A program made the position numbers and the translations under genes. This document shows, piece after piece, positions 1 through 64,000 of a stretch of 64,000 bases of DNA. The notes beneath the pieces are model-generated. The model ran no database searches. It had not been told where the DNA came from and saw only the letters and a program-made list of their open reading frames with translations. The DNA is from Alphaproteobacteria bacterium (GTDB lineage Bacteria > Pseudomonadota > Alphaproteobacteria > UBA2136 > UBA6156), in the NCBI GenBank assembly GCA_049297695.1, contig JBAQUT010000036.1, forward strand, positions 986-64,985, in the 5' to 3' direction. Within the stretch, counting starts at the first letter, position 1. Each line of letters opens with the position of its first letter.

Positions 1-514
1 GCGCCGTGCAAAGCGGCGATGCCTCGTTGGTCGGCCTCTTGCTCTTGCGTGCGTGAGAATTTCAGCATCTGGCTAACCCCCAAAGCTTGTCCACCCGCCA
101 TGGCGGCGGCCGCCACTTGGGGTGCGCCCGCCACGGCGGCACCAACCCCCACCACGGCACCGGCAATGGCGGAAAGGGTGGCTGTTTTAATATTATCCCC
201 CATTTTGAGCAGGTGTTGGCTGGAAATATGGCCAAGCTCGTGGGCTAATACGCCTTGAATATCGCCACTCCCCTTGGCGTTAAGGAACAACCCTGCATGC
301 ACGTGCACCACCTTTTCGGCATCCACATAGGCGTTCAGGCTATCATCCCCAATCAACACAAAGCTCACCCCTTGGGTGTGGGGAAGGTTGCCCAGCAAGG
401 GCTTGGTAAGGCGGTTGGCGTAATCGGAAAACTCGGCATCCAGCACCATGGTTTGGGCATGGGCTGTGGCGGCCAGAAGGGAGAGGAGAGAGGGGAGAAT
501 CAGGCGGTGTGTCA
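1..514 (-). CDS. M48 family zinc metallopeptidase (BepA/YfgC-like), N-terminal part; gene runs off the window start
   Basis: Reverse translation from ATG at 514 gives a signal peptide and HELGHISSQH (HExxH motif); no stop before position 1. Confidence 0.6.
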
Positions 515-565
515 TGAAGCTACCCTAACACCGAACGCCTTGAGCCTAAAGCCCGTTTCCTACAC

Positions 566-1405
566 CTACCTTGCGCGACCGCGGGAAAGGCGAGCGCTGA
601 CTCCGCGCCGACCGTTCAGGCTGGCGGCACGGCTGGAGTTACGGGCAAAGCTGGTGGCCGTGCTGCTGGGCACGGGAGCCGCAAAGGGCAACACGTTGGT
701 GGCGGCGTGGGGTTGCAGGGCTTCCATGCTGCTGGCTTGCTGCACCTGTTGTTCCAGCGGTTGGCGGAGTGCGTTCACCGCCTTGGTGGTGGTGCTTACG
801 GTGCCCGTGCGGGTAAGTTTGGGCACCACAATGCGGGGCAGGGACGTGCGCTGGGGTGTGGATGGTTTGGATAAGGCTGCGGCCATGTTGCTGCCCGCCA
901 ACGCGGCCATCACCTTGGCGGTGGCTTGTGTGAGGGGTTGGGCGGTGGGCGCGGCGGCGGGAATAAACGTCCCTTTCAGTTGGGGAGAGCCAAACTGAGG
1001 TTGCCCCAGCACGGTGGGGGTGAGCGTGACGGATGGCGAGGTAGAGCGTGGTGCGGATGTTGCGGTTGTGGATGGTGTAGGGGCGCCAGATGATGCATTT
1101 TGCCGTTGCCATACCTTCAGCAAATGTATGCGGGCGGCGGTGGTGTCGTTGGTTAAATCGCAGGCCTGTTGCAAGGTTTGGCCGTACCACGCTGCCATGT
1201 GGTGGGGGTTGGCCACGCACTGCTGCCACTGGGCGGGGGCCTGTTGCCACCAGCGGGTAACGGCCTGCGAGCGGTGGGCCATAATGGTAGTTACGGCATC
1301 GTTCCAAGCTTGGGTGCACGTACGTTGGGTTTCGGTGCCAGCCATCATCTGCTGCATCCATTGGGCGTAAAGGTGGAACATGACCATGCTTTCTTGTTGG
1401 CCCAA
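566..1405 (-). CDS. hypothetical Gln/Ala/Thr-rich protein
   Basis: 279-aa ORF with balanced composition; the alternative overlapping frame (639..1448) is Arg/Pro/His-rich, as expected for a wrong frame in high-GC DNA. Confidence 0.4.
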   Translation of the reverse strand: MGQQESMVMFHLYAQWMQQMMAGTETQRTCTQAWNDAVTTIMAHRSQAVTRWWQQAPAQWQQCVANPHHMAAWYGQTLQQACDLTNDTTAARIHLLKVWQRQNASSGAPTPSTTATSAPRSTSPSVTLTPTVLGQPQFGSPQLKGTFIPAAAPTAQPLTQATAKVMAALAGSNMAAALSKPSTPQRTSLPRIVVPKLTRTGTVSTTTKAVNALRQPLEQQVQQASSMEALQPHAATNVLPFAAPVPSSTATSFARNSSRAASLNGRRGVSARLSRGRAR

Positions 1406-1491
1406 GGGTGGAGGTGCAACGTGGGGTTGTCAAGAAAGATTGGAACAATGACGCAGAAGGCCTGTGGCGGTAACGCTATGCTGAGAGAGTT

Positions 1492-1908
1492 TCATATTCC
1501 CAAACTGTTGATCATCAGTTCAGGATGCTTTCGGAGATATTGAGCCAGACTGCTTATTTGGGCATCGTACGTAAATACAGTTCCAGCACCTTCAAGAGCC
1601 TCAAGATATTCAGGGGAGTTGTTGATGGCTTTAGTTGTAACATCGTAGGCGTGATGATATCCCGTCCTCCAGTCAAAATGGAATGCGAATGAGGGAATTG
1701 ACGCAAGGAATGTATGTTCCCATAGGCTTAGCGTATCATGACGAGAGCCCCGTACAACATGCCCGCCCACATGTAGGAGCATGGTAAGGTTTGCCGCATG
1801 TAGGCCTGCAGGAATAATTGATAACGTGTCCCCAGTCTCACCGCGCCAACGTTCATAAAGAGTTCGATGAAGTTGGCACGTGAGAAGGAGTTTGTGGTTA
1901 ATATCCAC
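1492..1908 (-). CDS. hypothetical protein (reduced GC, ~47%)
   Basis: 138-aa ORF between the hypothetical gene and rne; local GC drop. Confidence 0.4.
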   Translation of the reverse strand: MDINHKLLLTCQLHRTLYERWRGETGDTLSIIPAGLHAANLTMLLHVGGHVVRGSRHDTLSLWEHTFLASIPSFAFHFDWRTGYHHAYDVTTKAINNSPEYLEALEGAGTVFTYDAQISSLAQYLRKHPELMINSLGI

Positions 1909-1913
1909 AGATA

Positions 1914-4271
1914 TTACCCCAACAACCCACCCAGCAGCCCTTTGCGGCGGGGTTTGGCTTTGGCAGGCACGGGCGTTTCTTCAACAGCGTCGGCGGCTAC
2001 AGCCAGCTTCACCACTTTCAGGGGTTCGTCGGTGCTGTCGGTGTCGGCTTGCTTTTTCACCTCCATTTTTTTCCGTTTGGCCACAATCACGGGCGTGTCG
2101 TCATCCGTCACCACGGCCACTTTGGCCACTTCCAAGGGTTTGTCCTCGGCAGGCGGGGCGGGGGGAGCCACATGCACGTGCTTGGCCTCGGCCTGTTTGG
2201 TGGGGCGTTTGATGGCCTGCTTCACCTCATCCAACGATGGGGCGGCGCGGGCGGCCATGGGGGCGTCCATCTCGGCCATAGGCGCTTCATCGTCCATGCG
2301 GCGGGGGCGTTCGCGTTCCGGCCCGCGTCCACGGCCACCATGGTTACGGTCGCGGCCGCCACGGTTGTCATCGCGGCCACGGCCACCGTTGCGGTCGTTC
2401 CGGTCGCGGCGGGGTTCGTCACCGCCTTCGGCACGGCCAGCATCCGTACGGGGTTCATCACGGTCGGAGCGGGGGCGGCGCTCTCGGTCGGGGCGTTCGC
2501 CGCGGGGGGCATCGTCGCGGTCGCGGCCACCTTTGGCACCATGATGCTGTTTGTAGCGTTGTTCGGGCGGCAGTTCGGGCTGTTCGCGCAGAATCACTTC
2601 CACCTTTTTGATATTCTCGCTGCCATCAGCCTTCACGGTCACCAGTTCCAAGCGGTGGTCGGGGGCCAGCAGGGTATCGTCGGCTTTGAACACCAGGTGG
2701 TATTTGTTTTTGGCTTCAAGGTCGGCCACCATGGCGCGCTTGCTGTTCATAATCCACATGAGGATGGAAGTTGCGGCGTGCACCACCACGCGGTCGGCGC
2801 CACGGCAATCTTCTTCTTCCAAGCGACGCAGCACCATAAGCGCGGCGCTGGCAGGGCTGTGAACTTGGCCCGTGCCGTTGCAATGGGGGCAGCTGATGAA
2901 GTGGTGTTCGGAGAGGCTAGGCCGCAAGCGCTGGCGGGATATTTCCATCAACCCAAACTCCGAGATATCGGTGTATTGCACGCGGGCACGGTCTTTCCGC
3001 AGCACTTTGCGCATGGCTTGCTCTACCTTGCGCACGTTGCGGTAGTCTTCCATGTCGATAAAGTCCACCACAATCAGGCCCGCAAGGTCGCGGAGGCGGA
3101 TGTGGCGGCCCAGCTCGTCGCAGGCCTCAAGGTTGGTTTTCACGGCCGTTTCTTCAATGTTCCGCTCGTGGGTGTTGCGGCCGCTGTTAATATCCACCGC
3201 CACCAAAGCTTCGGTGTGGTCGATAATCATGTAGCCGCCACTGGGCAATTGCACGCGGGAGAAGTTCAGCTGGTTCAGCTTTTGTTCCACCTTGTGGGCG
3301 GTAAACAAAGGCGTTTCGTCTTTATATTCCTTAATCAGCTTGGCGGCATCGGGCATCAGGGCCTTGGTGTAATCCTTCGCCACTTTGTAGGCGCGCTTGC
3401 CCGAGATAACCACTTCTTCAATGTCTTCCCGCAGCATGTCGCGCAAGGCACGGATAATCAGCGTACCGTCTTCGTGCACGCAGGCCACGTCGTCAGTCGT
3501 TTCGTAGGCTTTTATAATATTGTCCCACAGCGTGCGCATATTTTTATAGTCGTTCACCACGGCATCCACAGGCTGGCCCACACCGGCGGTGCGGATAATC
3601 AGCCCCATGTGGTTGGGCACTTTCATGGCGGCGTACATGTCGCGCAGCGTGCGGCGTTCTTCGGGGTCGGATATTTTGCGCGAAATACCGCCCGCAAACG
3701 GTGTGTTGGGCATCAGCACGGTGTAGCGGCCGGGCATAGACACATAGCTGGTAAGGGCGGCGCCTTTGCTGCCGCGTTCTTCCTTCACCACTTGCACTAG
3801 TATTTTTTGACCTTCTTTCAACACATCCTGAATGCGGTAGCGGCGGTAAATGCCGGGCTGGCGCTTGCGGTCGGAGCGGGGTTCGTCGCTTCCACCTTCA
3901 GCTGTGTTGCCCGCATCGTCGGCGGGAGGAGCCTCATCCGCGCCCTCGCTGCCATCATCCCGCAGGTGGCCGCGGCGGCGTTCGGCTTGTTCGGTAATTT
4001 CTTCCAGCAGTTCAGCCTTTTCACTATCCGGCACGGCAAAAAACTGGGGGTGCACTTCGCCAAAGGCCAAAAAGCCGTTGCGGGTGCCGCCATAGGTAAT
4101 AAAGGCCGCTTGCAGGCTCGGCTCAACGCGACTAACCACGCCAACATACAGGTTGCCTTTGTTTTGGGTTTTATCCGCGGTTTCGGCTTCAAAGTCGTCC
4201 AGCTTGGTGCCGTCTAAAATGGCAACGCGTGTTTCATCCAGGTGGGTGGCGTCAATCAGCATCCGTCTCAT
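1914..4271 (-). CDS. rne: ribonuclease E
   Basis: N-terminus MRRMLIDATHLDETRVAIL (S1 domain and catalytic domain); Arg/Asp/Glu-rich C-terminal scaffold; 785 aa. Confidence 0.9.
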   Translation of the reverse strand: MRRMLIDATHLDETRVAILDGTKLDDFEAETADKTQNKGNLYVGVVSRVEPSLQAAFITYGGTRNGFLAFGEVHPQFFAVPDSEKAELLEEITEQAERRRGHLRDDGSEGADEAPPADDAGNTAEGGSDEPRSDRKRQPGIYRRYRIQDVLKEGQKILVQVVKEERGSKGAALTSYVSMPGRYTVLMPNTPFAGGISRKISDPEERRTLRDMYAAMKVPNHMGLIIRTAGVGQPVDAVVNDYKNMRTLWDNIIKAYETTDDVACVHEDGTLIIRALRDMLREDIEEVVISGKRAYKVAKDYTKALMPDAAKLIKEYKDETPLFTAHKVEQKLNQLNFSRVQLPSGGYMIIDHTEALVAVDINSGRNTHERNIEETAVKTNLEACDELGRHIRLRDLAGLIVVDFIDMEDYRNVRKVEQAMRKVLRKDRARVQYTDISEFGLMEISRQRLRPSLSEHHFISCPHCNGTGQVHSPASAALMVLRRLEEEDCRGADRVVVHAATSILMWIMNSKRAMVADLEAKNKYHLVFKADDTLLAPDHRLELVTVKADGSENIKKVEVILREQPELPPEQRYKQHHGAKGGRDRDDAPRGERPDRERRPRSDRDEPRTDAGRAEGGDEPRRDRNDRNGGRGRDDNRGGRDRNHGGRGRGPERERPRRMDDEAPMAEMDAPMAARAAPSLDEVKQAIKRPTKQAEAKHVHVAPPAPPAEDKPLEVAKVAVVTDDDTPVIVAKRKKMEVKKQADTDSTDEPLKVVKLAVAADAVEETPVPAKAKPRRKGLLGGLLG

Positions 4272-4596
4272 GGGGTAGTCTCCTTGTTGAAAATCAACAA
4301 GCCCCCCGCGCCCTAACCCCTTGAAAAGGGAAGCGGTGCAGGGTGATAAGCGGTTTGGGTCATACTGGCGTCAAATCTCTTACCATGCCCAAGGTTTAAG
4401 CAAGGGCAGGCTGTTAAGTTGGTGTTAGCCTGTTTAGGTGTAACTTAAAGATATTTAAGTAAGTTACAGATATTCAAGCGGAAATGGTTAAGTAGCCTAG
4501 GTGCTACGTACCCACACTATATAAGGTATGGGGGGGAAGGGCAAGGGGGTGAGAAGGCTTTAGGCGTTAGGAAGTTAGGTTGTAGGAAGAAGTATC
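4272..4596 (-). promoter_or_regulatory. long AT-richer 5' leader upstream of rne (possible autoregulatory UTR)
   Basis: ~320 bp non-coding, noticeably lower GC than its flanks; rne genes typically carry long structured leaders. Confidence 0.3.
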
Positions 4597-4632
4597 TTGC
4601 ACGCTAAGCCTTGTACCTTGTACCTTGCCTTC

Positions 4633-5529
4633 ATGCCCTTTGCCACCCGCCTGTTCACGTTGCTGCTTGTGATGACGCTGATTTTTTTGCTCATCCACCT
4701 TGTGCCGGGCGACCCCGTGGAAGCGTTGTTGGGCGAGCAAGCCAGCGTGGTGGATAGGGAAGCCTTGCGCACCGCCTTGGGGCTGGATTTACCCCTGCAC
4801 ACCCAGTTTGTAAACTTTATGGGCGGCTTGGCAACGGGCGATTGGGGCACCAGCCTGGTGCGCAACAAACCCGTGCTGGGGCTGATGGCCGAACGTGCCA
4901 TGCCCACGGTGGTGCTGGCCCTTGCCGCCATGGCTGTGGCCACGGTGGTGGGGGGTGTGGGGGGCATTGCCACGGCCTTGGCCAAACCTGCCGCCAAGGG
5001 GTGGTGGGAGAAAGGGTTGCTGGCCGTGCTGGCCACCCCCACGTTTTGTTTGGGGCCGTTGCTGATGCTGGTGTTGGCGGTGGGGCTGGGCTGGCTGCCC
5101 GTAAGTGGGTTTGATGGCCCGCGTTCGTTGGTGTTGCCCGCCCTCACGTTAGGTTTGGGCTTGGGGACCCACTTGGCCCGCCTGCTGGCCGCCAGTTTGA
5201 GCGACGAACTTGAGGCCGAATACTTGCGCACCGCCCGCGCCAAAGGGGCCAGCGGGGCAAGGCGGTTGTTCCACCACGCCTTGCGCAACGCGCTGGTGCC
5301 GGTGGTGATTATCTTTTGCCTGCAACTGGGCATGGTGCTTACGGGCACGGTGCTTACCGAGGCGGTGTTCGGCTGGCCCGGCTTGGGCAGTTTGTTGGTA
5401 GAGGCCCTTCACGGGCGCGATTACCCGCTGGTGCAAGGCCTGCTGCTGCTTATCAGCCTCACCTACATGGCCGCGCTGGTGCTGGGCGATTGGCTGGCAG
5501 GACGGTTGGATGGGCGGTTGAGGGGTTGA
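4633..5529 (+). CDS. ABC transporter permease, DppB/OppB family
   Basis: MPFATRLFTLLLVMTLIFLLIHLVPGDP... typical N-terminus and length (~299 aa from ATG 4633). Confidence 0.75.
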   Translation: MPFATRLFTLLLVMTLIFLLIHLVPGDPVEALLGEQASVVDREALRTALGLDLPLHTQFVNFMGGLATGDWGTSLVRNKPVLGLMAERAMPTVVLALAAMAVATVVGGVGGIATALAKPAAKGWWEKGLLAVLATPTFCLGPLLMLVLAVGLGWLPVSGFDGPRSLVLPALTLGLGLGTHLARLLAASLSDELEAEYLRTARAKGASGARRLFHHALRNALVPVVIIFCLQLGMVLTGTVLTEAVFGWPGLGSLLVEALHGRDYPLVQGLLLLISLTYMAALVLGDWLAGRLDGRLRG

Positions 5530-5584
5530 CAATCTGTAGATTCAAAGTTATTTGATATTGTGTACACATAAAGAGGGGTATGTA

Positions 5585-5998
5585 ATGAAAAAGCCATTAA
5601 CAGTATCGGATTTCAAAGGTCAAGGTAGTTCTAATCTTCATGGGATTCGATGTAGTCCAGTTGCTTTTCCAATTGGAAATGAAAAACAAGATATAGAAAA
5701 CCTTTTACGAGTGATATATCCTAAGGTAGATGAATATTTAGTAGATAAATTTTATGTCGATAAAGTGAAACAATTTCATATAGCTGCTAATTTCATGCAA
5801 AGCTATTTCATGGAGATTGCAATGATGAGAACAGCTTTGACGGTGTTTGATTTTATAGAAGATGTACATCATATAACGCCCGTTATTATTTCATCTGTAT
5901 CTCAAAGTCTTGCTGAGCGTGGCTTTGTTGTGGCTCAAGGTTTTCACGCACATAACAAAGGCATCTACGTTCGTCGTGAGGGTAGTGTTGAGTTATAG
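5585..5998 (+). CDS. hypothetical protein, low-GC (~33%) insertion between the two permease genes
   Basis: ATG 5585 preceded by AGAGGGG RBS; AT-rich codon usage unlike its flanks. Confidence 0.45.
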   Translation: MKKPLTVSDFKGQGSSNLHGIRCSPVAFPIGNEKQDIENLLRVIYPKVDEYLVDKFYVDKVKQFHIAANFMQSYFMEIAMMRTALTVFDFIEDVHHITPVIISSVSQSLAERGFVVAQGFHAHNKGIYVRREGSVEL

Positions 5999-6005
5999 TT
6001 TTTAG

Positions 6006-6719
6006 GTGATTCATCTCGATACCATTCTGGCTGCTCCCAACGTCTTGCACTGGCTCGGCACCGACGAGCTTGGCCGCGACATTCTGCTGCGCCTCGGGCA
6101 GGGGGTGGGCTTAAGTCTCACCGTTGGGCTCTGTGTCGGAGCCATAACCGCGGTTGTGGGCATTACGCTGGGCCTGTGGGCGGGGTGGAAAGGCGGGTGG
6201 GTGGATACGCTGATAAACCGCCTGTGCGATGTGGTGCTCAGCCTGCCGGGCTTGCTGATGGCCTTGGCCCTGACCGCCTTGTTGGGCCCCAGCTTGGTGA
6301 ACGTGATTTTGGCCTTGGGCTTGTTGGGTTGGGTGGGCTTTTGCCGTTTGGCGCGGGCCGAAGTGTTGCGCCTGAAAAACCGCCCTTTTGTGCTGGCAGC
6401 CAAGCTGGGCGGGGTGGGCACGGCGGGTGTGCTGCTGCGCCATGTGCTACCCTTGGCGGCCCCCCCGTTGGTGGTGGAGGCCGTGGTGGTGGTGGCGGGC
6501 AGCATGGTGGCGGAGGCTGGGCTGAGCTTTTTGGGCTTAGGCGTGCCCCCACCCACCCCCAGCTTAGGGGGTATGCTGCGGGAGGGCATTCGCACCGCCA
6601 TGGTGGCCCCCCACGCCGTGCTGGCACCAGCGGTGGTGCTGATTGGTCTCACCGTATCCCTCAACATGGTGGCGGAAGGCTTGCGCGCGCGGTATCTTTC
6701 GGGCACCACACAAGGCTAG
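6006..6719 (+). CDS. ABC transporter permease, DppC/OppC family, apparently N-terminally truncated (first TM missing)
   Basis: Only ~17 aa precede the conserved LGTDELGRD loop motif (typical DppC has ~60-70 aa). In-frame stop immediately upstream at 6003-6005. GTG start. Confidence 0.6.
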   Translation: MIHLDTILAAPNVLHWLGTDELGRDILLRLGQGVGLSLTVGLCVGAITAVVGITLGLWAGWKGGWVDTLINRLCDVVLSLPGLLMALALTALLGPSLVNVILALGLLGWVGFCRLARAEVLRLKNRPFVLAAKLGGVGTAGVLLRHVLPLAAPPLVVEAVVVVAGSMVAEAGLSFLGLGVPPPTPSLGGMLREGIRTAMVAPHAVLAPAVVLIGLTVSLNMVAEGLRARYLSGTTQG

Positions 6720-7982
6720 ATGGGACGCTCCTTAAGTATCTTTATGGGCTGTATTCTGGCACTCGGGGCCTTGGTGTGGCCGCCCTTGTTGCCCCACGCC
6801 CAAGAGCCCGTGGCCAAAGTGATGGATGTGCGCATGAGCCACACCCAAGGCCGCACGCGGCTGGTGATGGATTTGGACAAACCCGCCAGCAACCGCTGGT
6901 TTACCCTGCCCAGCCCCGCCCGCGTGGTGGTAGATTTCCCCCAGCTGGATGTGGTGCCGGATATGGCCAAGGTGGTTATCCCCCAAGGTAGTTTGGTGAA
7001 AGCCTTAAGGGCGGGTAACTTCCGCGCTGGCACCACGCGGATGGTAGTGGATTTAACCGCCCCTGCGCGGCTGACGGTGTTCACCATCCCCGGTAACACC
7101 CAGCGCGGCCCGCGGCTGGTGATAGATGTGGTACCCCCCGCCAAAGGCAAACCCGCCACCGATGTTCCACCGCCGCCCGAAGTGGTGACCACCGTGCCCT
7201 TCAAACCCGGCGAACCTTCCACGCCAACCAAGCCCAGCAAAGGCGAACAACAACCCGCCCCCGTAGTGCCTCGTCAAGTGGTAACCGAGCCCACGGGCCC
7301 CTTGGTGGTTGTGCTGGATGCCGGCCATGGCGGGGTAGACCCCGGCGCCTGCGGCCGCACCGTGCACTTGTGCGAAAAGGGTCTGACGCTGGAAATGGCC
7401 AAGCTGGTGAAAGATAATTTGGAACAGAAGGGCGGGTATAAAGTGTTACTCTCCCGGGAGAAAGACGTGTACGTGGGGCTGGCCGACCGGGTCAAATACG
7501 CCCAGCGCCACAATGCCAACCTGTTTGTAAGCCTGCATGCCGACAGCCACCCCGACCGCGACGTGCAAGGCGCCACAGTGTATATGGTGAGTGAACGCGC
7601 CAGCGACCGAGAAGCCCAGCGTCTGGCCAACAGCGAAAACGAGGGCGATATTCTGGCAGGGGTGGATATAAGCCACGAAAGCCCCGAAGTGCAGAGCATT
7701 TTGATGAGCTTGGCTCAGCGCAACACCATCAACCACAGCAGTTATTTGGCCCAAAGCATGATAACGGCCATGGATAAAGTGCTGACCCTCCGTAAAAATA
7801 CGCCCTTGTTTGCTGGCTTTAAGGTGTTGAAAGCACCCGACATCCCTAGCATTTTGGTGGAAATGGGCTACCTGACCAACGGCTACGAAGAACGCCGTTT
7901 GAACGACAAAGCCCACCGCCGAGAGCTGGCCAAGGTCATCGCCAACGGCATCCATGCCTATGTAGGCACCCATGTGCGATAA
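6720..7982 (+). CDS. amiC: N-acetylmuramoyl-L-alanine amidase (AmiC-type, AMIN domain plus Amidase_3)
   Basis: VVVLDAGHGGVDPGA ... SLHADS motifs; N-terminal AMIN-like domain. Confidence 0.85.
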   Translation: MGRSLSIFMGCILALGALVWPPLLPHAQEPVAKVMDVRMSHTQGRTRLVMDLDKPASNRWFTLPSPARVVVDFPQLDVVPDMAKVVIPQGSLVKALRAGNFRAGTTRMVVDLTAPARLTVFTIPGNTQRGPRLVIDVVPPAKGKPATDVPPPPEVVTTVPFKPGEPSTPTKPSKGEQQPAPVVPRQVVTEPTGPLVVVLDAGHGGVDPGACGRTVHLCEKGLTLEMAKLVKDNLEQKGGYKVLLSREKDVYVGLADRVKYAQRHNANLFVSLHADSHPDRDVQGATVYMVSERASDREAQRLANSENEGDILAGVDISHESPEVQSILMSLAQRNTINHSSYLAQSMITAMDKVLTLRKNTPLFAGFKVLKAPDIPSILVEMGYLTNGYEERRLNDKAHRRELAKVIANGIHAYVGTHVR

Positions 7983-8073
7983 GTGAGTACAATTTAGGCA
8001 GATATGTGTATATTTTCTGGAAATCTACGTCCAACTTCGGCACCCTAAAGAACTTAGAGGGAAGGGGTTACGG

Positions 8074-8508
8074 ATGGATTTGCTCAATGTTAGGGTTCGT
8101 TGTCTCGAGTTTATTGCCAAGCTGGATAAAAACCCTGTAGGTGTGAACGAATATTTTTATGTTATTTTAGGTGTCGGTGAAAACCTGATTTCTGTTTACC
8201 CCATTGTTGTGCAAGAAATTGAAAAACGGAATGTGTTAGAAGCGCAAGATGGTAAACCCATATGGGAATTTGTACTGATAGACCATAATTTTAATCATGG
8301 TTCCCCGCTCACGGTTATTTTTGATATTGCCAAACGCTACCACCCTCGGGTTGACCAATTTTTCTTGGAGCAGGCAGCTGATATTCCTCCATTACCTAAT
8401 ACCCCCTACCGCGATGTGTTACGCCCCCACCACGATGCCCGCCGTGGCGAGAAAGGTAAACGCCGCGAAGTGTTGGGCCGCTGGCTGGGCGAGGGGCCTG
8501 AACTCTAA
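8074..8508 (+). CDS. hypothetical protein (5' part low GC)
   Basis: 144-aa ORF with RBS; immediately upstream of tRNA-Met. Confidence 0.35.
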   Translation: MDLLNVRVRCLEFIAKLDKNPVGVNEYFYVILGVGENLISVYPIVVQEIEKRNVLEAQDGKPIWEFVLIDHNFNHGSPLTVIFDIAKRYHPRVDQFFLEQAADIPPLPNTPYRDVLRPHHDARRGEKGKRREVLGRWLGEGPEL

Positions 8509-8554
8509 ATCGGCTCTTGCCTAACCCGCCCCTTGCGCCTTATACACACAGCGT

Positions 8555-8630
8555 GGGCGAGTAGCTCAGCGGTTAGAGCAGGGCACTCATAATGCCTTGG
8601 TCGCTGGTTCGATTCCTGCCTCGCCCACCA
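8555..8630 (+). tRNA. tRNA-Met (CAT), elongator type
   Basis: Cloverleaf GGGCGAG...CTCGCCCACCA; anticodon loop CTCATAA; G1-C72 and no 3xGC anticodon stem, so not an initiator. Confidence 0.85.
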
Positions 8631-8747
8631 TGAATTTTAATTGCGGCAGGGTACTCCGCTGCGCTCCGTTTCCTGCCTCGCCCACCATGAGATTCAATTG
8701 CGGCAGGGTCCTCCGCTATGCTTCGGTTCTTTCCTCGCTCCCCAACC
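8614..8747 (+). repeat. 2.3 tandem copies of a 57-bp unit that begins with the tRNA-Met 3' end
   Basis: TCCTGCCTCGCCCACCATGA...ATTGCGGCAGGGT repeated at 8614, 8671 and degenerate at 8729. Confidence 0.6.
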
Positions 8748-8826
8748 TATTCCTCATGCCGTGCATTTTTTGGTATCGGGCAGGGTTGACAACCGCCGCG
8801 CAAGCCAGCATAACCCCGCTCGGTAT

Positions 8827-8901
8827 TCCGGCGTAGCTCAGCGGTAGAGCATCGGACTGTTAATCCGCAGGTCGCTGGTTCGATCCCAGCCGCCGGAGCC
8901 A
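8827..8901 (+). tRNA. tRNA-Asn (GTT)
   Basis: TCCGGCG...CGCCGGAGCCA; anticodon loop CTGTTAA. Confidence 0.85.
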
Positions 8902-8946
8902 GTTAGTTTTTCTTAACGAGCCTTGCGAGTTTAGAAAAGCTACTGT

Positions 8947-8966
8947 CCTCGCGTAGGCGGGGACCT
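8947..8966. repeat. GC-rich REP-like hairpin (CCTCGC GTAG GCGGGG)
   Basis: 15/16 identical to the hairpin at 18046-18061. Confidence 0.4.
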
Positions 8967-9164
8967 CCCTCGTGTTGGGAGGCCATTTCAACTATTTTCC
9001 ATAAATATGCTGATTTTACTTGCAATGTTGGGGGTTCCCCTCCATATGCTGGAGAGCAATGCCCGAATGTTCAGGCGTTTCTGCTGCTCTGCGCGTGATG
9101 TGTGTGGTGCTGCCACAAGGCTTTTCGGAGCCACCATACATCCACGAAGCAAGGAGCTTTTCCC

Positions 9165-10592
9165 ATGACCATGCCTATATCTCAACCCGCCGCCGATGCG
9201 GTACTTGAAACCGTTGAAACCATTGAAACGGTTGCCGAAGAAACATCAAACCCATCTGGCTTTGCCGCCTTGGGGTTGGATGCCGCGTTGGTAAACACAT
9301 TGACCGAATTGACCCTGACCACCCCAACCGAAGTGCAAGCCCGCGCCATACCCGCCGTGCTGGATGGCCGCGACGTGATGGCCAGCGCCCCCACAGGTAC
9401 GGGTAAAACCGCCGCGTTTGTGTTGCCCGCCCTTCAACTGTTGCACACCACCCCCGCCCACCCAGAAGGCCACGGCCCCCGCGTGCTGGTGTTAACCCCT
9501 ACGCGGGAGTTGGCCCAACAGGTGGTGGATAATATCCGCAAGCTTGGCCGCGCCGTGCGCCTGAAAAGCGCCGTGGTGGTAGGTGGCGTAACCTACGGCC
9601 CCCAGCTGCAAGCCTTGCGCAACCCGCTGGATTTGCTGGTAGCCACCCCAGGCCGCCTGATTGACCACCTGAACGACGGCAAAGTGGATTTCCGCCGCAT
9701 TGACATGGTGATTTTGGACGAAGCCGACAAAATGTTGGATATGGGTTTTTCCAAGCCTGTGGAGCAATTGCTGCAAGCCATTGAAGACGCTGGCCAGCAA
9801 CCCCAAATGCTGTTGTTCTCGGCCACCTTTACCAAAGCCGTTACAGCCATGGCCGCCCGTGCCCTGCACGAGCCCGTGAAGATTGAACTGGCCAAAGCCA
9901 ACAACGAAAGCGCCAACATTGCGCAAAAGGCCATCCGTGCGGATAGCCAAGAGCACAAGTTGGCCATGCTGAAAGCCATGCTGGAAAAAGGTGATATTGG
10001 CCAAGCCATCGTGTTTAGCGCCACCAAGCACGGGGCCGATAAGTTGGCGGATAAGCTAACCGCAGGCGGTTTCCCCAGTGCTGCCCTGCACGGCGGTATG
10101 AAGCAAAACGCCCGCAGCCGCACGTTGGACCAATTGCACCGCGGCAGCGTGAAGCTGCTGGTAGCCACCGACGTGGCCGCCCGCGGGATTGACGTGAAAG
10201 GCCTAAGCCACGTGATTAACTTTGATATGCCCCAAGTGGCGGAAGACTACGTGCACCGCATTGGCCGCACTGGCCGCGCGGGCGAAACGGGGATTGCCAT
10301 TAGCTTGGTAGCCCCCAGCGACGTGCCCATGCTGCGGGATATTGAAAAACTGCTGAAAAAACCCATGGAACTGGCTAGCATGGAAGGCTTTGAACCCAAA
10401 ACCGACGAGTTGGACTTTTTGCGTGCCGGTGCTGCGGCTCCCCGTAGCCGTCGTGGCCAAGGGCGCACAGGCGTGGGTGGTGGTGCAGGCCGTGGCGGCC
10501 CGCGCCGCGATGGTGGCAGCTTCGGCGGCGGCCGTGGCCGTTCTGGCGGTGGCGAACGTTCGGGCGGTGGTAGCCGTCCACGCCGTTACTAG
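9165..10592 (+). CDS. rhlE: DEAD-box ATP-dependent RNA helicase (RhlE-like) with Gly/Arg-rich C-terminal tail
   Basis: AAGGAG RBS 8 nt upstream; APTGTGKT, DEAD, SAT, HRIGRTGR motifs. Confidence 0.85.
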   Translation: MTMPISQPAADAVLETVETIETVAEETSNPSGFAALGLDAALVNTLTELTLTTPTEVQARAIPAVLDGRDVMASAPTGTGKTAAFVLPALQLLHTTPAHPEGHGPRVLVLTPTRELAQQVVDNIRKLGRAVRLKSAVVVGGVTYGPQLQALRNPLDLLVATPGRLIDHLNDGKVDFRRIDMVILDEADKMLDMGFSKPVEQLLQAIEDAGQQPQMLLFSATFTKAVTAMAARALHEPVKIELAKANNESANIAQKAIRADSQEHKLAMLKAMLEKGDIGQAIVFSATKHGADKLADKLTAGGFPSAALHGGMKQNARSRTLDQLHRGSVKLLVATDVAARGIDVKGLSHVINFDMPQVAEDYVHRIGRTGRAGETGIAISLVAPSDVPMLRDIEKLLKKPMELASMEGFEPKTDELDFLRAGAAAPRSRRGQGRTGVGGGAGRGGPRRDGGSFGGGRGRSGGGERSGGGSRPRRY

Positions 10593-10603
10593 AATGTACG
10601 TTC

Positions 10604-10634
10604 AAAAAAAGGAGCCTTGTGGCTCCTTTTTTTA
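10604..10634. terminator. Rho-independent, bidirectional terminator
   Basis: AAAAAAA GGAGCC TTGT GGCTCC TTTTTTT. Confidence 0.7.
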
Positions 10635-10644
10635 TTTGGAACAG

Positions 10645-10857
10645 TTATTTTTTCAGCGGGCAGGTGTTCATGCCAACCAAAGGGTACAAGGGGCAAAAGC
10701 CTAAAAGGGCTGTTGCCACCATCACAAGGGCTACCACCACGGCCAAGGTGGCCAGCAACCCGCCCACCACGCCTGTGGCGGCCAGAACTACGAGAATCAG
10801 GGCAACAGCCAAACGGATGGCACGGTCGGTGGTGCCGACATTGGGGGATAGGTTCAT
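10645..10857 (-). CDS. DUF2892-family small membrane protein (YgaP-like)
   Basis: MNLSPNVGTTDRAIRLAV...GFCPLYPLVGMNTCP; internal ATG 10857 with AGGAGACC RBS. Confidence 0.5.
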   Translation of the reverse strand: MNLSPNVGTTDRAIRLAVALILVVLAATGVVGGLLATLAVVVALVMVATALLGFCPLYPLVGMNTCPLKK

Positions 10858-10987
10858 GGGAGGTCTCCTTGTTGGTTTCAGTTTATGATAGGCTGAGTGA
10901 TCAGCGCGTTGCTTGATGACGGTCAAGAGGATGTTGACGGGGCGAGCCTCTCCGCGCAATCTGAACACACCAACAGAAAGAAGAACC

Positions 10988-11395
10988 ATGAGCATGCTGA
11001 TACCCTACGTTGCAGGCGTGATAACCCTGATTGTGGGCGATTTGCTGTGGCTGGGGGTACTTATGCGCCCGTTTTACATGGAAAAACTGGCCCACCTGAT
11101 GGCACCAACCGTGGTGTGGTGGGCAGCAGGCGCATTTTATATCGCCTACACCTTTGCCGTGTGGTGGTTTGTGGTGGCTCCGTGGGCGGGTAAGGGGATT
11201 GGTTTGCTCCCCTTGGCGCTGCAAGGCGCCCTGTTTGGGGCTTTGGCCTACGCGGTGTACGACCTGACCAACCAAGCCACCCTGCGGGATTGGCCTGTAG
11301 CCGTAACCGTGGTGGATATGGCCTGGGGCGCCTTTTTAACCATGCTGGTGGCGCTGGCCATGGCCATTGTCATGGAATATATGGTGCAGCGGTGA
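10988..11395 (+). CDS. DUF2177-family membrane protein
   Basis: Polytopic hydrophobic 136-aa ORF MSMLIPYVAGVITLIVGDLLWLG... Confidence 0.5.
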   Translation: MSMLIPYVAGVITLIVGDLLWLGVLMRPFYMEKLAHLMAPTVVWWAAGAFYIAYTFAVWWFVVAPWAGKGIGLLPLALQGALFGALAYAVYDLTNQATLRDWPVAVTVVDMAWGAFLTMLVALAMAIVMEYMVQR

Positions 11396-11538
11396 GAGAT
11401 ATTGAGTAATACAAGGACAAGATTAAGGCTATTTTGAGTACGCTTCGCGTTGGGAAGCCTTTTCTGCAACGCCCTCCGCGCGTTGCAGTCGAACGCGCTC
11501 AGAGGCGCGATTCATATCGTGTTACCTACCTCGTTTTG

Positions 11539-11575
11539 AATAAAATAAGGGGCGCAGAGGCCCCTTATTTTATTC
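11539..11575. terminator. Bidirectional Rho-independent terminator
   Basis: AATAAAATAAGGGGC GCAGA GCCCCTTATTTTATT. Confidence 0.6.
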
Positions 11576-11583
11576 AAAAACCA

Positions 11584-11671
11584 TGGCGGGTAGGACAAGA
11601 TTCGAACTTGCGAGGAGTTGCCCCCTACACGCTTTCCAAGCGTGCGCCTTCGACCACTCGGCCACCTACCC
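11584..11671 (-). tRNA. tRNA-Ser (GGA), long variable arm
   Basis: Minus-strand GGGTAGGTGGCCGAGTGG...anticodon loop TTGGAAA...CCTACCCGCCA. Confidence 0.8.
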
Positions 11672-11722
11672 GTGAGGTGGCTTCTAGCAAGAATACCGCT
11701 CCACGGCAAGAGCTAACGCACG

Positions 11723-12751
11723 TTACTGCGGCAAGCCTTTCAGCACCTTCAGCAACGGCGTGTTGAGGGCTTCCGTTCCCACCGAAATACGCCAATAGGT
11801 GCCGTGGTCTTTGCGGATGGTGACCACTGGGAGTGTTGGCAGAATGGCGGATAATGCGGCATCGGCGGCCTCTGTTAGCTTGGTCAGCACCATGTTGGCT
11901 TGGGAGTGGAACACTTTGACGTGGGGCAGGGAGGTAAGTTCGGTAATGATACGCTCCCGCTCGGATATCACCTGTTGGGCTGTGGTTTTGTAGTAATCTT
12001 GGGCGTCCAGCGCGGCAAGGCACATGGCTTCCGCAATGCGGCAAAAGCCCAAAAACGGAGGTTGGTAGTGCAACAGGTTAATCACGTTGCTGCCGCACAG
12101 GGCGTAACCCATACGAAGCCCTGCCAACCCATAGTATTTGGAGAACGTGCGGGCTAAAATCAGGTTGGGCGTTTGGTGGAGGATGTCCAGCATGGCCTGC
12201 TCGTTGTAGGTGGTGTCAAAGCCCCAGTAGGCTTCGTCCAAAATCACCAAGGTTTCAGGGCCGACGTTTTTCAAAATCCGTTGCAGGTCGTCAATGGATA
12301 ACACGTTGCCCGTAGGGTTGTTGGGCGAGGTGAGCAACAGCAAGCGGGGGTTCAACGCCTTCAACTGGCGAATGCAGTCTTCCACATCAAACGTAAAGCT
12401 GGTGTCCCCTTCGTGCATAGCAAAGGTGGCCAGCTCCACGTTGCGGTGCTTCAGGGCAAAGGTGTAGTAGCGGTAGCGGTAGTATTGGGTAAGCACGGTT
12501 TCGCCGGGTTTCAGCCAGTTAAAAATGTGCTCCAGCAAGCCTTCCGCCCCGCTGCTGATGATAATGTTCTGCGCGGCCAAGCCGTAGCGCTGGGCCAGCA
12601 CGGGCACCAGCGTGCTGCCGTAGTAGCCATCGGGGTACGAAAACACTTTCTCGGTGGGGAACGTGCGCATCACCTGCAAACATTCCGGTGCAGGGCCTTG
12701 GATGAGTTCGTTACGGTCGTGGATGATTTGGGTGGGGTTTGTGTGGTTCAT
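11723..12751 (-). CDS. class I/II pyridoxal-phosphate aminotransferase (histidinol-phosphate aminotransferase family)
   Basis: SPNNPTG and FSKYYGLAGLRMGY motifs. Confidence 0.7.
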   Translation of the reverse strand: MNHTNPTQIIHDRNELIQGPAPECLQVMRTFPTEKVFSYPDGYYGSTLVPVLAQRYGLAAQNIIISSGAEGLLEHIFNWLKPGETVLTQYYRYRYYTFALKHRNVELATFAMHEGDTSFTFDVEDCIRQLKALNPRLLLLTSPNNPTGNVLSIDDLQRILKNVGPETLVILDEAYWGFDTTYNEQAMLDILHQTPNLILARTFSKYYGLAGLRMGYALCGSNVINLLHYQPPFLGFCRIAEAMCLAALDAQDYYKTTAQQVISERERIITELTSLPHVKVFHSQANMVLTKLTEAADAALSAILPTLPVVTIRKDHGTYWRISVGTEALNTPLLKVLKGLPQ

Positions 12752-12967
12752 GGTACGAGTATCTTTGTTGGGTGGTTTTTAATAAAGGGTGGCAGGTAAG
12801 GGGGGGGAAATAAACAGCCGTTAGGCCGCCGCAGCCAACGCCGCTGCGGCAGCTGCAAAGGCGGCGGCGGGCAGGGCAAAGGGTTTCATCATGCAATCAC
12901 CCTGCCGTGGGCTGGCGGGGCTTGTCAAGAGGCTTGACGGAAAACCCCGCACACCCCACGGTGGGGT

Positions 12968-13807
12968 ATGTATTCGTACCAACACGGTTATCATGCGGGC
13001 GGGCTGGCGGATGTGGTGAAGCACACCCTGCTGGGCCTTGTGTTGCAGCGCATGGCGGCCAAAGCGGGGCAGGTGCAGTATTTTGAAACCCATGCGGGCC
13101 GCGGCGTGTACCCCCTGGCCATGCGGGAAATGAACAAAACGGCGGAGTATGTGCACGGGTTACAAAAGGTGTGGCCGTTCCGCGCCAAAGCCCCCGCCGC
13201 GTTGGTGCCGTGGCTGGAGGCCGTGGGGGCGTTGAACCCCAAAGGCGATGTAACCCGTTACCCTGGCTCTCCCGCCGTGGCTGCCGCCTTGCTGCGGGAG
13301 GGCGATGCCCTGCACCTGTGCGAAGGCCACCCGCAAGAGTTTGCGGCGCTAGAAGATGCCTTGGGGGCCGATGCCCGCGTGCATGTTTACAAAACCGATG
13401 GCCCGCGCCGTGTGCCGACGTTGCTGCCTTCCACCGGCACCCGCACCGTGGTGCTGATAGACCCTAGCTACGAGGTAAAAACCGAATATGCGGCTACCGT
13501 GAACACCGTCAAAGCCATACTGAAGCGCAACCCCAAAGCCGTGGTGTTGGTGTGGTACCCCCTGTTGCCAGATGCCCGCCACACGCCTTTGGTGGAGGGC
13601 CTTGCCGCCTTAAAGATATCCGCCACGTACAAGGCGGAACTGACGTGGGCCGCCCCTTCCGACCGTGGAGCCTACGGCACGGGGCAAGTGATACTCAACC
13701 TGCCTTACCAGCTTGAAACCGACATGGCCCAAGCCTTGAACTGGCTGCTGCCCGTGCTAAGCCACGATGGGTCGGTGGAGATGGGGTTTGTGCACCCACC
13801 TGCATAA
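12968..13807 (+). CDS. rlmJ: 23S rRNA (adenine2030-N6)-methyltransferase RlmJ
   Basis: YSYQHGYHAGGLADVVKH N-terminus typical of RlmJ; 279 aa. Confidence 0.7.
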   Translation: MYSYQHGYHAGGLADVVKHTLLGLVLQRMAAKAGQVQYFETHAGRGVYPLAMREMNKTAEYVHGLQKVWPFRAKAPAALVPWLEAVGALNPKGDVTRYPGSPAVAAALLREGDALHLCEGHPQEFAALEDALGADARVHVYKTDGPRRVPTLLPSTGTRTVVLIDPSYEVKTEYAATVNTVKAILKRNPKAVVLVWYPLLPDARHTPLVEGLAALKISATYKAELTWAAPSDRGAYGTGQVILNLPYQLETDMAQALNWLLPVLSHDGSVEMGFVHPPA

Positions 13808-13861
13808 GGCTTGATTTAGGTCAGTTTTGCTTCTACGGTAGTTAGAAATTGGAGAAATTTT

Positions 13862-14347
13862 ATGAGTGATATTGGTTCGTTTATGTTTGGAGTAGGAGCA
13901 TTGATCGTGCGTCCAGATGGGCGTGTTTTAGTTTTGAAGCGAGCATCAAATGTTTCTGATTGGAATGTAGAAAAATGGGAGCTTGTTTATGGCCGTAAAG
14001 CCCAGCTAGAGGAGATAGAGGATTGTGTGCGGCGTGAGATTTTAGAAGAGACAGGTATAGTTGATGTTGAAATTATAAGGGCTCTTAGATCATGGCATTT
14101 TTTTAGGGGAGATAAAGTAGCTGAATCTGAGATTTTAGGGATGACTTTTTTGTGTCGTACAACAACGCTCGAACCAAAGTTGAGTCGAGAACATACTGAT
14201 TATCGCTGGGCAACACCAGAAGAAGCGTTAAATTTGATTGAGGTTAAAGGAATACGTTTGGATGTTGAATGTTATCGTGATGCACGCATGGCGTTGGTAC
14301 TATCAGGTACTCATGAGACGCTTTGGTTAGATGGGACAAAACGTTAA
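13862..14347 (+). CDS. NUDIX hydrolase, low-GC (~40%) gene
   Basis: Nudix box GRKAQLEEIEDCVRREILEETGI (GX5EX7REUXEEXGU). Confidence 0.7.
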   Translation: MSDIGSFMFGVGALIVRPDGRVLVLKRASNVSDWNVEKWELVYGRKAQLEEIEDCVRREILEETGIVDVEIIRALRSWHFFRGDKVAESEILGMTFLCRTTTLEPKLSREHTDYRWATPEEALNLIEVKGIRLDVECYRDARMALVLSGTHETLWLDGTKR

Positions 14348-15285
14348 TGCACCGTAAACTTGCCGCCTTAACCCTTCTGCTCACCTACCTCACCATCGTG
14401 TTAGGGGCCGCCACCCGCGTGTGGGATGCAGGCATGAGCTGCCCCGATTGGCCCACCTGTTACGGGGTGTGGAATCCGTTTCACCCTGATGCCATGCCCG
14501 TGGGCGGGTATGTGGTGAACGGCATGGTTTACACCGTGCATCAAGTGGCCTTGGAATGGACGCACCGCCTGTGCGCTGCCTTGGTAGGCTTTGGGTTGAT
14601 AGGCCTTTTGGTAGGCGCCGTGCGGCAAGGGCGGAACCATCCGTGGTTGCCGTTAAGCGCCGCGTTTGTGTTGTTGGCCTTGCAGGTGAAACTTGGTGCT
14701 TTAACGGTTTGGATGAACAATGTGAACTGGAGCGTGGCGATCCATTTGGGCAACGCCATGCTGATGTTTGGCGCGTTGGCATGGTATAGCCGCACCTTGC
14801 GGGCAGGGCAGGGGCCGTTCAAGGCGCCTGCGGTGAGCAGCCTGTGCAAAGCGTTGGTGGTGGTGCTGCCCGTGGCGGTGTTGGCCACCATGATGCTAGG
14901 GGCGTATGTGAGCAGCAGCCACGCAGGCGGGGTATGCGGCGGGTTGTTCAGTTGTGCGGGCAACTGGATGCCCAGCGATATAGACCAACTGGTGCACATG
15001 AAGCACCGCTACATGGCCTTGGCCACCGTGGTGCTGGCGGTGGCGTTGCGGTTGGTGGCATCCAACCAGCCATCCCCCATGCCCCATGCGGCGCGGGCGC
15101 TGGATGGCATGGTGCTGGGCCAAGTGGCCTTAGGCATTGCCACGTTGTACAGTTTTGAGCATTACGCCCAGCATTACCAGTGGCTCAGTTTGGGCCACTT
15201 GGCGTGGGGCACGCTGGTGTGGCTGGTGGCGGTGGGTACGGCCATGAACCTCTATTATGGTCATGCAGGGCGCGCCCATGGCTAA
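14347..15285 (+). CDS. ctaA: heme A synthase (CtaA/COX15)
   Basis: MHRKLAALTLLLTYLTIVLGAATRVWDAGMSCPDWPTCYG; start overlaps the NUDIX stop (TAATG). Confidence 0.8.
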   Translation: MHRKLAALTLLLTYLTIVLGAATRVWDAGMSCPDWPTCYGVWNPFHPDAMPVGGYVVNGMVYTVHQVALEWTHRLCAALVGFGLIGLLVGAVRQGRNHPWLPLSAAFVLLALQVKLGALTVWMNNVNWSVAIHLGNAMLMFGALAWYSRTLRAGQGPFKAPAVSSLCKALVVVLPVAVLATMMLGAYVSSSHAGGVCGGLFSCAGNWMPSDIDQLVHMKHRYMALATVVLAVALRLVASNQPSPMPHAARALDGMVLGQVALGIATLYSFEHYAQHYQWLSLGHLAWGTLVWLVAVGTAMNLYYGHAGRAHG

Positions 15286-16165
15286 CGTGCGGGATATCAT
15301 CGCCCTTGCCAAACCTCGCATCATTGTGTTGCTGGCAATTACATGCTTGGCAGGCAGTTTGGTGGCCGCCAAAGGCAATTGGGAGCTGTTGGCATGGCGG
15401 GCGGATGCCGTGGTGTGGGGCTTGCTGGGCTTGGTGCTTTCGGCCAGCGGCGCCAACATGCTGAACATGTGGTTTGACCGCGATATCGACCCGTTGATGA
15501 AGCGCACCCGCACGCGGCCGATTCCTGCGGGTCGCATGGCGCCTGCCACGGTGTTGGTGTTGGGGGTAACAACGTTGGTTTTGGGTGGGCTTGCGGCCAG
15601 CATGGCGAATATGCTGACCGCCGCCATGGCCTTGGCGGGCGGGCTGTTTTACGTGCTGGTTTACACCATGGTTCTGAAGCGGAACACGGTGCAAAACATT
15701 GTGATTGGCGGGGCGGCGGGGGCCTTCCCTCCCGTGGTGGGGTGGGCAGCGGTGCAGGGGGATGCAAGCACGCTTTTGCCGTGGCTGATGTTCGGGGTGG
15801 TTTTTTTATGGACGCCCCCGCACTTTTGGGCGCTGGCCCTGATGGCCAACACCGATTACACCAAGGCAGGCGTGCCCATGTACCCCGTGGTGTACGGCGA
15901 AGCCGCCACGCGGATTGCCATGATGCGCTACCTGTGGGTGCTGGTGGCGTTTACCTTGCTGGGCGGATTGTTGCCGCCCTTGGGCTGGCTGTACACCTGT
16001 GCGGCGCTGGGGTTGGGCCTGTGGTGGGGTATGGCCTGTTACCGCTTGTTGCATGCACCTCAACCAACATCTGAGAACATGCAGCCTGCACGGCTAGTGT
16101 TCATCCGCTCGCTGTACTATTTGGCCTTGCTGTTTGCAGCCATGGTGGGGGATAGTTGGTATTAA
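15278..16165 (+). CDS. ctaB: protoheme IX farnesyltransferase (heme O synthase)
   Basis: UbiA-family motifs NMWFDRDIDPLMKRTRTRPIPAG. Confidence 0.85.
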   Translation: MANVRDIIALAKPRIIVLLAITCLAGSLVAAKGNWELLAWRADAVVWGLLGLVLSASGANMLNMWFDRDIDPLMKRTRTRPIPAGRMAPATVLVLGVTTLVLGGLAASMANMLTAAMALAGGLFYVLVYTMVLKRNTVQNIVIGGAAGAFPPVVGWAAVQGDASTLLPWLMFGVVFLWTPPHFWALALMANTDYTKAGVPMYPVVYGEAATRIAMMRYLWVLVAFTLLGGLLPPLGWLYTCAALGLGLWWGMACYRLLHAPQPTSENMQPARLVFIRSLYYLALLFAAMVGDSWY

Positions 16166-16506
16166 AGGCCCAAGGTTCGCATTTCGTTTTCTGACATAGG
16201 AGGCAGTATGTGCTGATGTGGTTTATGGATACCGCTGTTCTTCAGAGGTTGAAAGGTAAGTCTAAACCCTGAATCATTCGCATGTTCAGGGCAACGGATG
16301 ACATCGTCTTTATCGGGAGAAATATCATCCTCACGCGTGAGTCCGTGAAAGTGTTCTAATTTACTGTGGGTTGAATCTTCAACAAGATACGTCCCAGACT
16401 GAAGGGCTGTAAGAGTAGTATAGGCATCACACGTTGAGCGCCATATGGTGTGAACATAAAGCTCACAGCCAACAACGCGTAGGATACAAGATTGTGTTTC
16501 ATCCAT
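16162..16506 (-). CDS. hypothetical protein, low-GC (~45%) insertion between ctaB and cox11
   Basis: 114-aa ORF; 4-bp convergent overlap with the ctaB stop. Confidence 0.4.
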   Translation of the reverse strand: MDETQSCILRVVGCELYVHTIWRSTCDAYTTLTALQSGTYLVEDSTHSKLEHFHGLTREDDISPDKDDVIRCPEHANDSGFRLTFQPLKNSGIHKPHQHILPPMSENEMRTLGL

Positions 16507-16541
16507 TTACTTATCTCCCTTATAAGGATAAATAAGTTGTA

Positions 16542-17114
16542 ATGACAAAAAATACAAGACTTCTGTTGATTTTACTTACTTTTAGCGCTGCCATGCTGGG
16601 GGTATCCTTCGCGTTTGTGCCGTTTTACAAAGTGTTTTGCCAGGCGTTTGGCATCCCGCTGCCCAGCGTGGAGGTAAGTGCCCAGCTATCCGCCCCCAAA
16701 CCCATCACCACCACCAGCAACCGCTACTTAACGGTACGGTTTACGGGCAACAGCGACAGCACCATGCCCGTAACCCTGAAGCCCGTAAGTTACAGCCTGC
16801 GGGTGAAGTTGGGCGAGCCTGTGCTGACCGCCTACCATGCCCAAAGCAACAGCGATAAAGCGTTGGATGGCGTGGCCGTGCACATGCTGGTGGCCATGGG
16901 AGGGCCGGAGAACACGAACATCAACAAGTACGTGGAGCTTCAGCAGTGTTTTTGTTTTGAAGAGCAACATTACCCCGCCCGTAAAAACATAACCCTGCCG
17001 CTCAGTTTTACCGTAACACCAGATTTACCCGCCGCCGTGCACACCATCAACTTCAACTACACGTTGTTCCCCGCCACCAACGTGCCCGAAAATATGAAAA
17101 CCAAACCCCAATGA
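16542..17114 (+). CDS. ctaG: cytochrome c oxidase assembly protein CtaG/Cox11
   Basis: N-terminal TM, FVPFYKVFCQAFG, CFCFEEQ copper-binding motif. Confidence 0.8.
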   Translation: MTKNTRLLLILLTFSAAMLGVSFAFVPFYKVFCQAFGIPLPSVEVSAQLSAPKPITTTSNRYLTVRFTGNSDSTMPVTLKPVSYSLRVKLGEPVLTAYHAQSNSDKALDGVAVHMLVAMGGPENTNINKYVELQQCFCFEEQHYPARKNITLPLSFTVTPDLPAAVHTINFNYTLFPATNVPENMKTKPQ

Positions 17115-17965
17115 AGCGCATTGCGGCCTTGCTGGTTGGTATGCTGGTCAGCGTGTATGTGGTGGGGGGTGTATGGCTGTATGCCACGCAGGATGCCGTT
17201 ATTTTCCCCCAAATGGTGAACAGCATCCAACCGCCGGATTTTGATAACCCAGCTGGCTTGGAATACCTGACGTTGCACACGCCGGATGGTGCCACGCTGA
17301 ACGGCTTGGGCTTCAACACGGCGGCAGGGCAGGGGAATTCCTCCTCCACGCCACACCCCACCACGCTGGTGCTGGCCTTTGGCGGCAACGCCCACGATGT
17401 GACGGGCATGGTGCGGTTTTTACACCGGGATGTGTTTCCTGAAGCCACCGTGGCCGTAGCAGGGCTAAGTTACCGCGGCTACCTCAACGCCTTGGGCCGC
17501 CCCAGCACGGGCACGCCCAGCCAAAGGGCTTTGCAGGCCGATGCCGTGCAGCTGTACGACACGCTGGTGGCCCGGCTGAAACCCACCAAAGTGGTGGTGG
17601 TGGGGTATTCCCTGGGCAGCGCCGTAGGGGCCTATGTGGCGCGGTGGCGCACGGTGGAGAGTCTGATACTGGCCGCCCCCTTTGCCAGCATCACCGCCTT
17701 GGCCCAAGCTGAATACCGCATTTACCCCGCGAGTCTGATGGTGCTTCACCCGTTTGATACGGCCAGCTTGTTGGCCAACATATCCAGCCACATCAGCGTT
17801 GTGTACTCCCCGCAAGATGGCCTGATACCCCCCACTCACCCGTTCCTGCTGCAAACGGCCAACCCGAAGGCCCAACTTATTCCGCTTAACCCTGCCGTGC
17901 CCCACGGGGATGTGCTGGACCACCCCACCATCCCCGCCTTGTTCCGTACGGCGGCGGGGATGTAA
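17111..17965 (+). CDS. alpha/beta hydrolase
   Basis: GYSLGSAVG (GxSxG) nucleophile elbow; N-terminal TM. Confidence 0.6.
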   Translation: MKRIAALLVGMLVSVYVVGGVWLYATQDAVIFPQMVNSIQPPDFDNPAGLEYLTLHTPDGATLNGLGFNTAAGQGNSSSTPHPTTLVLAFGGNAHDVTGMVRFLHRDVFPEATVAVAGLSYRGYLNALGRPSTGTPSQRALQADAVQLYDTLVARLKPTKVVVVGYSLGSAVGAYVARWRTVESLILAAPFASITALAQAEYRIYPASLMVLHPFDTASLLANISSHISVVYSPQDGLIPPTHPFLLQTANPKAQLIPLNPAVPHGDVLDHPTIPALFRTAAGM

Positions 17966-18043
17966 CCCTGTTTTATTCTTGAAACAGCTTTATAAGCTTA
18001 CACCTGAATCGGGAGCGACACCCCCCAACCGACCGCCTTTGTT

Positions 18044-18063
18044 ATCCCCGCGTAGGCGGGGAT
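18044..18063. repeat. GC-rich REP-like hairpin (ATCCCCGC GTAG GCGGGGAT)
   Basis: Perfect 8-bp stem; near-identical copy at 8947. Confidence 0.4.
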
Positions 18064-18164
18064 CTTCTATCCCCCCTTGATTTTTTAAAAAATGGCGCTA
18101 TGTATAAATCTCCAGCATCCCGCTGGTTATAGGGAACTCCGTTGAAAAACGGGGGAGTTAAAAC

Positions 18165-18350
18165 ATGAACGTTTCGCAGATTCAAGAAGTTCGTCGAGGT
18201 TCTCCTGAGGAGAGTGCTTTGGCTCACCTGAATGAGGTGGATGAAAGGCTTGCTAACTGCAAGTCGGAAGTCCAAGCTCAAAAACTCCGGAAACGGAGGA
18301 AGGGTTTGTTGAAGGACTTGACCCGGAAGGGGATTCTCGCTCAGAACTGA
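18165..18350 (+). CDS. small basic protein (DUF465/YdcH-like?)
   Basis: 61-aa ORF ending ...LRKRRKGLLKDLTRKGIL; reduced GC. Confidence 0.35.
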   Translation: MNVSQIQEVRRGSPEESALAHLNEVDERLANCKSEVQAQKLRKRRKGLLKDLTRKGILAQN

Positions 18351-18487
18351 GCGAAACGGGCAATGCCCGGGGGAAAAGGTCGCGTCAGCGGCCTTTTTTC
18401 GTTTGTGGATAACTCCCCCCCTTATCCCCAGCCCCTGTGCACCCAATCCGCTTGGGTTGGGCGCCAACATGGGCTAGGGTAGGCCCC

Positions 18488-19963
18488 ATGAACAACGTAG
18501 TTGCCCTGAAGCCCGAAGCCACTGCCTTAACCGTGCACGTGCCCCACAGCGTGGCGGCCGAGCAAGCCTTGCTGGGCGCCCTGATGGTGAACAACCGCCT
18601 GTACGATGATCTGCAAGGCACCCTGCTGGCCGAATATTTTTACGTGCCCCTGCACGCCGTGCTGTTTGAAAAAATCGAAAGCCTGATTGGCCGCGGGCGG
18701 GAAGCCAACCCCATTACGCTGCGCGAAATGCTGCGCCACACGCCGTACGACAGCGACAACAGCTTGTTCCCCCACCTTTCCCAAATATTTGAAAATGCGG
18801 GGTTAACGGGGGATATCAAAAGCTTGGCGGAGGTTATTCACACCGCCTACATGCAGCGCCAGCTGATGGGCCTGGGCGATAGCCTGCGCCAGCAAGCGGG
18901 CACCGCCAGCGATGTGGTGAGCGTGAAAGACGTGCTGGATGCCGCCAGCGGTGAGCTGTTCAAGCTGGCCGAAACAGGCCAAGGCGGCAACAGCGTGAAG
19001 GGCCTGCGCGAAAGCCTGCGCGAGGTGATTGCCGCCGCCGAACTGGCCAAGCGGGAAGGGGGCGGCATTACGGGCGTGGCCACCGATTTTAAAGATTTGG
19101 ATAACTTGTTGGGCGGCTTGCAAAAAAGCGACCTGATTATCTTGGGTGCCCGTCCCAGCATGGGGAAAACCAGCTTGATTATCAACATCGCCCAAAACGC
19201 GGCCATCCGCAAAGCGCGGGGGGAAGCAGGCGGGGCCGCCGTGGGGGTGTTCAGTTTGGAAATGAGCGCCGAGCAGATTACGGCCCGGATGCTCTCCAGC
19301 GCCGCCAACGTGAGCAGCCACCAAATCTCCAGCGGGCATTTGAACGATGCCGATTTTGGACGGATTATGGCCGCTGCAGGCCAGCTAGCCGAACTGCCCA
19401 TGTACATTGACGATACGCCCGCCCTGAGCGTGAACGCCATGCGCGCCAAAGCCCGCCGCATGAAGCGCCAGTACGGCGTGGGGCTGATTATTGTGGACTA
19501 CTTGCAGTTGATGACCGCCCCCGGCAAAGGGAACGACAGCAACCGCGTACAAGAGATTGGCGCCATAAGCCAAGGCCTGAAGCAGATTGCCCGCGAGCTG
19601 AACGTGCCTGTGATTGCCGCCAGCCAGCTAAGCCGCAGCGTGGAAGCCCGCGACAACAAACGCCCCCAACTGGCCGACCTGCGCGAAAGCGGGAGCATTG
19701 AGCAAGATGCCGACTTGGTATGGTTTTTGTACCGCGAAGAATATTACTTAAGCCGCCAGTTGGGTGCGGGCGACACGCTGGACGGCGACAAAAAAGTGCT
19801 GGAAATGAAAGACCGGTTGGAAAAAGTGCGCGGCGTGACCGAACTGATTGTGAGCAAAAACCGCAAAGGCCCCACCGACACCGTGAAGCTGCTGTTCCAT
19901 GGTGCCACCACCACCTTCCATTCGTTCAGCGGGCGGAGTGATTATGACAGCCACGGGGAGTAA
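18488..19963 (+). CDS. dnaB: replicative DNA helicase DnaB
   Basis: AEQALLGALMVNN N-terminal domain, GARPSMGKTS Walker A, IIVDYLQLM. Confidence 0.9.
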   Translation: MNNVVALKPEATALTVHVPHSVAAEQALLGALMVNNRLYDDLQGTLLAEYFYVPLHAVLFEKIESLIGRGREANPITLREMLRHTPYDSDNSLFPHLSQIFENAGLTGDIKSLAEVIHTAYMQRQLMGLGDSLRQQAGTASDVVSVKDVLDAASGELFKLAETGQGGNSVKGLRESLREVIAAAELAKREGGGITGVATDFKDLDNLLGGLQKSDLIILGARPSMGKTSLIINIAQNAAIRKARGEAGGAAVGVFSLEMSAEQITARMLSSAANVSSHQISSGHLNDADFGRIMAAAGQLAELPMYIDDTPALSVNAMRAKARRMKRQYGVGLIIVDYLQLMTAPGKGNDSNRVQEIGAISQGLKQIARELNVPVIAASQLSRSVEARDNKRPQLADLRESGSIEQDADLVWFLYREEYYLSRQLGAGDTLDGDKKVLEMKDRLEKVRGVTELIVSKNRKGPTDTVKLLFHGATTTFHSFSGRSDYDSHGE

Positions 19964-19972
19964 AGGTTATCC

Positions 19973-21631
19973 CTATCCCAGCGTAATACTGCCAGGCCCG
20001 CCGCCGCTGGCAAAACGGTAGGTGTTTTTGCCGTTGTTTTTGGCCTCGTACATGGCGGCATCGGCTTTTTTGATAAGGTCGGGGCCGGTGTTGCCATCCA
20101 CCGGGTACATGGCGATGCCCAAACTGCCGCCGATGTTGCCGGGATGGCCGTTCAAGTCAAACGGCGTGTGCAGAAGCTTCAAAACTTTTTGGGCTACCAT
20201 TTCGGCGTCGGTTTTATCCCGCACGCCCAAAATAATCACAAATTCGTCGCCACCCAGCCGTGCTACGGTGTCGGTATCCCTCAGCGCCCCTTTCAGGCGA
20301 AGAGCCACTTGCTTCAGCAGCAAATCGCCGTAGTCGTGGCCCAAGGTATCGTTCACCTTTTTAAATCCATCAAGGTCAATAAATATCAAAGCGATTTTAG
20401 AAAGCTGACGGTAGGCCGTGGCAATGGCCATGTTCAGCCGGTCGTTGAACAGTTGGCGGTTGGGCAGGCCCGTCAGCGTGTCGGAGTAGGCCAGCGTGTT
20501 TTCACGGTCTTGGCCTTGCTTCAGTTGGGCGCGCAGGCGCACCAGTTCGGTGGTGGGGGTAAGGGTGATGATATACCCGCCCACACGGTTCTCGGAATCC
20601 CGCCACGGGCGTATGGCCCATTTCACAATCTCTTCTCGCCCACCAAGGGTAAGCGTTGCTTCGTCATCGCCCACCCGTTGGCCGGTGCGCAACTGCTGCG
20701 AAAGCTGGGGAAGGTGCGGGGGGAAGTTGGGCACAACCTCGGGGTGAAGTTTGCCCACCAGCGAGGTTTGGGGGTTCAGGTGGAAAAACTCCGGCCAGCT
20801 GTGGGCCACGTACAGGTAACGCCAGTTCAGGTCGGTAATGGCAATGGGGCGCAGGCTTTGCTCCACCATGGCGCGCAACATGCCTTCCGCCGTGGCGGCG
20901 GTGCTGCCAAGGCTGGCACTGCCCGTAACTTCGCGGGCCAGCAGGGCCACATCGCCCCCGCCCAAGGGCCATGCCCAGGCGCGGAGGTGAATGGCATCGT
21001 TGGCCAGCCGCATATCTCCGTGCCATGGGCGGGGCTTGGCGTTGGCCAGCAGGTTGGCCACGGGGGTACCTGCAAAACCGGGCCACATATCGGCGGCAGC
21101 GCGGCCTTCCAAACTTTCCAGCGTGGGGCTAAAGCGTTGGGCGGCAGCCATGGCGGCAGCGTTCCATCGGCGGATGCGCCCGTCTTTTCCCAGCACTAGC
21201 CACCATTCGCCCGCGTGCTCAAAGGCGGTATCCAGCGCCAACAGGTGGGCTTGGTGGGTGTCGGTGGCGCCGTCCCGCTCGCGGGTGAGGGTTTCGGTCA
21301 GGGTTTCCAACCCATGAATGCGGTGGATGAACGCGCCAATCTCTTCGTTTGCATAATGGTTGTAAACCAAGCGCGTGGCCAAGGCCCCCGCAAGGGCCAC
21401 AAAGGCCAAGGGCCACACCTTTACCAGCAAGGTGGCCGCGTACAAAGCCCATAAAGGGAGTTGCTGGTACCAAACACGTGGCAGCGGGTGGCTGGCCCAA
21501 AACCAGGTTTGGATGTCGGTGGGGGCAGCGGGGGGAAAGCTCATCCACACCTGTGCCACCACGGCCATGGCCAGCAGGGTGAGAAGGGTGCCGCAAGCTA
21601 TAACAAAAGCAAGGAGAATACGGGTTTGCAT
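19973..21631 (-). CDS. membrane-anchored PAS-domain sensor diguanylate cyclase (GGDEF)
   Basis: RLGGDEFVIIL active-site motif; N-terminal TM segments. Confidence 0.8.
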   Translation of the reverse strand: MQTRILLAFVIACGTLLTLLAMAVVAQVWMSFPPAAPTDIQTWFWASHPLPRVWYQQLPLWALYAATLLVKVWPLAFVALAGALATRLVYNHYANEEIGAFIHRIHGLETLTETLTRERDGATDTHQAHLLALDTAFEHAGEWWLVLGKDGRIRRWNAAAMAAAQRFSPTLESLEGRAAADMWPGFAGTPVANLLANAKPRPWHGDMRLANDAIHLRAWAWPLGGGDVALLAREVTGSASLGSTAATAEGMLRAMVEQSLRPIAITDLNWRYLYVAHSWPEFFHLNPQTSLVGKLHPEVVPNFPPHLPQLSQQLRTGQRVGDDEATLTLGGREEIVKWAIRPWRDSENRVGGYIITLTPTTELVRLRAQLKQGQDRENTLAYSDTLTGLPNRQLFNDRLNMAIATAYRQLSKIALIFIDLDGFKKVNDTLGHDYGDLLLKQVALRLKGALRDTDTVARLGGDEFVIILGVRDKTDAEMVAQKVLKLLHTPFDLNGHPGNIGGSLGIAMYPVDGNTGPDLIKKADAAMYEAKNNGKNTYRFASGGGPGSITLG

Positions 21632-21693
21632 AGGGTTGCCTTACACGGTTGTTTGGCTGCATAGTAACCTCAAACCGAACGAAAGACGCGCAG

Positions 21694-23715
21694 ATGGGCT
21701 TGTACAAGGTGTTTATGCTGGTGGTGCTGTTGCTGGCGGGCCGCGTTGTTGCCCAAGAGAGCTTGGGCCAAACCGAGTGGGCCACCACCGACACCGTGCA
21801 CAGCCAGCTTACCGCCCAGCATAAAGTGGTGCAAGCTGGAACCAGCACCCGCGTGGCGTGGGAAATTAAGCTGGACGACCACTGGCACGTGTACTGGAGC
21901 AACCCCGGCGACAGCGGCATACCCCCTATGATGACGGTGAACGGAACCAAGGTGGCCATCAACGCGTGGCCAACGCCCAAGGTAATTAACATCCCCCCCA
22001 TTACCAACTACGGGTACGAGGAGAAAGTTGTGCTTTTGGCCGATGTGGCCATACCTGCCAATACCCCCCAAGGTAACATGAATCTGCCCGTGAAGCTGGA
22101 GTATCTGTACTGCAAAGACGTGTGCATGCCAGGGCGTGTGGAAACAAACCTGCCCTTGGACGTTGGCACAACACCCGTACTCAACCCTGATTATGAGCCG
22201 TTGGAAGCGTGGAGCACGGCCCATACCCCCCAACAGCTGGAAGGTGTGACGGTATGGCGGGAAGGAGCGGATACCCTGCTGGCCGCCAGCAACCTGCCTG
22301 CGGGGGCGTTGCGGTTTATCCCCGCTGTGGAAGGCTGGATGGACGATGGTGCTGCGCAAGAGCAAACCGTGGTGAACGGTAAACCTGTATTGCGCCTGAA
22401 GCCCGATGCCTACGCCAGCGGTCAACCGCCAGCCGAGGTGGAAGGTTTGGTACTGGTAGACGATGGTACGGGCTATGCGCTGAAAGCGTCCGTGACGGTG
22501 GCGCCTGCCACGGCAGCGGGAGGGGAAGGGGTTACGGTTACCTTATCGGCCTTGCCCGTGGCCATGGCGCTGGCTTTTTTGGCGGGGTTGATGCTGAACC
22601 TGATGCCGTGCGTGTTGCCCGTGATTGCTTTGAAGATATTTGGCCTTGTGCGTACCCAAAGTTACATGGAGCGCCTAACCCACACCGTGGCCTACACGGG
22701 TGGTGTGCTGGCCACGCTGATGGGTATGGCCAGCGTGGTGGCCGTGCTGCAAAACGGTGGTACGCAGCTGGGGTGGGGCTTTCAGTTGCAAAGCCCGTTG
22801 TTTGTAGCCGCGTTGGTAGCCTTGTTGGTGGCGTTGGCCCTTAACTTTTGGGGCGTGTTCACGCTGGGCGAAAGCCTAAGCCGCCTGGGCACCACCAAAA
22901 CCCACGAAAGTTACGGCGAAGCTTTTTTAACCGGCATGTTGGCCGTGATTGTAGCTACACCTTGCACCGTGCCCTTTATGGGCGGAGCCATGGCCTATGC
23001 TTTGGGGCAACCGATATCCGGTAGCTTGCCCGTGTTTGCCTCCATGGGGGTGGGGATGGCAGCGCCGTTGCTGGCGGTGGCGGTGTTCCCCCCCTTGGGC
23101 CGCTTGTTGCCCAAACCGGGCGCGTGGATGGCTACGTTTAAAAGCCTGTTAGGCTGGCCCATGCTGGCCACGGCCTTGTGGCTGGCGTGGGTGTTTGGCA
23201 ACCAAACCAGCACGGCCATGTTGGCGGTGCTGTTGGCGGTGGTGATGCTGCTGGCCCTGGGCCTATGGCTGGTGGGCAACCGGTTTGCCCGCCTAGGCTG
23301 GTTGGTGGTGGCAGCCAGCGTGCTGGTGGGGGGATGGGTGTTGCAGCCTACCCCCGATGCCACACACGCATGGAAAGTGTGGAGCAAAGCCGATGAAACT
23401 GCCGCCCGCGCGTTAGGCCCCGTGTTGGTGGATTTTACGGCGGATTGGTGCATCACCTGCAAAGTAACCGAAGCCACGGTGCTGAACCGCCCTGCCACTC
23501 AAGCGTTGTTTGCCAAACACAACGTAACCCTGTTGCAAGCCGATTGGACGCGCTACGACGCCGCCATTACGGCCGAGCTGGCCTCCCATGGCCGTCGTGG
23601 GGTGCCGTTATATCTGCTGTACCGCCAAGGCGAGGAGCAACCGTTGGTGTTACCCCAACTGTTGACGTACGGGATGCTGGAGGAAGCGCTGGCGCGAGCA
23701 CCCACCCCGCGCTAA
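21694..23715 (+). CDS. dsbD: thiol:disulfide interchange protein DsbD
   Basis: CVLPVIALK central TM cysteine motif; C-terminal thioredoxin DWCITCK. Confidence 0.85.
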   Translation: MGLYKVFMLVVLLLAGRVVAQESLGQTEWATTDTVHSQLTAQHKVVQAGTSTRVAWEIKLDDHWHVYWSNPGDSGIPPMMTVNGTKVAINAWPTPKVINIPPITNYGYEEKVVLLADVAIPANTPQGNMNLPVKLEYLYCKDVCMPGRVETNLPLDVGTTPVLNPDYEPLEAWSTAHTPQQLEGVTVWREGADTLLAASNLPAGALRFIPAVEGWMDDGAAQEQTVVNGKPVLRLKPDAYASGQPPAEVEGLVLVDDGTGYALKASVTVAPATAAGGEGVTVTLSALPVAMALAFLAGLMLNLMPCVLPVIALKIFGLVRTQSYMERLTHTVAYTGGVLATLMGMASVVAVLQNGGTQLGWGFQLQSPLFVAALVALLVALALNFWGVFTLGESLSRLGTTKTHESYGEAFLTGMLAVIVATPCTVPFMGGAMAYALGQPISGSLPVFASMGVGMAAPLLAVAVFPPLGRLLPKPGAWMATFKSLLGWPMLATALWLAWVFGNQTSTAMLAVLLAVVMLLALGLWLVGNRFARLGWLVVAASVLVGGWVLQPTPDATHAWKVWSKADETAARALGPVLVDFTADWCITCKVTEATVLNRPATQALFAKHNVTLLQADWTRYDAAITAELASHGRRGVPLYLLYRQGEEQPLVLPQLLTYGMLEEALARAPTPR

Positions 23716-24103
23716 CCCCGTGGGCGGCGGCCCAGCCGCCATGCACTTCCACCACGCCGGTCACGTCGGGGGGCGAGGCGATGATGGTTTCGTCAAACGG
23801 TGTGGCGTTGGCATGGATACCCGCCACCACGTTTCCGCGCATAAACAGCATATCCAGCGGCAAGGGCGTGTTGCGCATCCACATATATAAAGTCTGGGGC
23901 TCGGTCAGTTCGGGGTACTCAAACACCATGGCGCAATTGGGGCACAGGTTGGTGCGTCCCATCAGGCCCTGTTGGCGTGCGGCTTCGGTGGCCACTACCT
24001 CGGCCTCCAGCACGGTGCTAAAGGTTCCTTGGGGGTTGGTAAGGGTGTAAGGCGCGGCATGGGCCAAGGTTGGCAGCAAGGCCAGGGCCAACATGTATTT
24101 CAT
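23567..24103 (-). CDS. DUF192 domain protein (secreted)
   Basis: Signal peptide; GLMGR...LPLDMLF DUF192 motifs; ATGA start/stop overlap with the upstream AsmA-like gene. Confidence 0.55.
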   Translation of the reverse strand: MKYMLALALLPTLAHAAPYTLTNPQGTFSTVLEAEVVATEAARQQGLMGRTNLCPNCAMVFEYPELTEPQTLYMWMRNTPLPLDMLFMRGNVVAGIHANATPFDETIIASPPDVTGVVEVHGGWAAAHGVSAGWVLAPALPPASRTSTVGVTPTVAPRLGGTADITAPHDGHGRPARP

Positions 24104-27100
24104 CGTGGAGAGCTCTCCACACGGGGTTTGGGCTTGGGCGCATCGCCGCCGCGGAATATATCTTTCAGCAATCCAGGAGTAAGTACCGAAAGCGGGCGCA
24201 CGTCGATTTTAGGGTCGGAGGCGTTGCCCTTCATTTTAAAATCGGCCACCACCAAGCCGTCTTGGCTGCCCGTCAGCAAGGTGCCCAGCAGGGGGATTTT
24301 GCTCACAATCCGGTTCATGGGGATGGCAGGGGTTAGGCTGCCATACATATCCATGCTTTCCACGTTGCGGTAATACACGCCGTCCAACCGCAGGCTGAGG
24401 GCGGGGCCATCCATAATCATTTTATCCAAATACACCGCTGGGCCTTCCAGCCGTACGGGGATGATGGCTTTATCAAACAGCAAGGTATCGGTGCCCGAGA
24501 ACAATTGCTGGAGCGACAGCAAGCCCAATAGCTTGGCCAGCAAGGGCGGGTTGTCCAACTCAAACTTCCGCAAGGTTAAAACGCCACCCGCCACGGTGGG
24601 GGTATCGTAGGTAAGCTCGCCTTCCAAAATGCCGTTTTTTAGCAGGCTGTAAACATCGGTAATGGCCAGAAGCGTGCCCAGGTTGGCAATGTTAAATCGC
24701 AGCTTGCGGCGGCCCGTTTGGCCGGGCAGGGGGATTTCTTCCACTCGCACGGTGCTGCCCTCGGCCAGCGCAGTAATATCGCCTAGCTCCCACACGTTGC
24801 TGCGGCGTTGCACGTTGGCTTTCACTTGGGTGAGAAGGCCTTTGGGCAAATACATGGTGCCCACGTTCAGGCGGGCGGCCATGTCGGGTTGGGGGGTGCC
24901 GTCGGGCTTGGGCGTTTCCAGCGCGGTAAAGTCAAAGGCATTGCCCGCCAGTTCCAGCGTGCGACCATCCCAGGTGAGTTTGCCATCGGTGCGGCCCAGC
25001 TTGAAGGTATCCAGAGCTACGCGGGTATCGGCAAAGTTGTTGGGGATATATGTTAAATTACCGTTCACATTCACACCCGTGCCATTCAGCCTCAACGTGC
25101 CAAACGAGGCTTTCGTAAGCTCTCCTTTGGTGGTGTTCACGCTCCCCTTGGCCGCAAGGGTAAGGGCTTGGCCTGTGGGTTTGGTCCAGTTGAGCATGGG
25201 CACGTTGATGCCCGCCTCCCGCCCGTTGGCGGTGAGGTCTATCTCCATCGTGTCGCCCCGTTCGGTGAGCGTGGCATCGGCGGCAAGGGTGCCTGTAAGG
25301 GTGATATCCGACCCCTTCATGAAGTTGGTCGTAAGCCAGTTTGCAGGCACGCGGCCCACGGCTTTTAAACTCATGGCCTTGGTGCCGGCGGGGCGCCAGG
25401 CATCTTGCCAGCTCAGTTTCATGGGTTCGCCGTTCAGGGTGCCGTCGCCTTGGAAGGCCATGGTGTTGCCTTCCAGCGCAAAGGTGGCTTTGGAAGCAAA
25501 AAAGCTGGTGTTGGTTAGGTTGTCAAAGCGGGAGAGGGTGGCGTTGGCAAGCTGGGTTTTGGCGGTAATGGTGGCATCATCCAGCGTGGTGGGTTTGCCG
25601 CGTTTCAGCGGCAACACAACCCGCAAGGTGGTTGCGTGGCTGCCATCGGCGGTCAGGGGGATGGGTTTTTCAATTTTACCCACTTCGCGCACCATGTCGT
25701 CCAGCGGGCCTGCAAGATTGGCCCGCACATCAATCACGGTATCCACGCTGGGAGAAAACAATTCGGTAATGGCCACCGCCACATCCGTGGCGTTTTGGGC
25801 CGAAGATGTGGCCGTGGGAGCCTTGATAGAAAGGGTCTCTCCCGCCAGCACAAACGTGCCACCATCTGTAAGGGTTGCGGCGGGGAGGTTATCCAAATAC
25901 TTCACACGCCCACCCGGCACAATGCCCGCAGTTACGGTAACGCCGCAAGCATCGCCACAGGCGGGGAAATCGCTGGGGCTACCGTTATAATGCACCACAA
26001 GATTGGTGAACTTACCTTCTAAAATGTTGGGCTTCATCCACGCCAAGGTTTTGGCGAAGGCTTTGTCTTTGTCGGGCGCCAGTTCGTACAGGTCTTTCAC
26101 GTTGCCGCCCACGCTTTGAAAGGTTAGGTCCATGAGCAATCTGCTGGAAACGTTCGGCATCGCCTCGGTCGGGCTGGTGGTTATCAGCGCGTTGGCGGGG
26201 GAGGCGGATGGCTCCACCTCGCTTTCCGGTGGCACGGGCGCCAGTGTGGCAAGCCCTTTGATAACCCCGCGTCCTTTCAGCACAACCTTGTTCCGCGTGG
26301 TTGCTTCCAAGTTGGAAATGGTCATGACATCGGTGGGGGTAGGCTGGTAGGTGGCGGTTACGTTAAACTGGGGGAACATCAGCGGCGCGCTATATCCTTT
26401 GGGCAGCTTCATGGCCACATCGGTCAGGTTCAGGGTAACCCACGGTTGGCCCAGCTTGTTGCCTTCGGTCAGCAGCACGCCCAGCTCCACCCGCCCTTTG
26501 GCTTTGAACATGCTTTGGATTTGCGGGGGAAAGTAATCGGCCACCATACCCACGTCGCTTTTGTCAAAACGGGCGCGCAAGGTGGCGTTTTCGGCCCCTT
26601 GGGCGTGGTCAAACACGGCCATAACGGGCATGGTGGGCAAGGCTTTGCCGCCATACAGGCGGCGCAAGGTAGCGGTCAGGCTGGAACGCTCGCCGTCGTC
26701 GGTGCGTTGAAAGCCCATGCTGCCTTCTTCCATGGCCCATTCGGCCTGTTGCACGTCGTCGCGCAACAGCAAGGTTACATCCGTGGCCTCGGCTTTTTCC
26801 AAGGCGCCCCAACGGAGGGTAATATCCAACCCGTTCAACCATTCTACAAAGCCGCCCAGGTTAGGGCCTTCGGCGTTGGATTGGTTATCGGTAAGGTTCA
26901 ATCCTGCCAGTTGGATGCCGTCCGGCGTGCGGATAAGCCGGAACGTCACCCCGTCTGCCAACAAGTGCTTGGGGGCGGGGATGCCCGCAAACAGGCGGCG
27001 GCGGGCAAGGTCCAGCGCAATACGGTTCACCACAATCGCCAAGGTGCCGTCGGCGCCGTACACCCGCAGGTCTTCCGCCCGCAGCACAATGGTGCCGTTG

Positions 27101-27333
27101 TCGTAGTAGGTATCCATGTGCCCCGTGGTAACGTGCAGGCCCATACCCGCCAAATATCCCTGGGCCTTGGGGATGAGCGGCGTAAGGTTCAGCGGGTTAT
27201 CCTTAGGGTAATAGGTGGAAAAGGTGATAATCGCCGCCGCCAAAGCCGCCAGCACAAAAAACGCCACCACCAGCAGCACACCGCCAATCCAACCGAAGGT
27301 TTTGGTGGTGGGATGGGCCCAAAAGCGATTCAT
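24100..27333 (-). CDS. AsmA-family / YhdP-like large envelope protein
   Basis: ~1080 aa, N-terminal TM anchor (MNRFWAHPTTKTFGWIGGVLLVVAFFVLAALAAAII), beta-rich repetitive body. Confidence 0.7.
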   Translation of the reverse strand: MNRFWAHPTTKTFGWIGGVLLVVAFFVLAALAAAIITFSTYYPKDNPLNLTPLIPKAQGYLAGMGLHVTTGHMDTYYDNGTIVLRAEDLRVYGADGTLAIVVNRIALDLARRRLFAGIPAPKHLLADGVTFRLIRTPDGIQLAGLNLTDNQSNAEGPNLGGFVEWLNGLDITLRWGALEKAEATDVTLLLRDDVQQAEWAMEEGSMGFQRTDDGERSSLTATLRRLYGGKALPTMPVMAVFDHAQGAENATLRARFDKSDVGMVADYFPPQIQSMFKAKGRVELGVLLTEGNKLGQPWVTLNLTDVAMKLPKGYSAPLMFPQFNVTATYQPTPTDVMTISNLEATTRNKVVLKGRGVIKGLATLAPVPPESEVEPSASPANALITTSPTEAMPNVSSRLLMDLTFQSVGGNVKDLYELAPDKDKAFAKTLAWMKPNILEGKFTNLVVHYNGSPSDFPACGDACGVTVTAGIVPGGRVKYLDNLPAATLTDGGTFVLAGETLSIKAPTATSSAQNATDVAVAITELFSPSVDTVIDVRANLAGPLDDMVREVGKIEKPIPLTADGSHATTLRVVLPLKRGKPTTLDDATITAKTQLANATLSRFDNLTNTSFFASKATFALEGNTMAFQGDGTLNGEPMKLSWQDAWRPAGTKAMSLKAVGRVPANWLTTNFMKGSDITLTGTLAADATLTERGDTMEIDLTANGREAGINVPMLNWTKPTGQALTLAAKGSVNTTKGELTKASFGTLRLNGTGVNVNGNLTYIPNNFADTRVALDTFKLGRTDGKLTWDGRTLELAGNAFDFTALETPKPDGTPQPDMAARLNVGTMYLPKGLLTQVKANVQRRSNVWELGDITALAEGSTVRVEEIPLPGQTGRRKLRFNIANLGTLLAITDVYSLLKNGILEGELTYDTPTVAGGVLTLRKFELDNPPLLAKLLGLLSLQQLFSGTDTLLFDKAIIPVRLEGPAVYLDKMIMDGPALSLRLDGVYYRNVESMDMYGSLTPAIPMNRIVSKIPLLGTLLTGSQDGLVVADFKMKGNASDPKIDVRPLSVLTPGLLKDIFRGGDAPKPKPRVESSPR

Positions 27334-27451
27334 ACCTTTCCTTATAGAAGCAGCGGGGCGTGGGGCCAAGTAAAATAACCCTTAAAACCCACCTCCCTGC
27401 GGCGGGGGGGATACGGTTGTGGAGTGAAAGAAAGTTGGTTAGGGTGCGCGC

Positions 27452-28318
27452 ATGAAACAACAACGCCCCACAACCGCCGCTGCCGTATCGTTTAAAAAAC
27501 TGGCCTTTCAAGGCGAACCTGGCGCCTACGCCCACGTGGCGGCCAGCCGCGTGGCCCCTAAGGCCCAGTTGATGAACTACCCAACCTTTGCCGCAGCGTT
27601 TGCGGCGGCGGAAGAGGGCGAGGTGGATGCCGCGGTCATCCCCATCGATAACTCCAGCATGGGTCGCATTGCGGATATTCATGCCCTATTGCCCGCCAGC
27701 AAATTGCATATTGTGGCGGAGCTGCATGTGCCGATTCACCACCACCTGTTGGCCGTGAAGGGCGCAACCCTGAAGACGGTGCGCGAGGTATATTCCCAAC
27801 TGCCAGCGTTGGTGCAGTGTGATGCCACCCTGAAGCGTATGGGTTACAAGCAGGTGCCTGCGTACGATACGGCGGGCTCCGCCAAAATGGTGGCAGAATG
27901 GGCCGACCCTGCCAAAGCCGCTCTGGCCAGCAGCAAAGCGGGCGAGATTTACGGCCTTCAAACCCTCAAATCCCCCATGAACGACCACCCCCACAACACC
28001 ACGCGGTTTGTGGTGTTGGCCCGCAAGGCCGTGGTGCCCAAACCCACGGTAGCCTGCAAAACCAGCATTCTGTTCCGCACGCGCAGCATCCCCGCCGCCC
28101 TGTACAAAGCTTTAGGCGGATTTGCCACCAACGGCATCAACCTTACCAAGATTGAGAGCTACCTGCTGGAAGGCAAGTTCCATCACGCCCAGTTTTACAT
28201 TGAGGCGGAAGGTCACACGGCCAGCCCCGCCATGAAGCAGGCGTTGGAAGAGCTTAACTTTTATGCATCGTGGGTGCGGATTGTGGGGTGCTATGCATCC
28301 CAACCTGATGCCGCGTAA
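27452..28318 (+). CDS. pheA: prephenate dehydratase
   Basis: PDT domain and C-terminal ACT domain; TTRFVVLAR motif. Confidence 0.85.
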   Translation: MKQQRPTTAAAVSFKKLAFQGEPGAYAHVAASRVAPKAQLMNYPTFAAAFAAAEEGEVDAAVIPIDNSSMGRIADIHALLPASKLHIVAELHVPIHHHLLAVKGATLKTVREVYSQLPALVQCDATLKRMGYKQVPAYDTAGSAKMVAEWADPAKAALASSKAGEIYGLQTLKSPMNDHPHNTTRFVVLARKAVVPKPTVACKTSILFRTRSIPAALYKALGGFATNGINLTKIESYLLEGKFHHAQFYIEAEGHTASPAMKQALEELNFYASWVRIVGCYASQPDAA

Positions 28319-28424
28319 ATGTTTTATGAAAATGTTGCACAAACACCCTTGCAATGTGGTTTATGGGCCCCATAACGGCTTCATGAGTTGACGGGAGGTA
28401 TCCCTTCACGTAACACTGTAAGGC

Positions 28425-28655
28425 ATGAAACAGAAAGCACGACCCATGTACGACAAACTCTTTGCCAGCATCAACCTGCCCGTGAAGCCTGCCATGGCCG
28501 TAACTGGCGCTACCATTGCCGTGATTGACGAACCCGCCGACGAAGAAACGGCCGAAAGCTTTTTTGGTGGTTACGCCGAAAACAGCCTGCTGGACGATAT
28601 GGGTGTGGAAATTGCCAGCGCCGATGTGGTGCAAACGGTTGCCCGCAAGCAGTAA
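28425..28655 (+). CDS. small acidic hypothetical protein
   Basis: 76-aa ORF followed by a strong terminator. Confidence 0.3.
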   Translation: MKQKARPMYDKLFASINLPVKPAMAVTGATIAVIDEPADEETAESFFGGYAENSLLDDMGVEIASADVVQTVARKQ

Positions 28656-28669
28656 GTAACATTTGATGC

Positions 28670-28695
28670 AAAAACCCGCCGCGTGCGGGTTTTTG
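28670..28695 (+). terminator. Rho-independent terminator
   Basis: AAAAACCCGC CGCGT GCGGGTTTTT. Confidence 0.65.
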
Positions 28696-28732
28696 CTTGC
28701 CTTGGGGGTGGCTTTGCCCTTAGCATCGGGCC

Positions 28733-29062
28733 ATGTTGCTAACCACCACCCCTTACGTTGAAGGCTACCGCATCCGCAAATACGGCCCCCTTGTGGCCAC
28801 CGAGGCGGTGATGGGTACCAATATTTTTCGCGATTTTTTTGCCAAAGTGCGCGACGTGGTGGGGGGGCGCAGTGGCACCTTCCAAAGCAGTTTGGCCGAT
28901 GCCCGCGAGCTGATTTTGCGCGAACTGCAAGAGCAAGCCGAAGCTGCCGGCTGCAACGCCGTGATTGGCATCGATATTGATTATGGCGAAATATCCGGCA
29001 GCGGCAAAACCATGTTGATGGTGGCGGCGCAGGGCACGGCCGTGTTTATCGAGCCCGCATAA
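28733..29062 (+). CDS. ybjQ: YbjQ/UPF0145 family protein
   Basis: Full-length similarity to the ~105-aa YbjQ family (TTTPYVEGYRI...GCNAVIGIDIDY). Confidence 0.7.
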   Translation: MLLTTTPYVEGYRIRKYGPLVATEAVMGTNIFRDFFAKVRDVVGGRSGTFQSSLADARELILRELQEQAEAAGCNAVIGIDIDYGEISGSGKTMLMVAAQGTAVFIEPA

Positions 29063-29103
29063 ACCTTTTGCGCCCCACATAAAAAGAGGGTACAACACCC
29101 CCC

Positions 29104-31554
29104 ATGGCCACCTCTAAAAAGCAACCTCCCGTTCTCCCCAAAACCCGTACCACAGGGCCCAAAGCCAATGCCAAACATGGCCTGCTGTGGCGCACCTTTG
29201 TGGTGCTGGTGTGGTTGGGTGTGGTGGGCATGTTGGTAGGGGCGATTGGTGCGGTGGGGGTTGTTACGTATTACTCCAGCCAACTCCCCGATTTTAGGCA
29301 ACTTACGGAATATAAACCGTTTTTAATTACCAAGGTGTACGACAGGCACGGCGACGTGATTGCCGAATTTGCCAAAGAGCGAAGGATTTGGACACCCGTG
29401 GCCGAAATGCCCAAGTTGCTCATCAACGCCTACTTGGCGGCAGAAGATACCCATTTTTATGAGCATGCAGGCTATGATATTAAAGCGATTCTACGCGCGA
29501 CACTTAGCAACGCCATGACCGACCGCAAGCAAGGCGCCAGCACCATTACCCAACAGGTGGCTAAAACGTTTTTATTGAGTGCGGAGCGTACATATACACG
29601 TAAAATCAAAGAGTTGATTTTAAGCTGGCGCATTGAAAAGGCCTACGGTAAAGACGAAATTTTGGAAATGTACCTGAACCGTATTTATTTGGGCAATGGC
29701 AGTTATGGCGTGGCGGCGGCTGCTCAAACGTATTTCAGCAAAACGCTGGATGAACTGACCTTGCCCGAAGCCGCCATGCTGGCGGGGATGCCTCAGGCGC
29801 CCACACGGTACAACCCCATCCGTAACCCCGAGGCTGCCACCAAGCGCCGCAATATTATTTTGGGCCGCATGGAGGCCGAAAACTTTATTACCGCCGAGCA
29901 GGCAAGCCAAGCCAAAGCGGCGGATTTGGGACTGAACCCCAACCCGTTGAAAGGGGGAGACGACGCCCCGCACTTCAGCGAGTACATCCGCCGGATGATA
30001 GAACAGCAGTACGGCACGGCAGCCTTGTACGAAGAAGGCATGACCGTTTACACCACGTTGGATTTGGCGATGCAGCGCAAAGCCGAAGAAGCCGTGTACG
30101 AAGGCTTGCGGGCGTACGATAGGCGCCACGGCTGGCGCGGCCCCTTGGCCCGTTTGGCCAGCATGACGGATTGGGAAGAGCAGGTACAAGCCTTGGCCGA
30201 CCAATACAAAGCCAGCAGCAAAATTGGCGAGCCTGCCGTGGTGTTGGCCGTGAAGGGCGATAAAGCCACCGTAGGCCTGTACGATGCCCAGAAGGTGGAT
30301 GTGCCCGCCAGCAGCGCCAAATGGACAGGCCGTGGCCTGAAAAGCCTGTTGAAGGTGGGCGATGTGGTGATGGTGAAACCTTTGGGCAAAGGGAAGGGGT
30401 ATGCGTTGGAGCAGCTACCCGCCGTGCAAGGGGCGTTGACGGCGGTGGATGTGCGCACGGGCGAAGTGCTGGCCATGGTGGGCGGCTTGGGCGAGGGGGT
30501 TGGCTTTAACCGGGCCATCCAAGCCAAACGCCAAGTGGGCAGCAGCTTTAAGCCCTTTGTATATGCCGCAGCGTTGGAAAAAAACTACACCCCCGCCACC
30601 ATCGTGATGGATGCGCCCTTGGTGTTCCGCACCGGCAACAAAGAATGGAAGCCCCAAAACTACGACGAAAAAGTGGATGGCCCAACGCCGCTGCGCAAAG
30701 GGTTGGAAAAAAGTAAAAACCTGATGACTATTCAACTGGCGCAAGACGTTGGTTTGCGTAGCGTGGCGGATGTGGTGCGGCGCTTGGGCGTGGCGGATAA
30801 AATTAACATTACCGACCTGACCGTGGCCCTGGGGAGCGTGAACCTGAGCCTGCTGGATATCACCTCGGCGTATGCCGTATTCCCCCGTGGAGGGTTGTAT
30901 GTGCCGCCCAGTTTTGTATCGCGCATTCAGGATAACCACGGCACCACGGTATACCGTGGCCACCCGGCGTGCGAAGGCTGCACCAGCCAGTTGGGTGGCA
31001 CGCCGGATACCGTGCCGACGCCTCCGCCCATACCCGCCACGCAAGCCGTAAGCCCCTTTGTGGCGTACCAAATGACCAGCATGTTGGAAGGAGTTATCCA
31101 ACGCGGTACAGGTTACGGCGCCAAAAAACTGGGCCTGCCTTTGGGGGGTAAAACAGGCACCACCAACGATTACATTGACGCGTGGTTTGTCGGGTTTTCG
31201 CCCAGCATGGCCGTGGGTGTGTGGGTGGGTTTTGATACCCCCAAAACCTTGGGCCATGCTGAAACCGGTGCCAAGGCAGCCTTGCCGATTTGGCAAGATT
31301 TTGTAGGCAGTGCCTTGCAAGATAGCCGCGGCGAAGACTTTGCCGTACCCGAAGGCATTGAGTTTGTGAGGATAGATGCCGACAGCGGTTTGCTGCCCGG
31401 CCCGCCCACCACGCGCACCATCACCGAGGCCTTTGCCCCCGGCACGGCCCCCACCGAAGTAACCCAGCCCAGCTTTTTTGATGACACCACCACGGTGCCT
31501 GAAGATGGTAGCAGCGGCAGCAGCGGCGGGTTCAACCCGTTTGGAATCTTTTAA
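29104..31554 (+). CDS. mrcA: penicillin-binding protein 1A (bifunctional transglycosylase/transpeptidase)
   Basis: EDTHFYEHAGYD, QGASTITQQ (GT51); SSFKP, KTGTT (TPase). Confidence 0.9.
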   Translation: MATSKKQPPVLPKTRTTGPKANAKHGLLWRTFVVLVWLGVVGMLVGAIGAVGVVTYYSSQLPDFRQLTEYKPFLITKVYDRHGDVIAEFAKERRIWTPVAEMPKLLINAYLAAEDTHFYEHAGYDIKAILRATLSNAMTDRKQGASTITQQVAKTFLLSAERTYTRKIKELILSWRIEKAYGKDEILEMYLNRIYLGNGSYGVAAAAQTYFSKTLDELTLPEAAMLAGMPQAPTRYNPIRNPEAATKRRNIILGRMEAENFITAEQASQAKAADLGLNPNPLKGGDDAPHFSEYIRRMIEQQYGTAALYEEGMTVYTTLDLAMQRKAEEAVYEGLRAYDRRHGWRGPLARLASMTDWEEQVQALADQYKASSKIGEPAVVLAVKGDKATVGLYDAQKVDVPASSAKWTGRGLKSLLKVGDVVMVKPLGKGKGYALEQLPAVQGALTAVDVRTGEVLAMVGGLGEGVGFNRAIQAKRQVGSSFKPFVYAAALEKNYTPATIVMDAPLVFRTGNKEWKPQNYDEKVDGPTPLRKGLEKSKNLMTIQLAQDVGLRSVADVVRRLGVADKINITDLTVALGSVNLSLLDITSAYAVFPRGGLYVPPSFVSRIQDNHGTTVYRGHPACEGCTSQLGGTPDTVPTPPPIPATQAVSPFVAYQMTSMLEGVIQRGTGYGAKKLGLPLGGKTGTTNDYIDAWFVGFSPSMAVGVWVGFDTPKTLGHAETGAKAALPIWQDFVGSALQDSRGEDFAVPEGIEFVRIDADSGLLPGPPTTRTITEAFAPGTAPTEVTQPSFFDDTTTVPEDGSSGSSGGFNPFGIF

Positions 31555-31569
31555 AACAGGAATACGCCC

Positions 31570-32364
31570 ATGGTTGTGATTGCCACCTTTTACCATTTTG
31601 CCGCCATGCCGGATGCCGCCAAGGTGCAGCCCGTGTGGAAAGCGTTTTTGCTGGAGCAAGGTGTGACGGGAACCATTTTGGTCACGCCGGAAGGCATCAA
31701 CGCCACCATTGCCGGCCCCCGTGCGGGGGTGGATGCCGTGCTGGCCATGATACGGGCCGATGCGCGCTTTACCCCCATGACGCACAAAGAAAGCTTTGCG
31801 GAGGCAAGCCCGTTCCCCCGCACCAAGGTGAAGTTGAAGAAGGAAACGATTCCGCTGGGCGTGACGGTCGACCCCACCAACCCCGGAACCTATGTGAAGC
31901 CCACCGAGTGGAATGCCCTTATCTCCCGCCCCGACGTGATTTTGGTGGATACCCGCAACGCGTACGAAACCAAGGTAGGCATTTTCAAAGGCGCGAAGGA
32001 CCCTTCCACCCGTACGTTCAAAGAGCTTCCGGCGTGGGTTGCGGCCAACATTCCCGACAAGAAAACCCCTGTGGCCATGTACTGCACGGGCGGCATCCGC
32101 TGCGAAAAAAGCACTGCCTACATGAAGCAGCAAGGCTACGAGAATGTGTATCACTTGGAAGGCGGTATTTTGAAATATCTGGAAGACGTGCCCGAAGCCG
32201 ACACGATGTGGGAGGGCGCCTGTTACGTGTTTGACCACCGCGTGGCCGTGAAGCACGACCTGACCCCCGCGTTGGAACTTCAGGTTTGCCCAAGCTGCAA
32301 CATGCCGGTGACGGCGGGGGATATGCGGCGGGGGCATATGCAGTGTTGTGGAGGGATTAAATGA
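31570..32364 (+). CDS. trhO: rhodanese-domain protein TrhO (tRNA U34 hydroxylase, UPF0176/YceA family)
   Basis: [10 protein letters not shown] active-site loop; C-terminal Cys-rich tail. Confidence 0.75.
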
Positions 32365-32786
32365 ATCGCGTGAGGATTGCAAAAGGCACGACGATTGATC
32401 AAATCCGGCATGTTTTTGGCGGTACAATTCCAGAATGGCACCCTGATGAATTTATCCAATCACGATTAAGAAGTGGATATGTATTTGTTGCATTAGATGA
32501 AAATGATCACCCGATTGGATTTCTAATATACTCAATCTGGTGGGGAAATTGCCCTTTTATTGAATTAATCAAAGTAGTTGAGGATATGAGGGGTATGGGA
32601 ATAGGTTCTCAATTATTGGATGTGGCAAAAGCAGAAATTAAGGCAAAAGGTTTTGAGATGTTAATTGCATCCAGTGAAATGACAAACATGTTAGGACAAA
32701 AATTTCACGAAAAGTTAGGTTTTAAGAAGCTTAACTCACTTGTACTTCCACATGGCGAAGAACAGTTTTTTGGGATTAATTTGTAA
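32361..32786 (+). CDS. GNAT family N-acetyltransferase, low-GC (~38%)
   Basis: [14 protein letters not shown] acetyl-CoA binding motif; ATGA overlap with the trhO stop. Confidence 0.6.
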
Positions 32787-32901
32787 CGCGCCCGAAAGGA
32801 TGACCCATAATCTTTTGTGGCTTCGCCGTTTGAATGGGTTGTTTCTTTCGGGCGATAAAGCTAAAAACATACCCCCTGACGGGGGCATCTTTTAAGCTTT
32901 A

Positions 32902-32978
<77 letters not shown>

Positions 32979-33063
32979 GTTAAGGGGTAAATAGCGGCGG
33001 ATGGGGGGTACGTCAAGGGCTAAGTGGGGTGACTTTGCGGTTATTTCGGGCTAACATGCCCCC

Positions 33064-33648
33064 ATGACACACCTTTTTCAGCACGAAGCCGCCCATATAG
33101 CCTCGGCCGCCCGCACACCGTGGGTGCCCGCCCTGTGGCTGGCGTTGCTGGCGTGGGCGGCGTGGCAGCTTACAGGTACGGCACGGGTGGAGGCGGGGGT
33201 GTTTGCTTTGCTGCTGGTGTTGGTGGTGGCGGTGGATGTGGCGACGTTTACCATCCCCAACATGCTCACCTTGGCGCTGGCCGTGCTTGGGGTTGTAGTG
33301 GCAGGGCCTGCGTGGGATATGGCCTTGTTGGGCGTGGCCGTAGGGTATGGCGTGTTTATGGCGGTTTCTGTGGTGGGCCGCTGGGCCATGGGTCGCACGG
33401 CCTTGGGGCAGGGGGATGTGAAGCTGTTTGGCGCCTTGGGCGCGTGGGTGGGGCCCTTGGGCTTGCCCTTGGTGGCGTTGGTGGGCAGTTGGGCGGCGCT
33501 GATATATATTTTAGCCTTGCGACACCCCAAAGGCGCAAAACTGCCGTTTGGGCCGTTTTTGGCGGCAGGGGGGTGGGTGGTGTACCTGTACCAAGGGCCG
33601 TTGTGGGATGCGTTGGCCAAGGTGAGTGCTTATGCGCAGCCCTTCTAA
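33064..33648 (+). CDS. A24 family prepilin peptidase-like membrane protein
   Basis: IPNMLTL...GQGDVKLFGALGAWVG...PFGPFLAAG. Confidence 0.6.
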   Translation: MTHLFQHEAAHIASAARTPWVPALWLALLAWAAWQLTGTARVEAGVFALLLVLVVAVDVATFTIPNMLTLALAVLGVVVAGPAWDMALLGVAVGYGVFMAVSVVGRWAMGRTALGQGDVKLFGALGAWVGPLGLPLVALVGSWAALIYILALRHPKGAKLPFGPFLAAGGWVVYLYQGPLWDALAKVSAYAQPF

Positions 33649-34342
33649 CCTGTTTACGCCCCCGGTGATGGCGGTGGTGCAAGCCTTGCTACCCGCCCCA
33701 ACTAAGGCCGTGGGGGGTAGTGTGCGCTGCCTGCTGCTGGGGCACCCCATGGCGCAGGTGGATGTGGACCTGGCCACCGAAGCCTTACCCGACGAGATTG
33801 AACAACGCTTGCGGCGGGCGAAAATCCCGTTTGATGCCCAAGGCAAACGCTGGGGGAGTTTTACGGCCAAGCCCGCCCCGGGGGTGGAGGTGGATATCAC
33901 CAGCCTGCGGGCGGATAGCTACCTGCCCGGCAGCCGTTACCCCAACGTGAATTTTGGCGTGGGGTGGGAGGCCGATGCGGCGCGGCGGGATTTTACCATC
34001 GGGGCCATCTACATGGCGCCAGACGGTACGTTGACCGACCCTTTGGGGGGCGAAGCCGACCTGAAGGCGGGGTTGGTGAGGTTTATCGGCGACCCCGCCC
34101 AGCGCCTGCGGGAAGACCCGTTGCGGTTGTTACGGTTTTACCGGTTTTGCGGACAATACGGCTTGGCGGGTATCACGGAAGACCTGAAACCCGTGCTGGC
34201 CCAAGCCGCCCCCGCCTTGGCAACCTTAAGCGCTGCCCGTAAAGCGGACGAGTTTGCCAAACTGGCCAAAACCCCCCACGCGGTCAGCGTTTCCACCGCC
34301 ATGGAGGCGTTGGGCGTTGCCGTACCTGTCAGCGGGGGTTGA
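33626..34342 (+). CDS. tRNA nucleotidyltransferase/poly(A) polymerase head-domain protein (short, 238 aa)
   Basis: GGSVRCLLLG, DVDLAT (DxD), RRDFTIGA, EDPLRLLRFYRF; lacks the usual body/tail domains. Confidence 0.6.
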   Translation: MLMRSPSNLFTPPVMAVVQALLPAPTKAVGGSVRCLLLGHPMAQVDVDLATEALPDEIEQRLRRAKIPFDAQGKRWGSFTAKPAPGVEVDITSLRADSYLPGSRYPNVNFGVGWEADAARRDFTIGAIYMAPDGTLTDPLGGEADLKAGLVRFIGDPAQRLREDPLRLLRFYRFCGQYGLAGITEDLKPVLAQAAPALATLSAARKADEFAKLAKTPHAVSVSTAMEALGVAVPVSGG

Positions 34343-34373
34343 AAACGGGTTTTGGGGGCCTATATAAGGGGGT

Positions 34374-34790
34374 ATGAAACAGCAACCTGATATCTGCTTT
34401 GTAAAACGCAAGAATGGCGAAAAACATATTGATTTTTATAAAGCTAAAATGCCTGGTGAAGATGCTGATAGGGTCGCAAGTATTCTTTTAGATAAAGATG
34501 GATTACTGGTTTGGGCCAATTTGGAAAATGGTGGGGCACGAAATGTCCAAGAGTTTGTGGAGTGGGAAATAGATTCACAAACACAAGAAGATTTAAAAGA
34601 GTTGATGGTGTATGTTCAAAGTACTGGAAAGAAACCTTTAAAATATGGGCAAACTGAAGTGCTGGATGTAAGAGGTTTTAACCCAAGTACCAAGGAATTT
34701 CTGATTGCGGGCATTTTCAACGCATATCAAGTTAAAATGCAGACAATGGCAGACGAACAGGCCTATCCAGATTACGCCTCCCCACTTTAG
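34374..34790 (+). CDS. hypothetical protein, low-GC insertion
   Basis: 138-aa ORF, AT-rich codon usage. Confidence 0.4.
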   Translation: MKQQPDICFVKRKNGEKHIDFYKAKMPGEDADRVASILLDKDGLLVWANLENGGARNVQEFVEWEIDSQTQEDLKELMVYVQSTGKKPLKYGQTEVLDVRGFNPSTKEFLIAGIFNAYQVKMQTMADEQAYPDYASPL

Positions 34791-34825
34791 CTTGACGCCC
34801 GTCAAAGCGCCCGTTACCCTACGGT

Positions 34826-35467
34826 ATGATTCCTAAGCTTTTCATGATTTTGCTGATGTTGGTGCTGGGCGCCATGGCGTTTTCGCATTTGGATTTTACC
34901 AGCGGGAAACTGGCCAGCATTGCTCCTGCGGCGGGGCCTGTTCAGGTGGATACTGCTCAGGCCGATGCCGCGCCCGTACCTGGAGGTGCCTTTGCGGTGA
35001 TGGACACGGATGGGAAGGTGGTTACCGAGAAAGATTTGGTGGGAGATAAGTATCACCTTGTATTTTTTGGCTTTGCCAACTGTGCGGAAGCCTGCCCCGC
35101 CATGTTGGGCGCCATGGATTGGGTGATGAACAACCTGCCGCCCGCAACCCAAGCCAAAGTTCAGTTTGTGTTTGTGAGCGTGGATAGCTTGCGGGATACC
35201 GCCCCCAAACTGGCCGAGTTTGTGCACGGGTTTAACCCTACCTTTAAGGCTTGGCGCGGCACTCCCGAGCAGATTGAGCGCATGACCCGCGCCTACATGG
35301 CCACCGCCGTGCTGCCCGAAGGCGCCACGGTGAGCGATACGGCTTGGCAGGCCAGCCATTCTACCTTGCTGTACCTGATGGGCCCCGATGGCCGCTACGT
35401 AACCCACCTGCGCAACAGCGACAGCGCCACCGACATACGGGATAAACTGGCGGAGTTGGTGAAGTAA
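34826..35467 (+). CDS. SCO1/SenC copper chaperone
   Basis: FGFANCAEACP (CxxxC) thioredoxin-like motif; N-terminal TM. Confidence 0.8.
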   Translation: MIPKLFMILLMLVLGAMAFSHLDFTSGKLASIAPAAGPVQVDTAQADAAPVPGGAFAVMDTDGKVVTEKDLVGDKYHLVFFGFANCAEACPAMLGAMDWVMNNLPPATQAKVQFVFVSVDSLRDTAPKLAEFVHGFNPTFKAWRGTPEQIERMTRAYMATAVLPEGATVSDTAWQASHSTLLYLMGPDGRYVTHLRNSDSATDIRDKLAELVK

Positions 35468-35532
35468 CAAGCGCGTTGGCTTGACTTTGCGCCATATTCA
35501 GCAATAGTGCGCGGGTAACGAAAGCATACGCC

Positions 35533-35865
35533 ATGGACCAAGCCAACCTGATACCAGCCTTGATGGGGTATTTGCCCATTGTGTTGATTTTCGCCGTGTT
35601 TTACGTGCTTATTTTGCGCCCTCAAAGCCTGGCGGCCAAGGCCCATGCGGCGTTGGTAGTGGGGTTGAAACGTGGTGACACCGTACTGATGGCCAGCGGC
35701 CTGATGGCCAAAGTGGAGAAGGTGGAGGGTACGGCCATGGTGCTGCGCATCAACGCCGAAGATACCGTGCTGATGGCCAAAGCGAGCGTGGAGCGCCTGT
35801 TGGAAGGTGATGAAACCAAGCTGTTGGATGCCCAGCTTTCGTTGAAACCAAGCACCAAAAAGTAA
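35533..35865 (+). CDS. yajC: preprotein translocase subunit YajC
   Basis: LPIVLIFAVFYVLILRPQ...KRGDTVLMASGLMAKV. Confidence 0.8.
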   Translation: MDQANLIPALMGYLPIVLIFAVFYVLILRPQSLAAKAHAALVVGLKRGDTVLMASGLMAKVEKVEGTAMVLRINAEDTVLMAKASVERLLEGDETKLLDAQLSLKPSTKK

Positions 35866-35871
35866 CCGGAT

Positions 35872-37443
35872 ATGAACACCCATCTTACATTGTTGAACCG
35901 CATGTTGGTGGTTATGGTGCTGGTGTTTGCGGTAGCCTTTACCTTGCCAAACCTGTTGCCGGAACAGATGCGGGAAAAAATACCCGCTTTTTTACCCAAG
36001 CATGCCATGACGTTGGGGCTAGATTTGCAAGGCGGCGCCCACCTGACGCTGGAAGTGGCTACTGATGACGTGTTGGTGCATGCCTATGAGAACCTGACCG
36101 ATGACATCCGCCGTGTGGCGCGGGAAGGGGGGATGGGCTACACAGGGCTGCGGAGCGACGCCACGGGCGCTAAACTGGTGCTGCGTGACCCTTTGCAGCA
36201 AACGGCCCTGCAAGCGGCGTTGGGTGCGGGTGTGGTGGTAACGGGTGAGGGCACAACGGGGAACATTGCCGTAACCCTCACCGAAACCGCCCAAACCGAG
36301 CTGTTAACACGCGCTATGCAACAAACCCTGCAAGTGTTGCGCAGCCGCGTGGATGAATTTGGTGTGGCCGAGCCGCTGGTGCAGCGCCAAGGTGCCAACC
36401 GCGTGATTGTGCAGCTCCCCGGCGCGAAGGATACTGCCCGCGCCAAAGCCAGCATCGGGCGTACGGCCATGCTGACGTTCCATTTGGTGGACGACCAAGC
36501 CAACCCCTTGGGCATACTGGCGCCTACCCAGATGAAACTGGAAGAAACCACCACGGATACGGAAGGCAACGTGGTGAACCGTCAACCGTTGATTGTGACC
36601 AAACGCCCTGCACTTACAGGCGATATGCTGACCAGCGCTGCTGCCAGCTTTGATCAATACGGAACCCCTGCCGTGGACATTGCGTTTGATCGGCGGGGCA
36701 CTCAGGTGTTTGCGGATATTTCTACCAAGCATGTAGGCCAGCGGTTTGCCATTGTGCTGGATGGCAAGGTGTACTCGGCGCCCGTGTTTAGGGAACCCAT
36801 TTTGGGCGGGCGGGCGCAAATTAGCGGTCGCTTCCAAGTGGAAGAAGCCCAGGACTTAGCCGCCATTCTGAACGCGGGAGCCTTGCCTGCCGCCGTGAAG
36901 GTGGTGGAAGAGCGCACCGTGGGCCCAACTTTGGGGGCGGACAGTGTGCGGGCCGGGCAGATTGCCATTATGGCGGGCTTGGCGGGTGTATTTGTGTTTA
37001 TGGGCGTGTTTTACGGGTTATTCGGCTTGTTTGCCGTGGTGGCGCTGGTGGTGAACTTTTTGATTTTGGTGGCGTGCATGACGGCCTTTGGCTTTACCCT
37101 CACCCTGCCCGGTATGGCGGGGATTGTACTGACACTGGGGATGGCGGTGGATGCCAATGTGCTGATTTTTGAACGCATCCGGGAAGAAACGGGGTCTGGT
37201 AAAAAACCGCTTTCCGCCATTCATGCGGGGTTTGAAGGGGCGTTTTCGGCCATTATGGACAGCAACATCACCACGTTGTTGGCGGCGGCGGTGTGCTTTT
37301 TGCTGGGCAGCGGGCCGGTGAAAGGCTTTGCCGTGAGCTTGATTATCGGGTTGTGCGCCAGCATGTTCACGGCCATCACGCTCACCCGTTGGATGCTGCT
37401 GGCATGGTACTTCCGCACTCGCCCCACCAAACTTCCTGTTTAA
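35872..37443 (+). CDS. secD: protein translocase subunit SecD
   Basis: 523 aa; periplasmic domain plus C-terminal 6-TM bundle. Confidence 0.9.
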   Translation: MNTHLTLLNRMLVVMVLVFAVAFTLPNLLPEQMREKIPAFLPKHAMTLGLDLQGGAHLTLEVATDDVLVHAYENLTDDIRRVAREGGMGYTGLRSDATGAKLVLRDPLQQTALQAALGAGVVVTGEGTTGNIAVTLTETAQTELLTRAMQQTLQVLRSRVDEFGVAEPLVQRQGANRVIVQLPGAKDTARAKASIGRTAMLTFHLVDDQANPLGILAPTQMKLEETTTDTEGNVVNRQPLIVTKRPALTGDMLTSAAASFDQYGTPAVDIAFDRRGTQVFADISTKHVGQRFAIVLDGKVYSAPVFREPILGGRAQISGRFQVEEAQDLAAILNAGALPAAVKVVEERTVGPTLGADSVRAGQIAIMAGLAGVFVFMGVFYGLFGLFAVVALVVNFLILVACMTAFGFTLTLPGMAGIVLTLGMAVDANVLIFERIREETGSGKKPLSAIHAGFEGAFSAIMDSNITTLLAAAVCFLLGSGPVKGFAVSLIIGLCASMFTAITLTRWMLLAWYFRTRPTKLPV

Positions 37444-37458
37444 GCAAAGGATACCTCC

Positions 37459-38388
37459 ATGGCCCTGTTCCCTCTCAAACCGTTTGAAAATATTCCGTTC
37501 ATCAACTTTATGGCGTGGCGGCGGTTTTGGATTTGGAGCAGCGTGGCCTGCGTGTTGGCTACGTTCGTGTTGTTGGCAAAACCGGGGCTGAACTTCGGGA
37601 TCGATTTTGTGGGCGGCAAACTGGTGCAGGTGCAAACCACCAACCCCGTGCCCGTGGCCAGCGTGCGGCAAGCGGTGGATGATGCGGGATTTGTGGGAGC
37701 GAACATTCAGGAATTTGAAAACGGGCGCGAGTTTTTGGTGCGTTTATCCGCCAGCGATGCCAAGGCTGCGGCGGAAGGTAGCGAGAAGATTGTGGTGGAT
37801 ACGTTGGCACCCTTGGGCGGCGGGGCCGAGCTTCGCCGCGTGGAATTTGTAGGCCCCCAAGTGGGTGCCGAGCTGGCGCGAGATGGTGTGCTAGCCCTGC
37901 TGGTGAGCATGTTGGGTATTTTGATGTATGTAAGTGCGCGGTTTGAGTTCCGCTATGGGTTGGGCGCTATTTTAGCCTTGCTGCACGATGTGACCCTGAC
38001 CATCGGCCTGCTGGTGCTGGTGCGGCTGGAGATTAGCCTCACCGTGCTGGCGGCAATCCTCACGCTGATTGGGTACAGCCTGAACGATACGATTGTGGTG
38101 TATGATAGGGTGCGTGAAATGCGCGCCAAATACCCCAACAAAACGCTGGTGGAAGTTCTGAACATTTCGGTCAACTCCATGCTGGCCCGCACGTTCATGA
38201 CCGGTATGACCACGCTGTTTGTGCTAGCCGTGCTGTACCTGTTTGGCGGGCCGGTATTGGAAGGTTTTGCGTTCACCCTGCTGTTTGGGGTGGTTATCGG
38301 CACGTATTCCTCTGTGTTTGTGGCCAGCCCGTTGTTGCTGGTGTTGGAGGAGTATTACAAGACTACGGATAAAATCACGAAGGTTTAA
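37459..38388 (+). CDS. secF: protein translocase subunit SecF
   Basis: 309 aa; conserved SecF TM core. Confidence 0.9.
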   Translation: MALFPLKPFENIPFINFMAWRRFWIWSSVACVLATFVLLAKPGLNFGIDFVGGKLVQVQTTNPVPVASVRQAVDDAGFVGANIQEFENGREFLVRLSASDAKAAAEGSEKIVVDTLAPLGGGAELRRVEFVGPQVGAELARDGVLALLVSMLGILMYVSARFEFRYGLGAILALLHDVTLTIGLLVLVRLEISLTVLAAILTLIGYSLNDTIVVYDRVREMRAKYPNKTLVEVLNISVNSMLARTFMTGMTTLFVLAVLYLFGGPVLEGFAFTLLFGVVIGTYSSVFVASPLLLVLEEYYKTTDKITKV

Positions 38389-38934
38389 TTACCGCTCAAG
38401 GCGTAACTGTTTGAACAATTCGTTGCGGGCATTATCTCGGCTGCGTTGTGTTTTAGGGTTCTTATGTTTCATGAACGCCTTTTGGGACATGACAACTTTT
38501 TCCATGAGGCCTGGGTGGATGTGGGCTACATCGCTCAGCGTGATGTCGTTCTCGGTGAGCGCGCTGAGCATGATGGACAGGTCTTCAGGTGTTACAGCCT
38601 CGCCACGGGTTTTTTGTTGGAGCAACACCATCAGGTGTTTACGGCTAATCACTTCGTGGCCATCAACCTGCGAAACGATGGACGAAGGTGTGCTGGCCGA
38701 AAGTGTGGAGGCTGATTTGGTGCGATAGGTACGGGTAAGTTGTTCCAAACTGCGGGGATCTATGGCGCGCAGGGTATCCGCTGTAACGGGGGTTTCTGCA
38801 ACAGGGGAGAGAAGGGTGGTAGCCGTTGAAAGCTTGATGGCCGACCCAGCCGACAGGGTTTGGACAAGCGCCAAAACATGGCGGAAGCTGATGGTATCGT
38901 TGTCATCGATGATGGAATGTTTGATGGGCTTCAT
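38389..38934 (-). CDS. hypothetical protein (GC ~52%)
   Basis: 181-aa ORF convergent with secF. Confidence 0.4.
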   Translation of the reverse strand: MKPIKHSIIDDNDTISFRHVLALVQTLSAGSAIKLSTATTLLSPVAETPVTADTLRAIDPRSLEQLTRTYRTKSASTLSASTPSSIVSQVDGHEVISRKHLMVLLQQKTRGEAVTPEDLSIMLSALTENDITLSDVAHIHPGLMEKVVMSQKAFMKHKNPKTQRSRDNARNELFKQLRLER

Positions 38935-39090
38935 GGAAAAAATCTCCTTACGGTGTTATGTATATAGCCTATTAGCTTGTAGTGTGCAATAATTGTATTC
39001 ATAATTTAATAAAGAGGAAGATCTTTGACCTAGAGGCGAGGGCCTTGTACAGTTTGCCGCAACCGATAACCTCATACAAGGAGTCTCCCC

Positions 39091-39711
39091 ATGCCCTACA
39101 CCGCCCGCACCGAGTTTAAACCTGTTGGATTGGTTGGTATTTCCGACAAGCAGATTGAAGTTCACTGGAAGCTTTACGAGGGTTATGTAACCCAAACTAA
39201 CACGTTGATTGACCAACTTAAAGCGATGCGCGAGGGCGGGGAAGGGGCCAGCCCGTTGTACGCCGACCGCCGCCGCCGCTGTGCTTTTGAGATGTGCGGC
39301 ATGTTGGTGCACGATTACTATTTTGCCAACCTGAAGGCGGGCGTGAAGCCCGACGTGGCGAAGGATTTTGCCAAGCTGGTGGCGGGTAAGTTTGGCAGCT
39401 TTGATGCCTGGCTGGCCGATTTCAAAGCCTGCGGGGCCACCCGGGGCGTGGGCCATGCCATCTGCTACATGGACCCCATCACCGGCGATGTGAACAACCA
39501 CTTCATCGAGATGCACAGCGAGGGGCACATGCCGGGCTTCCAGGTGTTGCTCAGCATGGACGTGTGGGAGCACGCGTTTTTGATGGATTACCTGCCCGCC
39601 GAGCGCGGCAAGTACATCGACGCCTTTATGGCTAACGTGAACTGGGACGTGGTGGAAGAGCGCACGCAGGCGTGCTTCTCCCGCAAGGCCAGCCCCCGCT
39701 TTGTGCTTTAA
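39091..39711 (+). CDS. Fe/Mn superoxide dismutase family protein (divergent N-terminal region)
   Basis: C-terminal DVWEHAFLMDY...NVNWDVV matches SodA/B; metal ligand His/Asp positions appear conserved. Confidence 0.6.
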   Translation: MPYTARTEFKPVGLVGISDKQIEVHWKLYEGYVTQTNTLIDQLKAMREGGEGASPLYADRRRRCAFEMCGMLVHDYYFANLKAGVKPDVAKDFAKLVAGKFGSFDAWLADFKACGATRGVGHAICYMDPITGDVNNHFIEMHSEGHMPGFQVLLSMDVWEHAFLMDYLPAERGKYIDAFMANVNWDVVEERTQACFSRKASPRFVL

Positions 39712-39760
39712 TGCACCAAGTTAAGGCAACGGGGCGGCAACAGGCCGCCTTTTTGCTACC

Positions 39761-40276
39761 ATGATGCAAAAGGATACCCCTATGCGCGCTTTAGCCCTTT
39801 CTGTTCTGTTACCTGCCACCTGCCTCCTGCTTCCTGCGGCCTACGCTTTGGATGACCGCTCCATTCAGGTGGAATTGCAACGCTACGACCTGCTGATGGG
39901 GAAAATCCAAGACCAAAACACCCAGCTGATGAGCCAGGTGCGCGAGCTGCAACGGCAAAACTACGATTTGGTGAAGCGGTTGGACAAAATGCAAGCCCAA
40001 ACCCAAAGCACCTACGACCAAATGCAAAAGGTGGAAAACGTGAACGTGCGGAACGTGGAATCCGCCCAAAAGCAACTGAACGAAGCCTTGAATCGCATGG
40101 ACAACAACACCTACGACTGGGGCGGGAAAACCCGCGATTGCGCCGATTTGGGCGTGAAGCACCAGCAAATCAAAGTAGCCACCAAGCCGGATGGCAGCCG
40201 TACCGTGCGGTTTTTGTGCTTTGACGGAAAGGCGATTCACCTCGGCACCGAGGTTTATGCGGTGGGGGCGGAGTAG
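39761..40276 (+). CDS. secreted coiled-coil hypothetical protein
   Basis: Signal peptide; Gln/Leu heptad-rich centre. Confidence 0.45.
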   Translation: MMQKDTPMRALALSVLLPATCLLLPAAYALDDRSIQVELQRYDLLMGKIQDQNTQLMSQVRELQRQNYDLVKRLDKMQAQTQSTYDQMQKVENVNVRNVESAQKQLNEALNRMDNNTYDWGGKTRDCADLGVKHQQIKVATKPDGSRTVRFLCFDGKAIHLGTEVYAVGAE

Positions 40277-40288
40277 CTTTTAACAGCT

Positions 40289-42046
40289 TTAACGGTCTAA
40301 CGTTTCATAAAACGCCACCACGGCGCTGTGGGTTTTTACGTGGCGGGGTTGGATGGCTTGGGTGAGGTACAGGCCTTCCAAGCTGGTGGCGCGGCTAAGG
40401 GCCACGTACAGTTGGCCTTCGGCGAAGGTGCCGCCGTCGGCCAAATCAATCACGCAGCGTTCCAGCGTTTGGCCTTGGGCCTTGTGGATGGTGAGCGCCC
40501 ATGCCAAGGCTAGAGGAAACTGCACAAATGTGCCCGCCACCGTGGCTACGGGCGTGCCTTCGGCGCCCGCTTGGTAGCGCGTGCTTTCCCACTTTTCCCG
40601 CTCCACCTCAAACACGCCGCGGTCGGTGCGCACTTCGATGTTGTCGTCAGTTAATTTCAACACATGGCCCAGCGTGCCGTTCACCCAACGGCCCAGTTTG
40701 TCGTTGCGGGTGAACATCACTTTGGCCCCCACTTTCAAGGTGAGTTCGGCGGGAGTGGTGAACTCTTTTCCCGCCAAGTCGCCGGTGGTGTCGGCGTGGT
40801 AGGTGCGGGTAGGGGTGTTTAGCTTGGCCAACTCAGTGGCGTTGATGGCATCCACCGTGCTGTTACGGGCGGCCAGAATGACGGCATTTTCGGGCGGAGT
40901 GGCCACCACGCGGGCATTCAGCGGCCCTAGCACGCCACTGCCGTTGTTGCCGCTGCGGATGGAATTGAGCAGGTTGATAAACGGGGCATCGGTTTGGCGG
41001 AAAATATGCGTAAAGCGCAGGGTGGAAAACGCCCCAAGCTCCCACGCCGGTGTGGCAAAAAAGAACGGGTTGGGGTAGGTGGTGGCAAACACCTCGGCTT
41101 CTTCCCGCCGCACCACGGGGGGGAGCTGGCAGAGATCGCCCATCAGCACCAGTTGCACGCCACCAAAGGGTTTTTTGGAAAATTTTCCGTGTTTGCGGAG
41201 GAATTTGTCCATGGCATCAAACACGTCGGCCCGCACCATGGAGATTTCGTCGATGATGATGAGTTCCAGGTTTTCAATCACCTTGGGGTAACGGGCTTTG
41301 GGCACGGGTTGGCCCACCAACAGCTGGGGCTTGAAGCTGAAAAAGCTGTGGATGGTTTGGCCGCCCACATTCAGCGCCGCCATGCCCGTGGGGGCCAGCA
41401 CGGCGTACTTGCGTTTGGTGTCATTCAGATTTTTGCGCAGCCATTTTAAAAACGTACTTTTGCCGGTGCCCGCGCTGCCGAGGATGAGCAGATTTTCGCC
41501 CTCTTGGATGGTTTTCAGCGCGGTTTGGAATTCCGGCGTCACCTGTATTTTTTGGGTGGTGCTGGCGGGTTGCTCCACCCGTTTGGGTTCCGGCTTGGGC
41601 TTGGCGTAGGTGATGGGGGGAGGGGTGGGGTTGGCCTTCAGCGTTGGAATAACTTGGCCCAACTGCACCAGCTTGTAGGCGCAGGCGCGGGGGGTGCGGC
41701 GCAGGTTGGCGGCCAAAGGCTCCAGCGCATCGCCAACCTCGTGGGCAATGAGCAATCGGGCGGTATCGTCCTCGTTCCAGTGGGTGCCAAAGGGCAAAAT
41801 ATCGGCACCTTCGGGGTGGGGGGTTTTGTCGTTCATGATGGCGGTGTAGCGGCCGTAATCCAGCAGGTCGAGCAGGTGGGCGCGGCTTTCCACGCTGGTT
41901 TTGGTGCGGCCCAGCGTTTCGGCCAGCAGGTGGAAACGGGCCGTAAACGTGCCTTGCATATCCCGCAAACCTGCCGCCAGCGTGGCATCGTCGGCCGCGT
42001 TCCAGCGTTTGCCTTGGTTGGCGGGTTTGGGGGTGGTGTCGTCCAT
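40289..42046 (-). CDS. PIF1/RecD-like AAA ATPase DNA helicase
   Basis: LLILGSAGTGKST Walker A; LIIIDEISMV; start 42046 chosen for the GAGG RBS. The track ORF extends further in-frame. Confidence 0.7.
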   Translation of the reverse strand: MDDTTPKPANQGKRWNAADDATLAAGLRDMQGTFTARFHLLAETLGRTKTSVESRAHLLDLLDYGRYTAIMNDKTPHPEGADILPFGTHWNEDDTARLLIAHEVGDALEPLAANLRRTPRACAYKLVQLGQVIPTLKANPTPPPITYAKPKPEPKRVEQPASTTQKIQVTPEFQTALKTIQEGENLLILGSAGTGKSTFLKWLRKNLNDTKRKYAVLAPTGMAALNVGGQTIHSFFSFKPQLLVGQPVPKARYPKVIENLELIIIDEISMVRADVFDAMDKFLRKHGKFSKKPFGGVQLVLMGDLCQLPPVVRREEAEVFATTYPNPFFFATPAWELGAFSTLRFTHIFRQTDAPFINLLNSIRSGNNGSGVLGPLNARVVATPPENAVILAARNSTVDAINATELAKLNTPTRTYHADTTGDLAGKEFTTPAELTLKVGAKVMFTRNDKLGRWVNGTLGHVLKLTDDNIEVRTDRGVFEVEREKWESTRYQAGAEGTPVATVAGTFVQFPLALAWALTIHKAQGQTLERCVIDLADGGTFAEGQLYVALSRATSLEGLYLTQAIQPRHVKTHSAVVAFYETLDR

Positions 42047-42124
42047 AACCCTCTCTAACATATTTCTGACACGGCAATCAAATGGTCTTTTACGCCCTTG
42101 CATTGTTTTGGGGCATGGCCCATA

Positions 42125-42565
42125 AAGCAGGTACGGGCCTGTCCCGGTTTCGACGGAGCTTGAAGGGGTTCCCAAGGAGCATGCGGTGGGGGTTGGATTC
42201 CACCTAAAAAAGTCCAGCAGGCACTTAAATGCCAAATCGACTGTAGACAATAGCCTTGCGGCCCGTCGCGCTATGCGCGCCATGCCCATGGCTATGGCTG
42301 CCTAACCTAGACTCAGATTGGATTCTGACCTAGGCTAGACGCCCCAAGACCGTTTCCCACAGATTGGCGTGGTGGCGGACCCTTGGATTCATCCCCGCCA
42401 ATCTAGGTTCCCGTGGTGTCTTCACGCGGGTCGCGCCGAAATTAAGATGGGCAACCACAGGGTGCGGGGTGTCTGGCGCTAACTGTGGAACCACCAGACA
42501 CTAAGCATGTAGAGCCACACTTCAACGAGGTTCGGACGTGGGTTCGATTCCCACCAGGTCCACCA
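42125..42565 (+). ncRNA. ssrA: tmRNA (ssrA), one-piece
   Basis: 5' GGGCCTG pairs with 3' CAGGTCC-A-CCA including G3:U70. Conserved TTCGACGG, CCCAAGGAGCATGC and 3' CTAAGCATGTAG...GGTTCGATTCCCACCAGGTCCACCA. Internal frame GCC AAA ...GCT GCC TAA ends with Ala-Ala. Confidence 0.75.
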
Positions 42566-42566
42566 G

Positions 42567-42612
42567 TTAGCAATAAAAATATCCCCATAGAAGGGGATAT
42601 TTTTATTGCTAA
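42567..42612. terminator. long perfect palindrome, bidirectional terminator after ssrA
   Basis: TTAGCAATAAAAATATCCCC ATAG AAGGGGATATTTTTATTGCTAA. Confidence 0.6.
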
Positions 42613-42755
42613 TGACAGAGAGGTGGGGCCCTTCGGGTCCCACCAGGTCGGACGGGATACCAGATACCAAACCTCATTGAAACACTGTCTATACGGGGAG
42701 GGTTACGAAAAACCCCTTGCAGAGAAAAGCCCGATACGGTATTGACGGCCACAGT

Positions 42756-42830
42756 GGGCAGTTAGCTCAGCGGTAGAGCACAGCATTCACATTGCTGGGG
42801 TCGCAGGTTCGAATCCTGCACCGCCCACCA
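42756..42830 (+). tRNA. tRNA-Val (CAC)
   Basis: GGGCAGTTAGCTCAGCGGTAGAGC...anticodon loop TTCACAT...ACCGCCCACCA. Confidence 0.8.
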
Positions 42831-42854
42831 GTTAAGGCTACAGTGCACACCACT

Positions 42855-42940
42855 GGAGGAATTCCCGAGCGGCCAAAGGGGACTGACTGTAAATCAGTTG
42901 GCGTACGCCTTCGAAGGTTCGAATCCTTCTTCCTCCACCA
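42855..42940 (+). tRNA. tRNA-Tyr (GTA), long variable arm
   Basis: GGAGGAATTCCCGAGCGGCCAAAGGGGACTGACTGTAAATCAG...TTCCTCCACCA. Confidence 0.85.
42886..42940 (+). repeat. attL: 3' 55 nt of tRNA-Tyr, identical to the copy at 51116-51170
   Basis: ACTGTAAATCAGTTGGCGTACGCCTTCGAAGGTTCGAATCCTTCTTCCTCCACCA present twice. Confidence 0.8.
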
Positions 42941-43001
42941 TTTTGTTTTATAATATCTTTTCTTGAAAATCCCTCTTCCAAAATTCTCCCTAAAATCTCT
43001 C

Positions 43002-43023
43002 TTTGGGACACTCTTGGGACATT
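43002..43023. repeat. 22-bp direct repeat TTTGGGACACTCTTGGGACATT (copy 1, ~60 bp inside attL)
   Basis: Identical copy at 50977-50998; internal TTGGGACA x2. Confidence 0.6.
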
Positions 43024-43029
43024 TGCTCC

Positions 43030-43068
43030 CTAAAATCGTATAAACCCCCTCTACATCTTTTAGGGGGG
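43030..43068 (-). terminator. putative Rho-independent terminator after umuC
   Basis: CCCCCT...AGGGGG hairpin followed by a T-rich tract on the minus strand. Confidence 0.45.
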
Positions 43069-43081
43069 TGTGGCGTTGCTG

Positions 43082-44341
43082 TTACCTTACTCCCACCAAC
43101 TCATCCCACCGCGTGGTATAGGCACGGGAGAGAGATTCCCGCTTCATCCCCCAGCCCTGTTTAGTGCCAAGGCTCCCCAGCCGCACAAAGGCCTTGCCGT
43201 AGCGGGTATCGAGATTGTCGAGCGTTTGCATCAGGGCTTGGGTGCGGGCGGTATCGGCCCCGTCCAGCAAGCTGGGTTGGTGCTGGGTGGCAGGGATAAG
43301 GTCAAGAAGCAGGATGCCCGCCTTCTTATAGGCAAAGCCCTTGCGGTAAAGGGTGTGGAGCAAGCGGTGGGCGTGCCGTACCAGTTCGGCAGTGTCAGCG
43401 GTGGCGTAGGGCAACCCCATGGCTTGGCTTGCACTATATTGAGAGGCCTTGGGCTTGAACCTGTTAGTATGGGCAAACACCAGCAACCCTTGGGCTAACA
43501 GATTATCCCCTCTTAGCTTGCCAGCGGCGCGGGTTACATAGGCGGCCACCGCTTCTTCCAGTTCGGCCAAGGTGGTTACTTCCCGCCCGAAGCTCCGCGT
43601 GCTTTGGATGCTCTTGCGGGTGGGTTGCACCAGTTCCAGCGGCAAGCAGCTTACCCCCTGCAACTCGCGTACAAGGCGCTCCATCACCACGTTGTACTGT
43701 TTCCGCATGGAGGCGGCATCGGCGTTGCGAAGGTCTAGCCCGCTGTTTATCCGCTGTTCTTTTAACTTCTCGGAAAACTGCCGCCCGATGCCCCATAAAT
43801 CTCCTACGTCCATAGCTCCCAGCGCTGCCTCTTGAGAGGCGTTATCAGACAACAAACAGACACCGCCCAAGGCAGGGTTCTTTTTGGCGGTGCGGTTGGC
43901 GGCTTTGGCGAGGGTTTTGGTGGGGGCAAGGCCGATGCTCACAGGGATGCCCGTCCATTGCTTCACCTTGGCCCGTAGCGCCTGCATTGCGCCTGTTAAG
44001 TGTTCCAAGGGGATGCCCCGCACATCCAAAAAGGCCTCATCCACGCTATACACCTCCACCGCTGGGGCGGCATCCCGCAGCACACTCATCACCCGCGCAC
44101 TCATATCCCCGTAAAGCTGATAGTTGGAAGAAAACACCACCACCCCGTTCTGGCGGCAGAGTTTCTCCACTTTGAACATAGGCGCCCCCATCGGTATCCC
44201 CAGCGCCTTGGCTTCGTTGCTACGGGCTACCACACACCCATCATTATTCGATAACACCACAATGGGTTTGCCTTCCAGCTTGGGGTTGAAGGCCCTCTCA
44301 CACGAAGCATAGAAGTTGTTGCAGTCTACCAGCCCATACAT
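43082..44341 (-). CDS. umuC: Y-family DNA polymerase V catalytic subunit UmuC
   Basis: [23 protein letters not shown] catalytic motifs; 419 aa. Confidence 0.85.
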
Positions 44342-44345
44342 CGCC

Positions 44346-44726
44346 CTACACCTTATGAATCACGTTGCTCACCACACCCCACACCACCAACTCATCCCCC
44401 AGCACCTTGGGCGGCTTGCCTTGTTCGCCCTGCAAGGCCCATTGCCCGTTGACCTTTACCAGCCGCCGCACAAACATCTCTCCCGCCACCACCGCTATCA
44501 CCACGCTCCCCACGGCGGGGGTAAGGCTCTTGTCCACCACCATTAAATCACCTTTAAAGATACCAGCCCCCTGCATGGCATCGGCTTTGGCCCGCACGAA
44601 ATAGGTGGCGGCGGGGTGCTTCACCAAATAGGCGTTCAAGTCCAAGTAACCCTCTAAAAAGTCATCGGCAGGGCTGGGGAAGCCAGCGGCTACGGAACCA
44701 TACAAGGGCAGGAGTTGGGGTTGCAT
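44346..44726 (-). CDS. umuD: UmuD-like S24 peptidase-fold protein with catalytic Ser and Lys replaced (Ala/Arg)
   Basis: VAAGFPSPA cleavage-site region aligns to UmuD CGFPSPA; ASGDSM becomes AKADAM and TVKKL becomes FVRRL. Confidence 0.7.
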
Positions 44727-45031
44727 GGGTTATTGTTGTATCATTAATCACCCGCGGTCAATCCCCATCTATCTCCTTGACGCTGGGGTTATCCCACTCT
44801 AACTTCACAGTTGGAGAGATAACTCTCTGGGGCATCAAAACCTCACAAGATGGCTGGCACCACCAAAAGAGTTGCTGTTTGTGTATTTAGCACATCCTAA
44901 GTTGCGCTCTATGCGGCTGGGTGGTGGTGCTATGTCCAAGGCGTAAGCTGAAAAGCCCCACGCCGTATCTTGTACGGTTTTGAACACCCAGCCACCTTTA
45001 TCGGGTGGCTTTTGTTTGAAACCAACAAAGG

Positions 45032-45334
45032 ATGCACACCATGAAACCCCTCTCTATTGCTGTTCTATTACTGTTATCGGCTTCCGCCGCCCATGCCGAA
45101 TGGGTGAATGGCTACACTCGCAGCAATGGCACCTACGTTGCCCCACACGCTCGTAGCGCCCCCGATGGCAACCGTTTCAACAACTACTCCACCCAAGGCA
45201 ACACAAACCCCTACACAGGCCAAGCGGGAACCGTGAACCCTTACAGCGCCAACCAAGGCGATGCAGGAAACGGCTTTGGTGGTAGCGGCTTCAACCAACC
45301 CAGCACGCCCCGTGGTTTTGGCGGGTGGAGATAA
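45032..45334 (+). CDS. small secreted Gly/Asn-rich hypothetical protein
   Basis: Signal peptide MKPLSIAVLLLLSASAAHA; 100 aa. Confidence 0.4.
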   Translation: MHTMKPLSIAVLLLLSASAAHAEWVNGYTRSNGTYVAPHARSAPDGNRFNNYSTQGNTNPYTGQAGTVNPYSANQGDAGNGFGGSGFNQPSTPRGFGGWR

Positions 45335-45480
45335 GCCATGCAGCAAGAAGATTCAGCCTCACGCCCTGAAATGGTGATTGTGTTTGGCTTTTTTACCCTC
45401 TGGGGGTTCATCGTTGGGCTGGGGGTGGGGTGGTGGGTTTGGTGTTGACATTGAATACAATGCTCTGGTACACCTGCCAT

Positions 45481-46386
45481 ATGGCCAAGATAGCAATCCA
45501 AAAATCCACTGGTGTTCCTGTGCATGCCCGTGACGCCTCCACAACAGCGTTAGAAAGAGGTTTAAACAGCCCTTTTGACTTTGCCTGTATGGAGTGCGGG
45601 GTAACATTGCGCTGCACGCATTACGCCAAACCGTTTTCGGATAAAGACCATGTGTATTTCGGTGTCTATGGTGACGCCTACAAGCATGAACCTTACTGCA
45701 ATTCAGCATATGGCTCGGAGTCAAATGGAAACACGCATAGCCATGAAGAGTGGGAACAAGATGATGTCGAGGTTGTCTCTCCCCGTGTCATGCAATTTGA
45801 ACCCCAAACAAGAAATTTCCCAGAGACTGACATTTCATCCCGCGAGGTTCGTTTAACAGGGCAACAAAAATCCAGAGAAACCCTCACCGATTTGATATGG
45901 AGAAACGGAACAAGTCTTTCCGCCCTCCGCAAAGCCAATGCCTATCAATTTAGAATTAGCGGCCAGATTTTCTCTATGGCTCAAATCTTTAATTCACCAA
46001 CAACAACTCTCATGAATGGTGTTGATGGTAAATCCTTTAATGGCGGTGTAGCATTTGGCTTAGCTCGGATATATAGCAAACCTGCGCCATCTGACCGAGT
46101 ATCCATCAACTTTATGGAACGGTTTAATCATGACGGAAATCTCATCCCTGTTATGGGCAAACTAGACCTTGATACATTACACCTTAACGACCCTATGAGG
46201 CACTGGATAAGAGATGGAATCCAACAAGGTGGGTTGTATGATATAGCCATTAAATGGCGCGAATCAGCTTTGGAGCGTGCCAAGAGAGACGGAGGAAGAT
46301 GGGAGTTTATGAAGGAATCGCCTCAGCTTTGGTTTACGGACATTGAGAAGATAGCTATCAAAGCAAGTTCTGGTAACGGTCGCTAA
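45481..46386 (+). CDS. hypothetical protein (island cargo, reduced GC) with N-terminal Cys/His cluster
   Basis: FACMECGVTLRCTHY...; no family recognised; the track ORF starts at 45430 and the first ATG is 45481. Confidence 0.45.
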   Translation: MAKIAIQKSTGVPVHARDASTTALERGLNSPFDFACMECGVTLRCTHYAKPFSDKDHVYFGVYGDAYKHEPYCNSAYGSESNGNTHSHEEWEQDDVEVVSPRVMQFEPQTRNFPETDISSREVRLTGQQKSRETLTDLIWRNGTSLSALRKANAYQFRISGQIFSMAQIFNSPTTTLMNGVDGKSFNGGVAFGLARIYSKPAPSDRVSINFMERFNHDGNLIPVMGKLDLDTLHLNDPMRHWIRDGIQQGGLYDIAIKWRESALERAKRDGGRWEFMKESPQLWFTDIEKIAIKASSGNGR

Positions 46387-46625
46387 ACCTCATCCGTAAT
46401 CAACTCCCTCCACACCCTCCAAATCTCTAAGTTTTCTAACGAATACCTCCCATGGATGAGGTTGGCCTTGCTAATCGCCTCCCTCCCAGCCTCGGTTTTA
46501 GGCCCCGTAGCCTTCCCCCCATGCAACCGACAACAGCCATTCCGCATGGCAGGTTGACGGCATAGTAGGCGGGTACGTTTGCAGCGGCACTTGCACTTGG
46601 GCAGGGTATGAATGGGAACGGACAT
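46383..46625 (-). CDS. small Cys-rich zinc-ribbon-like protein with an HGG motif (phage-associated type)
   Basis: CKCRCKRTRLLCRQPAMRNGCCRLHGGKATGPKT. Confidence 0.4.
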   Translation of the reverse strand: MSVPIHTLPKCKCRCKRTRLLCRQPAMRNGCCRLHGGKATGPKTEAGREAISKANLIHGRYSLENLEIWRVWRELITDEV

Positions 46626-46629
46626 GGGG

Positions 46630-47238
46630 TTATTCCTCGGTTTTGGGTTTACTGCCCCCACACCCCGCCACCGCCCCCACCACGGCTTGGCCGCCAGCTT
46701 GCACCTCCACCTTCTCCACCACCACACGCTGGGTGCTTATCCCCGCTTGCCGCATTTGGCGTAGCAAGTCCATTTGCCGCAGCAACACGTTTTGAGCTTT
46801 GTGGGCACGGTTGGTGTAATACCCCGCCACCTCCAAAGTGTTATCATCCAACGAGCGTGCCAGCATCCGCATTGCCACATGGTTGGTCGCCACTATCTGG
46901 GCTGCCAACATGCTTTCCAGTTCGTTTTGCGGAGCCAAACCATAAAGCTGGGCCACGATGTTGTTCACGGCATTGGCATCTTTGCTTGGCAAAATGGATT
47001 GCAGGTGGGTCAGCTTCACGTTGATGCTCCCCGCATCCAACGTGCCGAACGCTTGCGCCAGCGTGAACGTGGTTTGAGGTTCGTTCATCACGATGTGCAT
47101 CGAACGATTGCCATCGCCCGTATCTTCCAGCGCAAACTCTTTGCGGTTCTTGTAATCCTCCAGCTTGGCGTTCAACACGGCCCGCTTTTCGGGGGTCAGT
47201 TCAAGTGTCCCTTTGGGTTTGGGGGTGAGGTCGGTCAT
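46630..47238 (-). CDS. hypothetical protein (island)
   Basis: 202-aa ORF downstream of the AAA_25 gene. Confidence 0.4.
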   Translation of the reverse strand: MTDLTPKPKGTLELTPEKRAVLNAKLEDYKNRKEFALEDTGDGNRSMHIVMNEPQTTFTLAQAFGTLDAGSINVKLTHLQSILPSKDANAVNNIVAQLYGLAPQNELESMLAAQIVATNHVAMRMLARSLDDNTLEVAGYYTNRAHKAQNVLLRQMDLLRQMRQAGISTQRVVVEKVEVQAGGQAVVGAVAGCGGSKPKTEE

Positions 47239-47304
47239 GATTTTAGCTTTCGTTAGGTGTTCGTTCGTTCGGTTTCCTAGGAGTGCCGAACGCCGAACGG
47301 GTTA

Positions 47305-48228
47305 TTAGGCGGCTTCAGATTCATTTACCCATGTGTTGATGGTGGATGGGCTGGCCTTCAGTTGGCGGGCAATCTCACGCTGCCCCACACCTTGTTCATG
47401 CAGCACAATCGCTTGTTGCCGCCGTGGGTCAACTTTGCGCCCGCCTGTGTAGGGTTCGTGGTGCCAGATAGCGCCTTGGTCGGTCATCATAAGCCGTACC
47501 AAGGTGGGTTTTGATTCCTTGCCTTGCAGGTGGCGTTTCTTGTCAAAGTTCACCACAAAGTGGCTCCCTTCATCGGGTTCAGGCCCCGCAGGTTCGTACA
47601 ACTCAATGGTGATATCGTTCACCACGTTGTGTTGGCTGCTCCCCCGTTGGTCGCCCCCTTTACCAGCATGGTGCAAAATCAGAATAGCCATGCCGCTGGA
47701 ACGTAACGCCATCAACCAGCTTTGCACGTTATCCCATGTGCCCGAATCATTCTCTCGCATGTTGCTGAACAACGTGCTTTTGTTGTCCAGTACCAGCAAG
47801 TCACAGCCCACGTCATCCACGCGGCACATCAGCTCTTGCTGCCCTTCTTCCGTGTTCAGGTGCTTAATGCGGAACGGGCTTTCACATTGTGCCATGCTGT
47901 AAACAAACAGGTTACCGTGGGTGCCCTGTTTGCCTGTCATGGCATCCAGCCGCCGCATCAGCTCTTGGGAGGGCATTTCGCCATCCACATACACCACACG
48001 GGCTTGGCGGGCAGGGGTGAACCCCAAAAAGGGTTCTCCCCGCGCCAACGCAACCGAGAGGCCCAGCGCAAAGTTGCTTTTTCCAATCCCCGCCTTCGCA
48101 TAAAGCATGTTGATACTGTTGGTCAGCAACCACGGGGGCATGAGTACCTCCCGTGGTGGCAGTTCCAACGCCTGAAAGTCCTCGGCGGCAAAAAAGCCCC
48201 AAGGTGCGTTCGTAAGAGGATGGGTCAT
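47305..48228 (-). CDS. RecA-like NTPase (AAA_25 / RepA-DnaB-like replicative loader family) with C-terminal HTH
   Basis: AKAGIGKSNFAL Walker A; VLDNKSTLF; C-terminal HEQGVGQREIARQLKASPSTINTWV HTH. Confidence 0.6.
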   Translation of the reverse strand: MTHPLTNAPWGFFAAEDFQALELPPREVLMPPWLLTNSINMLYAKAGIGKSNFALGLSVALARGEPFLGFTPARQARVVYVDGEMPSQELMRRLDAMTGKQGTHGNLFVYSMAQCESPFRIKHLNTEEGQQELMCRVDDVGCDLLVLDNKSTLFSNMRENDSGTWDNVQSWLMALRSSGMAILILHHAGKGGDQRGSSQHNVVNDITIELYEPAGPEPDEGSHFVVNFDKKRHLQGKESKPTLVRLMMTDQGAIWHHEPYTGGRKVDPRRQQAIVLHEQGVGQREIARQLKASPSTINTWVNESEAA

Positions 48229-48647
48229 CGCACCACCTCCTCATGCACAATGCAATCAAGTGACCATATGCGAATGTAAGGCGCACCAGTCGGCGGTGTA
48301 ATGAGTTTGATGCGGAAATTGAACCCATACTCACGAAGCCTATCAAAAGCCCCCCAAAACCACTTAGGCGGCTTAGTTTGGGTGCTGAAGTGGCCAAAGC
48401 GTAGCATCTCCAGCGCCCTCACCTCAAAACCGTGAGGAGTCGCCAGTTTGGGCACCATTCCTTTACCCCGCTTCCGCCAAACATACCCATGCGGCAGCGG
48501 ATTTTGGTTGAACCACGGCAACGGTTGGGTTACTTTCCGATTGTTAGCCTTAGTTTTAGATTTGTTTAAAACCTCACGCTCGCCCTTGTAAGCACGTGGG
48601 GTTTTTTGTTTAGCGGCCATCGGTGTTACCCTCCCCTTGCTGGCCAT
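48225..48647 (-). CDS. hypothetical protein (possibly N-terminal partner of the replicase)
   Basis: 140-aa basic ORF overlapping the AAA_25 start by 4 nt. Confidence 0.35.
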   Translation of the reverse strand: MASKGRVTPMAAKQKTPRAYKGEREVLNKSKTKANNRKVTQPLPWFNQNPLPHGYVWRKRGKGMVPKLATPHGFEVRALEMLRFGHFSTQTKPPKWFWGAFDRLREYGFNFRIKLITPPTGAPYIRIWSLDCIVHEEVVR

Positions 48648-48864
48648 CTAGCCAAGCAAAAAACTTGGGTTCATCAATGTAAAGGCGCTTGCCAATCCTC
48701 ACCACGGCAATATCAAGGCCATTGCCTTTAACGGGGCCAACGCTGGAATGTCTGTCTTTGGCTTTCCACAAAAGGTTGCGCATTACGGAGGGCGGAAACG
48801 CGGGATTGCGTTCGGCGAATTTGTCCAGCGTCAGAATCAGCCGCTGGGGTGTTTCATTTGTCAT
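48610..48864 (-). CDS. AlpA/excisionase-family HTH (HTH_17) DNA-binding protein
   Basis: VVRIGKRLYIDEPKFFAWLDG resembles AlpA/Xis C-terminus. Confidence 0.55.
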   Translation of the reverse strand: MTNETPQRLILTLDKFAERNPAFPPSVMRNLLWKAKDRHSSVGPVKGNGLDIAVVRIGKRLYIDEPKFFAWLDGQQGEGNTDGR

Positions 48865-48981
48865 AGGTTTTATTCCTATCAGTTACCGCTAGGCCCCTGC
48901 ATCAATACTTGAGCATTCGCTAGCGTTGATAGGATTAGAACATGAGTTTATCTATATGAAAAGTAACGAGTATTTGCAAAG

Positions 48982-49872
48982 TCATTCACTTTGCAAACTT
49001 TTAATTACTTCGGTTACTAATCTCAACGATGGAGAACCATCTCCCATAGCTTTCATTGTTAACTTTGCAAGATTGTTTCTTGAAAAATTGGGATTTCGAT
49101 TCATAATGGGAATTGCAAAACTCTTAATAAGTTCATTTCTAGCTTTTGCTTGTTCTTTATTTTTAGTTAATCCCTTGCCCTGTCCTTTTGTGATTTTATA
49201 TCCCATTGTACCAAACATTCCTTGGGTCAAAAGATAATCCCCGCGCTTCATAGCAATGTTAAAATCATAATTTAGCCATTGATTTATTTGTCTTAAATCT
49301 CGTAAGTCTACAAGGTCAAGATTCCTACATCTTCCAATTTCTATCTCATCAGGGGATTCTGAGTAGTGAGACTGTTCAAGAATTTCTGAGTATTCACCGC
49401 ATCCAATCCATGAATGCATCCTTTCAGGTGCATAGTACTCTCCAACTCTTATTAATTTATCAATGTAGAGAAGATAGAGTGGATTCTCATAAATAAATTC
49501 ATGGGGCATTGGATATTCAGTTTTTAGGTAATTTTTGTAAAGCTCATACCTAATTACTTCTAATCCAGGGTGTATTAAAGGATGAGCTTTAAGCTGTTCA
49601 ATAATCCACGGTTCATTGTGACAATGCAGTAATTGAAAATCACGTTGCCGCTGACGTTCAATGTACTCTTTATTTAGACGTTCAATTTCATATTCAACAA
49701 TCCTACAGGGATAAGGTATGGTTGATTGTTTTAGTAAATCCTTTAGTAAGCTTTCACTATAGGGCACAGCCTCTATATCATTTAATCTTGAAATATGTCC
49801 TAAATCATATGGGGTCGCATATTCAATTTCATGAATTTTACAATCAAGAAGCTTAAAGTAGTGAGGTATCAC
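48982..49872 (-). CDS. hypothetical protein, strongly low-GC (~35%) cargo next to the integrase
   Basis: 296-aa ORF; no recognisable family; 4-bp overlap with the int stop. Confidence 0.5.
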   Translation of the reverse strand: MIPHYFKLLDCKIHEIEYATPYDLGHISRLNDIEAVPYSESLLKDLLKQSTIPYPCRIVEYEIERLNKEYIERQRQRDFQLLHCHNEPWIIEQLKAHPLIHPGLEVIRYELYKNYLKTEYPMPHEFIYENPLYLLYIDKLIRVGEYYAPERMHSWIGCGEYSEILEQSHYSESPDEIEIGRCRNLDLVDLRDLRQINQWLNYDFNIAMKRGDYLLTQGMFGTMGYKITKGQGKGLTKNKEQAKARNELIKSFAIPIMNRNPNFSRNNLAKLTMKAMGDGSPSLRLVTEVIKSLQSE

Positions 49873-50942
49873 CCAAACACCCTCTCCGTCATTTTGCTCA
49901 CCACTTCAACCGCGTGGTTATCGGCAAGGTGGGCATAGCGTTTCACCATTTGGATGCTGCGGTGGCCCAGAATGGCGGACAGCACGGGCAGGGTAACGCC
50001 TGATTCCAACAGGTAGGTGGCGGCGGTGTGGCGGAGGTCGTGGAAACGGAAGTCCTCTATTTTGGCTTCTTTGAGTGCGGCCTCCCAATGATTGGCTGGG
50101 TCAAGTGGAGCCATACCATCGGCACGGGGGAAGATGAGGTCGGTGTTCAAGCGCCTTACCTTGCTGGCTTCCTGCAAAACTCTATGCGCCAAGCCTGTCA
50201 GGGGTACGGAGCGTTTATCGCCGTTCTTACTATCTTCCACCCGTATCACCTGCCGCGTAAAATCCACATCCCGCCAGCGGAGGTTTAAGAGTTCACCCTT
50301 ACGCATCCCCGTACAAATAGCCATGACAACAAGGGGGTAAAGGAGCGGATGTCGGCCCTCCGCCTTACAGGCTTCCAACAGGGCTTTGCGTTCATCGGCG
50401 GAGAGATAGCGCACGCGGGCGTTGTTGGGTTCCAGCTTTCTTACTTCATTCAAAGGATTAAGGCGAATCCAGTTCAACTCCTTGTGGGCATACGCTAAGG
50501 CGGCGGAAAGGGCTATGAGGTAATGGTTGACGGTGGCGGCCTTGATACGTTGGGCATCCTTGACGTTCCGCCATGTCTTTTGCATGAGTTCCCGCTTGTA
50601 GGTGTTGATTTTGTCGGCGGTAATGTCGATGAGGTATTTATCCCCCAGCCGCTCCTTCCACCACATAAGTTGCTTTTCACGTTGGGCGTACTGATAAGCC
50701 CCCACAGTGTGTTTATAGTTGATAAGGTAATCGGTAATGGTTTCATGAAGGGTACGGACAGCGGCCTCATGGTTTTCAAACTTCAAACCGCGCTTGATGT
50801 CCGCTTCCTCTTTTTGTACCCAATCCTTGGCATCGGAGAGGCGTTCAAATGAGGCGCTTTTGGGTTTATGGCCCTTTAGTCTTATTTTTGCCCGATATGT
50901 TGGGACACCGTTCCGCCCTTTACGCTTTTCAATAACCGCCAT
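49869..50942 (-). CDS. int: tyrosine-type site-specific integrase (P4-like)
   Basis: N-terminal arm-binding region MAVIEKRKGRNGVPTYRAKIR; catalytic HDLRHT...LGH...Y (KRYAHL). Confidence 0.85.
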   Translation of the reverse strand: MAVIEKRKGRNGVPTYRAKIRLKGHKPKSASFERLSDAKDWVQKEEADIKRGLKFENHEAAVRTLHETITDYLINYKHTVGAYQYAQREKQLMWWKERLGDKYLIDITADKINTYKRELMQKTWRNVKDAQRIKAATVNHYLIALSAALAYAHKELNWIRLNPLNEVRKLEPNNARVRYLSADERKALLEACKAEGRHPLLYPLVVMAICTGMRKGELLNLRWRDVDFTRQVIRVEDSKNGDKRSVPLTGLAHRVLQEASKVRRLNTDLIFPRADGMAPLDPANHWEAALKEAKIEDFRFHDLRHTAATYLLESGVTLPVLSAILGHRSIQMVKRYAHLADNHAVEVVSKMTERVFG

Positions 50943-50976
50943 TTTTCATACCCATCTTAGATTCTAGCTATTCCCA

Positions 50977-50998
50977 TTTGGGACACTCTTGGGACATT
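50977..50998. repeat. 22-bp direct repeat TTTGGGACACTCTTGGGACATT (copy 2, between int and attR)
   Basis: Identical to 43002-43023. Confidence 0.6.
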
Positions 50999-51115
50999 AG
51001 AGCATAGTAAGTAGGAATAATCCAGCGGAGGCTAAAGCAAGGTGATTCGTTATTATTCAAATGGATGATTACTTTTGTTACTTTCCTATTATTCCCATTT
51101 ATACCGCTGGTCAAA

Positions 51116-51170
51116 ACTGTAAATCAGTTGGCGTACGCCTTCGAAGGTTCGAATCCTTCTTCCTCCACCA
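51116..51170 (+). repeat. attR: duplicated 3' 55 nt of tRNA-Tyr
   Basis: Identical to 42886-42940; not preceded by the 5' half of a tRNA. Confidence 0.8.
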
Positions 51171-51255
51171 TATTTGCCCCAAGGGGGCTTATGACAAAGC
51201 AAGAAGAAGGAACAACGGCTTCACACGGCCGCAGGCCACATACAAACCAGCCGTC

Positions 51256-51276
51256 ATCCTTCTTCCTCCACCATTT
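51256..51276 (+). repeat. third, 21-bp copy of the tRNA-Tyr 3' terminus (ATCCTTCTTCCTCCACCATTT)
   Basis: Lies 85 bp beyond attR. Confidence 0.55.
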
Positions 51277-51346
51277 GCTTCCTTCAGCGCGCCCACCTTG
51301 TTCCCCACCTCCCACCATGCTAAGAAAGCCTTTGAAAAGGCACGTT

Positions 51347-52531
51347 ATGAATCAGATGTACGATGTGATTGTGGTGGGGGCAGGTGGCGCTGGCCTGATG
51401 TGCGCGGCCGAGGCGGGCAAGCGTGGCCGCCGCGTGTTGGTGGTAGACCACGGGGACGAGATTGGGCGCAAAATATTGATTTCCGGCGGCGGGCGCTGCA
51501 ATTTTACCAACGTGGGGGCGCGGGCGGAACGGTATATTTCCCGCAACCCGCACTTTTGCAAATCCGCCTTGGCGCAGGTTACGCCCCAGCATTTTATCCA
51601 GCTGGTGGAGAAGAACGGCATTGCCTACCACGAGAAAAAGTTGGGCCAGTTGTTTTGCGATGATTCGGCCCAGAACATTGTGGATATGCTGCTGCGGGAG
51701 TGTGCGGAAGCGGGGGTAGACATCCAGCTGCAATGCACGGTGGAAAATATTGAAAAGGGAGGGGAGGGCTTTACCCTTGCCACCAGCCACGGCACGTTTG
51801 AGTGCCAAAGCCTTGTGGTGGCCACGGGAGGGTTGTCCATCCCCAAGCTGGGGGCCAGCAACTTTGGTTACAAAGTGGCCCAGCAGTTTGGCGTGCCCGT
51901 GGTGCCCACCACGCCTGCCTTGGTGCCGTTTACGTTTACCGAACGCGATTTGGCGTTTTACGATGGCTTATCCGGCATCGCGTTTGATGCCGAGGTAACC
52001 TGCGGCAAAACTACCTTTCGGGAGAATGTGCTGATAACCCACCGGGGGGCCAGCGGCCCGGCCATTTTGCAAATATCCTCGTATTGGAATGCGGGGGAGG
52101 AGATCCATATCTGGATTATGCCGGAGGTGAACTGGGGCGAGGTGATGAAACAAGCCCGTACAACTAGCCCCAAACAAGAGCTGAAAACGGTACTTTCTGA
52201 CATTGTGGCCAAGCGGTTTGTGCAGTGTTTGGTGGAGAAGGGGATGATACCCGCCACGCACATGGCCGAGCTTGGGGATACGCAGATTGCGGCGGTGCAT
52301 AAGCTGCTGACCGATTTTGTGATAAAACCCAACGGAACCGAAGGTTACCGCAAGGCCGAGGTGACGGCGGGCGGGGTGGATACCAACGCGCTGAACGCCA
52401 GCACCATGGAGTGCAGCACTGTGCCTGGATTATATTTTATCGGCGAAGTGGTGGATGTGACCGGGTGGTTGGGGGGGTATAACTTCCAGTGGGCATGGGC
52501 ATCCGGCGCGGTGGCGGGGCGGAATGCGTGA
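51347..52531 (+). CDS. NAD(P)/FAD-dependent oxidoreductase, YhiN/BaiN (HI0933-like) flavoprotein family
   Basis: MYDVIVVGAGGAGLMCAAEAGKRG Rossmann motif; ~394 aa. Confidence 0.75.
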   Translation: MNQMYDVIVVGAGGAGLMCAAEAGKRGRRVLVVDHGDEIGRKILISGGGRCNFTNVGARAERYISRNPHFCKSALAQVTPQHFIQLVEKNGIAYHEKKLGQLFCDDSAQNIVDMLLRECAEAGVDIQLQCTVENIEKGGEGFTLATSHGTFECQSLVVATGGLSIPKLGASNFGYKVAQQFGVPVVPTTPALVPFTFTERDLAFYDGLSGIAFDAEVTCGKTTFRENVLITHRGASGPAILQISSYWNAGEEIHIWIMPEVNWGEVMKQARTTSPKQELKTVLSDIVAKRFVQCLVEKGMIPATHMAELGDTQIAAVHKLLTDFVIKPNGTEGYRKAEVTAGGVDTNALNASTMECSTVPGLYFIGEVVDVTGWLGGYNFQWAWASGAVAGRNA

Positions 52532-52544
52532 TGCTAAGAAGTGG

Positions 52545-52817
52545 TTAGCGTTGAGGATCGTTCTCGTTTGCAGAATAGGACTGAAAAGAACGAAACGAGT
52601 TACCAGTAAAAAGATACGACATATCGAGAGCTAAATAGTGGGATAAATCCATAAGCCTTTTGGGGCCTGCACGCAGCAAGCCAGCCTCAATTTGCTTCAT
52701 TTCTGCTGGAGAAATAGCCGTGTAGCGCCAAATGTCTTCCAAATTTACGCCTTTGAGGATACGAGCAAAGCGCATGCGGGTTCCAATCGCGATATCAATG
52801 GGGTTTTGAGGTTTCAT
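52545..52817 (-). CDS. XRE-family HTH transcriptional regulator, low GC
   Basis: IGTRMRFARILKGVNLEDIWRYTAISPAEMKQIEAG HTH. Confidence 0.5.
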   Translation of the reverse strand: MKPQNPIDIAIGTRMRFARILKGVNLEDIWRYTAISPAEMKQIEAGLLRAGPKRLMDLSHYLALDMSYLFTGNSFRSFQSYSANENDPQR

Positions 52818-52891
52818 GTTGGGTATATGGGTTGGTTATATTGGTTTACAACCCCCTTGCCCCTCAAGCGCGTGCGGGGTACACAGGGGGT

Positions 52892-53467
52892 ATGGACGAT
52901 GTTTTAACCATCCGCACCGAAACCACCCCCAACCCCAACAGCCTGAAATATCAGGTGGGGCGGCTGCTCATCCCCGGCGGCAGCGCCAACTTCCCCACGC
53001 GGGAGAGTGCCGCCGAGCGCAGTCCCTTGGCCCGCCGTATGTTTGCCGTAGAAGGCGTGGTAGGGGTGTTTGTGGGGAGCGATTTTTTTACCATCACTCG
53101 GGAGGAGGGGATCACGTGGGGGGCTATCAACGCCCAACTGGCCCCCGCGCTGGAAGCCTTTTTTGACGCGGGCGAGCCTGTACTGCAAGGCAAAGCGCCT
53201 GCCGAAGCCCCGCTGTTGGGCGATACGGATGCTGACCCTGCCACGGTAGCAAAAATTCAAGAGCTGCTGGATACCCGCATCCGCCCCGCCGTGGCGAATG
53301 ATGGCGGGGATATCGTGTATCGTGGCTTCCAAAACGGCATTGTGTTTTTGGAAATGCACGGCGCCTGCAGCAGCTGCCCTAGCAGCACCGCCACGTTGAA
53401 AGTGGGGATTGAAACCATGTTGCGGAAAGAACTGCCCGACGTGGTGCGCGAAGTGCAGGCCGTGTAA
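52892..53467 (+). CDS. Nfu/NifU-family Fe-S cluster assembly scaffold protein
   Basis: Nfu_N (MDDVLTIRTETTPNPNSLKY) plus NifU C-domain with HGACSSCP (CxxC). Confidence 0.7.
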   Translation: MDDVLTIRTETTPNPNSLKYQVGRLLIPGGSANFPTRESAAERSPLARRMFAVEGVVGVFVGSDFFTITREEGITWGAINAQLAPALEAFFDAGEPVLQGKAPAEAPLLGDTDADPATVAKIQELLDTRIRPAVANDGGDIVYRGFQNGIVFLEMHGACSSCPSSTATLKVGIETMLRKELPDVVREVQAV

Positions 53468-53577
53468 CCGTACCCATATGGTCACACCCGATGTCGGACA
53501 GATGGTGCGCTGCACACCCAGAAGTTGCATTGCCCCCTGAATAGCCCATACTACAACGTATAGAGGAGGGGCCGCCC

Positions 53578-54114
53578 ATGACCACCAGTCCGTTTTGCTT
53601 TGCCAACCATATGCTGAACGTGGCGGCAGGATGCACCGTGGATGCCTGCGCTTACGGCCAGTGGGAACACCGCCTGAACATGATGAAAGTGAAGGCGTTG
53701 GGCGAGGGGTTCCTCGCTGGCTGGCTGCACAACCTGATGGCCCGCATTACGCCGCTCACCGCCCGCGATACCGACGATTACCTGATGATGGCCGACCTGT
53801 TTATCACCGATGCTACCCAAGCGACCGCGTTGCTGCAAAAGATGAGCTGCGACATGAGCGCCTTTGCCACGGCGGCGGGTTTGTACTTCAGCCCCACCAC
53901 CACGCCGCCGGAAATGGCTCTGCACAAAGCCGTGTACCAACAGATTGCCAGCCGTTTGGGCGAAAAGTTTGGTATGGAAACCCCTGCTCCCTTTGCCTGC
54001 GCCACCATCAAGGCTGTGGAAAGCGAGCAATCCCAGCGGTTTATCCGCGAATTCATGAACGAAACCTTTGAGCGCCCCGCCGCACGGGTGGGGGCGGAAG
54101 ACTATCTGGACTAA
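53578..54114 (+). CDS. hypothetical protein
   Basis: 178-aa high-GC ORF. Confidence 0.4.
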   Translation: MTTSPFCFANHMLNVAAGCTVDACAYGQWEHRLNMMKVKALGEGFLAGWLHNLMARITPLTARDTDDYLMMADLFITDATQATALLQKMSCDMSAFATAAGLYFSPTTTPPEMALHKAVYQQIASRLGEKFGMETPAPFACATIKAVESEQSQRFIREFMNETFERPAARVGAEDYLD

Positions 54115-54143
54115 CCGCCCGCAATGTGGCACAACACGCCTGT

Positions 54144-54219
54144 GCCGCTATAGCTCAGCTGGTAGAGCATCTGATTTGTAATCAGAGGGTCGCGTGTTCG
54201 AATCATGTTGGCGGCACCA
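54144..54219 (+). tRNA. tRNA-Thr (TGT)
   Basis: GCCGCTATAGCTCAGCTGGTAGAGC...anticodon loop TTTGTAA...TGGCGGCACCA. Confidence 0.85.
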
Positions 54220-54425
54220 TACTTCGCGCAGTGAAGTATGCCCTACGAAGCCTTGGCGAAGTAGGGCTTCTTGAGTATATTTTCTATAAATATCAATATA
54301 TCCGCTTCGTATGGCAGGCCATAGAGAACAGCTTTTTGATTATAGTCTTTTCAAAACCATGCCCAACATGAACAACAGCTATATGTACCCCAAATGCCGC
54401 ACAAGGTGGCAGATGTGTTCTTTTT

Positions 54426-54439
54426 TTGATGTTCATCAA
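54426..54439 (+). promoter_or_regulatory. FNR/Anr-type box TTGAT-GTTC-ATCAA upstream of ompW
   Basis: Perfect inverted repeat centred ~61 bp before the ompW ATG. Confidence 0.5.
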
Positions 54440-54493
54440 GGTGGGGGCGGGGTTGGTGGCGCAAACGTACCCTGTAACAAAGGAGAATCAACC

Positions 54494-55114
54494 ATGCGTA
54501 CCGTAGCCGCCACCCTCACCCTTGTAGCCCTGCTGGCCACTGCCGCCCATGCCGAAGACGGCAACTGGATGGTGCGCGGCCGCGTGATTAATGTGGCGCC
54601 CTCCAACAACGGTGGCGATGCCAGCATCGGTGGCAAGCCCCATGCCGATAACAGCTTTGCACCGGAAGTGGACGTAACCTACTTTGCCACGCCCAACATC
54701 GGTTTTGAGGTGATTGCCGCCACCACCAAGCACGACACCAAAGTAAACAAAAAACCCACCGAAACCGACCTTGGCAGCGTGTGGGTGTTACCCCCAACCT
54801 TAACCGCCCAATACCACGTGACCGAAGCCTGCTTGGGTAACTTTAAGCCTTACGTGGGCGCGGGCGTAACCTATGCTCACTTTTACAACGCCGAGCACCG
54901 TAATGCGCCTGGCATTAACAGCGTGAAGTACGACGATGCCTTTGGCCCCGCGTTGCAAGCTGGCGTGGATTACAAAATAAGCGACAACATGTACCTCAAC
55001 GCCGATGTGAAAAAGCTGTACATCTCTACCGACGTGAAGGTGAACGACACGATTACGGCCAAAGCCAACTTGCAGCCCTGGGTGATGGGTGTGGGTGTAG
55101 GCTACCGCTTCTAA
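54494..55114 (+). CDS. ompW: outer membrane protein OmpW
   Basis: AAGGAG RBS; signal peptide; C-terminal ...GVGVGYRF. Confidence 0.8.
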   Translation: MRTVAATLTLVALLATAAHAEDGNWMVRGRVINVAPSNNGGDASIGGKPHADNSFAPEVDVTYFATPNIGFEVIAATTKHDTKVNKKPTETDLGSVWVLPPTLTAQYHVTEACLGNFKPYVGAGVTYAHFYNAEHRNAPGINSVKYDDAFGPALQAGVDYKISDNMYLNADVKKLYISTDVKVNDTITAKANLQPWVMGVGVGYRF

Positions 55115-55138
55115 GGTTCCCTTACTTGGACAAACATT

Positions 55139-55160
55139 GGGCCGCATTGCGGCCTTTTGT
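55139..55160. terminator. Rho-independent terminator between convergent ompW and the fnr-like gene
   Basis: GGCCGC ATT GCGGCC TTTT. Confidence 0.6.
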
Positions 55161-55183
55161 TTGGTATAAATAAAGAGAGAAGG

Positions 55184-55930
55184 TTACACCCGCGCTTTGG
55201 CACACCCTTGCTGGCACGGGAACGTACCGCTGCACGCGCTGCAGGTGTGGGTGGTAAGGCTGGCCACGCTGGGGATGGTGATGCTGGCGCCACGCACATC
55301 CAACCCGATGTCTTTTTTCAGCGCGGCAAGGGCGCGGCTGAAGGTTTCTGGTTGCATACCCAAGCGGGCGGCCAGAAGGGTTTTATCAAACGGCAAATGA
55401 AGCGTAACGGTACCCGTGCTGGCTTGGAGATGGTGGGGAATAAGCCGCAGCAAAAAGCACCCCAACCGTTGCGGCGCTTTTTGCAAGGTGCGGCCCTCCA
55501 GTTCGGTTTCCAGCCAGGTTTGGGTGGTGGCCATATCCCGTAAAAACGCCATGGCCAAGTGGGGGCGACGGTCCAAAAGTTCGGTGAGGCGGGTTGCCGT
55601 AATCAGGAGATATTCGGCGTCTTCTGCCACTGTGGCGGTGCTGGTGTGGGTGAGCCCGCCAAATAAATCTTGCAGGCCAATCAGACGGCCGGTGGTCAGC
55701 ACATCCAGCACGGCCTCCGCCCCATCCAGCGTGCTGCGGGAGAGCTTCACCCATCCACCCAGAAGCAGTAGAACATAGGTCACGTTGTCGCCGTGGTTGA
55801 ACAGAATATCGCCTTTGGCACCTGTTTTGCGAGAAGTAGCGCTGGCCAAGGCGGCCAAATCGTCATGCTCCATGGCATCCAACGGGGGAGAAAGACGCAA
55901 CGCGAAGGAAAGGGGGCTGAACATGGTCAT
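55184..55930 (-). CDS. Crp/Fnr-family transcriptional regulator with C-terminal Cys cluster
   Basis: cNMP-binding fold plus HTH; C-terminal HTCSACSGTFPCQQGC. The track ORF start at 56050 overlaps ccoS; ATG 55930 (MTMFSPL) taken as the start. Confidence 0.75.
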   Translation of the reverse strand: MTMFSPLSFALRLSPPLDAMEHDDLAALASATSRKTGAKGDILFNHGDNVTYVLLLLGGWVKLSRSTLDGAEAVLDVLTTGRLIGLQDLFGGLTHTSTATVAEDAEYLLITATRLTELLDRRPHLAMAFLRDMATTQTWLETELEGRTLQKAPQRLGCFLLRLIPHHLQASTGTVTLHLPFDKTLLAARLGMQPETFSRALAALKKDIGLDVRGASITIPSVASLTTHTCSACSGTFPCQQGCAKARV

Positions 55931-55934
55931 ACCC

Positions 55935-56105
55935 CTATTTACCCCGTTTGCGGGGGGATGGCGAGGGGGTGTCGTCGTCCAGAATGCGGGCGGCGGCACC
56001 CTCCAAATCGTCAAACTGGCCGTTGCCGAGCGCCCACAGGAAGGCCACAAGCCCTAAAAGACCCAGAAACATGGCAATGGGGATGAGAAACACCAGAGCG
56101 TCCAT
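55935..56105 (-). CDS. ccoS: cbb3 oxidase maturation protein CcoS/FixS
   Basis: Hand translation MDALVFLIPIAMFLGLLGLVAFLWALGNGQFDDLEGAAARIL...; 56 aa. Confidence 0.6.
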   Translation of the reverse strand: MDALVFLIPIAMFLGLLGLVAFLWALGNGQFDDLEGAAARILDDDTPSPSPRKRGK

Positions 56106-56108
56106 GGG

Positions 56109-58262
56109 TTAACCTTTCCCCAAGCGGGCGGCGTTGGCAACCACCAGAATGCTGCTGGTGCTCATCAGCACGGCGGCCCAAATGGGGGTAATAAAGCCTG
56201 CCATAGCCAAAGGCACCGCCACCACGTTGTAAGCCAGCGAAACCCCCACGTTGCCCCGTACGCCGGTGCGGGCCGTGCAGGCCATGCGGAGGAGGAGGGG
56301 GAGGGCGGTGAGGGATTCGTTGTGGAGGATGATATCGGCCGAGAGTTTGGCCAAATCGGTGGCCTTGCCAAAGCTAACCCCCACAGGGGCCAAGGCAATG
56401 CTGGGGGCGTCGTTCAGGCCATCGCCCACCATCATCAGGTTGGGGCTGGTGGTGGCAAGGCGTGCCAGCATGGACTGTTTGGCGGCAGGTGTGGCGTGGC
56501 CCGTGGCGTGGGGGATTCCCACATGGGCGGCCATGGCGGCGGCGGCGGCGGGGGTATCGCCCGACAGCAGGTGGAGTGCCATGCCCATGGAAGTGAGGGT
56601 GGAGATGGTGGCGGCGGCTTCGGGGCGGAGGGTATCTTTCAGCACCAGCAGCACGGGTTTGGCGGTGCCGGTTTTGAGGTACAACGCGGCTTCTCCCACG
56701 GCCAGTGTGGGGGTGGTTGTAAGGCCGCAAAACGCGGCGCTGCCAAGGCGGACGGGTTGGCTTTGATAGGTGCCTTGCACGCCTTGGCCCACCACTTCGC
56801 GCGCGTGGGGCAAGGGTTTGGCGGCAGGGAGCGAGGCGGTAATCCCTTGGGCCAAGGGGTGGCGGCTGATAACGGCCAGACGCGCTGCCAAGGTCCGTTG
56901 GGCGGGGGTTCCGCCTCGCACAAGGTGTAGGCGGCCGGTGGTGAGGGTTCCGGTTTTATCCAGCACGATGGTACGGGTGTGGGCTAGTTTTTCCAGTGCT
57001 TCGCCGTTTTTTAAAATAATGCCACGCTTGAGAAGGTTCCCCACCACGGCCACTTGCACGGTGGGCACGGCCAAGGCCAAGGCGCAGGGGCAGGTGACAA
57101 TCAGCACGGCGGCGGCGCGGAGCAGGCTTTCGTGCCAATTGAGCCCCACTAGCAACCAGCCTGCAAGGGTGAACAACGCCAGGGTGTGCACCACGGGGGC
57201 GTAGATGCGGGCAATTTTATCGGCGAGGCGCGTGTAACGGTTTTTAACATGGGTGGCGGCTTCGGTCAGACGGGCCAGTTCGGCTAGCACGGTGGATTGC
57301 CCCACGGCGGTGGCACGCACGTGCAAGGTGGGGCCGGTGTTAACAAGCCCTGCCTGAACGGCATCGCCCACCGTGGCGGCGCGGGGCAGGCTTTCGCCCG
57401 TCAGCACGCTGGCATCCACCGTGCCGTGGCCGTGGGATATGGTGCCATCCACCCCCAACCGTTCGCCGTGCCTCCACAGCACGGTGGCGCCCACGGGCAC
57501 GGCGTTGGCTGCAAGGGTGTGCACCTTGCCTCCCTTGCCCAGCACGGCCACGGTGGTGTGTTGCAGGCCCATAAGGTGTGCGGCGGCGTTGTGGCTTTGG
57601 CCGCGCACGCGGGCCTCCAAGTATCTGCCCGCCAGCAAAAAGAACAGCAGCATGACGGCGCTTTCAAAATACGTTTCGCCGTGGCCCAGAATGGTATCGA
57701 ACAAGCTGAGGCTGGTGGTAAGAATGAGGGCGATGCTGATGGGCACTTCCATGCTGGTACGCCCGTGGGAGAGGGCCTGCCACGCCGCCCGGAAATACGG
57801 TTGCCCAGCGTAGGCAATGGCGGGCAGGGTGATGATGGCCGAAAACCATTGCAGCAACAGGCGTTGGGCGGTGGGCATGGGGCCGCTCCACAAAGCGACT
57901 GATAGCAACATGACGTTCATGCTGGCAAACCCTGCCACGGCCAAGCAGCGGAGCAGCCAGCGCTCGTGGGTGGTGGTGGTGGCATCCAGCGTTTGGGGGG
58001 TGTAGGGGGTAAGGGAATATCCAGCCTTGGCGCTGGCGGAGGCGGCCTTCACCATAACGCTAAGCGGCCCCTGCCACGAAACCACAACGCGCTTGGTGGT
58101 AAGGTTGACGCGGGCCGAGGTGATGCCGGGGATGGCGCTTAATGCCCGTTCCACCCGACCCATGCAGGCGGCGCAATGGATGCCATCCACCAAAAACGCG
58201 GCGGACGATTGGCCGTTGGGTGCGGTGGTAACGTAAGGTTTGAGATCATGCACCGAGAGCAT
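56109..58262 (-). CDS. ccoI: copper-translocating P1B-type ATPase CcoI/FixI
   Basis: N-terminal HMA domain (GIHCAACMGRV), CPC, DKTGTLT. Confidence 0.85.
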   Translation of the reverse strand: MLSVHDLKPYVTTAPNGQSSAAFLVDGIHCAACMGRVERALSAIPGITSARVNLTTKRVVVSWQGPLSVMVKAASASAKAGYSLTPYTPQTLDATTTTHERWLLRCLAVAGFASMNVMLLSVALWSGPMPTAQRLLLQWFSAIITLPAIAYAGQPYFRAAWQALSHGRTSMEVPISIALILTTSLSLFDTILGHGETYFESAVMLLFFLLAGRYLEARVRGQSHNAAAHLMGLQHTTVAVLGKGGKVHTLAANAVPVGATVLWRHGERLGVDGTISHGHGTVDASVLTGESLPRAATVGDAVQAGLVNTGPTLHVRATAVGQSTVLAELARLTEAATHVKNRYTRLADKIARIYAPVVHTLALFTLAGWLLVGLNWHESLLRAAAVLIVTCPCALALAVPTVQVAVVGNLLKRGIILKNGEALEKLAHTRTIVLDKTGTLTTGRLHLVRGGTPAQRTLAARLAVISRHPLAQGITASLPAAKPLPHAREVVGQGVQGTYQSQPVRLGSAAFCGLTTTPTLAVGEAALYLKTGTAKPVLLVLKDTLRPEAAATISTLTSMGMALHLLSGDTPAAAAAMAAHVGIPHATGHATPAAKQSMLARLATTSPNLMMVGDGLNDAPSIALAPVGVSFGKATDLAKLSADIILHNESLTALPLLLRMACTARTGVRGNVGVSLAYNVVAVPLAMAGFITPIWAAVLMSTSSILVVANAARLGKG

Positions 58263-58263
58263 G

Positions 58264-58743
58264 TTACGGCACCATCACCCGTTCGGTGGCGTGGAAGGTG
58301 TTGGGGCCGTGCTGCACGGTAAGCGTAACATCCCATGGGCCGCTGCGGGGCCATGGGGTGGCTACGGTGTAGGTGCCGGCGGTAGCTTCGGTGAGCGTGA
58401 AGGTTTGGGCGGGGGCATCGTTCAACGGGCGTTGTACGGTGGCGGTAACGGTGGCGCCTGAAAGGGGGTTCGTTTGGGCATCGGCCAAGGTGTAGGTTAA
58501 CGAAGCTGGAAAAGTGTGGGTGGCCCGCACCAAGGCCCAACCAAGGTGCTGCTGGGTGGCTTGGGCGGCAAGCTGGGTGTTGTAGGCCAAGCCGTCTTCA
58601 TACGCTGTGGGGCTTACCACGCCACGGCTGCTGGTAACGGCCAGATAGGCCATGAAGATATTCACCCCCAGCACCACGGCAAACACGGCCAGAAGCAGAA
58701 ACAGTGTTTTGCGGGCCCAGAGGCGGTTGGTGTCGGATGTCAT
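58264..58743 (-). CDS. ccoH: FixH/CcoH family protein
   Basis: 159 aa, N-terminal TM, position between ccoG and ccoI. Confidence 0.7.
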   Translation of the reverse strand: MTSDTNRLWARKTLFLLLAVFAVVLGVNIFMAYLAVTSSRGVVSPTAYEDGLAYNTQLAAQATQQHLGWALVRATHTFPASLTYTLADAQTNPLSGATVTATVQRPLNDAPAQTFTLTEATAGTYTVATPWPRSGPWDVTLTVQHGPNTFHATERVMVP

Positions 58744-58752
58744 GGGGTTACC

Positions 58753-60204
58753 TTACTCCCGTTCGGGTGCGATGAAAACCGTGGTGTAGGTTTCGGTGCC
58801 ACCTGTGCCGCTTAAGGTGAAGGTAACCGGGGTGTGGCTTTGGGCAAACACCGTGGGCGAGACAGTGGCAAACACCGTAAACTCGGCCACTTTGCCGGGG
58901 TTGATGGTGAGAGAGAGGGCTCCGTTGGAATGAGGCTGAACATCTGCCGTGCGGAGGTGCAAAGGCAGCGTGCTGGTAAGGGTGTAAGTGGCGGGTTGCC
59001 ATGTTTTGTTACCCACGCGCACGGTGTAGGTGTTGCGGATGTCGTGGTTGGAGAGATTCACAAACAACGGGTTGCGCTGGTGCAGCATGGAGAGGGTAAC
59101 CAACGGACGGTGCGTAAGGCTGTACAGCATGGTAACGCTGACAACGGCCATGATGCTGGCATATATGACGGTGCGGGGGCGCACAAACCGGCCTGCCTTC
59201 CACGTGCCCCACCAGCCGATGTTGGCGGGGATGGTGTTGTTGAGGGTGTTGTAACGGATGAGCCCTGCCGGTTTGCCCAGCTTGGTCATAACCGTGGCGC
59301 AGGCGTCCACGCACAGGCCGCAATTGATGCAGCGGTATTGCTGGCCGTCGCGGATGTCGATACCCGTGGGGCATACGGCAATGCAGCGCCCGCAATCCAC
59401 GCAATCGCCATGGCTGGCGCCTTTGCCACGGGGTTCGCCGCGTTGGGAATCATACGTGACCAACATGCTCTCTTCATCAAACATGGCGCCTTGGAAACGG
59501 GCGTAGGGGCACATGTAGGTGCACACTTGTTCCCGCGCAAAGCCAGCCATGACGTACGTGCTGAAGGTGAGGAACACCATCCAGAACGTGGGGATGAAAT
59601 CAAACTGCCCGTGCAGCATGTTGCTCCACAGCGTGGGGGCATCGTGGAAGTAAAACACCCAGGCCCCGCCCGTGGCGAGGCCGATGAGAATCCATGACAC
59701 ATGCTTGGCGGATTTGCGCCAGAGTTTATTGAAACTCCATGGTGCGTTGTTGAGCTTCACTTGGGCGTTGCGGTCGCCTTCAAAAAAACGCTCAACATGG
59801 AGGAATAAATCAGTCCACACCGTTTGCGGGCAAGCATAGCCGCACCATACGCGGCCAAACAGGGTGGTGGCGAAAAACAGGCCAAGGGCGCCCAGCAGTA
59901 AAAGGCCGGTAAAGTAAAACACTTCTTGGGGCCAAACCTCGATGAAGAAAAAGTAAAACTTCCGTTCCATTACATCCACCAAAATAGCTTGGTTGGGGGC
60001 GCCAACGCCGCGCTCCCAGCGTACCCAGGGCATGAGGTAGTAAATGCCCAACAACAGGGCCATCACGGCCCATTTGGTGCGGCGGAAGGTGCCATCCACC
60101 TTGGCGGGATAGATGGATTTACGGGCTTCAAACAGCCCCATCAACCCTACCTTGTCGGTATCCACGGGGGGTGGGGCTTCGGGGAGGATTTCAATATGGG
60201 GCAC
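58753..60204 (-). CDS. ccoG: cbb3 oxidase accessory ferredoxin CcoG/FixG (4Fe-4S)
   Basis: CxxCxxCxxxCP motifs (CVDCGRCIAVCP, CINCGLCVDAC); 5 TM. Confidence 0.85.
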   Translation of the reverse strand: MPHIEILPEAPPPVDTDKVGLMGLFEARKSIYPAKVDGTFRRTKWAVMALLLGIYYLMPWVRWERGVGAPNQAILVDVMERKFYFFFIEVWPQEVFYFTGLLLLGALGLFFATTLFGRVWCGYACPQTVWTDLFLHVERFFEGDRNAQVKLNNAPWSFNKLWRKSAKHVSWILIGLATGGAWVFYFHDAPTLWSNMLHGQFDFIPTFWMVFLTFSTYVMAGFAREQVCTYMCPYARFQGAMFDEESMLVTYDSQRGEPRGKGASHGDCVDCGRCIAVCPTGIDIRDGQQYRCINCGLCVDACATVMTKLGKPAGLIRYNTLNNTIPANIGWWGTWKAGRFVRPRTVIYASIMAVVSVTMLYSLTHRPLVTLSMLHQRNPLFVNLSNHDIRNTYTVRVGNKTWQPATYTLTSTLPLHLRTADVQPHSNGALSLTINPGKVAEFTVFATVSPTVFAQSHTPVTFTLSGTGGTETYTTVFIAPERE

Positions 60205-60222
60205 GGGCGTTGCTTGCGGTGG

Positions 60223-61173
60223 TTACTGGGCCGTAGGCTCGGTAGGGGATGGAACGGTTGCAGAGGCATCCACAACCATGGGGGCTGCAACAGCTTCGGC
60301 TTCGCCACCACCCAAACCGTGCACGTACACGGCCAGTTTTTTGATGTCGGTGGGGGTGAGTTTTGGGCCCCAGGCAGGCATCACGCCGGCACGGCCGTTG
60401 GCAATCACATCCATACGGTCGGCTGTGGTGTTTCCGTACTGCCAGATGGCGTTGTTGAGGGGCGGGGCACCCATGTCGCGGTTGCCTTCGCCATTGTTCC
60501 CGTGGCAGCTGGTGCAGTTTTCGGCAAACACCGTGGCACCGCGTTGGGTGGATTCGTTGGCGGCATAGCCGTACGCCAAGGTGGCAAGGTAGTTGGCGAC
60601 GTCTTGGATTTGGTCGTGCGTGAGAACCTCGTCTTTTCCAAACGCCAACATGTTGCCGGGGTTGCGGGCTTCGGCATCGGTGGTGTTGCGCACGCCGTGG
60701 GTGATGGTGAAGGCAATGGCGGAGAGGCTGCCACCGTGGATCCATTCGTCATCCAACAGGTTGGGGTAACCTTTGACGCCCGCACCGCCGCTGCCGTGAC
60801 ATTGGCTGCAATGCATGGCAAACAAAGCCTTACCTGCGGCGGTGGCGTAGGTATTAAGGTTGGGGTCTTTTTGGATATCCAACACGTCGGTTTGGGCGAT
60901 GCTGGCATCCAACCCCGCTTTGCCTTCTTGGCCTGCGGCCAGTTCGGAGTTCAACATTTTGAGAGAAGTCCAGCCAGACGTGCCTTCTTTCCCACCGGGA
61001 ATGGCTGGGTAGTAAATTACATAACCAATGGCAAAAACGATGCACAGCATAAACACCCATACCCACCAGCGGGGAAGGGGGTTGTTGTACTCTTGGATGC
61101 CATCCCAGCTATGGCCAGTTGTGGAGGCGTTGCCTTGTTTGTCTTTGGTTTGATTGTCGATCCGGCGGTTCAT
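60223..61173 (-). CDS. ccoP: cbb3-type cytochrome c oxidase subunit III (diheme) CcoP
   Basis: Two CxxCH motifs (CSQCHG, CTSCHG). Confidence 0.85.
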   Translation of the reverse strand: MNRRIDNQTKDKQGNASTTGHSWDGIQEYNNPLPRWWVWVFMLCIVFAIGYVIYYPAIPGGKEGTSGWTSLKMLNSELAAGQEGKAGLDASIAQTDVLDIQKDPNLNTYATAAGKALFAMHCSQCHGSGGAGVKGYPNLLDDEWIHGGSLSAIAFTITHGVRNTTDAEARNPGNMLAFGKDEVLTHDQIQDVANYLATLAYGYAANESTQRGATVFAENCTSCHGNNGEGNRDMGAPPLNNAIWQYGNTTADRMDVIANGRAGVMPAWGPKLTPTDIKKLAVYVHGLGGGEAEAVAAPMVVDASATVPSPTEPTAQ

Positions 61174-61177
61174 GAGA

Positions 61178-61348
61178 TTAGTCCTTCAACATTTTACGGG
61201 CTTGGTCTTGGTAGTATGATTTGGCACCGGGGCGGTAGACCCACAGGGTAACGGCGATAAAAATACCACCAAAAATCACCAACCCGATGGCCGAACACAC
61301 GGCCTTAACGGTGGCAAAGTCGTATCCGGCAAGCAGGGAGGCGATCAT
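61178..61348 (-). CDS. ccoQ: cbb3 oxidase small subunit CcoQ
   Basis: Hand translation [56 protein letters not shown]; ATGA overlap with ccoO. Confidence 0.55.
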   Translation of the reverse strand: MIASLLAGYDFATVKAVCSAIGLVIFGGIFIAVTLWVYRPGAKSYYQDQARKMLKD

Positions 61349-62067
61349 CAGCGGGCCTCCGGTGTGTAGGTGGTAAAGTCGACCAACGTGCCCAGCATTT
61401 GCAGGTAGGCAATCAAGGCGTCCATTTCGGTCAGTTTGGCGGGGTTGCCATCAAACTCGGCCACCACGGCTTTGGGGTAACGGGCGGTCACGCCCTCGGC
61501 CACGCCGCTTTCATTCGCTTGGTCTTTCATATCTTGGGCGGCAAATTCAATCTGTTCATCCGTGTAGGGCACGCCCACCATGCGGAGGGTTTTCAGGTGG
61601 TCGGCAATGTTGGGGATGTCCAGCGCGTTGTCGGCCAAAAAGGCGTAGCGGGGCATCACGCTTTCGGGCACCACGGCGCGGGGGTTCATCATGTGCTCTG
61701 TGTGCCATGCGTTGCTGTAGCGGCCGCCCACGCGGGCCAAATCCGGCCCTGTGCGTTTGCTGCCCCATTGGAAGGGGTGGTCGTACATGCTTTCGGCCGC
61801 CAAGCTGTAATGGCCGTAGCGCTCCACTTCATCGCGGAAGGGGCGTATCATTTGGCTGTGGCAGGTGTAGCAGCCTTCGCGGATGTAAATGTTGCGGCCT
61901 GCCAGCTCTAGCGGGCTGTAGGGGCGCATGCCTTGAACCTTTTCAATGGTGCTTTCCACCACGAACAGGGGCACAATTTCCACCAAGCCGCCAATGGCCA
62001 CCGTGATGAGGCTCCCCACCAGCAACAGCAGGGCGTTTTTCTCAAAAAATTTATGGAGTTTGAGCAT
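61348..62067 (-). CDS. ccoO: cbb3 oxidase monoheme subunit II CcoO
   Basis: CYTCHS heme motif; N-terminal TM. Confidence 0.85.
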
Positions 62068-62078
62068 GGTGTTTCTCC

Positions 62079-63584
62079 TTATACCTTGGCGGTTTTCATA
62101 AAGTCGGGCACGGCGGTGGTGGGAGGCGTGGCCCGGGGGCTACCCACGGGGCGTTCCTTCCGCACGTTGCCTCGGATGGTTTGGTACACGTTCCATACCA
62201 TGAAGAAGGTGCCGAGCAGGAACACAAACCCGCCCAAGGCCCGTATCAGGTAGTACGGGTGCATTTGTTCCACCGTTTCGGCAAAGCTGTAGGTAAGGAA
62301 GCCGTACTCGTTGTACGCCCGCCACATAAGCCCTTGCATGATGCCTGACACCCACATGGCGCAGATGTACAGGATGATGCCGATGGTGCTGGTCCAGAAA
62401 TGCCAGTTGATCAGCTGGTACGAGTACATGCGTTCGCGCTTCCACAGCACGGGTACAAGGTAATAAATGCAGCTGAAGCTAATGAGCGCCACCCAGCCCA
62501 AGGCACCGCTGTGCACGTGGCCGATGGTCCAATCGGTGTAGTGGCTAAGCCCGTTGACGCTTTTGATGCTCATCATGGGGCCTTCAAAGGTGCTCATGCC
62601 GTAGAACGAGAGAGACGTAATCATCAGGCGGAGCACGGGGTCGTACCGTAGGCGTTCCCACGCGCCGGAAAGGGTCATGATGCCGTTGATCATCCCGCCC
62701 CAGCTGGGCATCCACAGCATGATGCTGAACACCATGCCGAGGGTTTGAGCCCAATCCGGCAAGGCCGTGTAGTGCAAGTGGTGGGGGCCGGCCCAGATGT
62801 ACAAAAAGATAAGTGCCCAAAAGTGGATGATGGACAGGCGGTAGCTGTAAACCGGCTTGCCGATATGCTTGGGCACAAAGTAGTACATCATGGCCAAAAA
62901 TCCAGCGGTGAGGAAAAAGCCCACGGCATTGTGGCCGTACCACCATTGGATGAGGGCATCCTGCACACCCGCATATGCCCCGTAGCTTTTGGCGCCGAGG
63001 AAACCGACGGGAACAGCCGCGTTGTTCACCAAGTGCAGCATGGCCACGGTAACAATGAAAGCCAGATAAAACCAGTTGGCCACGTAAATATGGGGCTCTT
63101 GGCGTTTGAGCAACGTGCCGAGGAATACCAGCAAGTAGGCTACCCACACCACGGTGAGCCATAAATCGACATACCATTCGGGCTCGGCATATTCCCGTCC
63201 TTGGGTAACGCCTAAAATGTAGCCAGTTGCGGCGAGTAAGATGAACACTTGGTAACCAATCATCACAAACCATGGCAGCCAAGGGTCTCCAAACAACCGC
63301 GCGCGGCAGGTACGCTGCACCACGTAAAAGCTGGTAGCCAGCAAGGTTGTACCGCCAAAGGCAAACACCACGCCGCTGGTGTGCAGGGGGCGCAGGCGGC
63401 CAAAGCTTACATATTCTTGCAGCCATGTAGGCAAAAAGGTGAGCATGTCGGGGTAGGCCAGTTGCAGGGCAATCAGCAACCCTACGGTCATCCCCACAAT
63501 AGCCCAAAACAAGGCCATAACCGAGCCGAATTTCACAATATCTTCGTTGTACAATGGGTGGGGGGCGTTGGCGGGGGTAGCCAT
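62079..63584 (-). CDS. ccoN: cbb3 oxidase catalytic subunit I CcoN
   Basis: 501 aa; 12-TM heme-copper oxidase fold. Confidence 0.9.
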
Positions 63585-63644
63585 GGGCGGTCTCCTTCAA
63601 TCATTCTTACACGTACCTGATACGCCGAGTTTAGAGGGGTTGGA

Positions 63645-63658
63645 TTGATGTATGTCAA
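63645..63658. promoter_or_regulatory. FNR-like box TTGAT-GTAT-GTCAA upstream of ccoN (one mismatch)
   Basis: Centred ~67 bp before the ccoN ATG. Confidence 0.45.
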
Positions 63659-63726
63659 GAGTGCTAAGGTTGGTGTCATATCTCTGTGGTGTTTGGGGTA
63701 CACCCCAGAGTTGTAACGTGGAAGAC

Positions 63727-63740
63727 TTGATGTGGATCAA
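63727..63740. promoter_or_regulatory. perfect FNR/Anr box TTGAT-GTGG-ATCAA in the ccoN / aer-like divergent intergenic region
   Basis: Centred ~42 bp before the aer-like ATG and ~150 bp upstream of ccoN. Confidence 0.55.
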
Positions 63741-63775
63741 GTGCGAAATTAACATACCTCTGGCAAGTTACCCGC

Positions 63776-64000
63776 ATGAGACAACAACAACGCCTCATCA
63801 TGAACCGGAAAGCCGATGTAACCCTGACCGGGGTGGAACGCATGTTCGGGAAGGATGAGATTATCGTCACCAAGACCGATTTAAAAGGGCATATCACCTA
63901 CGCCAACCGGTTGTTTTGCCAGTTGGCGGGGTATTCCGAGCAACAGTTGATAGGCGCACCCCACTGCGTGATACGCCACCCCAACATGCCCAAGTGCGTG
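63776..64000 (+). CDS. PAS-domain aerotaxis-receptor-like protein (Aer N-terminus), partial, runs off the window end
   Basis: ERMFGKDEIIVTKTDLKGHITYANRLFCQLAGYSEQQLIGAPHCVIRHPNMPK matches the Aer-type PAS fold. Confidence 0.6.
   Translation, partial: MRQQQRLIMNRKADVTLTGVERMFGKDEIIVTKTDLKGHITYANRLFCQLAGYSEQQLIGAPHCVIRHPNMPKCV

Follow-up and report, generated by a model that had tools for sequence, protein, structure and literature searches.

In the textbook view, the main SOS mutagenic polymerase has a post-translational safety catch, namely the self-cleavage of UmuD under stimulation by RecA*; this step has also been considered as a target for drugs that would slow resistance evolution. What, then, is the role of a UmuD homologue in which both residues of the catalytic dyad have been replaced, and which is encoded directly upstream of an intact umuC? 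We analyse such a gene here, in a stretch of alphaproteobacterial DNA of 64,000 nucleotides (the 64-kb window; Table 1). A sequence-only reading of this DNA had described the protein as island-borne and as altered at both dyad residues, and had offered three functions for it: an inhibitory or checkpoint accessory, a pseudo-peptidase adaptor, or a route to Pol V activation without RecA-mediated cleavage. We propose, tentatively and with a confidence that falls a little short of even, that the island UmuD is a cleavage-independent, short-arm accessory subunit of a Pol V-type polymerase.

Table 1. Features of the umuDC locus and of the island that carries it (positions in the 64-kb window)
Feature	Position	Strand	Remarks
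umuD-like gene, dead catalytic dyad	44346-44726	minus	126 aa, ATG start
Codon of Ala50 (Ser60 of UmuD)	44577-44579		GCC
Codon of Arg87 (Lys97 of UmuD)	44466-44468		CGG
Scissile bond Ala14-Gly15	44682-44687		Cys24-Gly25 of UmuD
umuC, Y-family polymerase	43082-44341	minus	419 aa; Pfam IMS, IMS_C, DUF4113
Putative promoter, sigma-70-like	44732-44761	minus	TTGACC-18 nt-AACAAT; consensus match only
tRNA-Tyr, integration target	42855-42940	plus
Left attachment repeat	42886-42944	plus	59 nt of the tRNA-Tyr 3' end
Right attachment repeat	51116-51174	plus	98% identity to the 3' end of tRNA-Tyr; 8230 nt away from the left repeat
Tyrosine integrase	49869-50942	minus	Pfam Phage_integrase 1.6e-35; phrog_1 3e-71
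RepA/DnaB-like AAA_25 ATPase	47305-48228	minus	C-terminal HTH; syntenic in L001

Results

A UmuD fold with an intact cleavage site and a replaced active site

The sole domain of the island protein is S24, the N-terminal DNA-binding extension of UmuDAb-type regulators, which total about 200 aa, being absent. It matches Pfam PF00717 (Peptidase_S24) at 71.8 bits (cutoff 23.3) and NCBIfam PRK10276 (Pol V autoproteolytic subunit) at 122.5 bits (cutoff 110), and the closest solved structure found with HMMER is E. coli UmuD (8gmt_B, E 1.2e-22). An AF2 model has a confident core (pLDDT 81-92 over residues 30-126), and its top structural match is UmuD' (1umu, TM 0.84). This model is of a monomer; it confirms the fold and is uninformative on arm docking, since UmuD arms dock in trans in the dimer.

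Within this fold, the active site has been replaced. In a HMMER alignment free of gaps, the island motif AKADAM stands on ASGDSM of UmuD and FVRRL on TVKKL, such that the nucleophile Ser60 becomes Ala50 and the general base Lys97 becomes Arg87; two more active-site positions are changed, Gly58 to Ala48 and Thr95 to Phe85. The same dyad columns are returned by MAFFT and by hmmalign to a 122-sequence profile. Three alignment methods therefore agree that the island protein has neither the serine nucleophile (UmuD Ser60, LexA Ser119) nor the lysine general base (UmuD Lys97, LexA Lys156), and both substitutions named in the sequence-only reading are borne out. Its expectation that the protein does not cleave itself also holds at the level of prediction: because Ser60, Lys97, Gly58 and Thr95 are all replaced, self-cleavage should be impossible, and autoproteolysis is predicted to be permanently lost. 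Automatic annotation labels dead-dyad UmuDs of this kind "autoproteolytic subunit".

Could another serine and lysine have taken over, or the alignment be an artefact, so that self-cleavage persists? A serine does stand at position 58 (SDAM) in the relative P0002 and in 46 of 111 other Ala/Arg proteins, meaning those with Ala at the Ser60 column and Arg at the Lys97 column. The island UmuD, however, has Ala at this position (AKADAM) and a loop without Ser, Thr or Cys, and the three methods agree, gap-free, around both motifs. From S24 enzymology, moreover, arginine is incapable of the general-base role at physiological pH, and we find cryptic catalysis scarcely credible.

The substrate side of the reaction has been kept. 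Ala14-Gly15 is a LexA-type bond, and the site sequence VAA/GFPSPADD (the slash marks the bond) is identical to that of active relatives, with the GFPSPADD arm intact; the earlier statement that VAAGFPSPA is conserved was correct. Fourteen residues precede the bond, and the LPL(Y/F)G...VAAG strand ahead of the site is retained, including Tyr9, the equivalent of Phe18.

An intact polymerase gene on a small integrative element

The umuD gene is directly upstream of umuC, with 4 nt between the stop codon of the one and the start of the other. UmuC scores 423 bits against NCBIfam PRK03609, just below the cutoff of 431. Its catalytic and steric-gate residues (D6, F10, Y11, D101, E102) are intact, in agreement with what had been said of its Asp/Glu motifs, and a RecA-NT-like region and the C-terminal tail are present. 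Among the parts of a Pol V, the island pair retains the UmuD fold, the GFPSPADD arm and the UmuC C-terminal tail.

The putative sigma-70-like promoter of Table 1 is the one promoter-like site ahead of umuD, a consensus match of a kind whose count does not exceed the expectation from shuffled sequence; its TTGAC element is conserved in L001, a syntenic element described below. With the -10 element ending just 5 nt short of the ATG, and with no Shine-Dalgarno sequence ahead of umuD, a leaderless mRNA is possible. For six known types of LexA box, with at most one mismatch allowed, no match lies in the 305-325 nt that precede umuD in the window or in L001, and the host motif may differ from these. 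Across the 64-kb window, the gamma/beta-type LexA operator has no match and the alpha direct-repeat operator has four, none of them near umuD.

The two genes are cargo of an 8.2-kb integrative element, and the description of umuD as island-borne is upheld by direct repeats, each comprising 59 nt of the tRNA-Tyr 3' end, and by the presence of a tyrosine integrase, which is 67% identical to that of L001. The AAA_25-HTH protein is likely a replication or mobilisation protein of the island. Neither defence systems nor phage structural genes were found among the island ORFs by PADLOC and PHROGs. The umuD gene is the sole S24 ORF of the island and of the 64-kb window as a whole, and L001 likewise has just one.

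Selection on umuD and umuC

A search of 5.8 billion proteins returned 118 nearest homologues, in all of which Gly25, Gly58, Ser60 and Lys97 are present (118/118 each), with Ala24 in 117/118 and Thr95 in 110/118. The island clade has Ala or Ser at 58, Ala at 60, Phe or Tyr at 95 and Arg at 97. Its other full-length members, P0121 (ENA; at least 90% identical) and P0002 (70%), are also Ala/Arg, and an identical island UmuD is found in one NCBI MAG, that of protein accession MFZ2587190.1, and in one independent Logan assembly, which together exclude a sequencing error. Beyond the clusters P0001 and P0002, the search of 5.8 billion proteins yielded no further members of the clade. A clade-specific DNA pattern found none in JGI metagenomes (three distant Bacteroidota-type genes were found instead), and there are none among five Ser-to-Ala matches in IMG/VR.

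P0002 sits on L001, where integrase, AAA_25 ATPase, umuD and umuC are syntenic with the window island. Between the two elements, dN/dS is 0.29 for umuD (dS 0.88), a value indicating that the gene is maintained, and 0.19 for umuC; both resemble the values of other island genes, and both genes are under purifying selection. The two elements share the codon GCC for Ala50 but differ at Arg87 (CGG versus CGC). As these arginine codons are two steps from AAR and have already diverged synonymously, the Lys-to-Arg substitution is old and maintained. In the closest sequence pair, change is faster in the stub (4/15 positions differ) than in the core (2/112; Fisher p = 0.002), with the LPLYG...VAAG, Ala-Gly and FPSPA motifs fixed while the rest of the stub varies.

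The island UmuD is 58-61% identical to Ser/Lys proteins, as against at most 50% to the other Ala/Arg proteins of a scan of at least 120 loci (see below), and an NJ tree places it within the Ser/Lys proteins; this tree requires at least six state changes, a rough count given that sampling for the tree was biased. Being closer to Ser/Lys proteins and nested among them, the island clade lost its dyad independently. P0004 and P0011, its Ser/Lys "sisters" in the tree, belong to ordinary chromosomal umuDC operons and not to the island. A relative holds a deletion derivative, P0122, in which UmuD residues 1-69 are fused to the last 14 residues of UmuC.

The small size of the island and the existence of such a deletion derivative would be in keeping with a umuD that was recently inactivated and is becoming a pseudogene. 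Yet the frame is intact in three diverged variants, and a dN/dS of 0.29 at a dS of 0.88 speaks against a decaying gene; the replacements are also the most conservative ones, placed exactly at the catalytic positions, with the remaining fold conserved and the AF2 core confident. We consider decay to be very improbable.

Selection on umuC bears on another reading, namely that the uncleavable UmuD is a permanent brake or manager that keeps UmuC in the full-length UmuD2C state, in a checkpoint-like or accuracy-promoting role. Uncleaved UmuD of E. coli does block UmuC-dependent mutagenesis, and S60A strongly lowers UV mutagenesis (PMC3901139, PMC5342242); the island protein has also kept the strand through which the arm docks onto the globular domain. 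However, the UmuC catalytic residues, steric gate, RecA-NT-like region and tail are under selection, which is hard to explain if the polymerase is never activated, and the same conservation is seen in about 90 other umuC genes linked to Ala/Arg UmuDs. The arms of dead-dyad proteins are, moreover, shortened and not elaborated, the island UmuD itself missing the first ~10 residues of E. coli UmuD. A permanent brake is thus improbable in our judgement.

Defective dyads in other genomes

The sequence-only reading implied that this protein was unique, which it is not. When each GTDB species was represented by a single genome and the DNA was scanned for sequences that encode the pattern D-A-M-x3-G-I-x2-G-D-x3-V-D, Ser-to-Ala UmuD-like genes turned up in the genomes of at least 120 species. 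All 120 listed loci match the UmuD profile, 116 of them have Arg at the Lys97 column, and in most Thr95 has become Leu, Val or Ile. Chitinophagaceae and other Bacteroidota account for the majority of the listed loci; the Bacteroidota Ala/Arg forms have a T/G site, a GFGAAADDY arm and a conserved arm length of 28 residues, and the P1 residue is Thr in 87/111 proteins of the largest Ala/Arg family. Further taxa listed are Balneolaceae, picocyanobacteria, Arthrobacter, Pseudoclavibacter, Ideonella, Polynucleobacter, Marinospirillum, Buttiauxella and Pedobacter.

An intact-looking umuC is present in the same locus in 91 of the listed loci and lies directly downstream in 57. D6, D101 and E102 of UmuC are conserved in all complete sequences from these loci, the C-terminal tails of the UmuC partners of Ala/Arg UmuDs remain conserved, and 118 of 122 loci have a single S24 ORF. 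The Ala/Arg signature is found at 111-116 of the 120 listed species loci and in two further proteins, P0231 and P0193. With Ala at 60, Arg at 97, a hydrophobic residue at 95 (Phe85) and a single gene beside an intact umuC, the island UmuD belongs with this class, which is polyphyletic and hence a shared state, not a clade.

A HMMER search of 1.84 billion cluster representatives gave 8456 matches, the best 150 of which were analysed with dyad residues assigned by hmmalign columns. Single-domain proteins number 133 among these best 150, with 119 Ser/Lys proteins and 14 having a defective dyad (approximately 10% of these diverse representatives). On viral contigs (IMG/VR), the Ala form is rare, with 5 loci versus at least 120 for the Ser form. 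A full-text literature search, outside which lie subscription-only papers and MEROPS, found no description of natural UmuD homologues without the dyad.

Arm length and the division of labour between dead and live UmuDs

For the 133 single-domain proteins among the best 150 of 8456, the median annotated arm is 25.5 residues where the dyad is defective and 51 in Ser/Lys proteins (one-sided Mann-Whitney p = 7e-4), arm lengths being those that follow from annotated start codons. The Ala/Arg single-domain arms among the best 150 are of 1, 14, 15, 16 and 28 residues, as compared with 14 in the island UmuD and 16 in P0002. Some dead variants are pre-truncated and begin at or beside the site Gly (L003, L109 and P0267). 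P0231 and P0193 are both Ala/Arg, have an Ala-Gly site and carry arms of 14 and 15 residues, respectively; in each case the gene is single and directly upstream of umuC, with no live paralogue nearby, and P0231 has lost the LPLF-type arm motif. A short arm was considered as proof of pre-activation and rejected, since arms of at most 16 residues also occur in 5 of the 118 nearest Ser/Lys homologues and are therefore not diagnostic.

Two-domain UmuD fusions make up 17 of the best 150 of the 8456 representatives. Their first domain has an Ala/Cys-Gly site in most cases and a defective dyad in 11/17 (A/R, S/R, H/R, A/Q and others), and their second domain is armless, with Gly-Ser...Lys intact in 15/17 and Thr95 in 9 of these. 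A comparable arrangement in separate genes is found at the Cyanobium/Prochlorococcaceae loci L014 and L102, where the first gene encodes an Ala/Arg protein that has the site and is followed by a gene for an armless Ser/Lys protein, immediately ahead of umuC. A design that combines a dead, arm-bearing UmuD with a live, armless one thus exists in nature, both as fusions and as gene pairs. The island UmuD resembles the "arm donor" protomer in having kept the Ala-Gly bond, FPSPA and the LPLYG...VAAG strand.

Is the island UmuD, then, a substrate-only protomer, cut in trans within a heterodimer on RecA* by a live UmuD or another S24 protein? Activation of the island Pol V would in that case depend on a host SOS protease. 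Trans-cleavage by a live UmuD was absent from the options of the sequence-only reading, and the dead and live pairs and fusions make it a real one. As UmuD cleavage is intermolecular, a live UmuD could act on a dead one whose site is intact. In the cryo-EM structure, one protomer places its cleavage-site region in the active site of its partner, and Phe18, whose equivalent Tyr9 is kept here, contacts RecA in the substrate protomer (PMC9926225). Also in favour are the retained bond, FPSPA motif and preceding strand of the island protein, the Ala-Gly that is still present in most single-gene defective-dyad proteins, and the divided labour of the 17 fusions and of the L014 and L102 gene pairs. 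Against this, the island, L001 and the 64-kb window hold no second S24 ORF, and reliance on an unlinked host protease would be fragile for a mobile element. In addition, the single dead-UmuD and umuC operon occurs in many lineages (one S24 ORF at 118/122 loci), and the P1 residue is Thr in most of the largest Ala/Arg family. We regard trans-cleavage as rather unlikely, yet as the strongest of the alternatives to our preferred reading.

Discussion

Our tentative preference is for a Pol V that has become independent of cleavage, because operons of a dead UmuD with an intact umuC recur, because the arms are shortened, and because both island genes are under purifying selection. On this reading, the island UmuD and the intact UmuC encoded next to it would form a translesion polymerase of the Pol V type, and the RecA*-stimulated step from UmuD to UmuD' would be dispensed with. 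We infer that a stub of 14 residues would lack the length, or the strength of docking, needed to keep the protein in the inhibitory full-length UmuD state, and that the protein would behave as a built-in UmuD' mimic, with control of the mutagenic polymerase resting on transcription and on RecA-ATP binding to UmuC. Of the three functions suggested earlier, the pseudo-peptidase adaptor and the cleavage-free route to Pol V are therefore favoured by the recurrent operons, the short arms and the selection, and a purely inhibitory or checkpoint role is weighed against.

What might the replaced pocket still do? The GFPSPA arm of UmuD' reaches into UmuC. In a published AlphaFold model of Pol V, the C-terminal carboxylate of UmuC contacts S36, T71 and K73 of UmuD', and the side chain of the last UmuC residue lies on E69 (PMC11791011). 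By our own renumbering (+24), these residues are S60, T95, K97 and E93 of UmuD. Since the UmuC carboxylate docks there in the model, the UmuD catalytic pocket would have a second, non-catalytic role. It is a possibility that the Lys-to-Arg change was selected as providing a better ligand for the UmuC terminal carboxylate, which would fit the published model (PMC11791011). This idea is weakened by the presence of Ala/Arg in domain 1 of the fusions, where the pocket is probably idle.

Published work on E. coli bears on the cleavage-independent reading in both directions. UmuD 18, a deletion of residues 1-17, is not cleaved and is a partial UmuD' mimic, with low but detectable UV mutagenesis (PMC5342242). 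Counting against the reading, UmuD S60A and UmuD 8 S60A, whose arms are longer than that of UmuD 18, are essentially non-mutable, and UmuD 18 is weak (PMC3901139, PMC5342242). The Pol V model also has a free N-terminus at Gly25 near the UmuC active site (PMC11791011), beside which a 14-residue extension might not fit. The kept Ala-Gly bond and LPL(Y/F)G...VAAG strand are likewise what would be expected of an arm that is still a substrate or still docked.

Compared with known systems, the island protein is nearest to E. coli UmuD/UmuD' in fold and subfamily (8gmt, 1umu, PRK10276) and in umuD-umuC order, and the pair shares with Pol V the GFPSPA(D/A)D arm, the dimer core, the UmuC tail and the RecA-NT-like region. 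It differs from E. coli UmuD in having Ala and not Cys at P1, 14 and not 24 residues before the bond, replacements of Ser60, Lys97, Gly58 and Thr95, and no LexA box recognised at umuD. HumD of phage P1, which mimics UmuD' through truncation, is also a UmuD-family protein on a mobile element and acts without cleavage; however, it begins MGFPSPA at the site and keeps Ser and Lys, whereas the island UmuD has a 14-residue stub and no dyad, and scores 73 bits against the HumD model NF051876, below its cutoff of 120. The laboratory variants UmuD S60A, K97A, UmuD 18 and UmuD3A are non-cleavable, as the island protein is predicted to be, and UmuD3A is reportedly a partial UmuD' mimic with undocked arms. 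These variants are engineered single or triple changes in E. coli UmuD and are mostly mutagenesis-defective, whereas the island UmuD is natural and selected, with four pocket changes and a co-evolved UmuC.

MucA/MucB and RumA/RumB are likewise Pol V-type operons carried as cargo of mobile elements (plasmids and ICEs). MucA and RumA keep the Ser-Lys dyad and are activated by cleavage, in contrast to the dead dyad of the island protein, and the carrier here is a small 8.2-kb island integrated at a tRNA gene. YolD and YqjX are non-protease small subunits of Gram-positive UmuC-like polymerases, which they are proposed to assist by way of an N-terminal arm and an SH3-like core (PMC6511836, PMC12926913). 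They offer a functional analogy only, being of a different family without detectable sequence relationship to the island S24/UmuD homologue. Among the structural matches of the island UmuD are S. pyogenes SipA and the C-terminal domain of the phage 186 repressor, which have an S24/S26 fold and function without a dyad; the similarity is distant and their roles (pilus assembly and oligomerisation, respectively) are unrelated.

A wider view, which we hold as possible while leaning against it, is that non-cleavable UmuDs are widespread and have evolved repeatedly. Many Pol V-type mutasomes would then work without the RecA* checkpoint, with the pocket serving only as a dock for the UmuC tail. Elsewhere, the dimer would have separated into two specialised protomers, one a dead donor of the arm and the other a live enzyme lacking it, encoded by fused or neighbouring genes, and the island allele would be a young example in which the site is intact.

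The interest of the finding comes mostly from this broader dead-dyad class and from the split dead/live architectures. A dead-dyad UmuD is no isolated case: it occurs in at least 120 species genomes and in about 1 in 10 of the diverse cluster representatives (best 150 of 8456). The island allele is a convenient test case, as its site is kept and it differs from active relatives mainly at the pocket. It allows one to ask whether cleavage is needed, whether a dead protomer is processed in trans, and what part the pocket plays in Pol V. Were a UmuD unable to cleave itself to be kept by selection in nature, paired with an intact polymerase that a mobile element carries, the safety catch could no longer be called obligatory.

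Features of the island and its surroundings

Just inside each end of the integrase island lies one of two identical copies of a 22-nt repeat (TTTGGGACACTCTTGGGACATT), which may be arm sites for the integrase, and the short third copy of the tRNA-Tyr 3'-end past attR may be a leftover of an earlier integration. Within the island, the stretch 48001-50000 is low in GC (0.44 vs about 0.57 elsewhere) and may be a variable cargo slot. A search for a family match to the ORF in this stretch found none, and the ORF is poorly conserved, with 24% identity in L001, the locus that carries a syntenic island.

Upstream of umuD, an sRNA-Xcc1-like element scores 41.7 bits against the Rfam model, below the gathering score of 53 (E 3.7e-6), and closes with an intrinsic terminator, which comprises 44990-45010 and a T-run. 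Identity with L001 is about 80% across this intergenic region and lower (69-71%) in the flanking genes, and the comparison shows several compensatory base pairs. Integrons and genomic islands are known settings of sRNA-Xcc1. Right after the element, and divergent from umuD, comes the gene of a small secreted protein with 79% identity to its L001 counterpart across 47 residues.

The tmRNA is one-piece despite the Alphaproteobacteria label of the MAG and a DnaB that best matches model PRK09165, two-piece tmRNA being normal in alphaproteobacteria. Because it overlaps the start of a long PIF1-like helicase ORF (40289-42289, minus strand), the true start of this ORF probably lies further downstream.

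Features located in the window and, for the gene pairs, in two loci of the species-genome scan
Feature	Position	Strand	Description
tmRNA	42135-42565	+	Standard one-piece; RF00023, 98 bits
22-nt repeat	43002-43023 and 50977-50998		Two identical copies, just inside each island end
sRNA-Xcc1-like element	44915-45020	+	RF02221; full-length, sub-threshold Rfam match
Small secreted protein	45041-45334	+	Signal peptide MKPLSIAVLLLLSASAAHA; Gly/Asn-rich; phrog_29674 match 7.5e-15
ORF of 296 aa	48982-49872	-	Inside low-GC stretch
Third tRNA-Tyr 3'-end copy, 21 nt	51256-51276		About 100 nt past attR
Neighbouring UmuD gene pairs	L014 438-2516; L102 6056-7542		Cyanobium and Prochlorococcaceae

Ala/Arg UmuD proteins and their partners

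A large Ala/Arg UmuD family is found in Chitinophagaceae and other Bacteroidota (loci L004-L122; e.g. L006 1306-1750), its genes usually adjoined by umuC. In its members the site is T|G, the arm reads GFGAAADDY, and an N-terminal arm of 28 residues is conserved (consensus MDGEEFYGAAYKGSKQFTQQQVPTANATGF...). Since the conservation of this arm (0.62) nearly equals that of the core (0.71), the arm is probably functional within the full-length protein.

The cluster of the island umuD includes P0122 (ENA, 83 aa), in which UmuD residues 1-69 run straight into the C-terminal 14 residues of UmuC; either umuDC has undergone a deletion in a related element, or the sequence is a chimera created by assembly. 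Two-domain UmuD fusions number 17 in the best 150 of 8456 matching representatives (P0123, P0126, P0129, P0214, and 13 others). In these and in the neighbouring gene pairs, the first unit mostly has an Ala/Cys-Gly arm, its dyad being defective in 11 of the 17 fusions, and the second is armless with a usually intact Ser-Lys dyad. A literature search for descriptions of UmuD fusions or dead-live gene pairs found none. Both arrangements look like hard-wired substrate/enzyme heterodimers.

Across loci, the C-terminus of UmuC varies with the type of UmuD partner, reading [WY]xDLLxV[KR] beside Ser/Lys UmuD and W[DE]EL[CYF]xV[KRH] beside Ala/Arg UmuD, where position -3 is often Glu. This difference may reflect co-adaptation of the UmuC tail with an altered UmuD pocket.

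Follow-up and report, generated by a model that had tools for sequence, protein, structure and literature searches.

An integrative island at a tRNA-Tyr gene

A repeat search of the window, i.e. the entire 64,000-nucleotide stretch of DNA analysed here, identified an island of 8,230 bp, at each border of which 59 nt of the 3' end of a tRNA-Tyr gene are directly repeated (Table 1). The two copies of this repeat are 98% identical, and a further, partial att copy (the third) is present at positions 51256-51276. An arm-type 22-mer was observed in identical form just inside each att core, and the TTGGGACA unit that it contains was found in five copies, all in a single orientation; these repeats presumably represent the arm sites of the integrase. 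A comparable repeat pair, analogous to that of the island, is present in the related locus L127.

The gene order of the island was shown to be int, a low-GC variable gene (orf296), orf84, orf140, the AAA_25 helicase gene with its HTH, orf202, the HGG gene and cargo, in which the five minus-strand genes from orf84 onwards constitute the control and replication core of an intact, 8.2-kb tRNA-Tyr integrative island. Comparison of the island proteins with Pfam, NCBIfam and PHROGs revealed no structural, lysis or conjugation gene, with capsid, terminase and tail genes all absent, and no relaxase, Mob_Pre or other MOB match was obtained with Pfam. The island is without means of self-transfer.

Table 1. 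Features of the island and its borders, with positions given for the window
Feature	Position	Strand	Basis
tRNA-Tyr gene	42855-42940		ARAGORN and Rfam
attL, 59-nt core (tRNA-Tyr 3' part)	42886-42944	+	direct repeat
Arm-type repeat TTTGGGACACTCTTGGGACATT with two TTGGGACA units, just inside attL	43002-43023	+	repeat search
umuC, Y-family translesion polymerase	43082-44341	-	phrog_1268 at 1.6e-148
umuD, S24 self-cleaving subunit	44346-44726	-	NCBIfam NF007621, 122.5 bits (cutoff 110)
orf100, small protein, conserved accessory gene	45032-45334	+	phrog_29674 at 6.6e-15
orf318, cargo of no assigned function, convergent with the module	45430-46386	+	ORF
HGGxSTG zinc-ribbon protein, 80 aa	46383-46625	-	NF041373, motif, start reading
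orf202, all-helical protein	46630-47238	-	homologue alignment, AlphaFold2
Imperfect inverted repeat built of GTTCGG/GAACGAAC units, between the helicase gene and orf202	47259-47299	.	TRF, k-mer scan
RepA-like AAA_25 hexameric-helicase-type ATPase, C-terminal HTH	47305-48228	-	Pfam, PDB profile match
orf140, no assigned function, probably 131 aa	48225-48620	-	ORF and start reading
orf84, small protein, putatively winged-HTH, at the AlpA/excisionase position	48610-48864	-	family alignment, hhalign
Inverted repeat ATCCTATCA...TGATAGGAT upstream of orf84	48867-48941	.	repeat search
orf296, low-GC variable gene	48982-49872	-	ORF, composition
Tyrosine integrase, Int_N and Phage_integrase	49869-50942	-	Pfam 1.6e-35; phrog_1 at 3e-71
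Arm-type repeat, 22-mer identical to the copy at 43002-43023, just inside attR	50977-50998	+	repeat search
attR, second 59-nt core copy	51116-51174	+	direct repeat

The five minus-strand ORFs which an earlier note on this DNA had placed between positions 46383 and 48864 were all present in the ORF list. Their tight packing, also claimed there, was evident, whereas the 'several' 4-nt overlaps were reduced to a single true one in this range (orf140/AAA_25): orf84 and orf140 overlap by 11 nt (38 nt with the upstream ATG), and gaps of 66 and 4 nt separate the AAA_25 gene from orf202 and orf202 from the HGG gene, respectively. The 4-nt overlap of int and orf296 is located beyond this range. Since the order wHTH, small ORF, AAA_25/HTH, orf202 and HGG is conserved in other metagenomes and was found again in the related loci L003 and L135, with 50-68% identity in four of the five module proteins, the arrangement exceeds what chance would produce.

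The product of orf84 did not match any family in Pfam, NCBIfam or PHROGs. In a comparison by hhalign, the HTH_17 cluster received a probability of 55% (E 1.2e-4) and the AlpA cluster one of 4%. A single-sequence AlphaFold2 model of low confidence displayed an H-H-beta3-H pattern (pLDDT 64), for which a fold search returned nothing significant. The previous description of this protein as AlpA-like was not confirmed by the three databases and finds weak support in the HTH_17-type similarity; the gene is located where such a regulator would be expected. The inverted repeat upstream of orf84 represents a candidate operator/promoter region of the operon. The ORF of orf140 spans 48225-48647, with a likely true start at ATG 48620, preceded by a GGAGG Shine-Dalgarno sequence. 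No family match was obtained for orf140 (Pfam, NCBIfam, PHROGs, PADLOC), and its position is taken in L002, L003, L004, L129 and L135 by ORFs of 101-166 aa without a Pfam match; it occupies a fast-evolving slot between regulator and helicase.

The integrase, which lacks a P4-type arm-binding domain, exhibits 67% identity to that of L003. The adjoining orf296 displayed no family or defence match (Pfam, NCBIfam, PHROGs, PADLOC), and its slot is occupied by unrelated ORFs in ~33 of 64 related loci. At the opposite end of the island, UmuC is 51-68% identical to its counterparts in L002, L003 and L127, and orf100, the N-terminus of which reads by eye like a signal peptide, exhibits 71-79% identity in L001, L002, L003 and L127. 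No match was observed for orf318 in Pfam, NCBIfam, PHROGs or PADLOC.

The RepA-like helicase and its relatives

The helicase matched AAA_25 (PF13481) at 5e-31, with a score of 108 bits (cutoff 27), and HTH_29 and HTH_23 at residues 269-305 (Pfam), thereby bearing out the earlier description of a RecA-fold AAA_25 ATPase with a C-terminal HTH; the latter is similar to that of NarL/LuxR. PHROG primase/helicase families likewise matched the protein, and the best PDB match of its profile was RSF1010 RepA (1g8y, 2e-11). The Walker A, Walker B and HHAGK/QRG motifs were invariant in the family alignment (G47, G49, K50, D148, N149, H186, H187, Q194, R195 and G196). The protein is predicted to be an AAA_25/RepA-like RecA-fold ATPase of the DnaB/RepA type and represents a putative replication initiator-helicase. 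Pfam profiles detected no primase domain in the module. Of the layout proposed previously (int, alpA and primase/replicase), the order integrase, regulator and replicase was recovered, and a primase and a bona fide AlpA were not.

The inverted repeat in the gap downstream of the helicase gene is a candidate origin, operator or attenuator, although the count of the GTTCGG pattern was not above chance across the whole window. Iteron-type origin repeats, for which a search near the module had been suggested, were not found: TRF and a k-mer scan revealed no iteron array or clear iteron origin in the island.

The helicase belongs to a large family of relatives. Among related helicase loci, an integrase gene was located upstream, on the same strand and within 5 kb, in ~64 of 122 cases, and a small AlpA, HTH_17 or orf84-like ORF was observed ~1 kb upstream of the helicase gene. 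INPHARED phages contained only three relatives of the helicase, all distant. Three loci (L085, L088 and L095) represent PICI-like elements of ~10 kb in which the regulator is a homologue of orf84 and the replicase a homologue of the helicase, and which carry Phage_capsid, Peptidase_S78, Phage_portal and TerL. The first of these terminates at tRNA-Leu and revealed no tail gene among its scanned ORFs, while in L088 56-nt iteron-like repeats flank the helicase gene. Since relatives with the same left arm possess full capsid modules, the island might derive from a capsid-forming PICI or a prophage that has decayed, losing its morphogenesis genes and keeping only the left arm plus later cargo. The partial third att copy, which hints at past rearrangement, is in line with this, as is orf296, a recent insertion of low GC (31-39%). 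However, all eight of the closest relatives lack capsid genes and yet retain intact, tightly coupled ORFs in unchanged order, the HK97-type capsid module was found in only 3 of 80 genomic loci (a lower bound), and the ORF list revealed no pseudogenes or frame disruptions in the module, rendering such decay improbable.

In eight Desulfovibrionaceae loci, a Relaxase or Mob_Pre gene directly follows the helicase gene. These relaxase-coupled loci form a single clade in a neighbour-joining (NJ) tree, representing a monophyletic branch of the helicase family, indicative of a backbone that serves conjugative hitchers too. The layout alone is not diagnostic of a phage satellite, given this clade and given that RSF1010/IncQ RepA is the nearest solved structure. 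The island could alternatively be an integrative mobilizable element, in which the same backbone excises and replicates, a co-resident conjugative element moves the island by way of an unrecognised oriT, and orf202-HGG or orf140 perhaps act as relaxosome accessory proteins. The sole plasmid matches to the helicase, IncQ RepA helicases of mobilizable plasmids, are consistent with this explanation, as is an island without a phage gene. Nevertheless, plasmid RepA matches reached a maximum of 28% identity over 57% of the protein, and the clustering with plasmid RepA that had been raised as an objection to the satellite proposal holds at the superfamily level but does not extend to the clade of the window. 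Pfam searches for a relaxase, a coupling protein or a mobilization family were negative in the window and in its closest relatives L001-L004, L127, L129 and L135. Furthermore, the window's clade, the members of which are without capsid and relaxase genes and often carry umuDC, stands apart from the capsid groups as well as from the relaxase clade (NJ tree without bootstrap support). Mobilization by conjugation is therefore considered unlikely for this island.

Two types of integrase accompany the backbone in different loci, and its insertions target no fewer than three tRNAs, so that frequent horizontal movement is implied. Integrases of the P4 type with Arm-DNA-bind_3 are encoded in L001, L002, L127, L129 and L135. 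Both ends of the L127 contig consist of the same 30 nt, located at the 3' end of a tRNA, a pattern that a circle or an att-bounded unit would give. This mobility, together with the ends of L127, the near-perfect att repeats and identical arm sites of the island, and a conserved orf202-HGG cassette that has no obvious maintenance role, argues against a self-contained integrative and replicative island without a dedicated transfer route. Transformation, generalized transduction, gene transfer agents or vesicles would then account for the spread of such an island, or it would effectively be fixed now; its core would only maintain and amplify the umuDC cargo after excision. In favour of this scenario, which is afforded a low probability, no recognisable transfer or hijacking gene was detected (Pfam, NCBIfam, PHROGs, PADLOC), and umuDC was found again among the cargo of four related islands, a recurrence that points to selection acting on the cargo. 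In addition, scans for the att core in IMG/VR and JGI contigs were negative, so that no attP, attB, related att site or junction could be obtained from them.

The orf202-HGG cassette

The AlphaFold2 model of orf202 consists of six helices (pLDDT 80), and its homologues (n=32, none with a Pfam domain) share a conserved C-terminal motif, QRVVVExVxVxAGGQAVVGAV. The HGG ORF spans 46383-46727, with a likely true start at ATG 46625, ahead of which GAGGA is located. Its product scored 27.9 bits against NCBIfam HGG_STG (NF041373, a 38-aa Cys-rich motif), i.e. just below the cutoff of 29 bits, and is 88% identical to a protein named 'HGGxSTG domain-containing' by NCBI, corroborating the small Cys-rich HGG-motif protein recognised previously. 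It contains the motif CRLHGGKATGPKT, and a C..C..CxxH plus HGGKSTGP motif is visible; judging from these sequence features, the protein belongs to the HGGxSTG domain family, though formally just below the cutoff.

Fusions of orf202 and HGG were observed in L050 and P0151, and the cassette is kept with identical spacing in L003, L135 and L136, demonstrating that the two genes constitute a conserved cassette of partner proteins. Elsewhere, this cassette follows Toprim-DUF927 or Toprim-DUF3987 primase-helicases. Relatives of the HGG protein comprise 1768 cluster representatives (E<=1e-3), whereas matches to the domain included only three plasmid records; the domain points to phage and not plasmid families, which argues further against the mobilizable-element alternative.

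Two PHROG families that bear the (predicted) label 'terminase small subunit', phrog_1889 and phrog_9231, contain the HGG domain. The 80-aa HGG protein weakly matched the N-terminal part of phrog_9231 (E 1.9e-3), without a full-length match such as that of P0182, which matched phrog_1889 as a whole protein (1e-25). Bacillus phage Flasso has a single HGG-like gene, which is its first CDS and adjoins the annotated pac site. It is conceivable, albeit speculative, that orf202-HGG represents a portable 'helper-capture' cassette, a split DNA-recognition protein with kinship to the N-terminal zinc ribbon found in one family of phage small terminases, which serves interchangeable replicases on a re-used backbone and directs packaging by a helper phage. 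Against this packaging role, the HGG-TerS link is weak (E 2e-3 for the window protein, to labels that are predicted), and in the one prophage-like contig that was checked a fused orf202-HGG gene is located after tail genes and not beside terminase.

Likeness to known satellites and a proposed cycle

The order int, regulator and replicase corresponds to the left arm of PICI, cfPICI and P4 (PMC10085698, PMC6092414). PICI are characterised by an integrase with a specific att site, a regulator homologous to AlpA, MerR or Stl, a primase-replicase module beside an iteron origin, a capsid-morphogenesis or size-redirection gene, a small terminase homologue, and induction by a phage with specific packaging; cfPICI encode their own capsid, portal, head-tail adaptor/connector and TerL but neither tail nor holin genes. 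As in PICI and cfPICI (Fillol-Salom 2018, de Sousa 2023), this arm comprises int, a variable accessory slot, a small regulator and a replicase, and the island is small, has a specific att site (an integrase and 59-nt repeats at tRNA-Tyr being present) and encodes no tail or lysis proteins. The left arm of the ~10-kb capsid/portal/TerL elements is built from homologues of orf84 and the helicase. In contrast to PICI and cfPICI, no capsid-morphogenesis/size-redirection, TerL, portal or adaptor/connector gene and no clear TerS was detected in the island (Pfam, NCBIfam, PHROGs), its regulator is not recognised as AlpA by Pfam, its replicase is a helicase-only RepA-like protein without a primase domain, and a two-sided iteron origin was not found. 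Among PICI it would at best be of 'type C' (three core genes), a class left out as ambiguous by the authors of SatelliteFinder.

PICMI consist of int, AlpA (PF05930/PF12728) and a primase (DUF3987/DUF5906), and are integrated beside fis (PMC10803314). With PICMI of Vibrionaceae and marine VEIMEs the island shares a content of six to eleven genes without capsid-remodelling genes, a sufficient core of int, small regulator and replicase, and a cargo hotspot. The 4-nt overlap of PICMI iolg with int parallels that of orf296, as does the PICI accessory slot, and DUF3987, the primase marker of PICMI, is present in the Toprim-DUF3987 protein that precedes the orf202-HGG cassette elsewhere. Unlike PICMI, the island is located at tRNA-Tyr, its replicase is AAA_25 and not DUF3987/DUF5906, and orf84 is under the Pfam thresholds; any packaging of the island as concatemers would be hypothetical.

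Like P4-like satellites, the island is integrated at a tRNA and combines a small HTH regulator with a single replication protein of predicted helicase activity, yet it encodes no homologues of Psu, Delta, Sid, epsilon or alpha (Pfam, PHROGs), and P4-type arm-binding integrases are confined to some of its relatives. RSF1010/IncQ RepA (1g8y) belongs to the same RecA-fold AAA_25 family, with aligned Walker A, Walker B, HH..K and QRG motifs, but shares ~28% identity in the ATPase core only, lacks the additional C-terminal NarL/LuxR-like HTH and derives from a system with RepB primase, RepC initiator and mob genes, none of which is found in this integrative island. MOB-type integrative mobilizable elements resemble the sister helicase clade (int, AlpA, helicase, relaxase), whereas neither of the two features that define this type, a relaxase and an oriT, could be recognised in the window or its clade.

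The island is interpreted as an integrative element that depends on a helper and has a PICI-like left arm; among possible helpers, a phage is favoured. The single most likely reading, held tentatively, is that of a minimal capsid-less phage satellite of the PICMI/VEIME/'type C PICI' kind. The earlier proposal of a typical PICI/P4-type satellite is upheld for the left-arm layout and not for Psu/Delta/Sid, capsid redirection, a clear TerS or an iteron origin. None of the hijacking genes known from described satellite families (Psu/Delta/Sid, size redirection, full TerS, capsid) was detected, which speaks against a satellite, as do the lack of a PDB fold match for orf202, an orf84 that is not demonstrably AlpA, the lack of an iteron array, the relaxase-coupled helicase branch, the separate position of the window's clade in the NJ tree, the att core missing from IMG/VR and JGI contigs, and the small number of helicase relatives in INPHARED phages.

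From the observed borders, gene families, conserved synteny, fusions and backbone homologues in capsid-forming satellite-like elements, we infer a cycle, in which all activities as well as the origin, the nature of the helper and the role in packaging are putative. The integrase, acting on the TTGGGACA arm sites, would recombine the 59-nt cores to yield an excised circle, with orf84, in the AlpA/Xis slot, serving as excision factor or activator. The operon orf84-orf140-helicase-orf202-HGG would be expressed with orf84 first. The C-terminal HTH of the helicase may recognise an origin, for which the GTTCGG/GAACGAAC repeat that immediately follows the helicase gene is the best candidate; the helicase would unwind this origin, allowing the circle to be copied by host primase and polymerase. 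The orf202 and HGG zinc-ribbon proteins may then act as one DNA-binding unit that marks island DNA for helper packaging, and umuDC, orf100, orf318 and orf296 would travel as cargo.

The layout is phage-satellite-like, while relatives of its core are also present in elements moved by conjugation, so that either route of spread is conceivable. If the helper-capture explanation of orf202-HGG were true, the cassette would function behind AAA_25, Toprim-DUF927 or Toprim-DUF3987 replicases, and helper phages would package capsid-less islands of alphaproteobacteria, chlamydiae and relatives. One int-wHTH-RepA-like backbone would then have given rise to relaxase-bearing, capsid-forming and minimal hitchers.

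The island and its five-gene operon

The five consecutive minus-strand ORFs described in the earlier note as resembling a phage-satellite core (PICI/P4-type) were recovered in place by ORF calling, and lie inside a sharply bounded island of 8,230 bp. The final 55 nt of a tRNA-Tyr gene are duplicated in a 59-nt direct repeat, which forms the att core at the left (attL) and right (attR) border. Inward from attR, the gene order is tyrosine integrase, orf296, the five-gene module (orf84, orf140, an AAA_25/HTH helicase, orf202 and an HGGxSTG zinc-ribbon protein, here HGG), orf318 and orf100 on the plus strand, umuD and umuC. Two copies of an identical 22-nt sequence each contain two TTGGGACA units, and a fifth such unit was also located; these repeats are putative integrase arm sites.

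Features of the tRNA-Tyr island, its flanks and related loci (window coordinates unless a locus is named)
Feature	Coordinates	Strand	Basis or remark
PIF1-like helicase ORF	40289-42289		Pfam PIF1, 5.7e-30
One-piece tmRNA	42135-42565		Rfam RF00023, 98 bits
tRNA-Val	42756-42830
tRNA-Tyr	42855-42940
att core, 59-nt direct repeat	42886-42944 and 51116-51174		one mismatch between copies
22-nt identical sequence	43002-43023 and 50977-50998
umuDC	43082-44726		polymerase V
orf100	45032-45334	plus	phrog_29674
orf100 in related islands	L001 6049-6348; L002 4045-4347; L003 4657-4956; L127 5685-5984		phrog_29674
HGG, Cys-rich ORF	46383-46727 as called	minus	ORF call
orf202	46630-47238	minus	ORF call
GTTCGG/GAACGAAC inverted repeat	47259-47299		weak origin candidate
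AAA_25/HTH helicase, 307 aa	47305-48228	minus	ORF call and Pfam
orf140	48225-48647 as called	minus	ORF call
orf84	48610-48864	minus	ORF call
orf296	48982-49872		4-nt overlap with integrase gene
Tyrosine integrase	49869-50942		first gene inward of attR
Fifth TTGGGACA unit	50900
Third copy of core end, 21 nt	51256-51276		82 nt past attR
attP junction (island circle)	GCTGGTCAAA + 59-nt core + GTTTTATAATATC		predicted, synthetic
attB junction (empty site)	tRNA-Tyr 5' half + core + GCCCCAAGGGGGC		predicted, synthetic
L088 repeats, 56 nt	L088 2369-2424 and 3428-3483		TGGTGCA-rich, flank helicase gene
L085 repeats	L085 2707-2745 and 3766-3804		similar, flank helicase gene
Island with orf202 homologue	L125 8799-16657

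The most likely start of HGG is the ATG at 46625 (predicted product 80 aa), with a GAGGA site ahead of it and the orf202 stop 4 nt before; that of orf140 is the ATG at 48620 (131 aa), preceded by GGAGG; with this start, the first 11 nt of orf140 lie within the end of orf84. Among the several 4-nt overlaps claimed previously, that between orf140 and the helicase gene is the sole true one in the module, and the helicase gene and orf202 are 66 nt apart. Since orf84, orf140 and orf202 each lacked a match in Pfam, NCBIfam and PHROG, the designation of orf84 as AlpA-like proved to be a positional guess; its single-sequence model reached a pLDDT of 64, and a fold search gave nothing significant. The primase also envisaged for this module is not represented among its proteins.

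The GC content of orf296 is 31-39% versus 52-60% in the surrounding island, and the gene had no family match in Pfam, NCBIfam or PHROG. Its position directly after the integrase gene is reminiscent of a cargo hotspot, or orf296 may be the counterpart of the 'integrase-overlapping gene' in PICMI. A defence function of orf296, orf318 and orf100 found no support, as PADLOC gave zero matches; the N-terminus of orf100 reads like a signal peptide. The umuDC genes represent cargo at the far end of the island, and upstream of umuD no clear LexA box of the CTGT-N8-ACAG or GTTC-N7-GTTC type was seen by eye. Promoter and terminator predictions gave counts equal to chance.

The third copy of the core end shows 100% identity to attL, from which attR differs by one mismatch, and may be the scar of an older insertion at the same tRNA. 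The tmRNA gene is located directly upstream of tRNA-Val and tRNA-Tyr, placing three classic island-integration targets inside 800 nt. As a standard one-piece tmRNA is unusual in Alphaproteobacteria, the taxonomy of the metagenome-assembled genome, labelled Alphaproteobacteria, may be loose. The PIF1-like ORF extends to the tmRNA gene and, in the called version, into it; the predicted true start of the ORF must lie further downstream. Searches of JGI metagenome contigs and IMG/VR with the exact att core returned no match, and hence no attP, attB or sister islands, and a helicase-based scan of metagenome contigs for close relatives found none.

The helicase and the elements that carry it

The helicase consists of an AAA_25 domain (5e-31) and a C-terminal HTH (HTH_29 and HTH_23, residues 269-305), the latter aligning to NarL/LuxR-type domains. 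A profile built from this protein and 12 relatives identified the RSF1010 RepA replicative helicase (1g8y, 2e-11) as the best solved structure, followed by RadA. The Walker A (GxGKS), Walker B (DN), HHAGK and QRG motifs are invariant. PHROG matches correspond to the helicase halves of primase-helicases; among named plasmids only IncQ RepA was matched (28% identity over 57% of the protein), and among INPHARED phages three distant matches were observed. By homology, the protein appears to be a helicase of the RepA/DnaB type that itself carries a DNA-binding domain, an architecture that would suit an initiator-helicase. Tandem-repeat (TRF) and other repeat scans for an iteron origin found only short motifs; the sole origin candidate is the weak GTTCGG/GAACGAAC inverted repeat, and the GTTCGG pattern shows no enrichment in the window. 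In L088 and L085, two related loci, the repeats flanking the helicase gene resemble the two-sided iteron origins of PICIs.

The close-relative set comprised metagenome contigs whose helicases are 44-67% identical to that of the window, and which share its island design. In L003, the order is integrase (67% identical), orf234, orf85 (68% to orf84), orf128, helicase, orf213 (51% to orf202), HGG (55%), an orf100 homologue and umuDC. L135 carries a P4-type integrase, orf336, HTH_17, orf166, helicase, an orf202 homologue and HGG, followed by O-antigen polymerase and glycosyltransferase genes instead of umuDC. L002 and L127 encode a P4-type integrase, a small HTH protein, a small ORF and the helicase, with an orf100 homologue and umuDC further on, while L001, L004 and L129 have a comparable layout with other cargo. 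The backbone thus combines with two integrase types, and its targets include at least tRNA-Tyr, tRNA-Ser and tRNA-Leu. The two termini of L127, a 9,447-bp contig with paired arm repeats, consist of an identical 30-nt stretch from a tRNA 3' end, which is compatible with a circle as well as with a unit bounded by att sites. Among the accessory genes of the group, orf100 is the best conserved, at 71-79% identity between islands, compared with only 44-67% for the helicases. The umuDC cargo is located at the distal end in four related islands that differ in integrase (window, L002, L003 and L127/L128).

A wider scan of one genome per species and IMG/VR yielded 120 further loci with helicases of 26-41% identity. 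In approximately 64 of 122 related loci, an integrase gene is present on the same strand no more than 5 kb upstream, and the small ORF ~1 kb upstream of the helicase gene encodes AlpA (33 loci), HTH_17 (13) or an orf84-like protein (15). In about half of the 64 loci an unrelated ORF directly follows the integrase gene, often with a 4-nt overlap; this variable slot is comparable to the accessory region of PICIs or to iolg in PICMI. The orf202 homologue of L125 resides in a different small island and adjoins BrxC/BrxD-like and SNF2 helicase genes, which suggests defence cargo in related elements.

Three groups were distinguished by the genes that accompany the backbone. In the first, represented by IMG/VR contigs of 7-11 kb (L085, L086, L088, L094 and L095) and three genomic loci, the helicase gene is followed by genes for an HK97-type capsid, S78 protease, portal, HNH and the large terminase (TerL), and the regulator is an orf84 homologue; this architecture matches the published layout of capsid-forming PICIs (cfPICIs). 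No tail genes were found among the L085 ORFs scanned, and this contig terminates at a tRNA-Leu. The second group comprises eight Desulfovibrionaceae loci, including Bilophila wadsworthia (L033, L044, L048, L052, L053, L063, L065 and L080), in which a MobA/VirD2 or Mob_Pre relaxase follows an integrase-AlpA-AAA_25/HTH backbone, and which represent a family of integrative mobilizable elements. The third carries neither capsid nor relaxase, but orf202/HGG or a DUF5681 protein.

A neighbour-joining helicase tree, calculated without bootstrap support, placed the relaxase loci in one clade and the capsid-bearing loci in four separate places; the window, L001-L004, L127 and L129 made up a distinct clade, in which neither capsids nor relaxases occur. 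That the island is a decayed capsid-forming element is improbable. A conjugative element as its helper, for which the clade of relaxase loci and the kinship of the helicase with RepA both argue, is considered unlikely.

The orf202-HGG cassette

The HGG protein scored 27.9 bits for HGGxSTG against a cutoff of 29, and is 88% identical to an NCBI protein of that name. Its domain reads C-x10-C-x9-CxxH followed by HGGKSTGP, and was detected in 1768 cluster representatives at E<=1e-3 by exhaustive search versus only three by a word-indexed search. Most of these proteins are 80-130 aa; in some, the domain is N-terminal within 210-240 aa, and in others it is C-terminal, after repeats similar by eye to the LAAxHxxxMRL motif of orf202. 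For orf202, 32 homologues were detectable, with conserved NExEGMLAAQxVAxH and C-terminal QRVVVExVxVxAGGQAVVGAV motifs; its AlphaFold2 model (pLDDT 80) comprises six helices and a disordered tail, with no significant neighbour in the PDB.

The two genes are fused in L050 and in the homologous protein P0151, and a spacing of stop, 4 nt and ATG is identical in the window, L003, L135 and L136; on these grounds they are treated as one putative unit. A programmed frameshift between them, the HGG frame being open 98 nt upstream, was considered and found unsupported, given the Shine-Dalgarno sequence and ATG 4 nt past the orf202 stop and the spacing kept in four islands. In further integrase islands, the cassette also occurs behind primase-helicases of the Toprim-DUF927 and Toprim-DUF3987 types, and is thus tied to the replicase slot rather than to a single replicase family.

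HGG proteins match phrog_9231 and phrog_1889, both labelled small terminase (TerS), with P0182 (N-terminal HGG) matching phrog_1889 over its whole length at 1e-25. In Bacillus phage Flasso, the sole HGG-like gene is the first CDS and adjoins the annotated pac site. Counting against a packaging role, a prophage-like IMG/VR contig encodes a fused orf202-HGG gene after tail genes with no terminase beside it. It is doubtful that the island has no dedicated transfer route. In the literature searched, no paper mentions HGGxSTG or links AAA_25 with phage satellites.

Proposed cycle and affiliation

A bounded tRNA island, an integrase, the helicase-HTH, a conserved operon, the lack of genes for autonomous transfer, and left arms homologous to this one in satellite-like elements that form capsids together point to a cycle. 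The integrase would excise the island, aided or switched on by orf84; the helicase-HTH would copy the excised circle, with the GTTCGG/GAACGAAC repeat close to the helicase gene as candidate origin; and a helper would then move the DNA. The island is therefore probably mobile, helper-dependent and integrative, with the module operon as its core. A phage is tentatively proposed as the helper, based on the relatives that form capsids, the connection of HGG with TerS and a resemblance to PICMI/VEIME minimal satellites.

Judged by its gene content, the island would work like a PICI/cfPICI left arm. However, it lacks the capsid-morphogenesis gene, clear TerS and primase of PICIs, the capsid genes of cfPICIs and the Psu, Delta, Sid and alpha genes of P4-like satellites, and differs from PICMI in replicase and target; it is a member of none of these. 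Its helicase belongs to the AAA_25/RepA-like family. By SatelliteFinder logic it is at most a three-gene 'type C' element, a class that the authors of that tool set aside as ambiguous, since its three genes also occur in other mobile elements. The earlier observation was largely right and its satellite reading a reasonable lead, but not a diagnostic one, as the same core also serves relaxase-bearing elements.

No means of transfer is known for most genomic islands. The compact, conserved and widespread backbone of integrase, small winged-HTH protein and RepA-like helicase with HTH is common to elements with relaxases, with their own capsids and with neither, and makes testable both how helper-dependent elements swap hijacking modules and what is the least that a satellite needs. 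Two features are singled out. One is the two-gene orf202-HGGxSTG cassette, the leading candidate for the transfer function that is missing. The other is the recurrence of umuDC as cargo: error-prone polymerase V genes travel repeatedly on such islands, which bears on stress-induced mutagenesis in environmental bacteria.

Follow-up and report, generated by a model that had tools for sequence, protein, structure and literature searches.

Current reviews divide the FNR-type oxygen sensors into two groups. Those of Gram-negative bacteria carry an N-terminal cluster and use a dimerisation switch, while those of Bacillus-type Gram-positives carry a C-terminal cluster, held by three cysteines and an aspartate, and keep a constant oligomeric state. 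The database-verified sequence of E. coli FNR (P0121) has cysteines at positions 16, 20, 23, 29 and 122, which bears out the classical set (Cys20, 23, 29 and 122) quoted in an initial annotation of the locus described here. B. subtilis Fnr dimerises without its cluster but requires it for DNA binding. Dnr and NnrR represent a further type of Crp/Fnr protein, which responds to haem/NO, lacks a Cys cluster and is linked to nir and nor genes. The [4Fe-4S] cluster of Bacillus Fnr (B. subtilis and B. cereus) is bound through C227, C230, C235 and Asp141 (PMC3520743; PMC12937710), and a 2026 structural review associates Gram-negatives with N-terminal clusters and Gram-positives with C-terminal ones (PMC12937710). 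For FtrB and RedB, two other members of the superfamily, no signal is known (PMC9603854).

In the literature that we searched, C-terminal clusters were described only for Bacillus-type Fnr. We report herein on a Crp/Fnr-family regulator with a C-terminal cysteine motif, encoded in a 64-kb stretch of alphaproteobacterial DNA (64,000 nucleotides; the window hereafter). No prior description of its family was found in the literature on Micavibrio Fnr and cbb3, on C-terminal-Cys FNR in Alphaproteobacteria, or in comparative studies of Crp/Fnr proteins; coverage was incomplete, and an earlier description is possible.

The regulator gene and its genomic context

Pfam recognizes a cNMP-binding domain (PF00027; residues 38-121, E = 1e-14) and an HTH_Crp_2 domain (PF13545; residues 154-225, E = 2e-11) in the product of the gene, that is, the beta-roll cNMP-type N-domain and C-terminal Crp-type helix-turn-helix (HTH) of the Crp/Fnr superfamily. 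The AF2 model has a pLDDT of 93.1 overall and 84 at residues 231-240, with residues 244-248 predicted to be disordered, and Foldseek matched it to many Crp/Fnr structures with a probability of 1.00. The translation contains no Cys in residues 1-157 and ends in ...HTCSACSGTFPCQQGCAKARV*, with the arrangement C230-x2-C233-x5-C239-x3-C243; the last residues of the 248-residue protein read ...SLTTHTCSACSGTFPCQQGCAKARV. Because HTH_Crp_2 covers residues 154-225, this cysteine tail lies C-terminal to the HTH. The initial annotation had thus correctly described a Crp/Fnr regulator with no Cys in its N-terminal 40 residues and a C-x2-C-x5-C-x3-C cluster following the HTH at the extreme C terminus.

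Table 1. Features of the regulator locus, in coordinates of the window
Feature	Position	Strand	Basis or remark
Crp/Fnr-family regulator gene	55184..55930	minus	248 aa + stop; AF2 model; Crp/Fnr fold match
NCBI entry of the regulator			MFZ2587204.1, 'MAG: Crp/Fnr family transcriptional regulator [Alphaproteobacteria bacterium]'
Codon for C243, fourth tail Cys	55202..55204	minus	not conserved
Codons for tail motif C230-S-A-C233-S234-G-T-F-P238-C239 (C-x2-C-S-x4-C)	55214..55243	minus	alignment A1 and homolog counts
Codons for E195-T-F-S198-R199, FNR-type E-x2-SR recognition helix	55334..55348	minus	invariant in A1
Codon for C158 (QRLGCFLL, helix alphaD), proposed fourth ligand	55457..55459	minus	invariant in A1
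Perfect FNR box TTGATGTTCATCAA upstream of ompW	54426..54439	.	box scan
ompW, convergent with regulator	54494..55114	plus	Pfam OmpW, E = 1.6e-48; syntenic in most related loci
GC-rich hairpin between convergent ompW and regulator	55139..55155	.	likely bidirectional terminator
ccoN-O-Q-P-G-H-I-S operon	55935..63584	minus	Pfam and ORFs
ccoS	55935-56105	minus	PF03597 FixS
ccoI	56109-58262	minus	Pfam
ccoH	58264-58743	minus	Pfam
ccoG	58753-60204	minus	Pfam
ccoP	60223-61173	minus	Pfam
ccoQ	61178-61348	minus	56-aa ccoQ-sized ORF between ccoO and ccoP
ccoO	61348-62067	minus	Pfam
ccoN	62079-63584	minus	Pfam
FNR box with 1 mismatch TTGACATACATCAA (ccoN strand)	63645..63658	.	centre ~67 nt ahead of ccoN ATG
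Perfect FNR box TTGATGTGGATCAA upstream of ccoN	63727..63740	.	box scan; intergenic region common to divergent PAS gene

The ATG of the regulator, at 55930, has a GGGG Shine-Dalgarno-like stretch in front of it and follows the end of ccoS (55935) after a gap of 4 nt, so the ORF coordinates agree with the spacing given earlier. The perfect FNR boxes that had been placed before ccoN and ompW were likewise recovered (Table 1), the former ~150 nt ahead of the ccoN ATG and the latter centred ~62 nt ahead of that of ompW (54494). Altogether, the window holds eight TTGAT-N4-ATCAA boxes with at most one mismatch against 1.1 expected, a number reached in none of 100 shuffles. A phmmer search against the six-frame ORFs found no Crp/Fnr paralog in the window, and no FixL, FixJ or FixK gene was seen within it. 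An Nfu-type scaffold gene occurs nearby.

A scan of one genome per species, covering 185,579 species, identified 222 relatives, and the genomic context was analysed for the best 80 of these 222 loci, nearly all of them from metagenome-assembled genomes (MAGs) assigned to Alphaproteobacteria, Micavibrio, Rhodospirillales or similar. The regulator is divergent from a DsbD_2-ccoNOQP-ccoGHIS-ompW string at about 60 of the 80 loci, and at five loci ompW separates the regulator from the cco operon. A position directly after ccoS was found in the window, at locus L001 and for two homologs, P0002 (72% identity) and P0003 (53% identity). Location at the 3' end of the cco operon, as initially annotated, thus holds for the window but characterizes a small subclade, most relatives having the divergent arrangement. 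At one locus (L062), the divergent neighbour of the regulator is ompW-cydAB-cydDC, with a Cys-tailed paralog as the last gene of the cyd operon.

The 300 bp in front of the regulator contain TTGAY-N4-RTCAA at 72 of 78 related loci, and the sequence also occurs upstream of ompW at 49 of 50, against a background of 0.055 per 330 bp. Perfect boxes directly upstream of ccoN were detected at only 2 of 64 loci in a 400-bp scan; in the relatives, the DsbD_2 gene precedes ccoN and the boxes fall in the intergenic region between the regulator and DsbD_2. Given the conserved synteny and the boxes across related loci, the tie to high-affinity oxidases and FNR-type boxes is a property of the family and not of one genome. 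A distant Cys-tailed variant (P0293) has no cco linkage. In some related genomes, a further Crp/Fnr paralog that has the same E-x2-SR helix lies less than 10 kb away, which makes the assignment of the boxes to the Cys-tailed regulator uncertain; presumably it is this regulator, rather than the paralog, that occupies them.

Conserved cysteines in the tail and in helix alphaD

From 5.8 billion proteins, 200 homologs were retrieved, every one generically annotated. The closest among those returned was P0001 (246 aa, 100% identical), and all others were at most 72% identical. Their tails follow a near-universal pattern, Y-x-C-x-x-C-S-x-x-[FY]-P-C, in which the fourth tail Cys is mostly missing. 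In an alignment of 51 sequences with 37-71% identity (A1), C158, C230, C233, P238 and C239 were invariant and S234 was at least 90% conserved, and no Cys of the N-terminal domain was conserved across the family. C158 belongs to the segment QR[IL]GCFLL, which the AF2 model places in the helix that opens the DNA-binding domain (alphaD, residues 152-163).

Counts over 117 full-length homologs gave the same picture. The CxxCx5C tail occurs in 116 of them, in the form CxxCSxx[FYW]PC in 110, and a C158-type Cys likewise in 116. A Cys at the spacing of C243 (x3 past the third Cys) is found in only 7, and any Cys within 8 residues past the third tail Cys in 23. Together with the invariance in A1, these counts define the conserved set of four as C158, C230, C233 and C239. 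The four tail cysteines proposed as the ligand set in the initial annotation are accordingly ruled out, as C243 is not conserved and it is C158, in alphaD, that makes up the invariant four. The tail itself, whose absence from close homologs had been named as evidence against a function, is retained with its three cysteines in all but one of the 117.

To assess the co-occurrence of C158 and the tail, 1.84 billion cluster representatives were searched with a profile, and 1190 matches were obtained at E <= 1e-30; the sample consisted of the 119 single-domain proteins among the best 150 of the 1190, all metagenomic and each representing a 50%-identity cluster. C158 was accompanied by a CxxCx4-6C tail in 89 of the 119 and by a variant or truncated tail in 14, and 16 had neither. 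The tail motif never occurred without C158 among the 119, being absent from all 16 proteins devoid of this Cys (Fisher's exact p = 5e-12, uncorrected for phylogeny). Sister representatives without C158 often retain one Cys at the position of C230. A paralog at locus L018 has neither the C158-type Cys nor the tail; the paralog at L062 has the alphaD Cys together with a different Cys-rich tail, CGHCTALPGECTGC. Such co-occurrence is the pattern expected if C158 and the tail build one site, in which their cysteines would lie physically close to one another.

Comparison with described Crp/Fnr regulators

The regulator shares 27% identity with E. coli FNR (E = 1e-13), and its model matches the fold of holo-FNR (Aliivibrio fischeri/E. 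coli type) with a TM-score of 0.80. The two motifs, C20-Q-D-C23-S24-I-S-Q-L-C29 in FNR and C230-S-A-C233-S234-G-T-F-P-C239 in the regulator, have the same spacing and the same Ser, and in either protein one remote Cys completes the set (C122 in FNR, C158 in the regulator). However, the motif lies at opposite ends of the two proteins, N-terminal in FNR and C-terminal in the regulator, and the remote Cys belongs to the sensory domain in the former and to the DNA-binding domain in the latter. E195, S198 and R199, the residues by which FNR-type helices recognise TTGAT, align with E209, S212 and R213 of E. coli FNR, and the regulator family has both the FNR-type E-x2-SR helix and TTGAT-N4-ATCAA boxes, which it has in common with FNR. 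High-affinity oxidase genes and ompW-type targets are also common to both, in the case of the regulator by linkage. The N-terminal cluster and C122 that mark FNR sensu stricto are absent, and the regulator scores 42.4 bits against the NCBIfam model NF008365, for which the cut-off is 228. An FNR-type dimerisation switch cannot be assumed for it.

With Bacillus Fnr, the regulator has in common the Crp/Fnr fold, a C-terminal three-Cys extension after the DNA-binding domain, the absence of N-terminal cysteines, and a fourth ligand (proposed in the case of the regulator) supplied by the hinge/alphaD region and not by the tail. D141, C227, C230 and C235 are invariant in an alignment of the Bacillus Fnr family. 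When the two families were compared with hhalign (probability 99.2), C230 and C233 of the regulator fell on C227 and C230 of the B. subtilis protein (P0137), right after the last helix. The spacing between the second and third Cys is x5 in the regulator versus x4 in Bacillus Fnr. Bacillus D141 aligns with G146 of the regulator (His in the consensus), so that the Asp ligand is missing, and C158 aligns with B. subtilis S153; because the position of the fourth ligand differs, the analogy is not one-to-one. The recognition helix reads PETFSR, as in FNR, versus RESxNR in Bacillus Fnr, and the host is an alphaproteobacterium instead of a Gram-positive. Membership of the Bacillus type by sequence is ruled out, the identity to B. 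subtilis Fnr being 23% (E = 2e-10), no closer than that to E. coli FNR. From its sequence, we classify the family as one that may resemble Bacillus Fnr and FNR in how it works but is a member of neither.

The best sequence and structure matches of the regulator are FtrB/RedB-like alphaproteobacterial regulators and SPOA0323 of Ruegeria. FtrB gave the highest scores among the named NCBIfam families, at 79.8 bits (NF006901) and 55.9 bits (NF050815), far below the respective cut-offs of 211 and 300. The nearest solved structure is that of the uncharacterised SPOA0323 (3fx3, 3h3z), with E = 1.6e-19 in the PDB search and 2e-19 in Foldseek. SPOA0323 and the regulator both have a GWVKLFR-T--G-EAV hairpin and a PE--SR helix, but SPOA0323 has Glu at the position of C158, and the BLAST/HMM alignments stop short of the Cys tail. 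FixK and FixK2 control fixNOQP/ccoNOQP through TTGA-N6-TCAA boxes, as the regulator probably does, and like it they have no N-terminal cluster. Nevertheless, FixK is controlled by FixLJ and has no Cys cluster, whereas the regulator has one, and the score against the FixK model (NF050806) is 25.1 bits with a cut-off of 300. P. aeruginosa DNR (3dkw) is a distant match only (E = 1.2e-11); the invariant Cys set and the cco, cyd and ompW neighbours, rather than nir/nor, set the regulator apart from the Dnr/NnrR type.

Proposed function and alternatives

On balance, the conserved motif and genomic linkage suggest that the regulator is probably an O2-labile Fe-S sensor, ligated by C158 and the three-Cys tail, that activates its own gene together with ompW and the operon of the cbb3 oxidase. 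The idea of an oxygen or redox sensor with a C-terminally ligated cluster, put forward in the initial annotation, survives as the best reading of the conserved motif and the cco/ompW linkage, with the amendment that the ligands would not be confined to the tail and that C158 would complete them. The protein would be a dimeric Crp/Fnr-type activator that reads TTGAY-N4-RTCAA via its E-x2-SR helix, and C230, C233, C239 and C158 most likely ligate an oxygen-labile cluster, which would be of the [4Fe-4S] type. At low O2, the presumed signal, the cluster may tie the tail to alphaD and keep the DNA-binding domain competent for binding; O2 would break down the cluster and so leave the activator inactive, as in B. 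subtilis Fnr. Being translationally adjacent to ccoS, the gene is probably co-transcribed in this genome with the cco operon from the FNR-box promoter of ccoN, which would amount to positive autoregulation.

The same pattern of conservation would be expected of a Zn(Cys)4 site or of a dithiol/disulfide switch. In the former case, a structural zinc would merely stabilise the DNA-binding domain, and activity would be set, in an FtrB-like manner, by the amount of protein, which would in turn depend on the action of another FNR, or of a cascade of the FixLJ/FixK type, at the boxes. CxxC...C with a remote Cys is indeed also a common Zn pattern, FtrB is the top-scoring named family, the nearest structure is a Ruegeria homolog without the Cys tail, and the box found in front of most regulator genes could serve a different upstream regulator. 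Yet the tail has the spacing and the Ser of FNR's Fe-S motif and is located like the Fe-S site in Bacillus Fnr, the linked genes are specifically those of O2 respiration, and the window contained no FixL/FixJ/FixK gene or Crp/Fnr paralog; we therefore regard a purely structural zinc as unlikely. A metal-free switch, in which a disulfide between C230 and C233 or between the tail and C158 blocks DNA binding, as with CprK or the oxidation of Cys183 in FixK2, appears improbable to a similar degree. CxxC is a classic redox-active dithiol, the single Cys at the C230 position of sisters lacking C158 hints at an older single-Cys redox role, and CprK is reversibly inactivated through a disulfide (PMC2610375). 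Against this, four invariant cysteines, an invariant Pro and a conserved Ser exceed the needs of a single disulfide, and C158 and the full three-Cys tail strictly co-occur.

It is also conceivable, although less probable still, that an Fe-S cluster is present and responds to nitric oxide or to general Fe-S/iron status instead of O2. Clusters of the FNR type react with NO too, as in FnrP (PMC4771820), an Nfu-type scaffold gene is nearby, and some homologs bear the JGI label 'dissimilatory nitrate respiration regulator'. That label is automatic, however, and the conserved neighbours are ompW and the genes of O2 reductases (cbb3 and bd), with no nor, nir or hcp among them. The idea of a functionless Cys tail, acquired as an extension specific to one lineage, is scarcely credible: nothing was found in its favour beyond the predicted disorder of residues 244-248 and the lack of conservation of C243, and the persistence of the three-Cys tail in homologs with identities down to 37%, as well as in most of the cluster representatives, excludes it.

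If the regulator is the O2-labile Fe-S sensor proposed above, a large Gram-negative family with a C-terminal, all-Cys site would break the division drawn in current reviews, with FNR's own spacing in the tail motif and the fourth ligand inside the DNA-binding domain. It would then offer a natural comparison for how the ligand set and the position of the cluster relate to O2 sensitivity for how the signal is transferred to DNA binding, and for whether one solution arose on two occasions. More tentatively, the family might be an independently evolved, 'permuted' FNR, with the FNR motif at the C terminus and a Cys in alphaD, whose cluster clamps the DNA-binding domain and does not govern dimerisation. 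As such, it could act as the main sensor of O2 in Micavibrio-like bacteria and related uncultured Alphaproteobacteria, which amount to at least 222 species-level genomes, and control cbb3 and bd oxidases in place of canonical FNR or FixLJ-FixK. A likely regulator of high-affinity oxidases would also be named for the predatory Micavibrio lineage and for many uncultured Alphaproteobacteria. Members of the family are currently annotated merely as 'Crp/Fnr family transcriptional regulator'.

Genes near FNR boxes or near the regulator gene

The PAS gene (see the table) and ccoN are transcribed divergently, and the intergenic region with its two FNR boxes is common to both. Truncation of this gene explains its weak Pfam PAS matches. 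It may be a co-regulated receptor for aerotaxis or redox sensing. Another gene, that of a SCO1/SenC copper chaperone, lies ~400 bp downstream of an FNR box with one mismatch. SenC-type proteins have been linked to cbb3 assembly, and for that reason this gene could be a further member of the regulon. A gene for an Nfu/NifU-type Fe-S scaffold protein is found ~1.7 kb from the regulator gene, where it precedes tRNA-Thr and ompW.

Features of the window and of related loci (L058, L062 and L081)
Feature	Location	Strand	Remarks
tmRNA call	window 42135-42565		adjoins low-GC stretch
tRNA-Val/Tyr	window 42756-42940		adjoins low-GC stretch
UmuC-like ORF	window 43082-44341	-	by eye from translation
UmuD-like ORF	window 44346-44726	-	by eye from translation
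Integrase-like ORF	window 49869-50942	-	by eye from translation
One-mismatch FNR box	window 34429-34442		TTGATTTTTATAAA
SCO1/SenC copper-chaperone gene	window 34826-35467	+	
Nfu/NifU-type Fe-S scaffold gene	window 52832-53467	+	PF08712 and PF01106
Truncated gene, Aer-like PAS N-terminus	window 63791-64000	+	...TKTDLKGHITYANRLFCQLAGYSEQQLIGAPHCVIRHPNMP...; runs off window end
DsbD_2-family membrane protein gene	L058 9102-9833	-	HCxPMCGP motif; equivalent positions in most related loci
Second, paralogous regulator	L062 1597-2379	-	Micavibrio sp. UBA6139
ompW-cydA-cydB-cydDC operon	L062 2722-9765		Micavibrio sp. UBA6139
P0293 gene	L081 8001-8768		tail CTKCSGIDKEC

The cco and cyd operons in related genomes

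In Micavibrio-like genomes, the cco operon begins with the DsbD_2-family gene; in the window, this gene is absent from the first position of the operon. At L062, the cyd operon is closed by the paralogous regulator, just as the window regulator closes its cco operon. The paralog possesses the alphaD Cys, and its Cys-rich tail differs (CGHCTALPGECTGCRVDTAC).

Variants of the Crp/Fnr module and its tail

Sister-group proteins without C158 and the CxxC tail (representatives P0346, P0365, P0383, P0386 and P0388 of the profile search) frequently retain one Cys at the C230 position, in an R-x-F-C motif where the last helix ends; a lone Cys there may represent the ancestral condition. Other representatives, among them P0264, P0297, P0347, P0349 and P0352, are 480-530 aa long and carry the family's Crp/Fnr module C-terminally, behind an N-terminal half of ~260 aa; several copies of the N-terminal domain occur in the very long P0286, P0296, P0300 and P0311. 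A distant tail variant, P0293, has no cco linkage at L081, where its gene neighbors one for a universal stress protein and a pair encoding a GAF histidine kinase and a response regulator.

A low-GC stretch

GC content is 0.44 at 48-50 kb of the window, as against ~0.58 elsewhere. Judged by eye and solely from its translations, the low-GC stretch (~43000-51000), which contains the integrase-, UmuC- and UmuD-like ORFs of the table, looks like an integrated mobile element. Several orphan ORFs, likewise recognized by eye from translations, are also located there.
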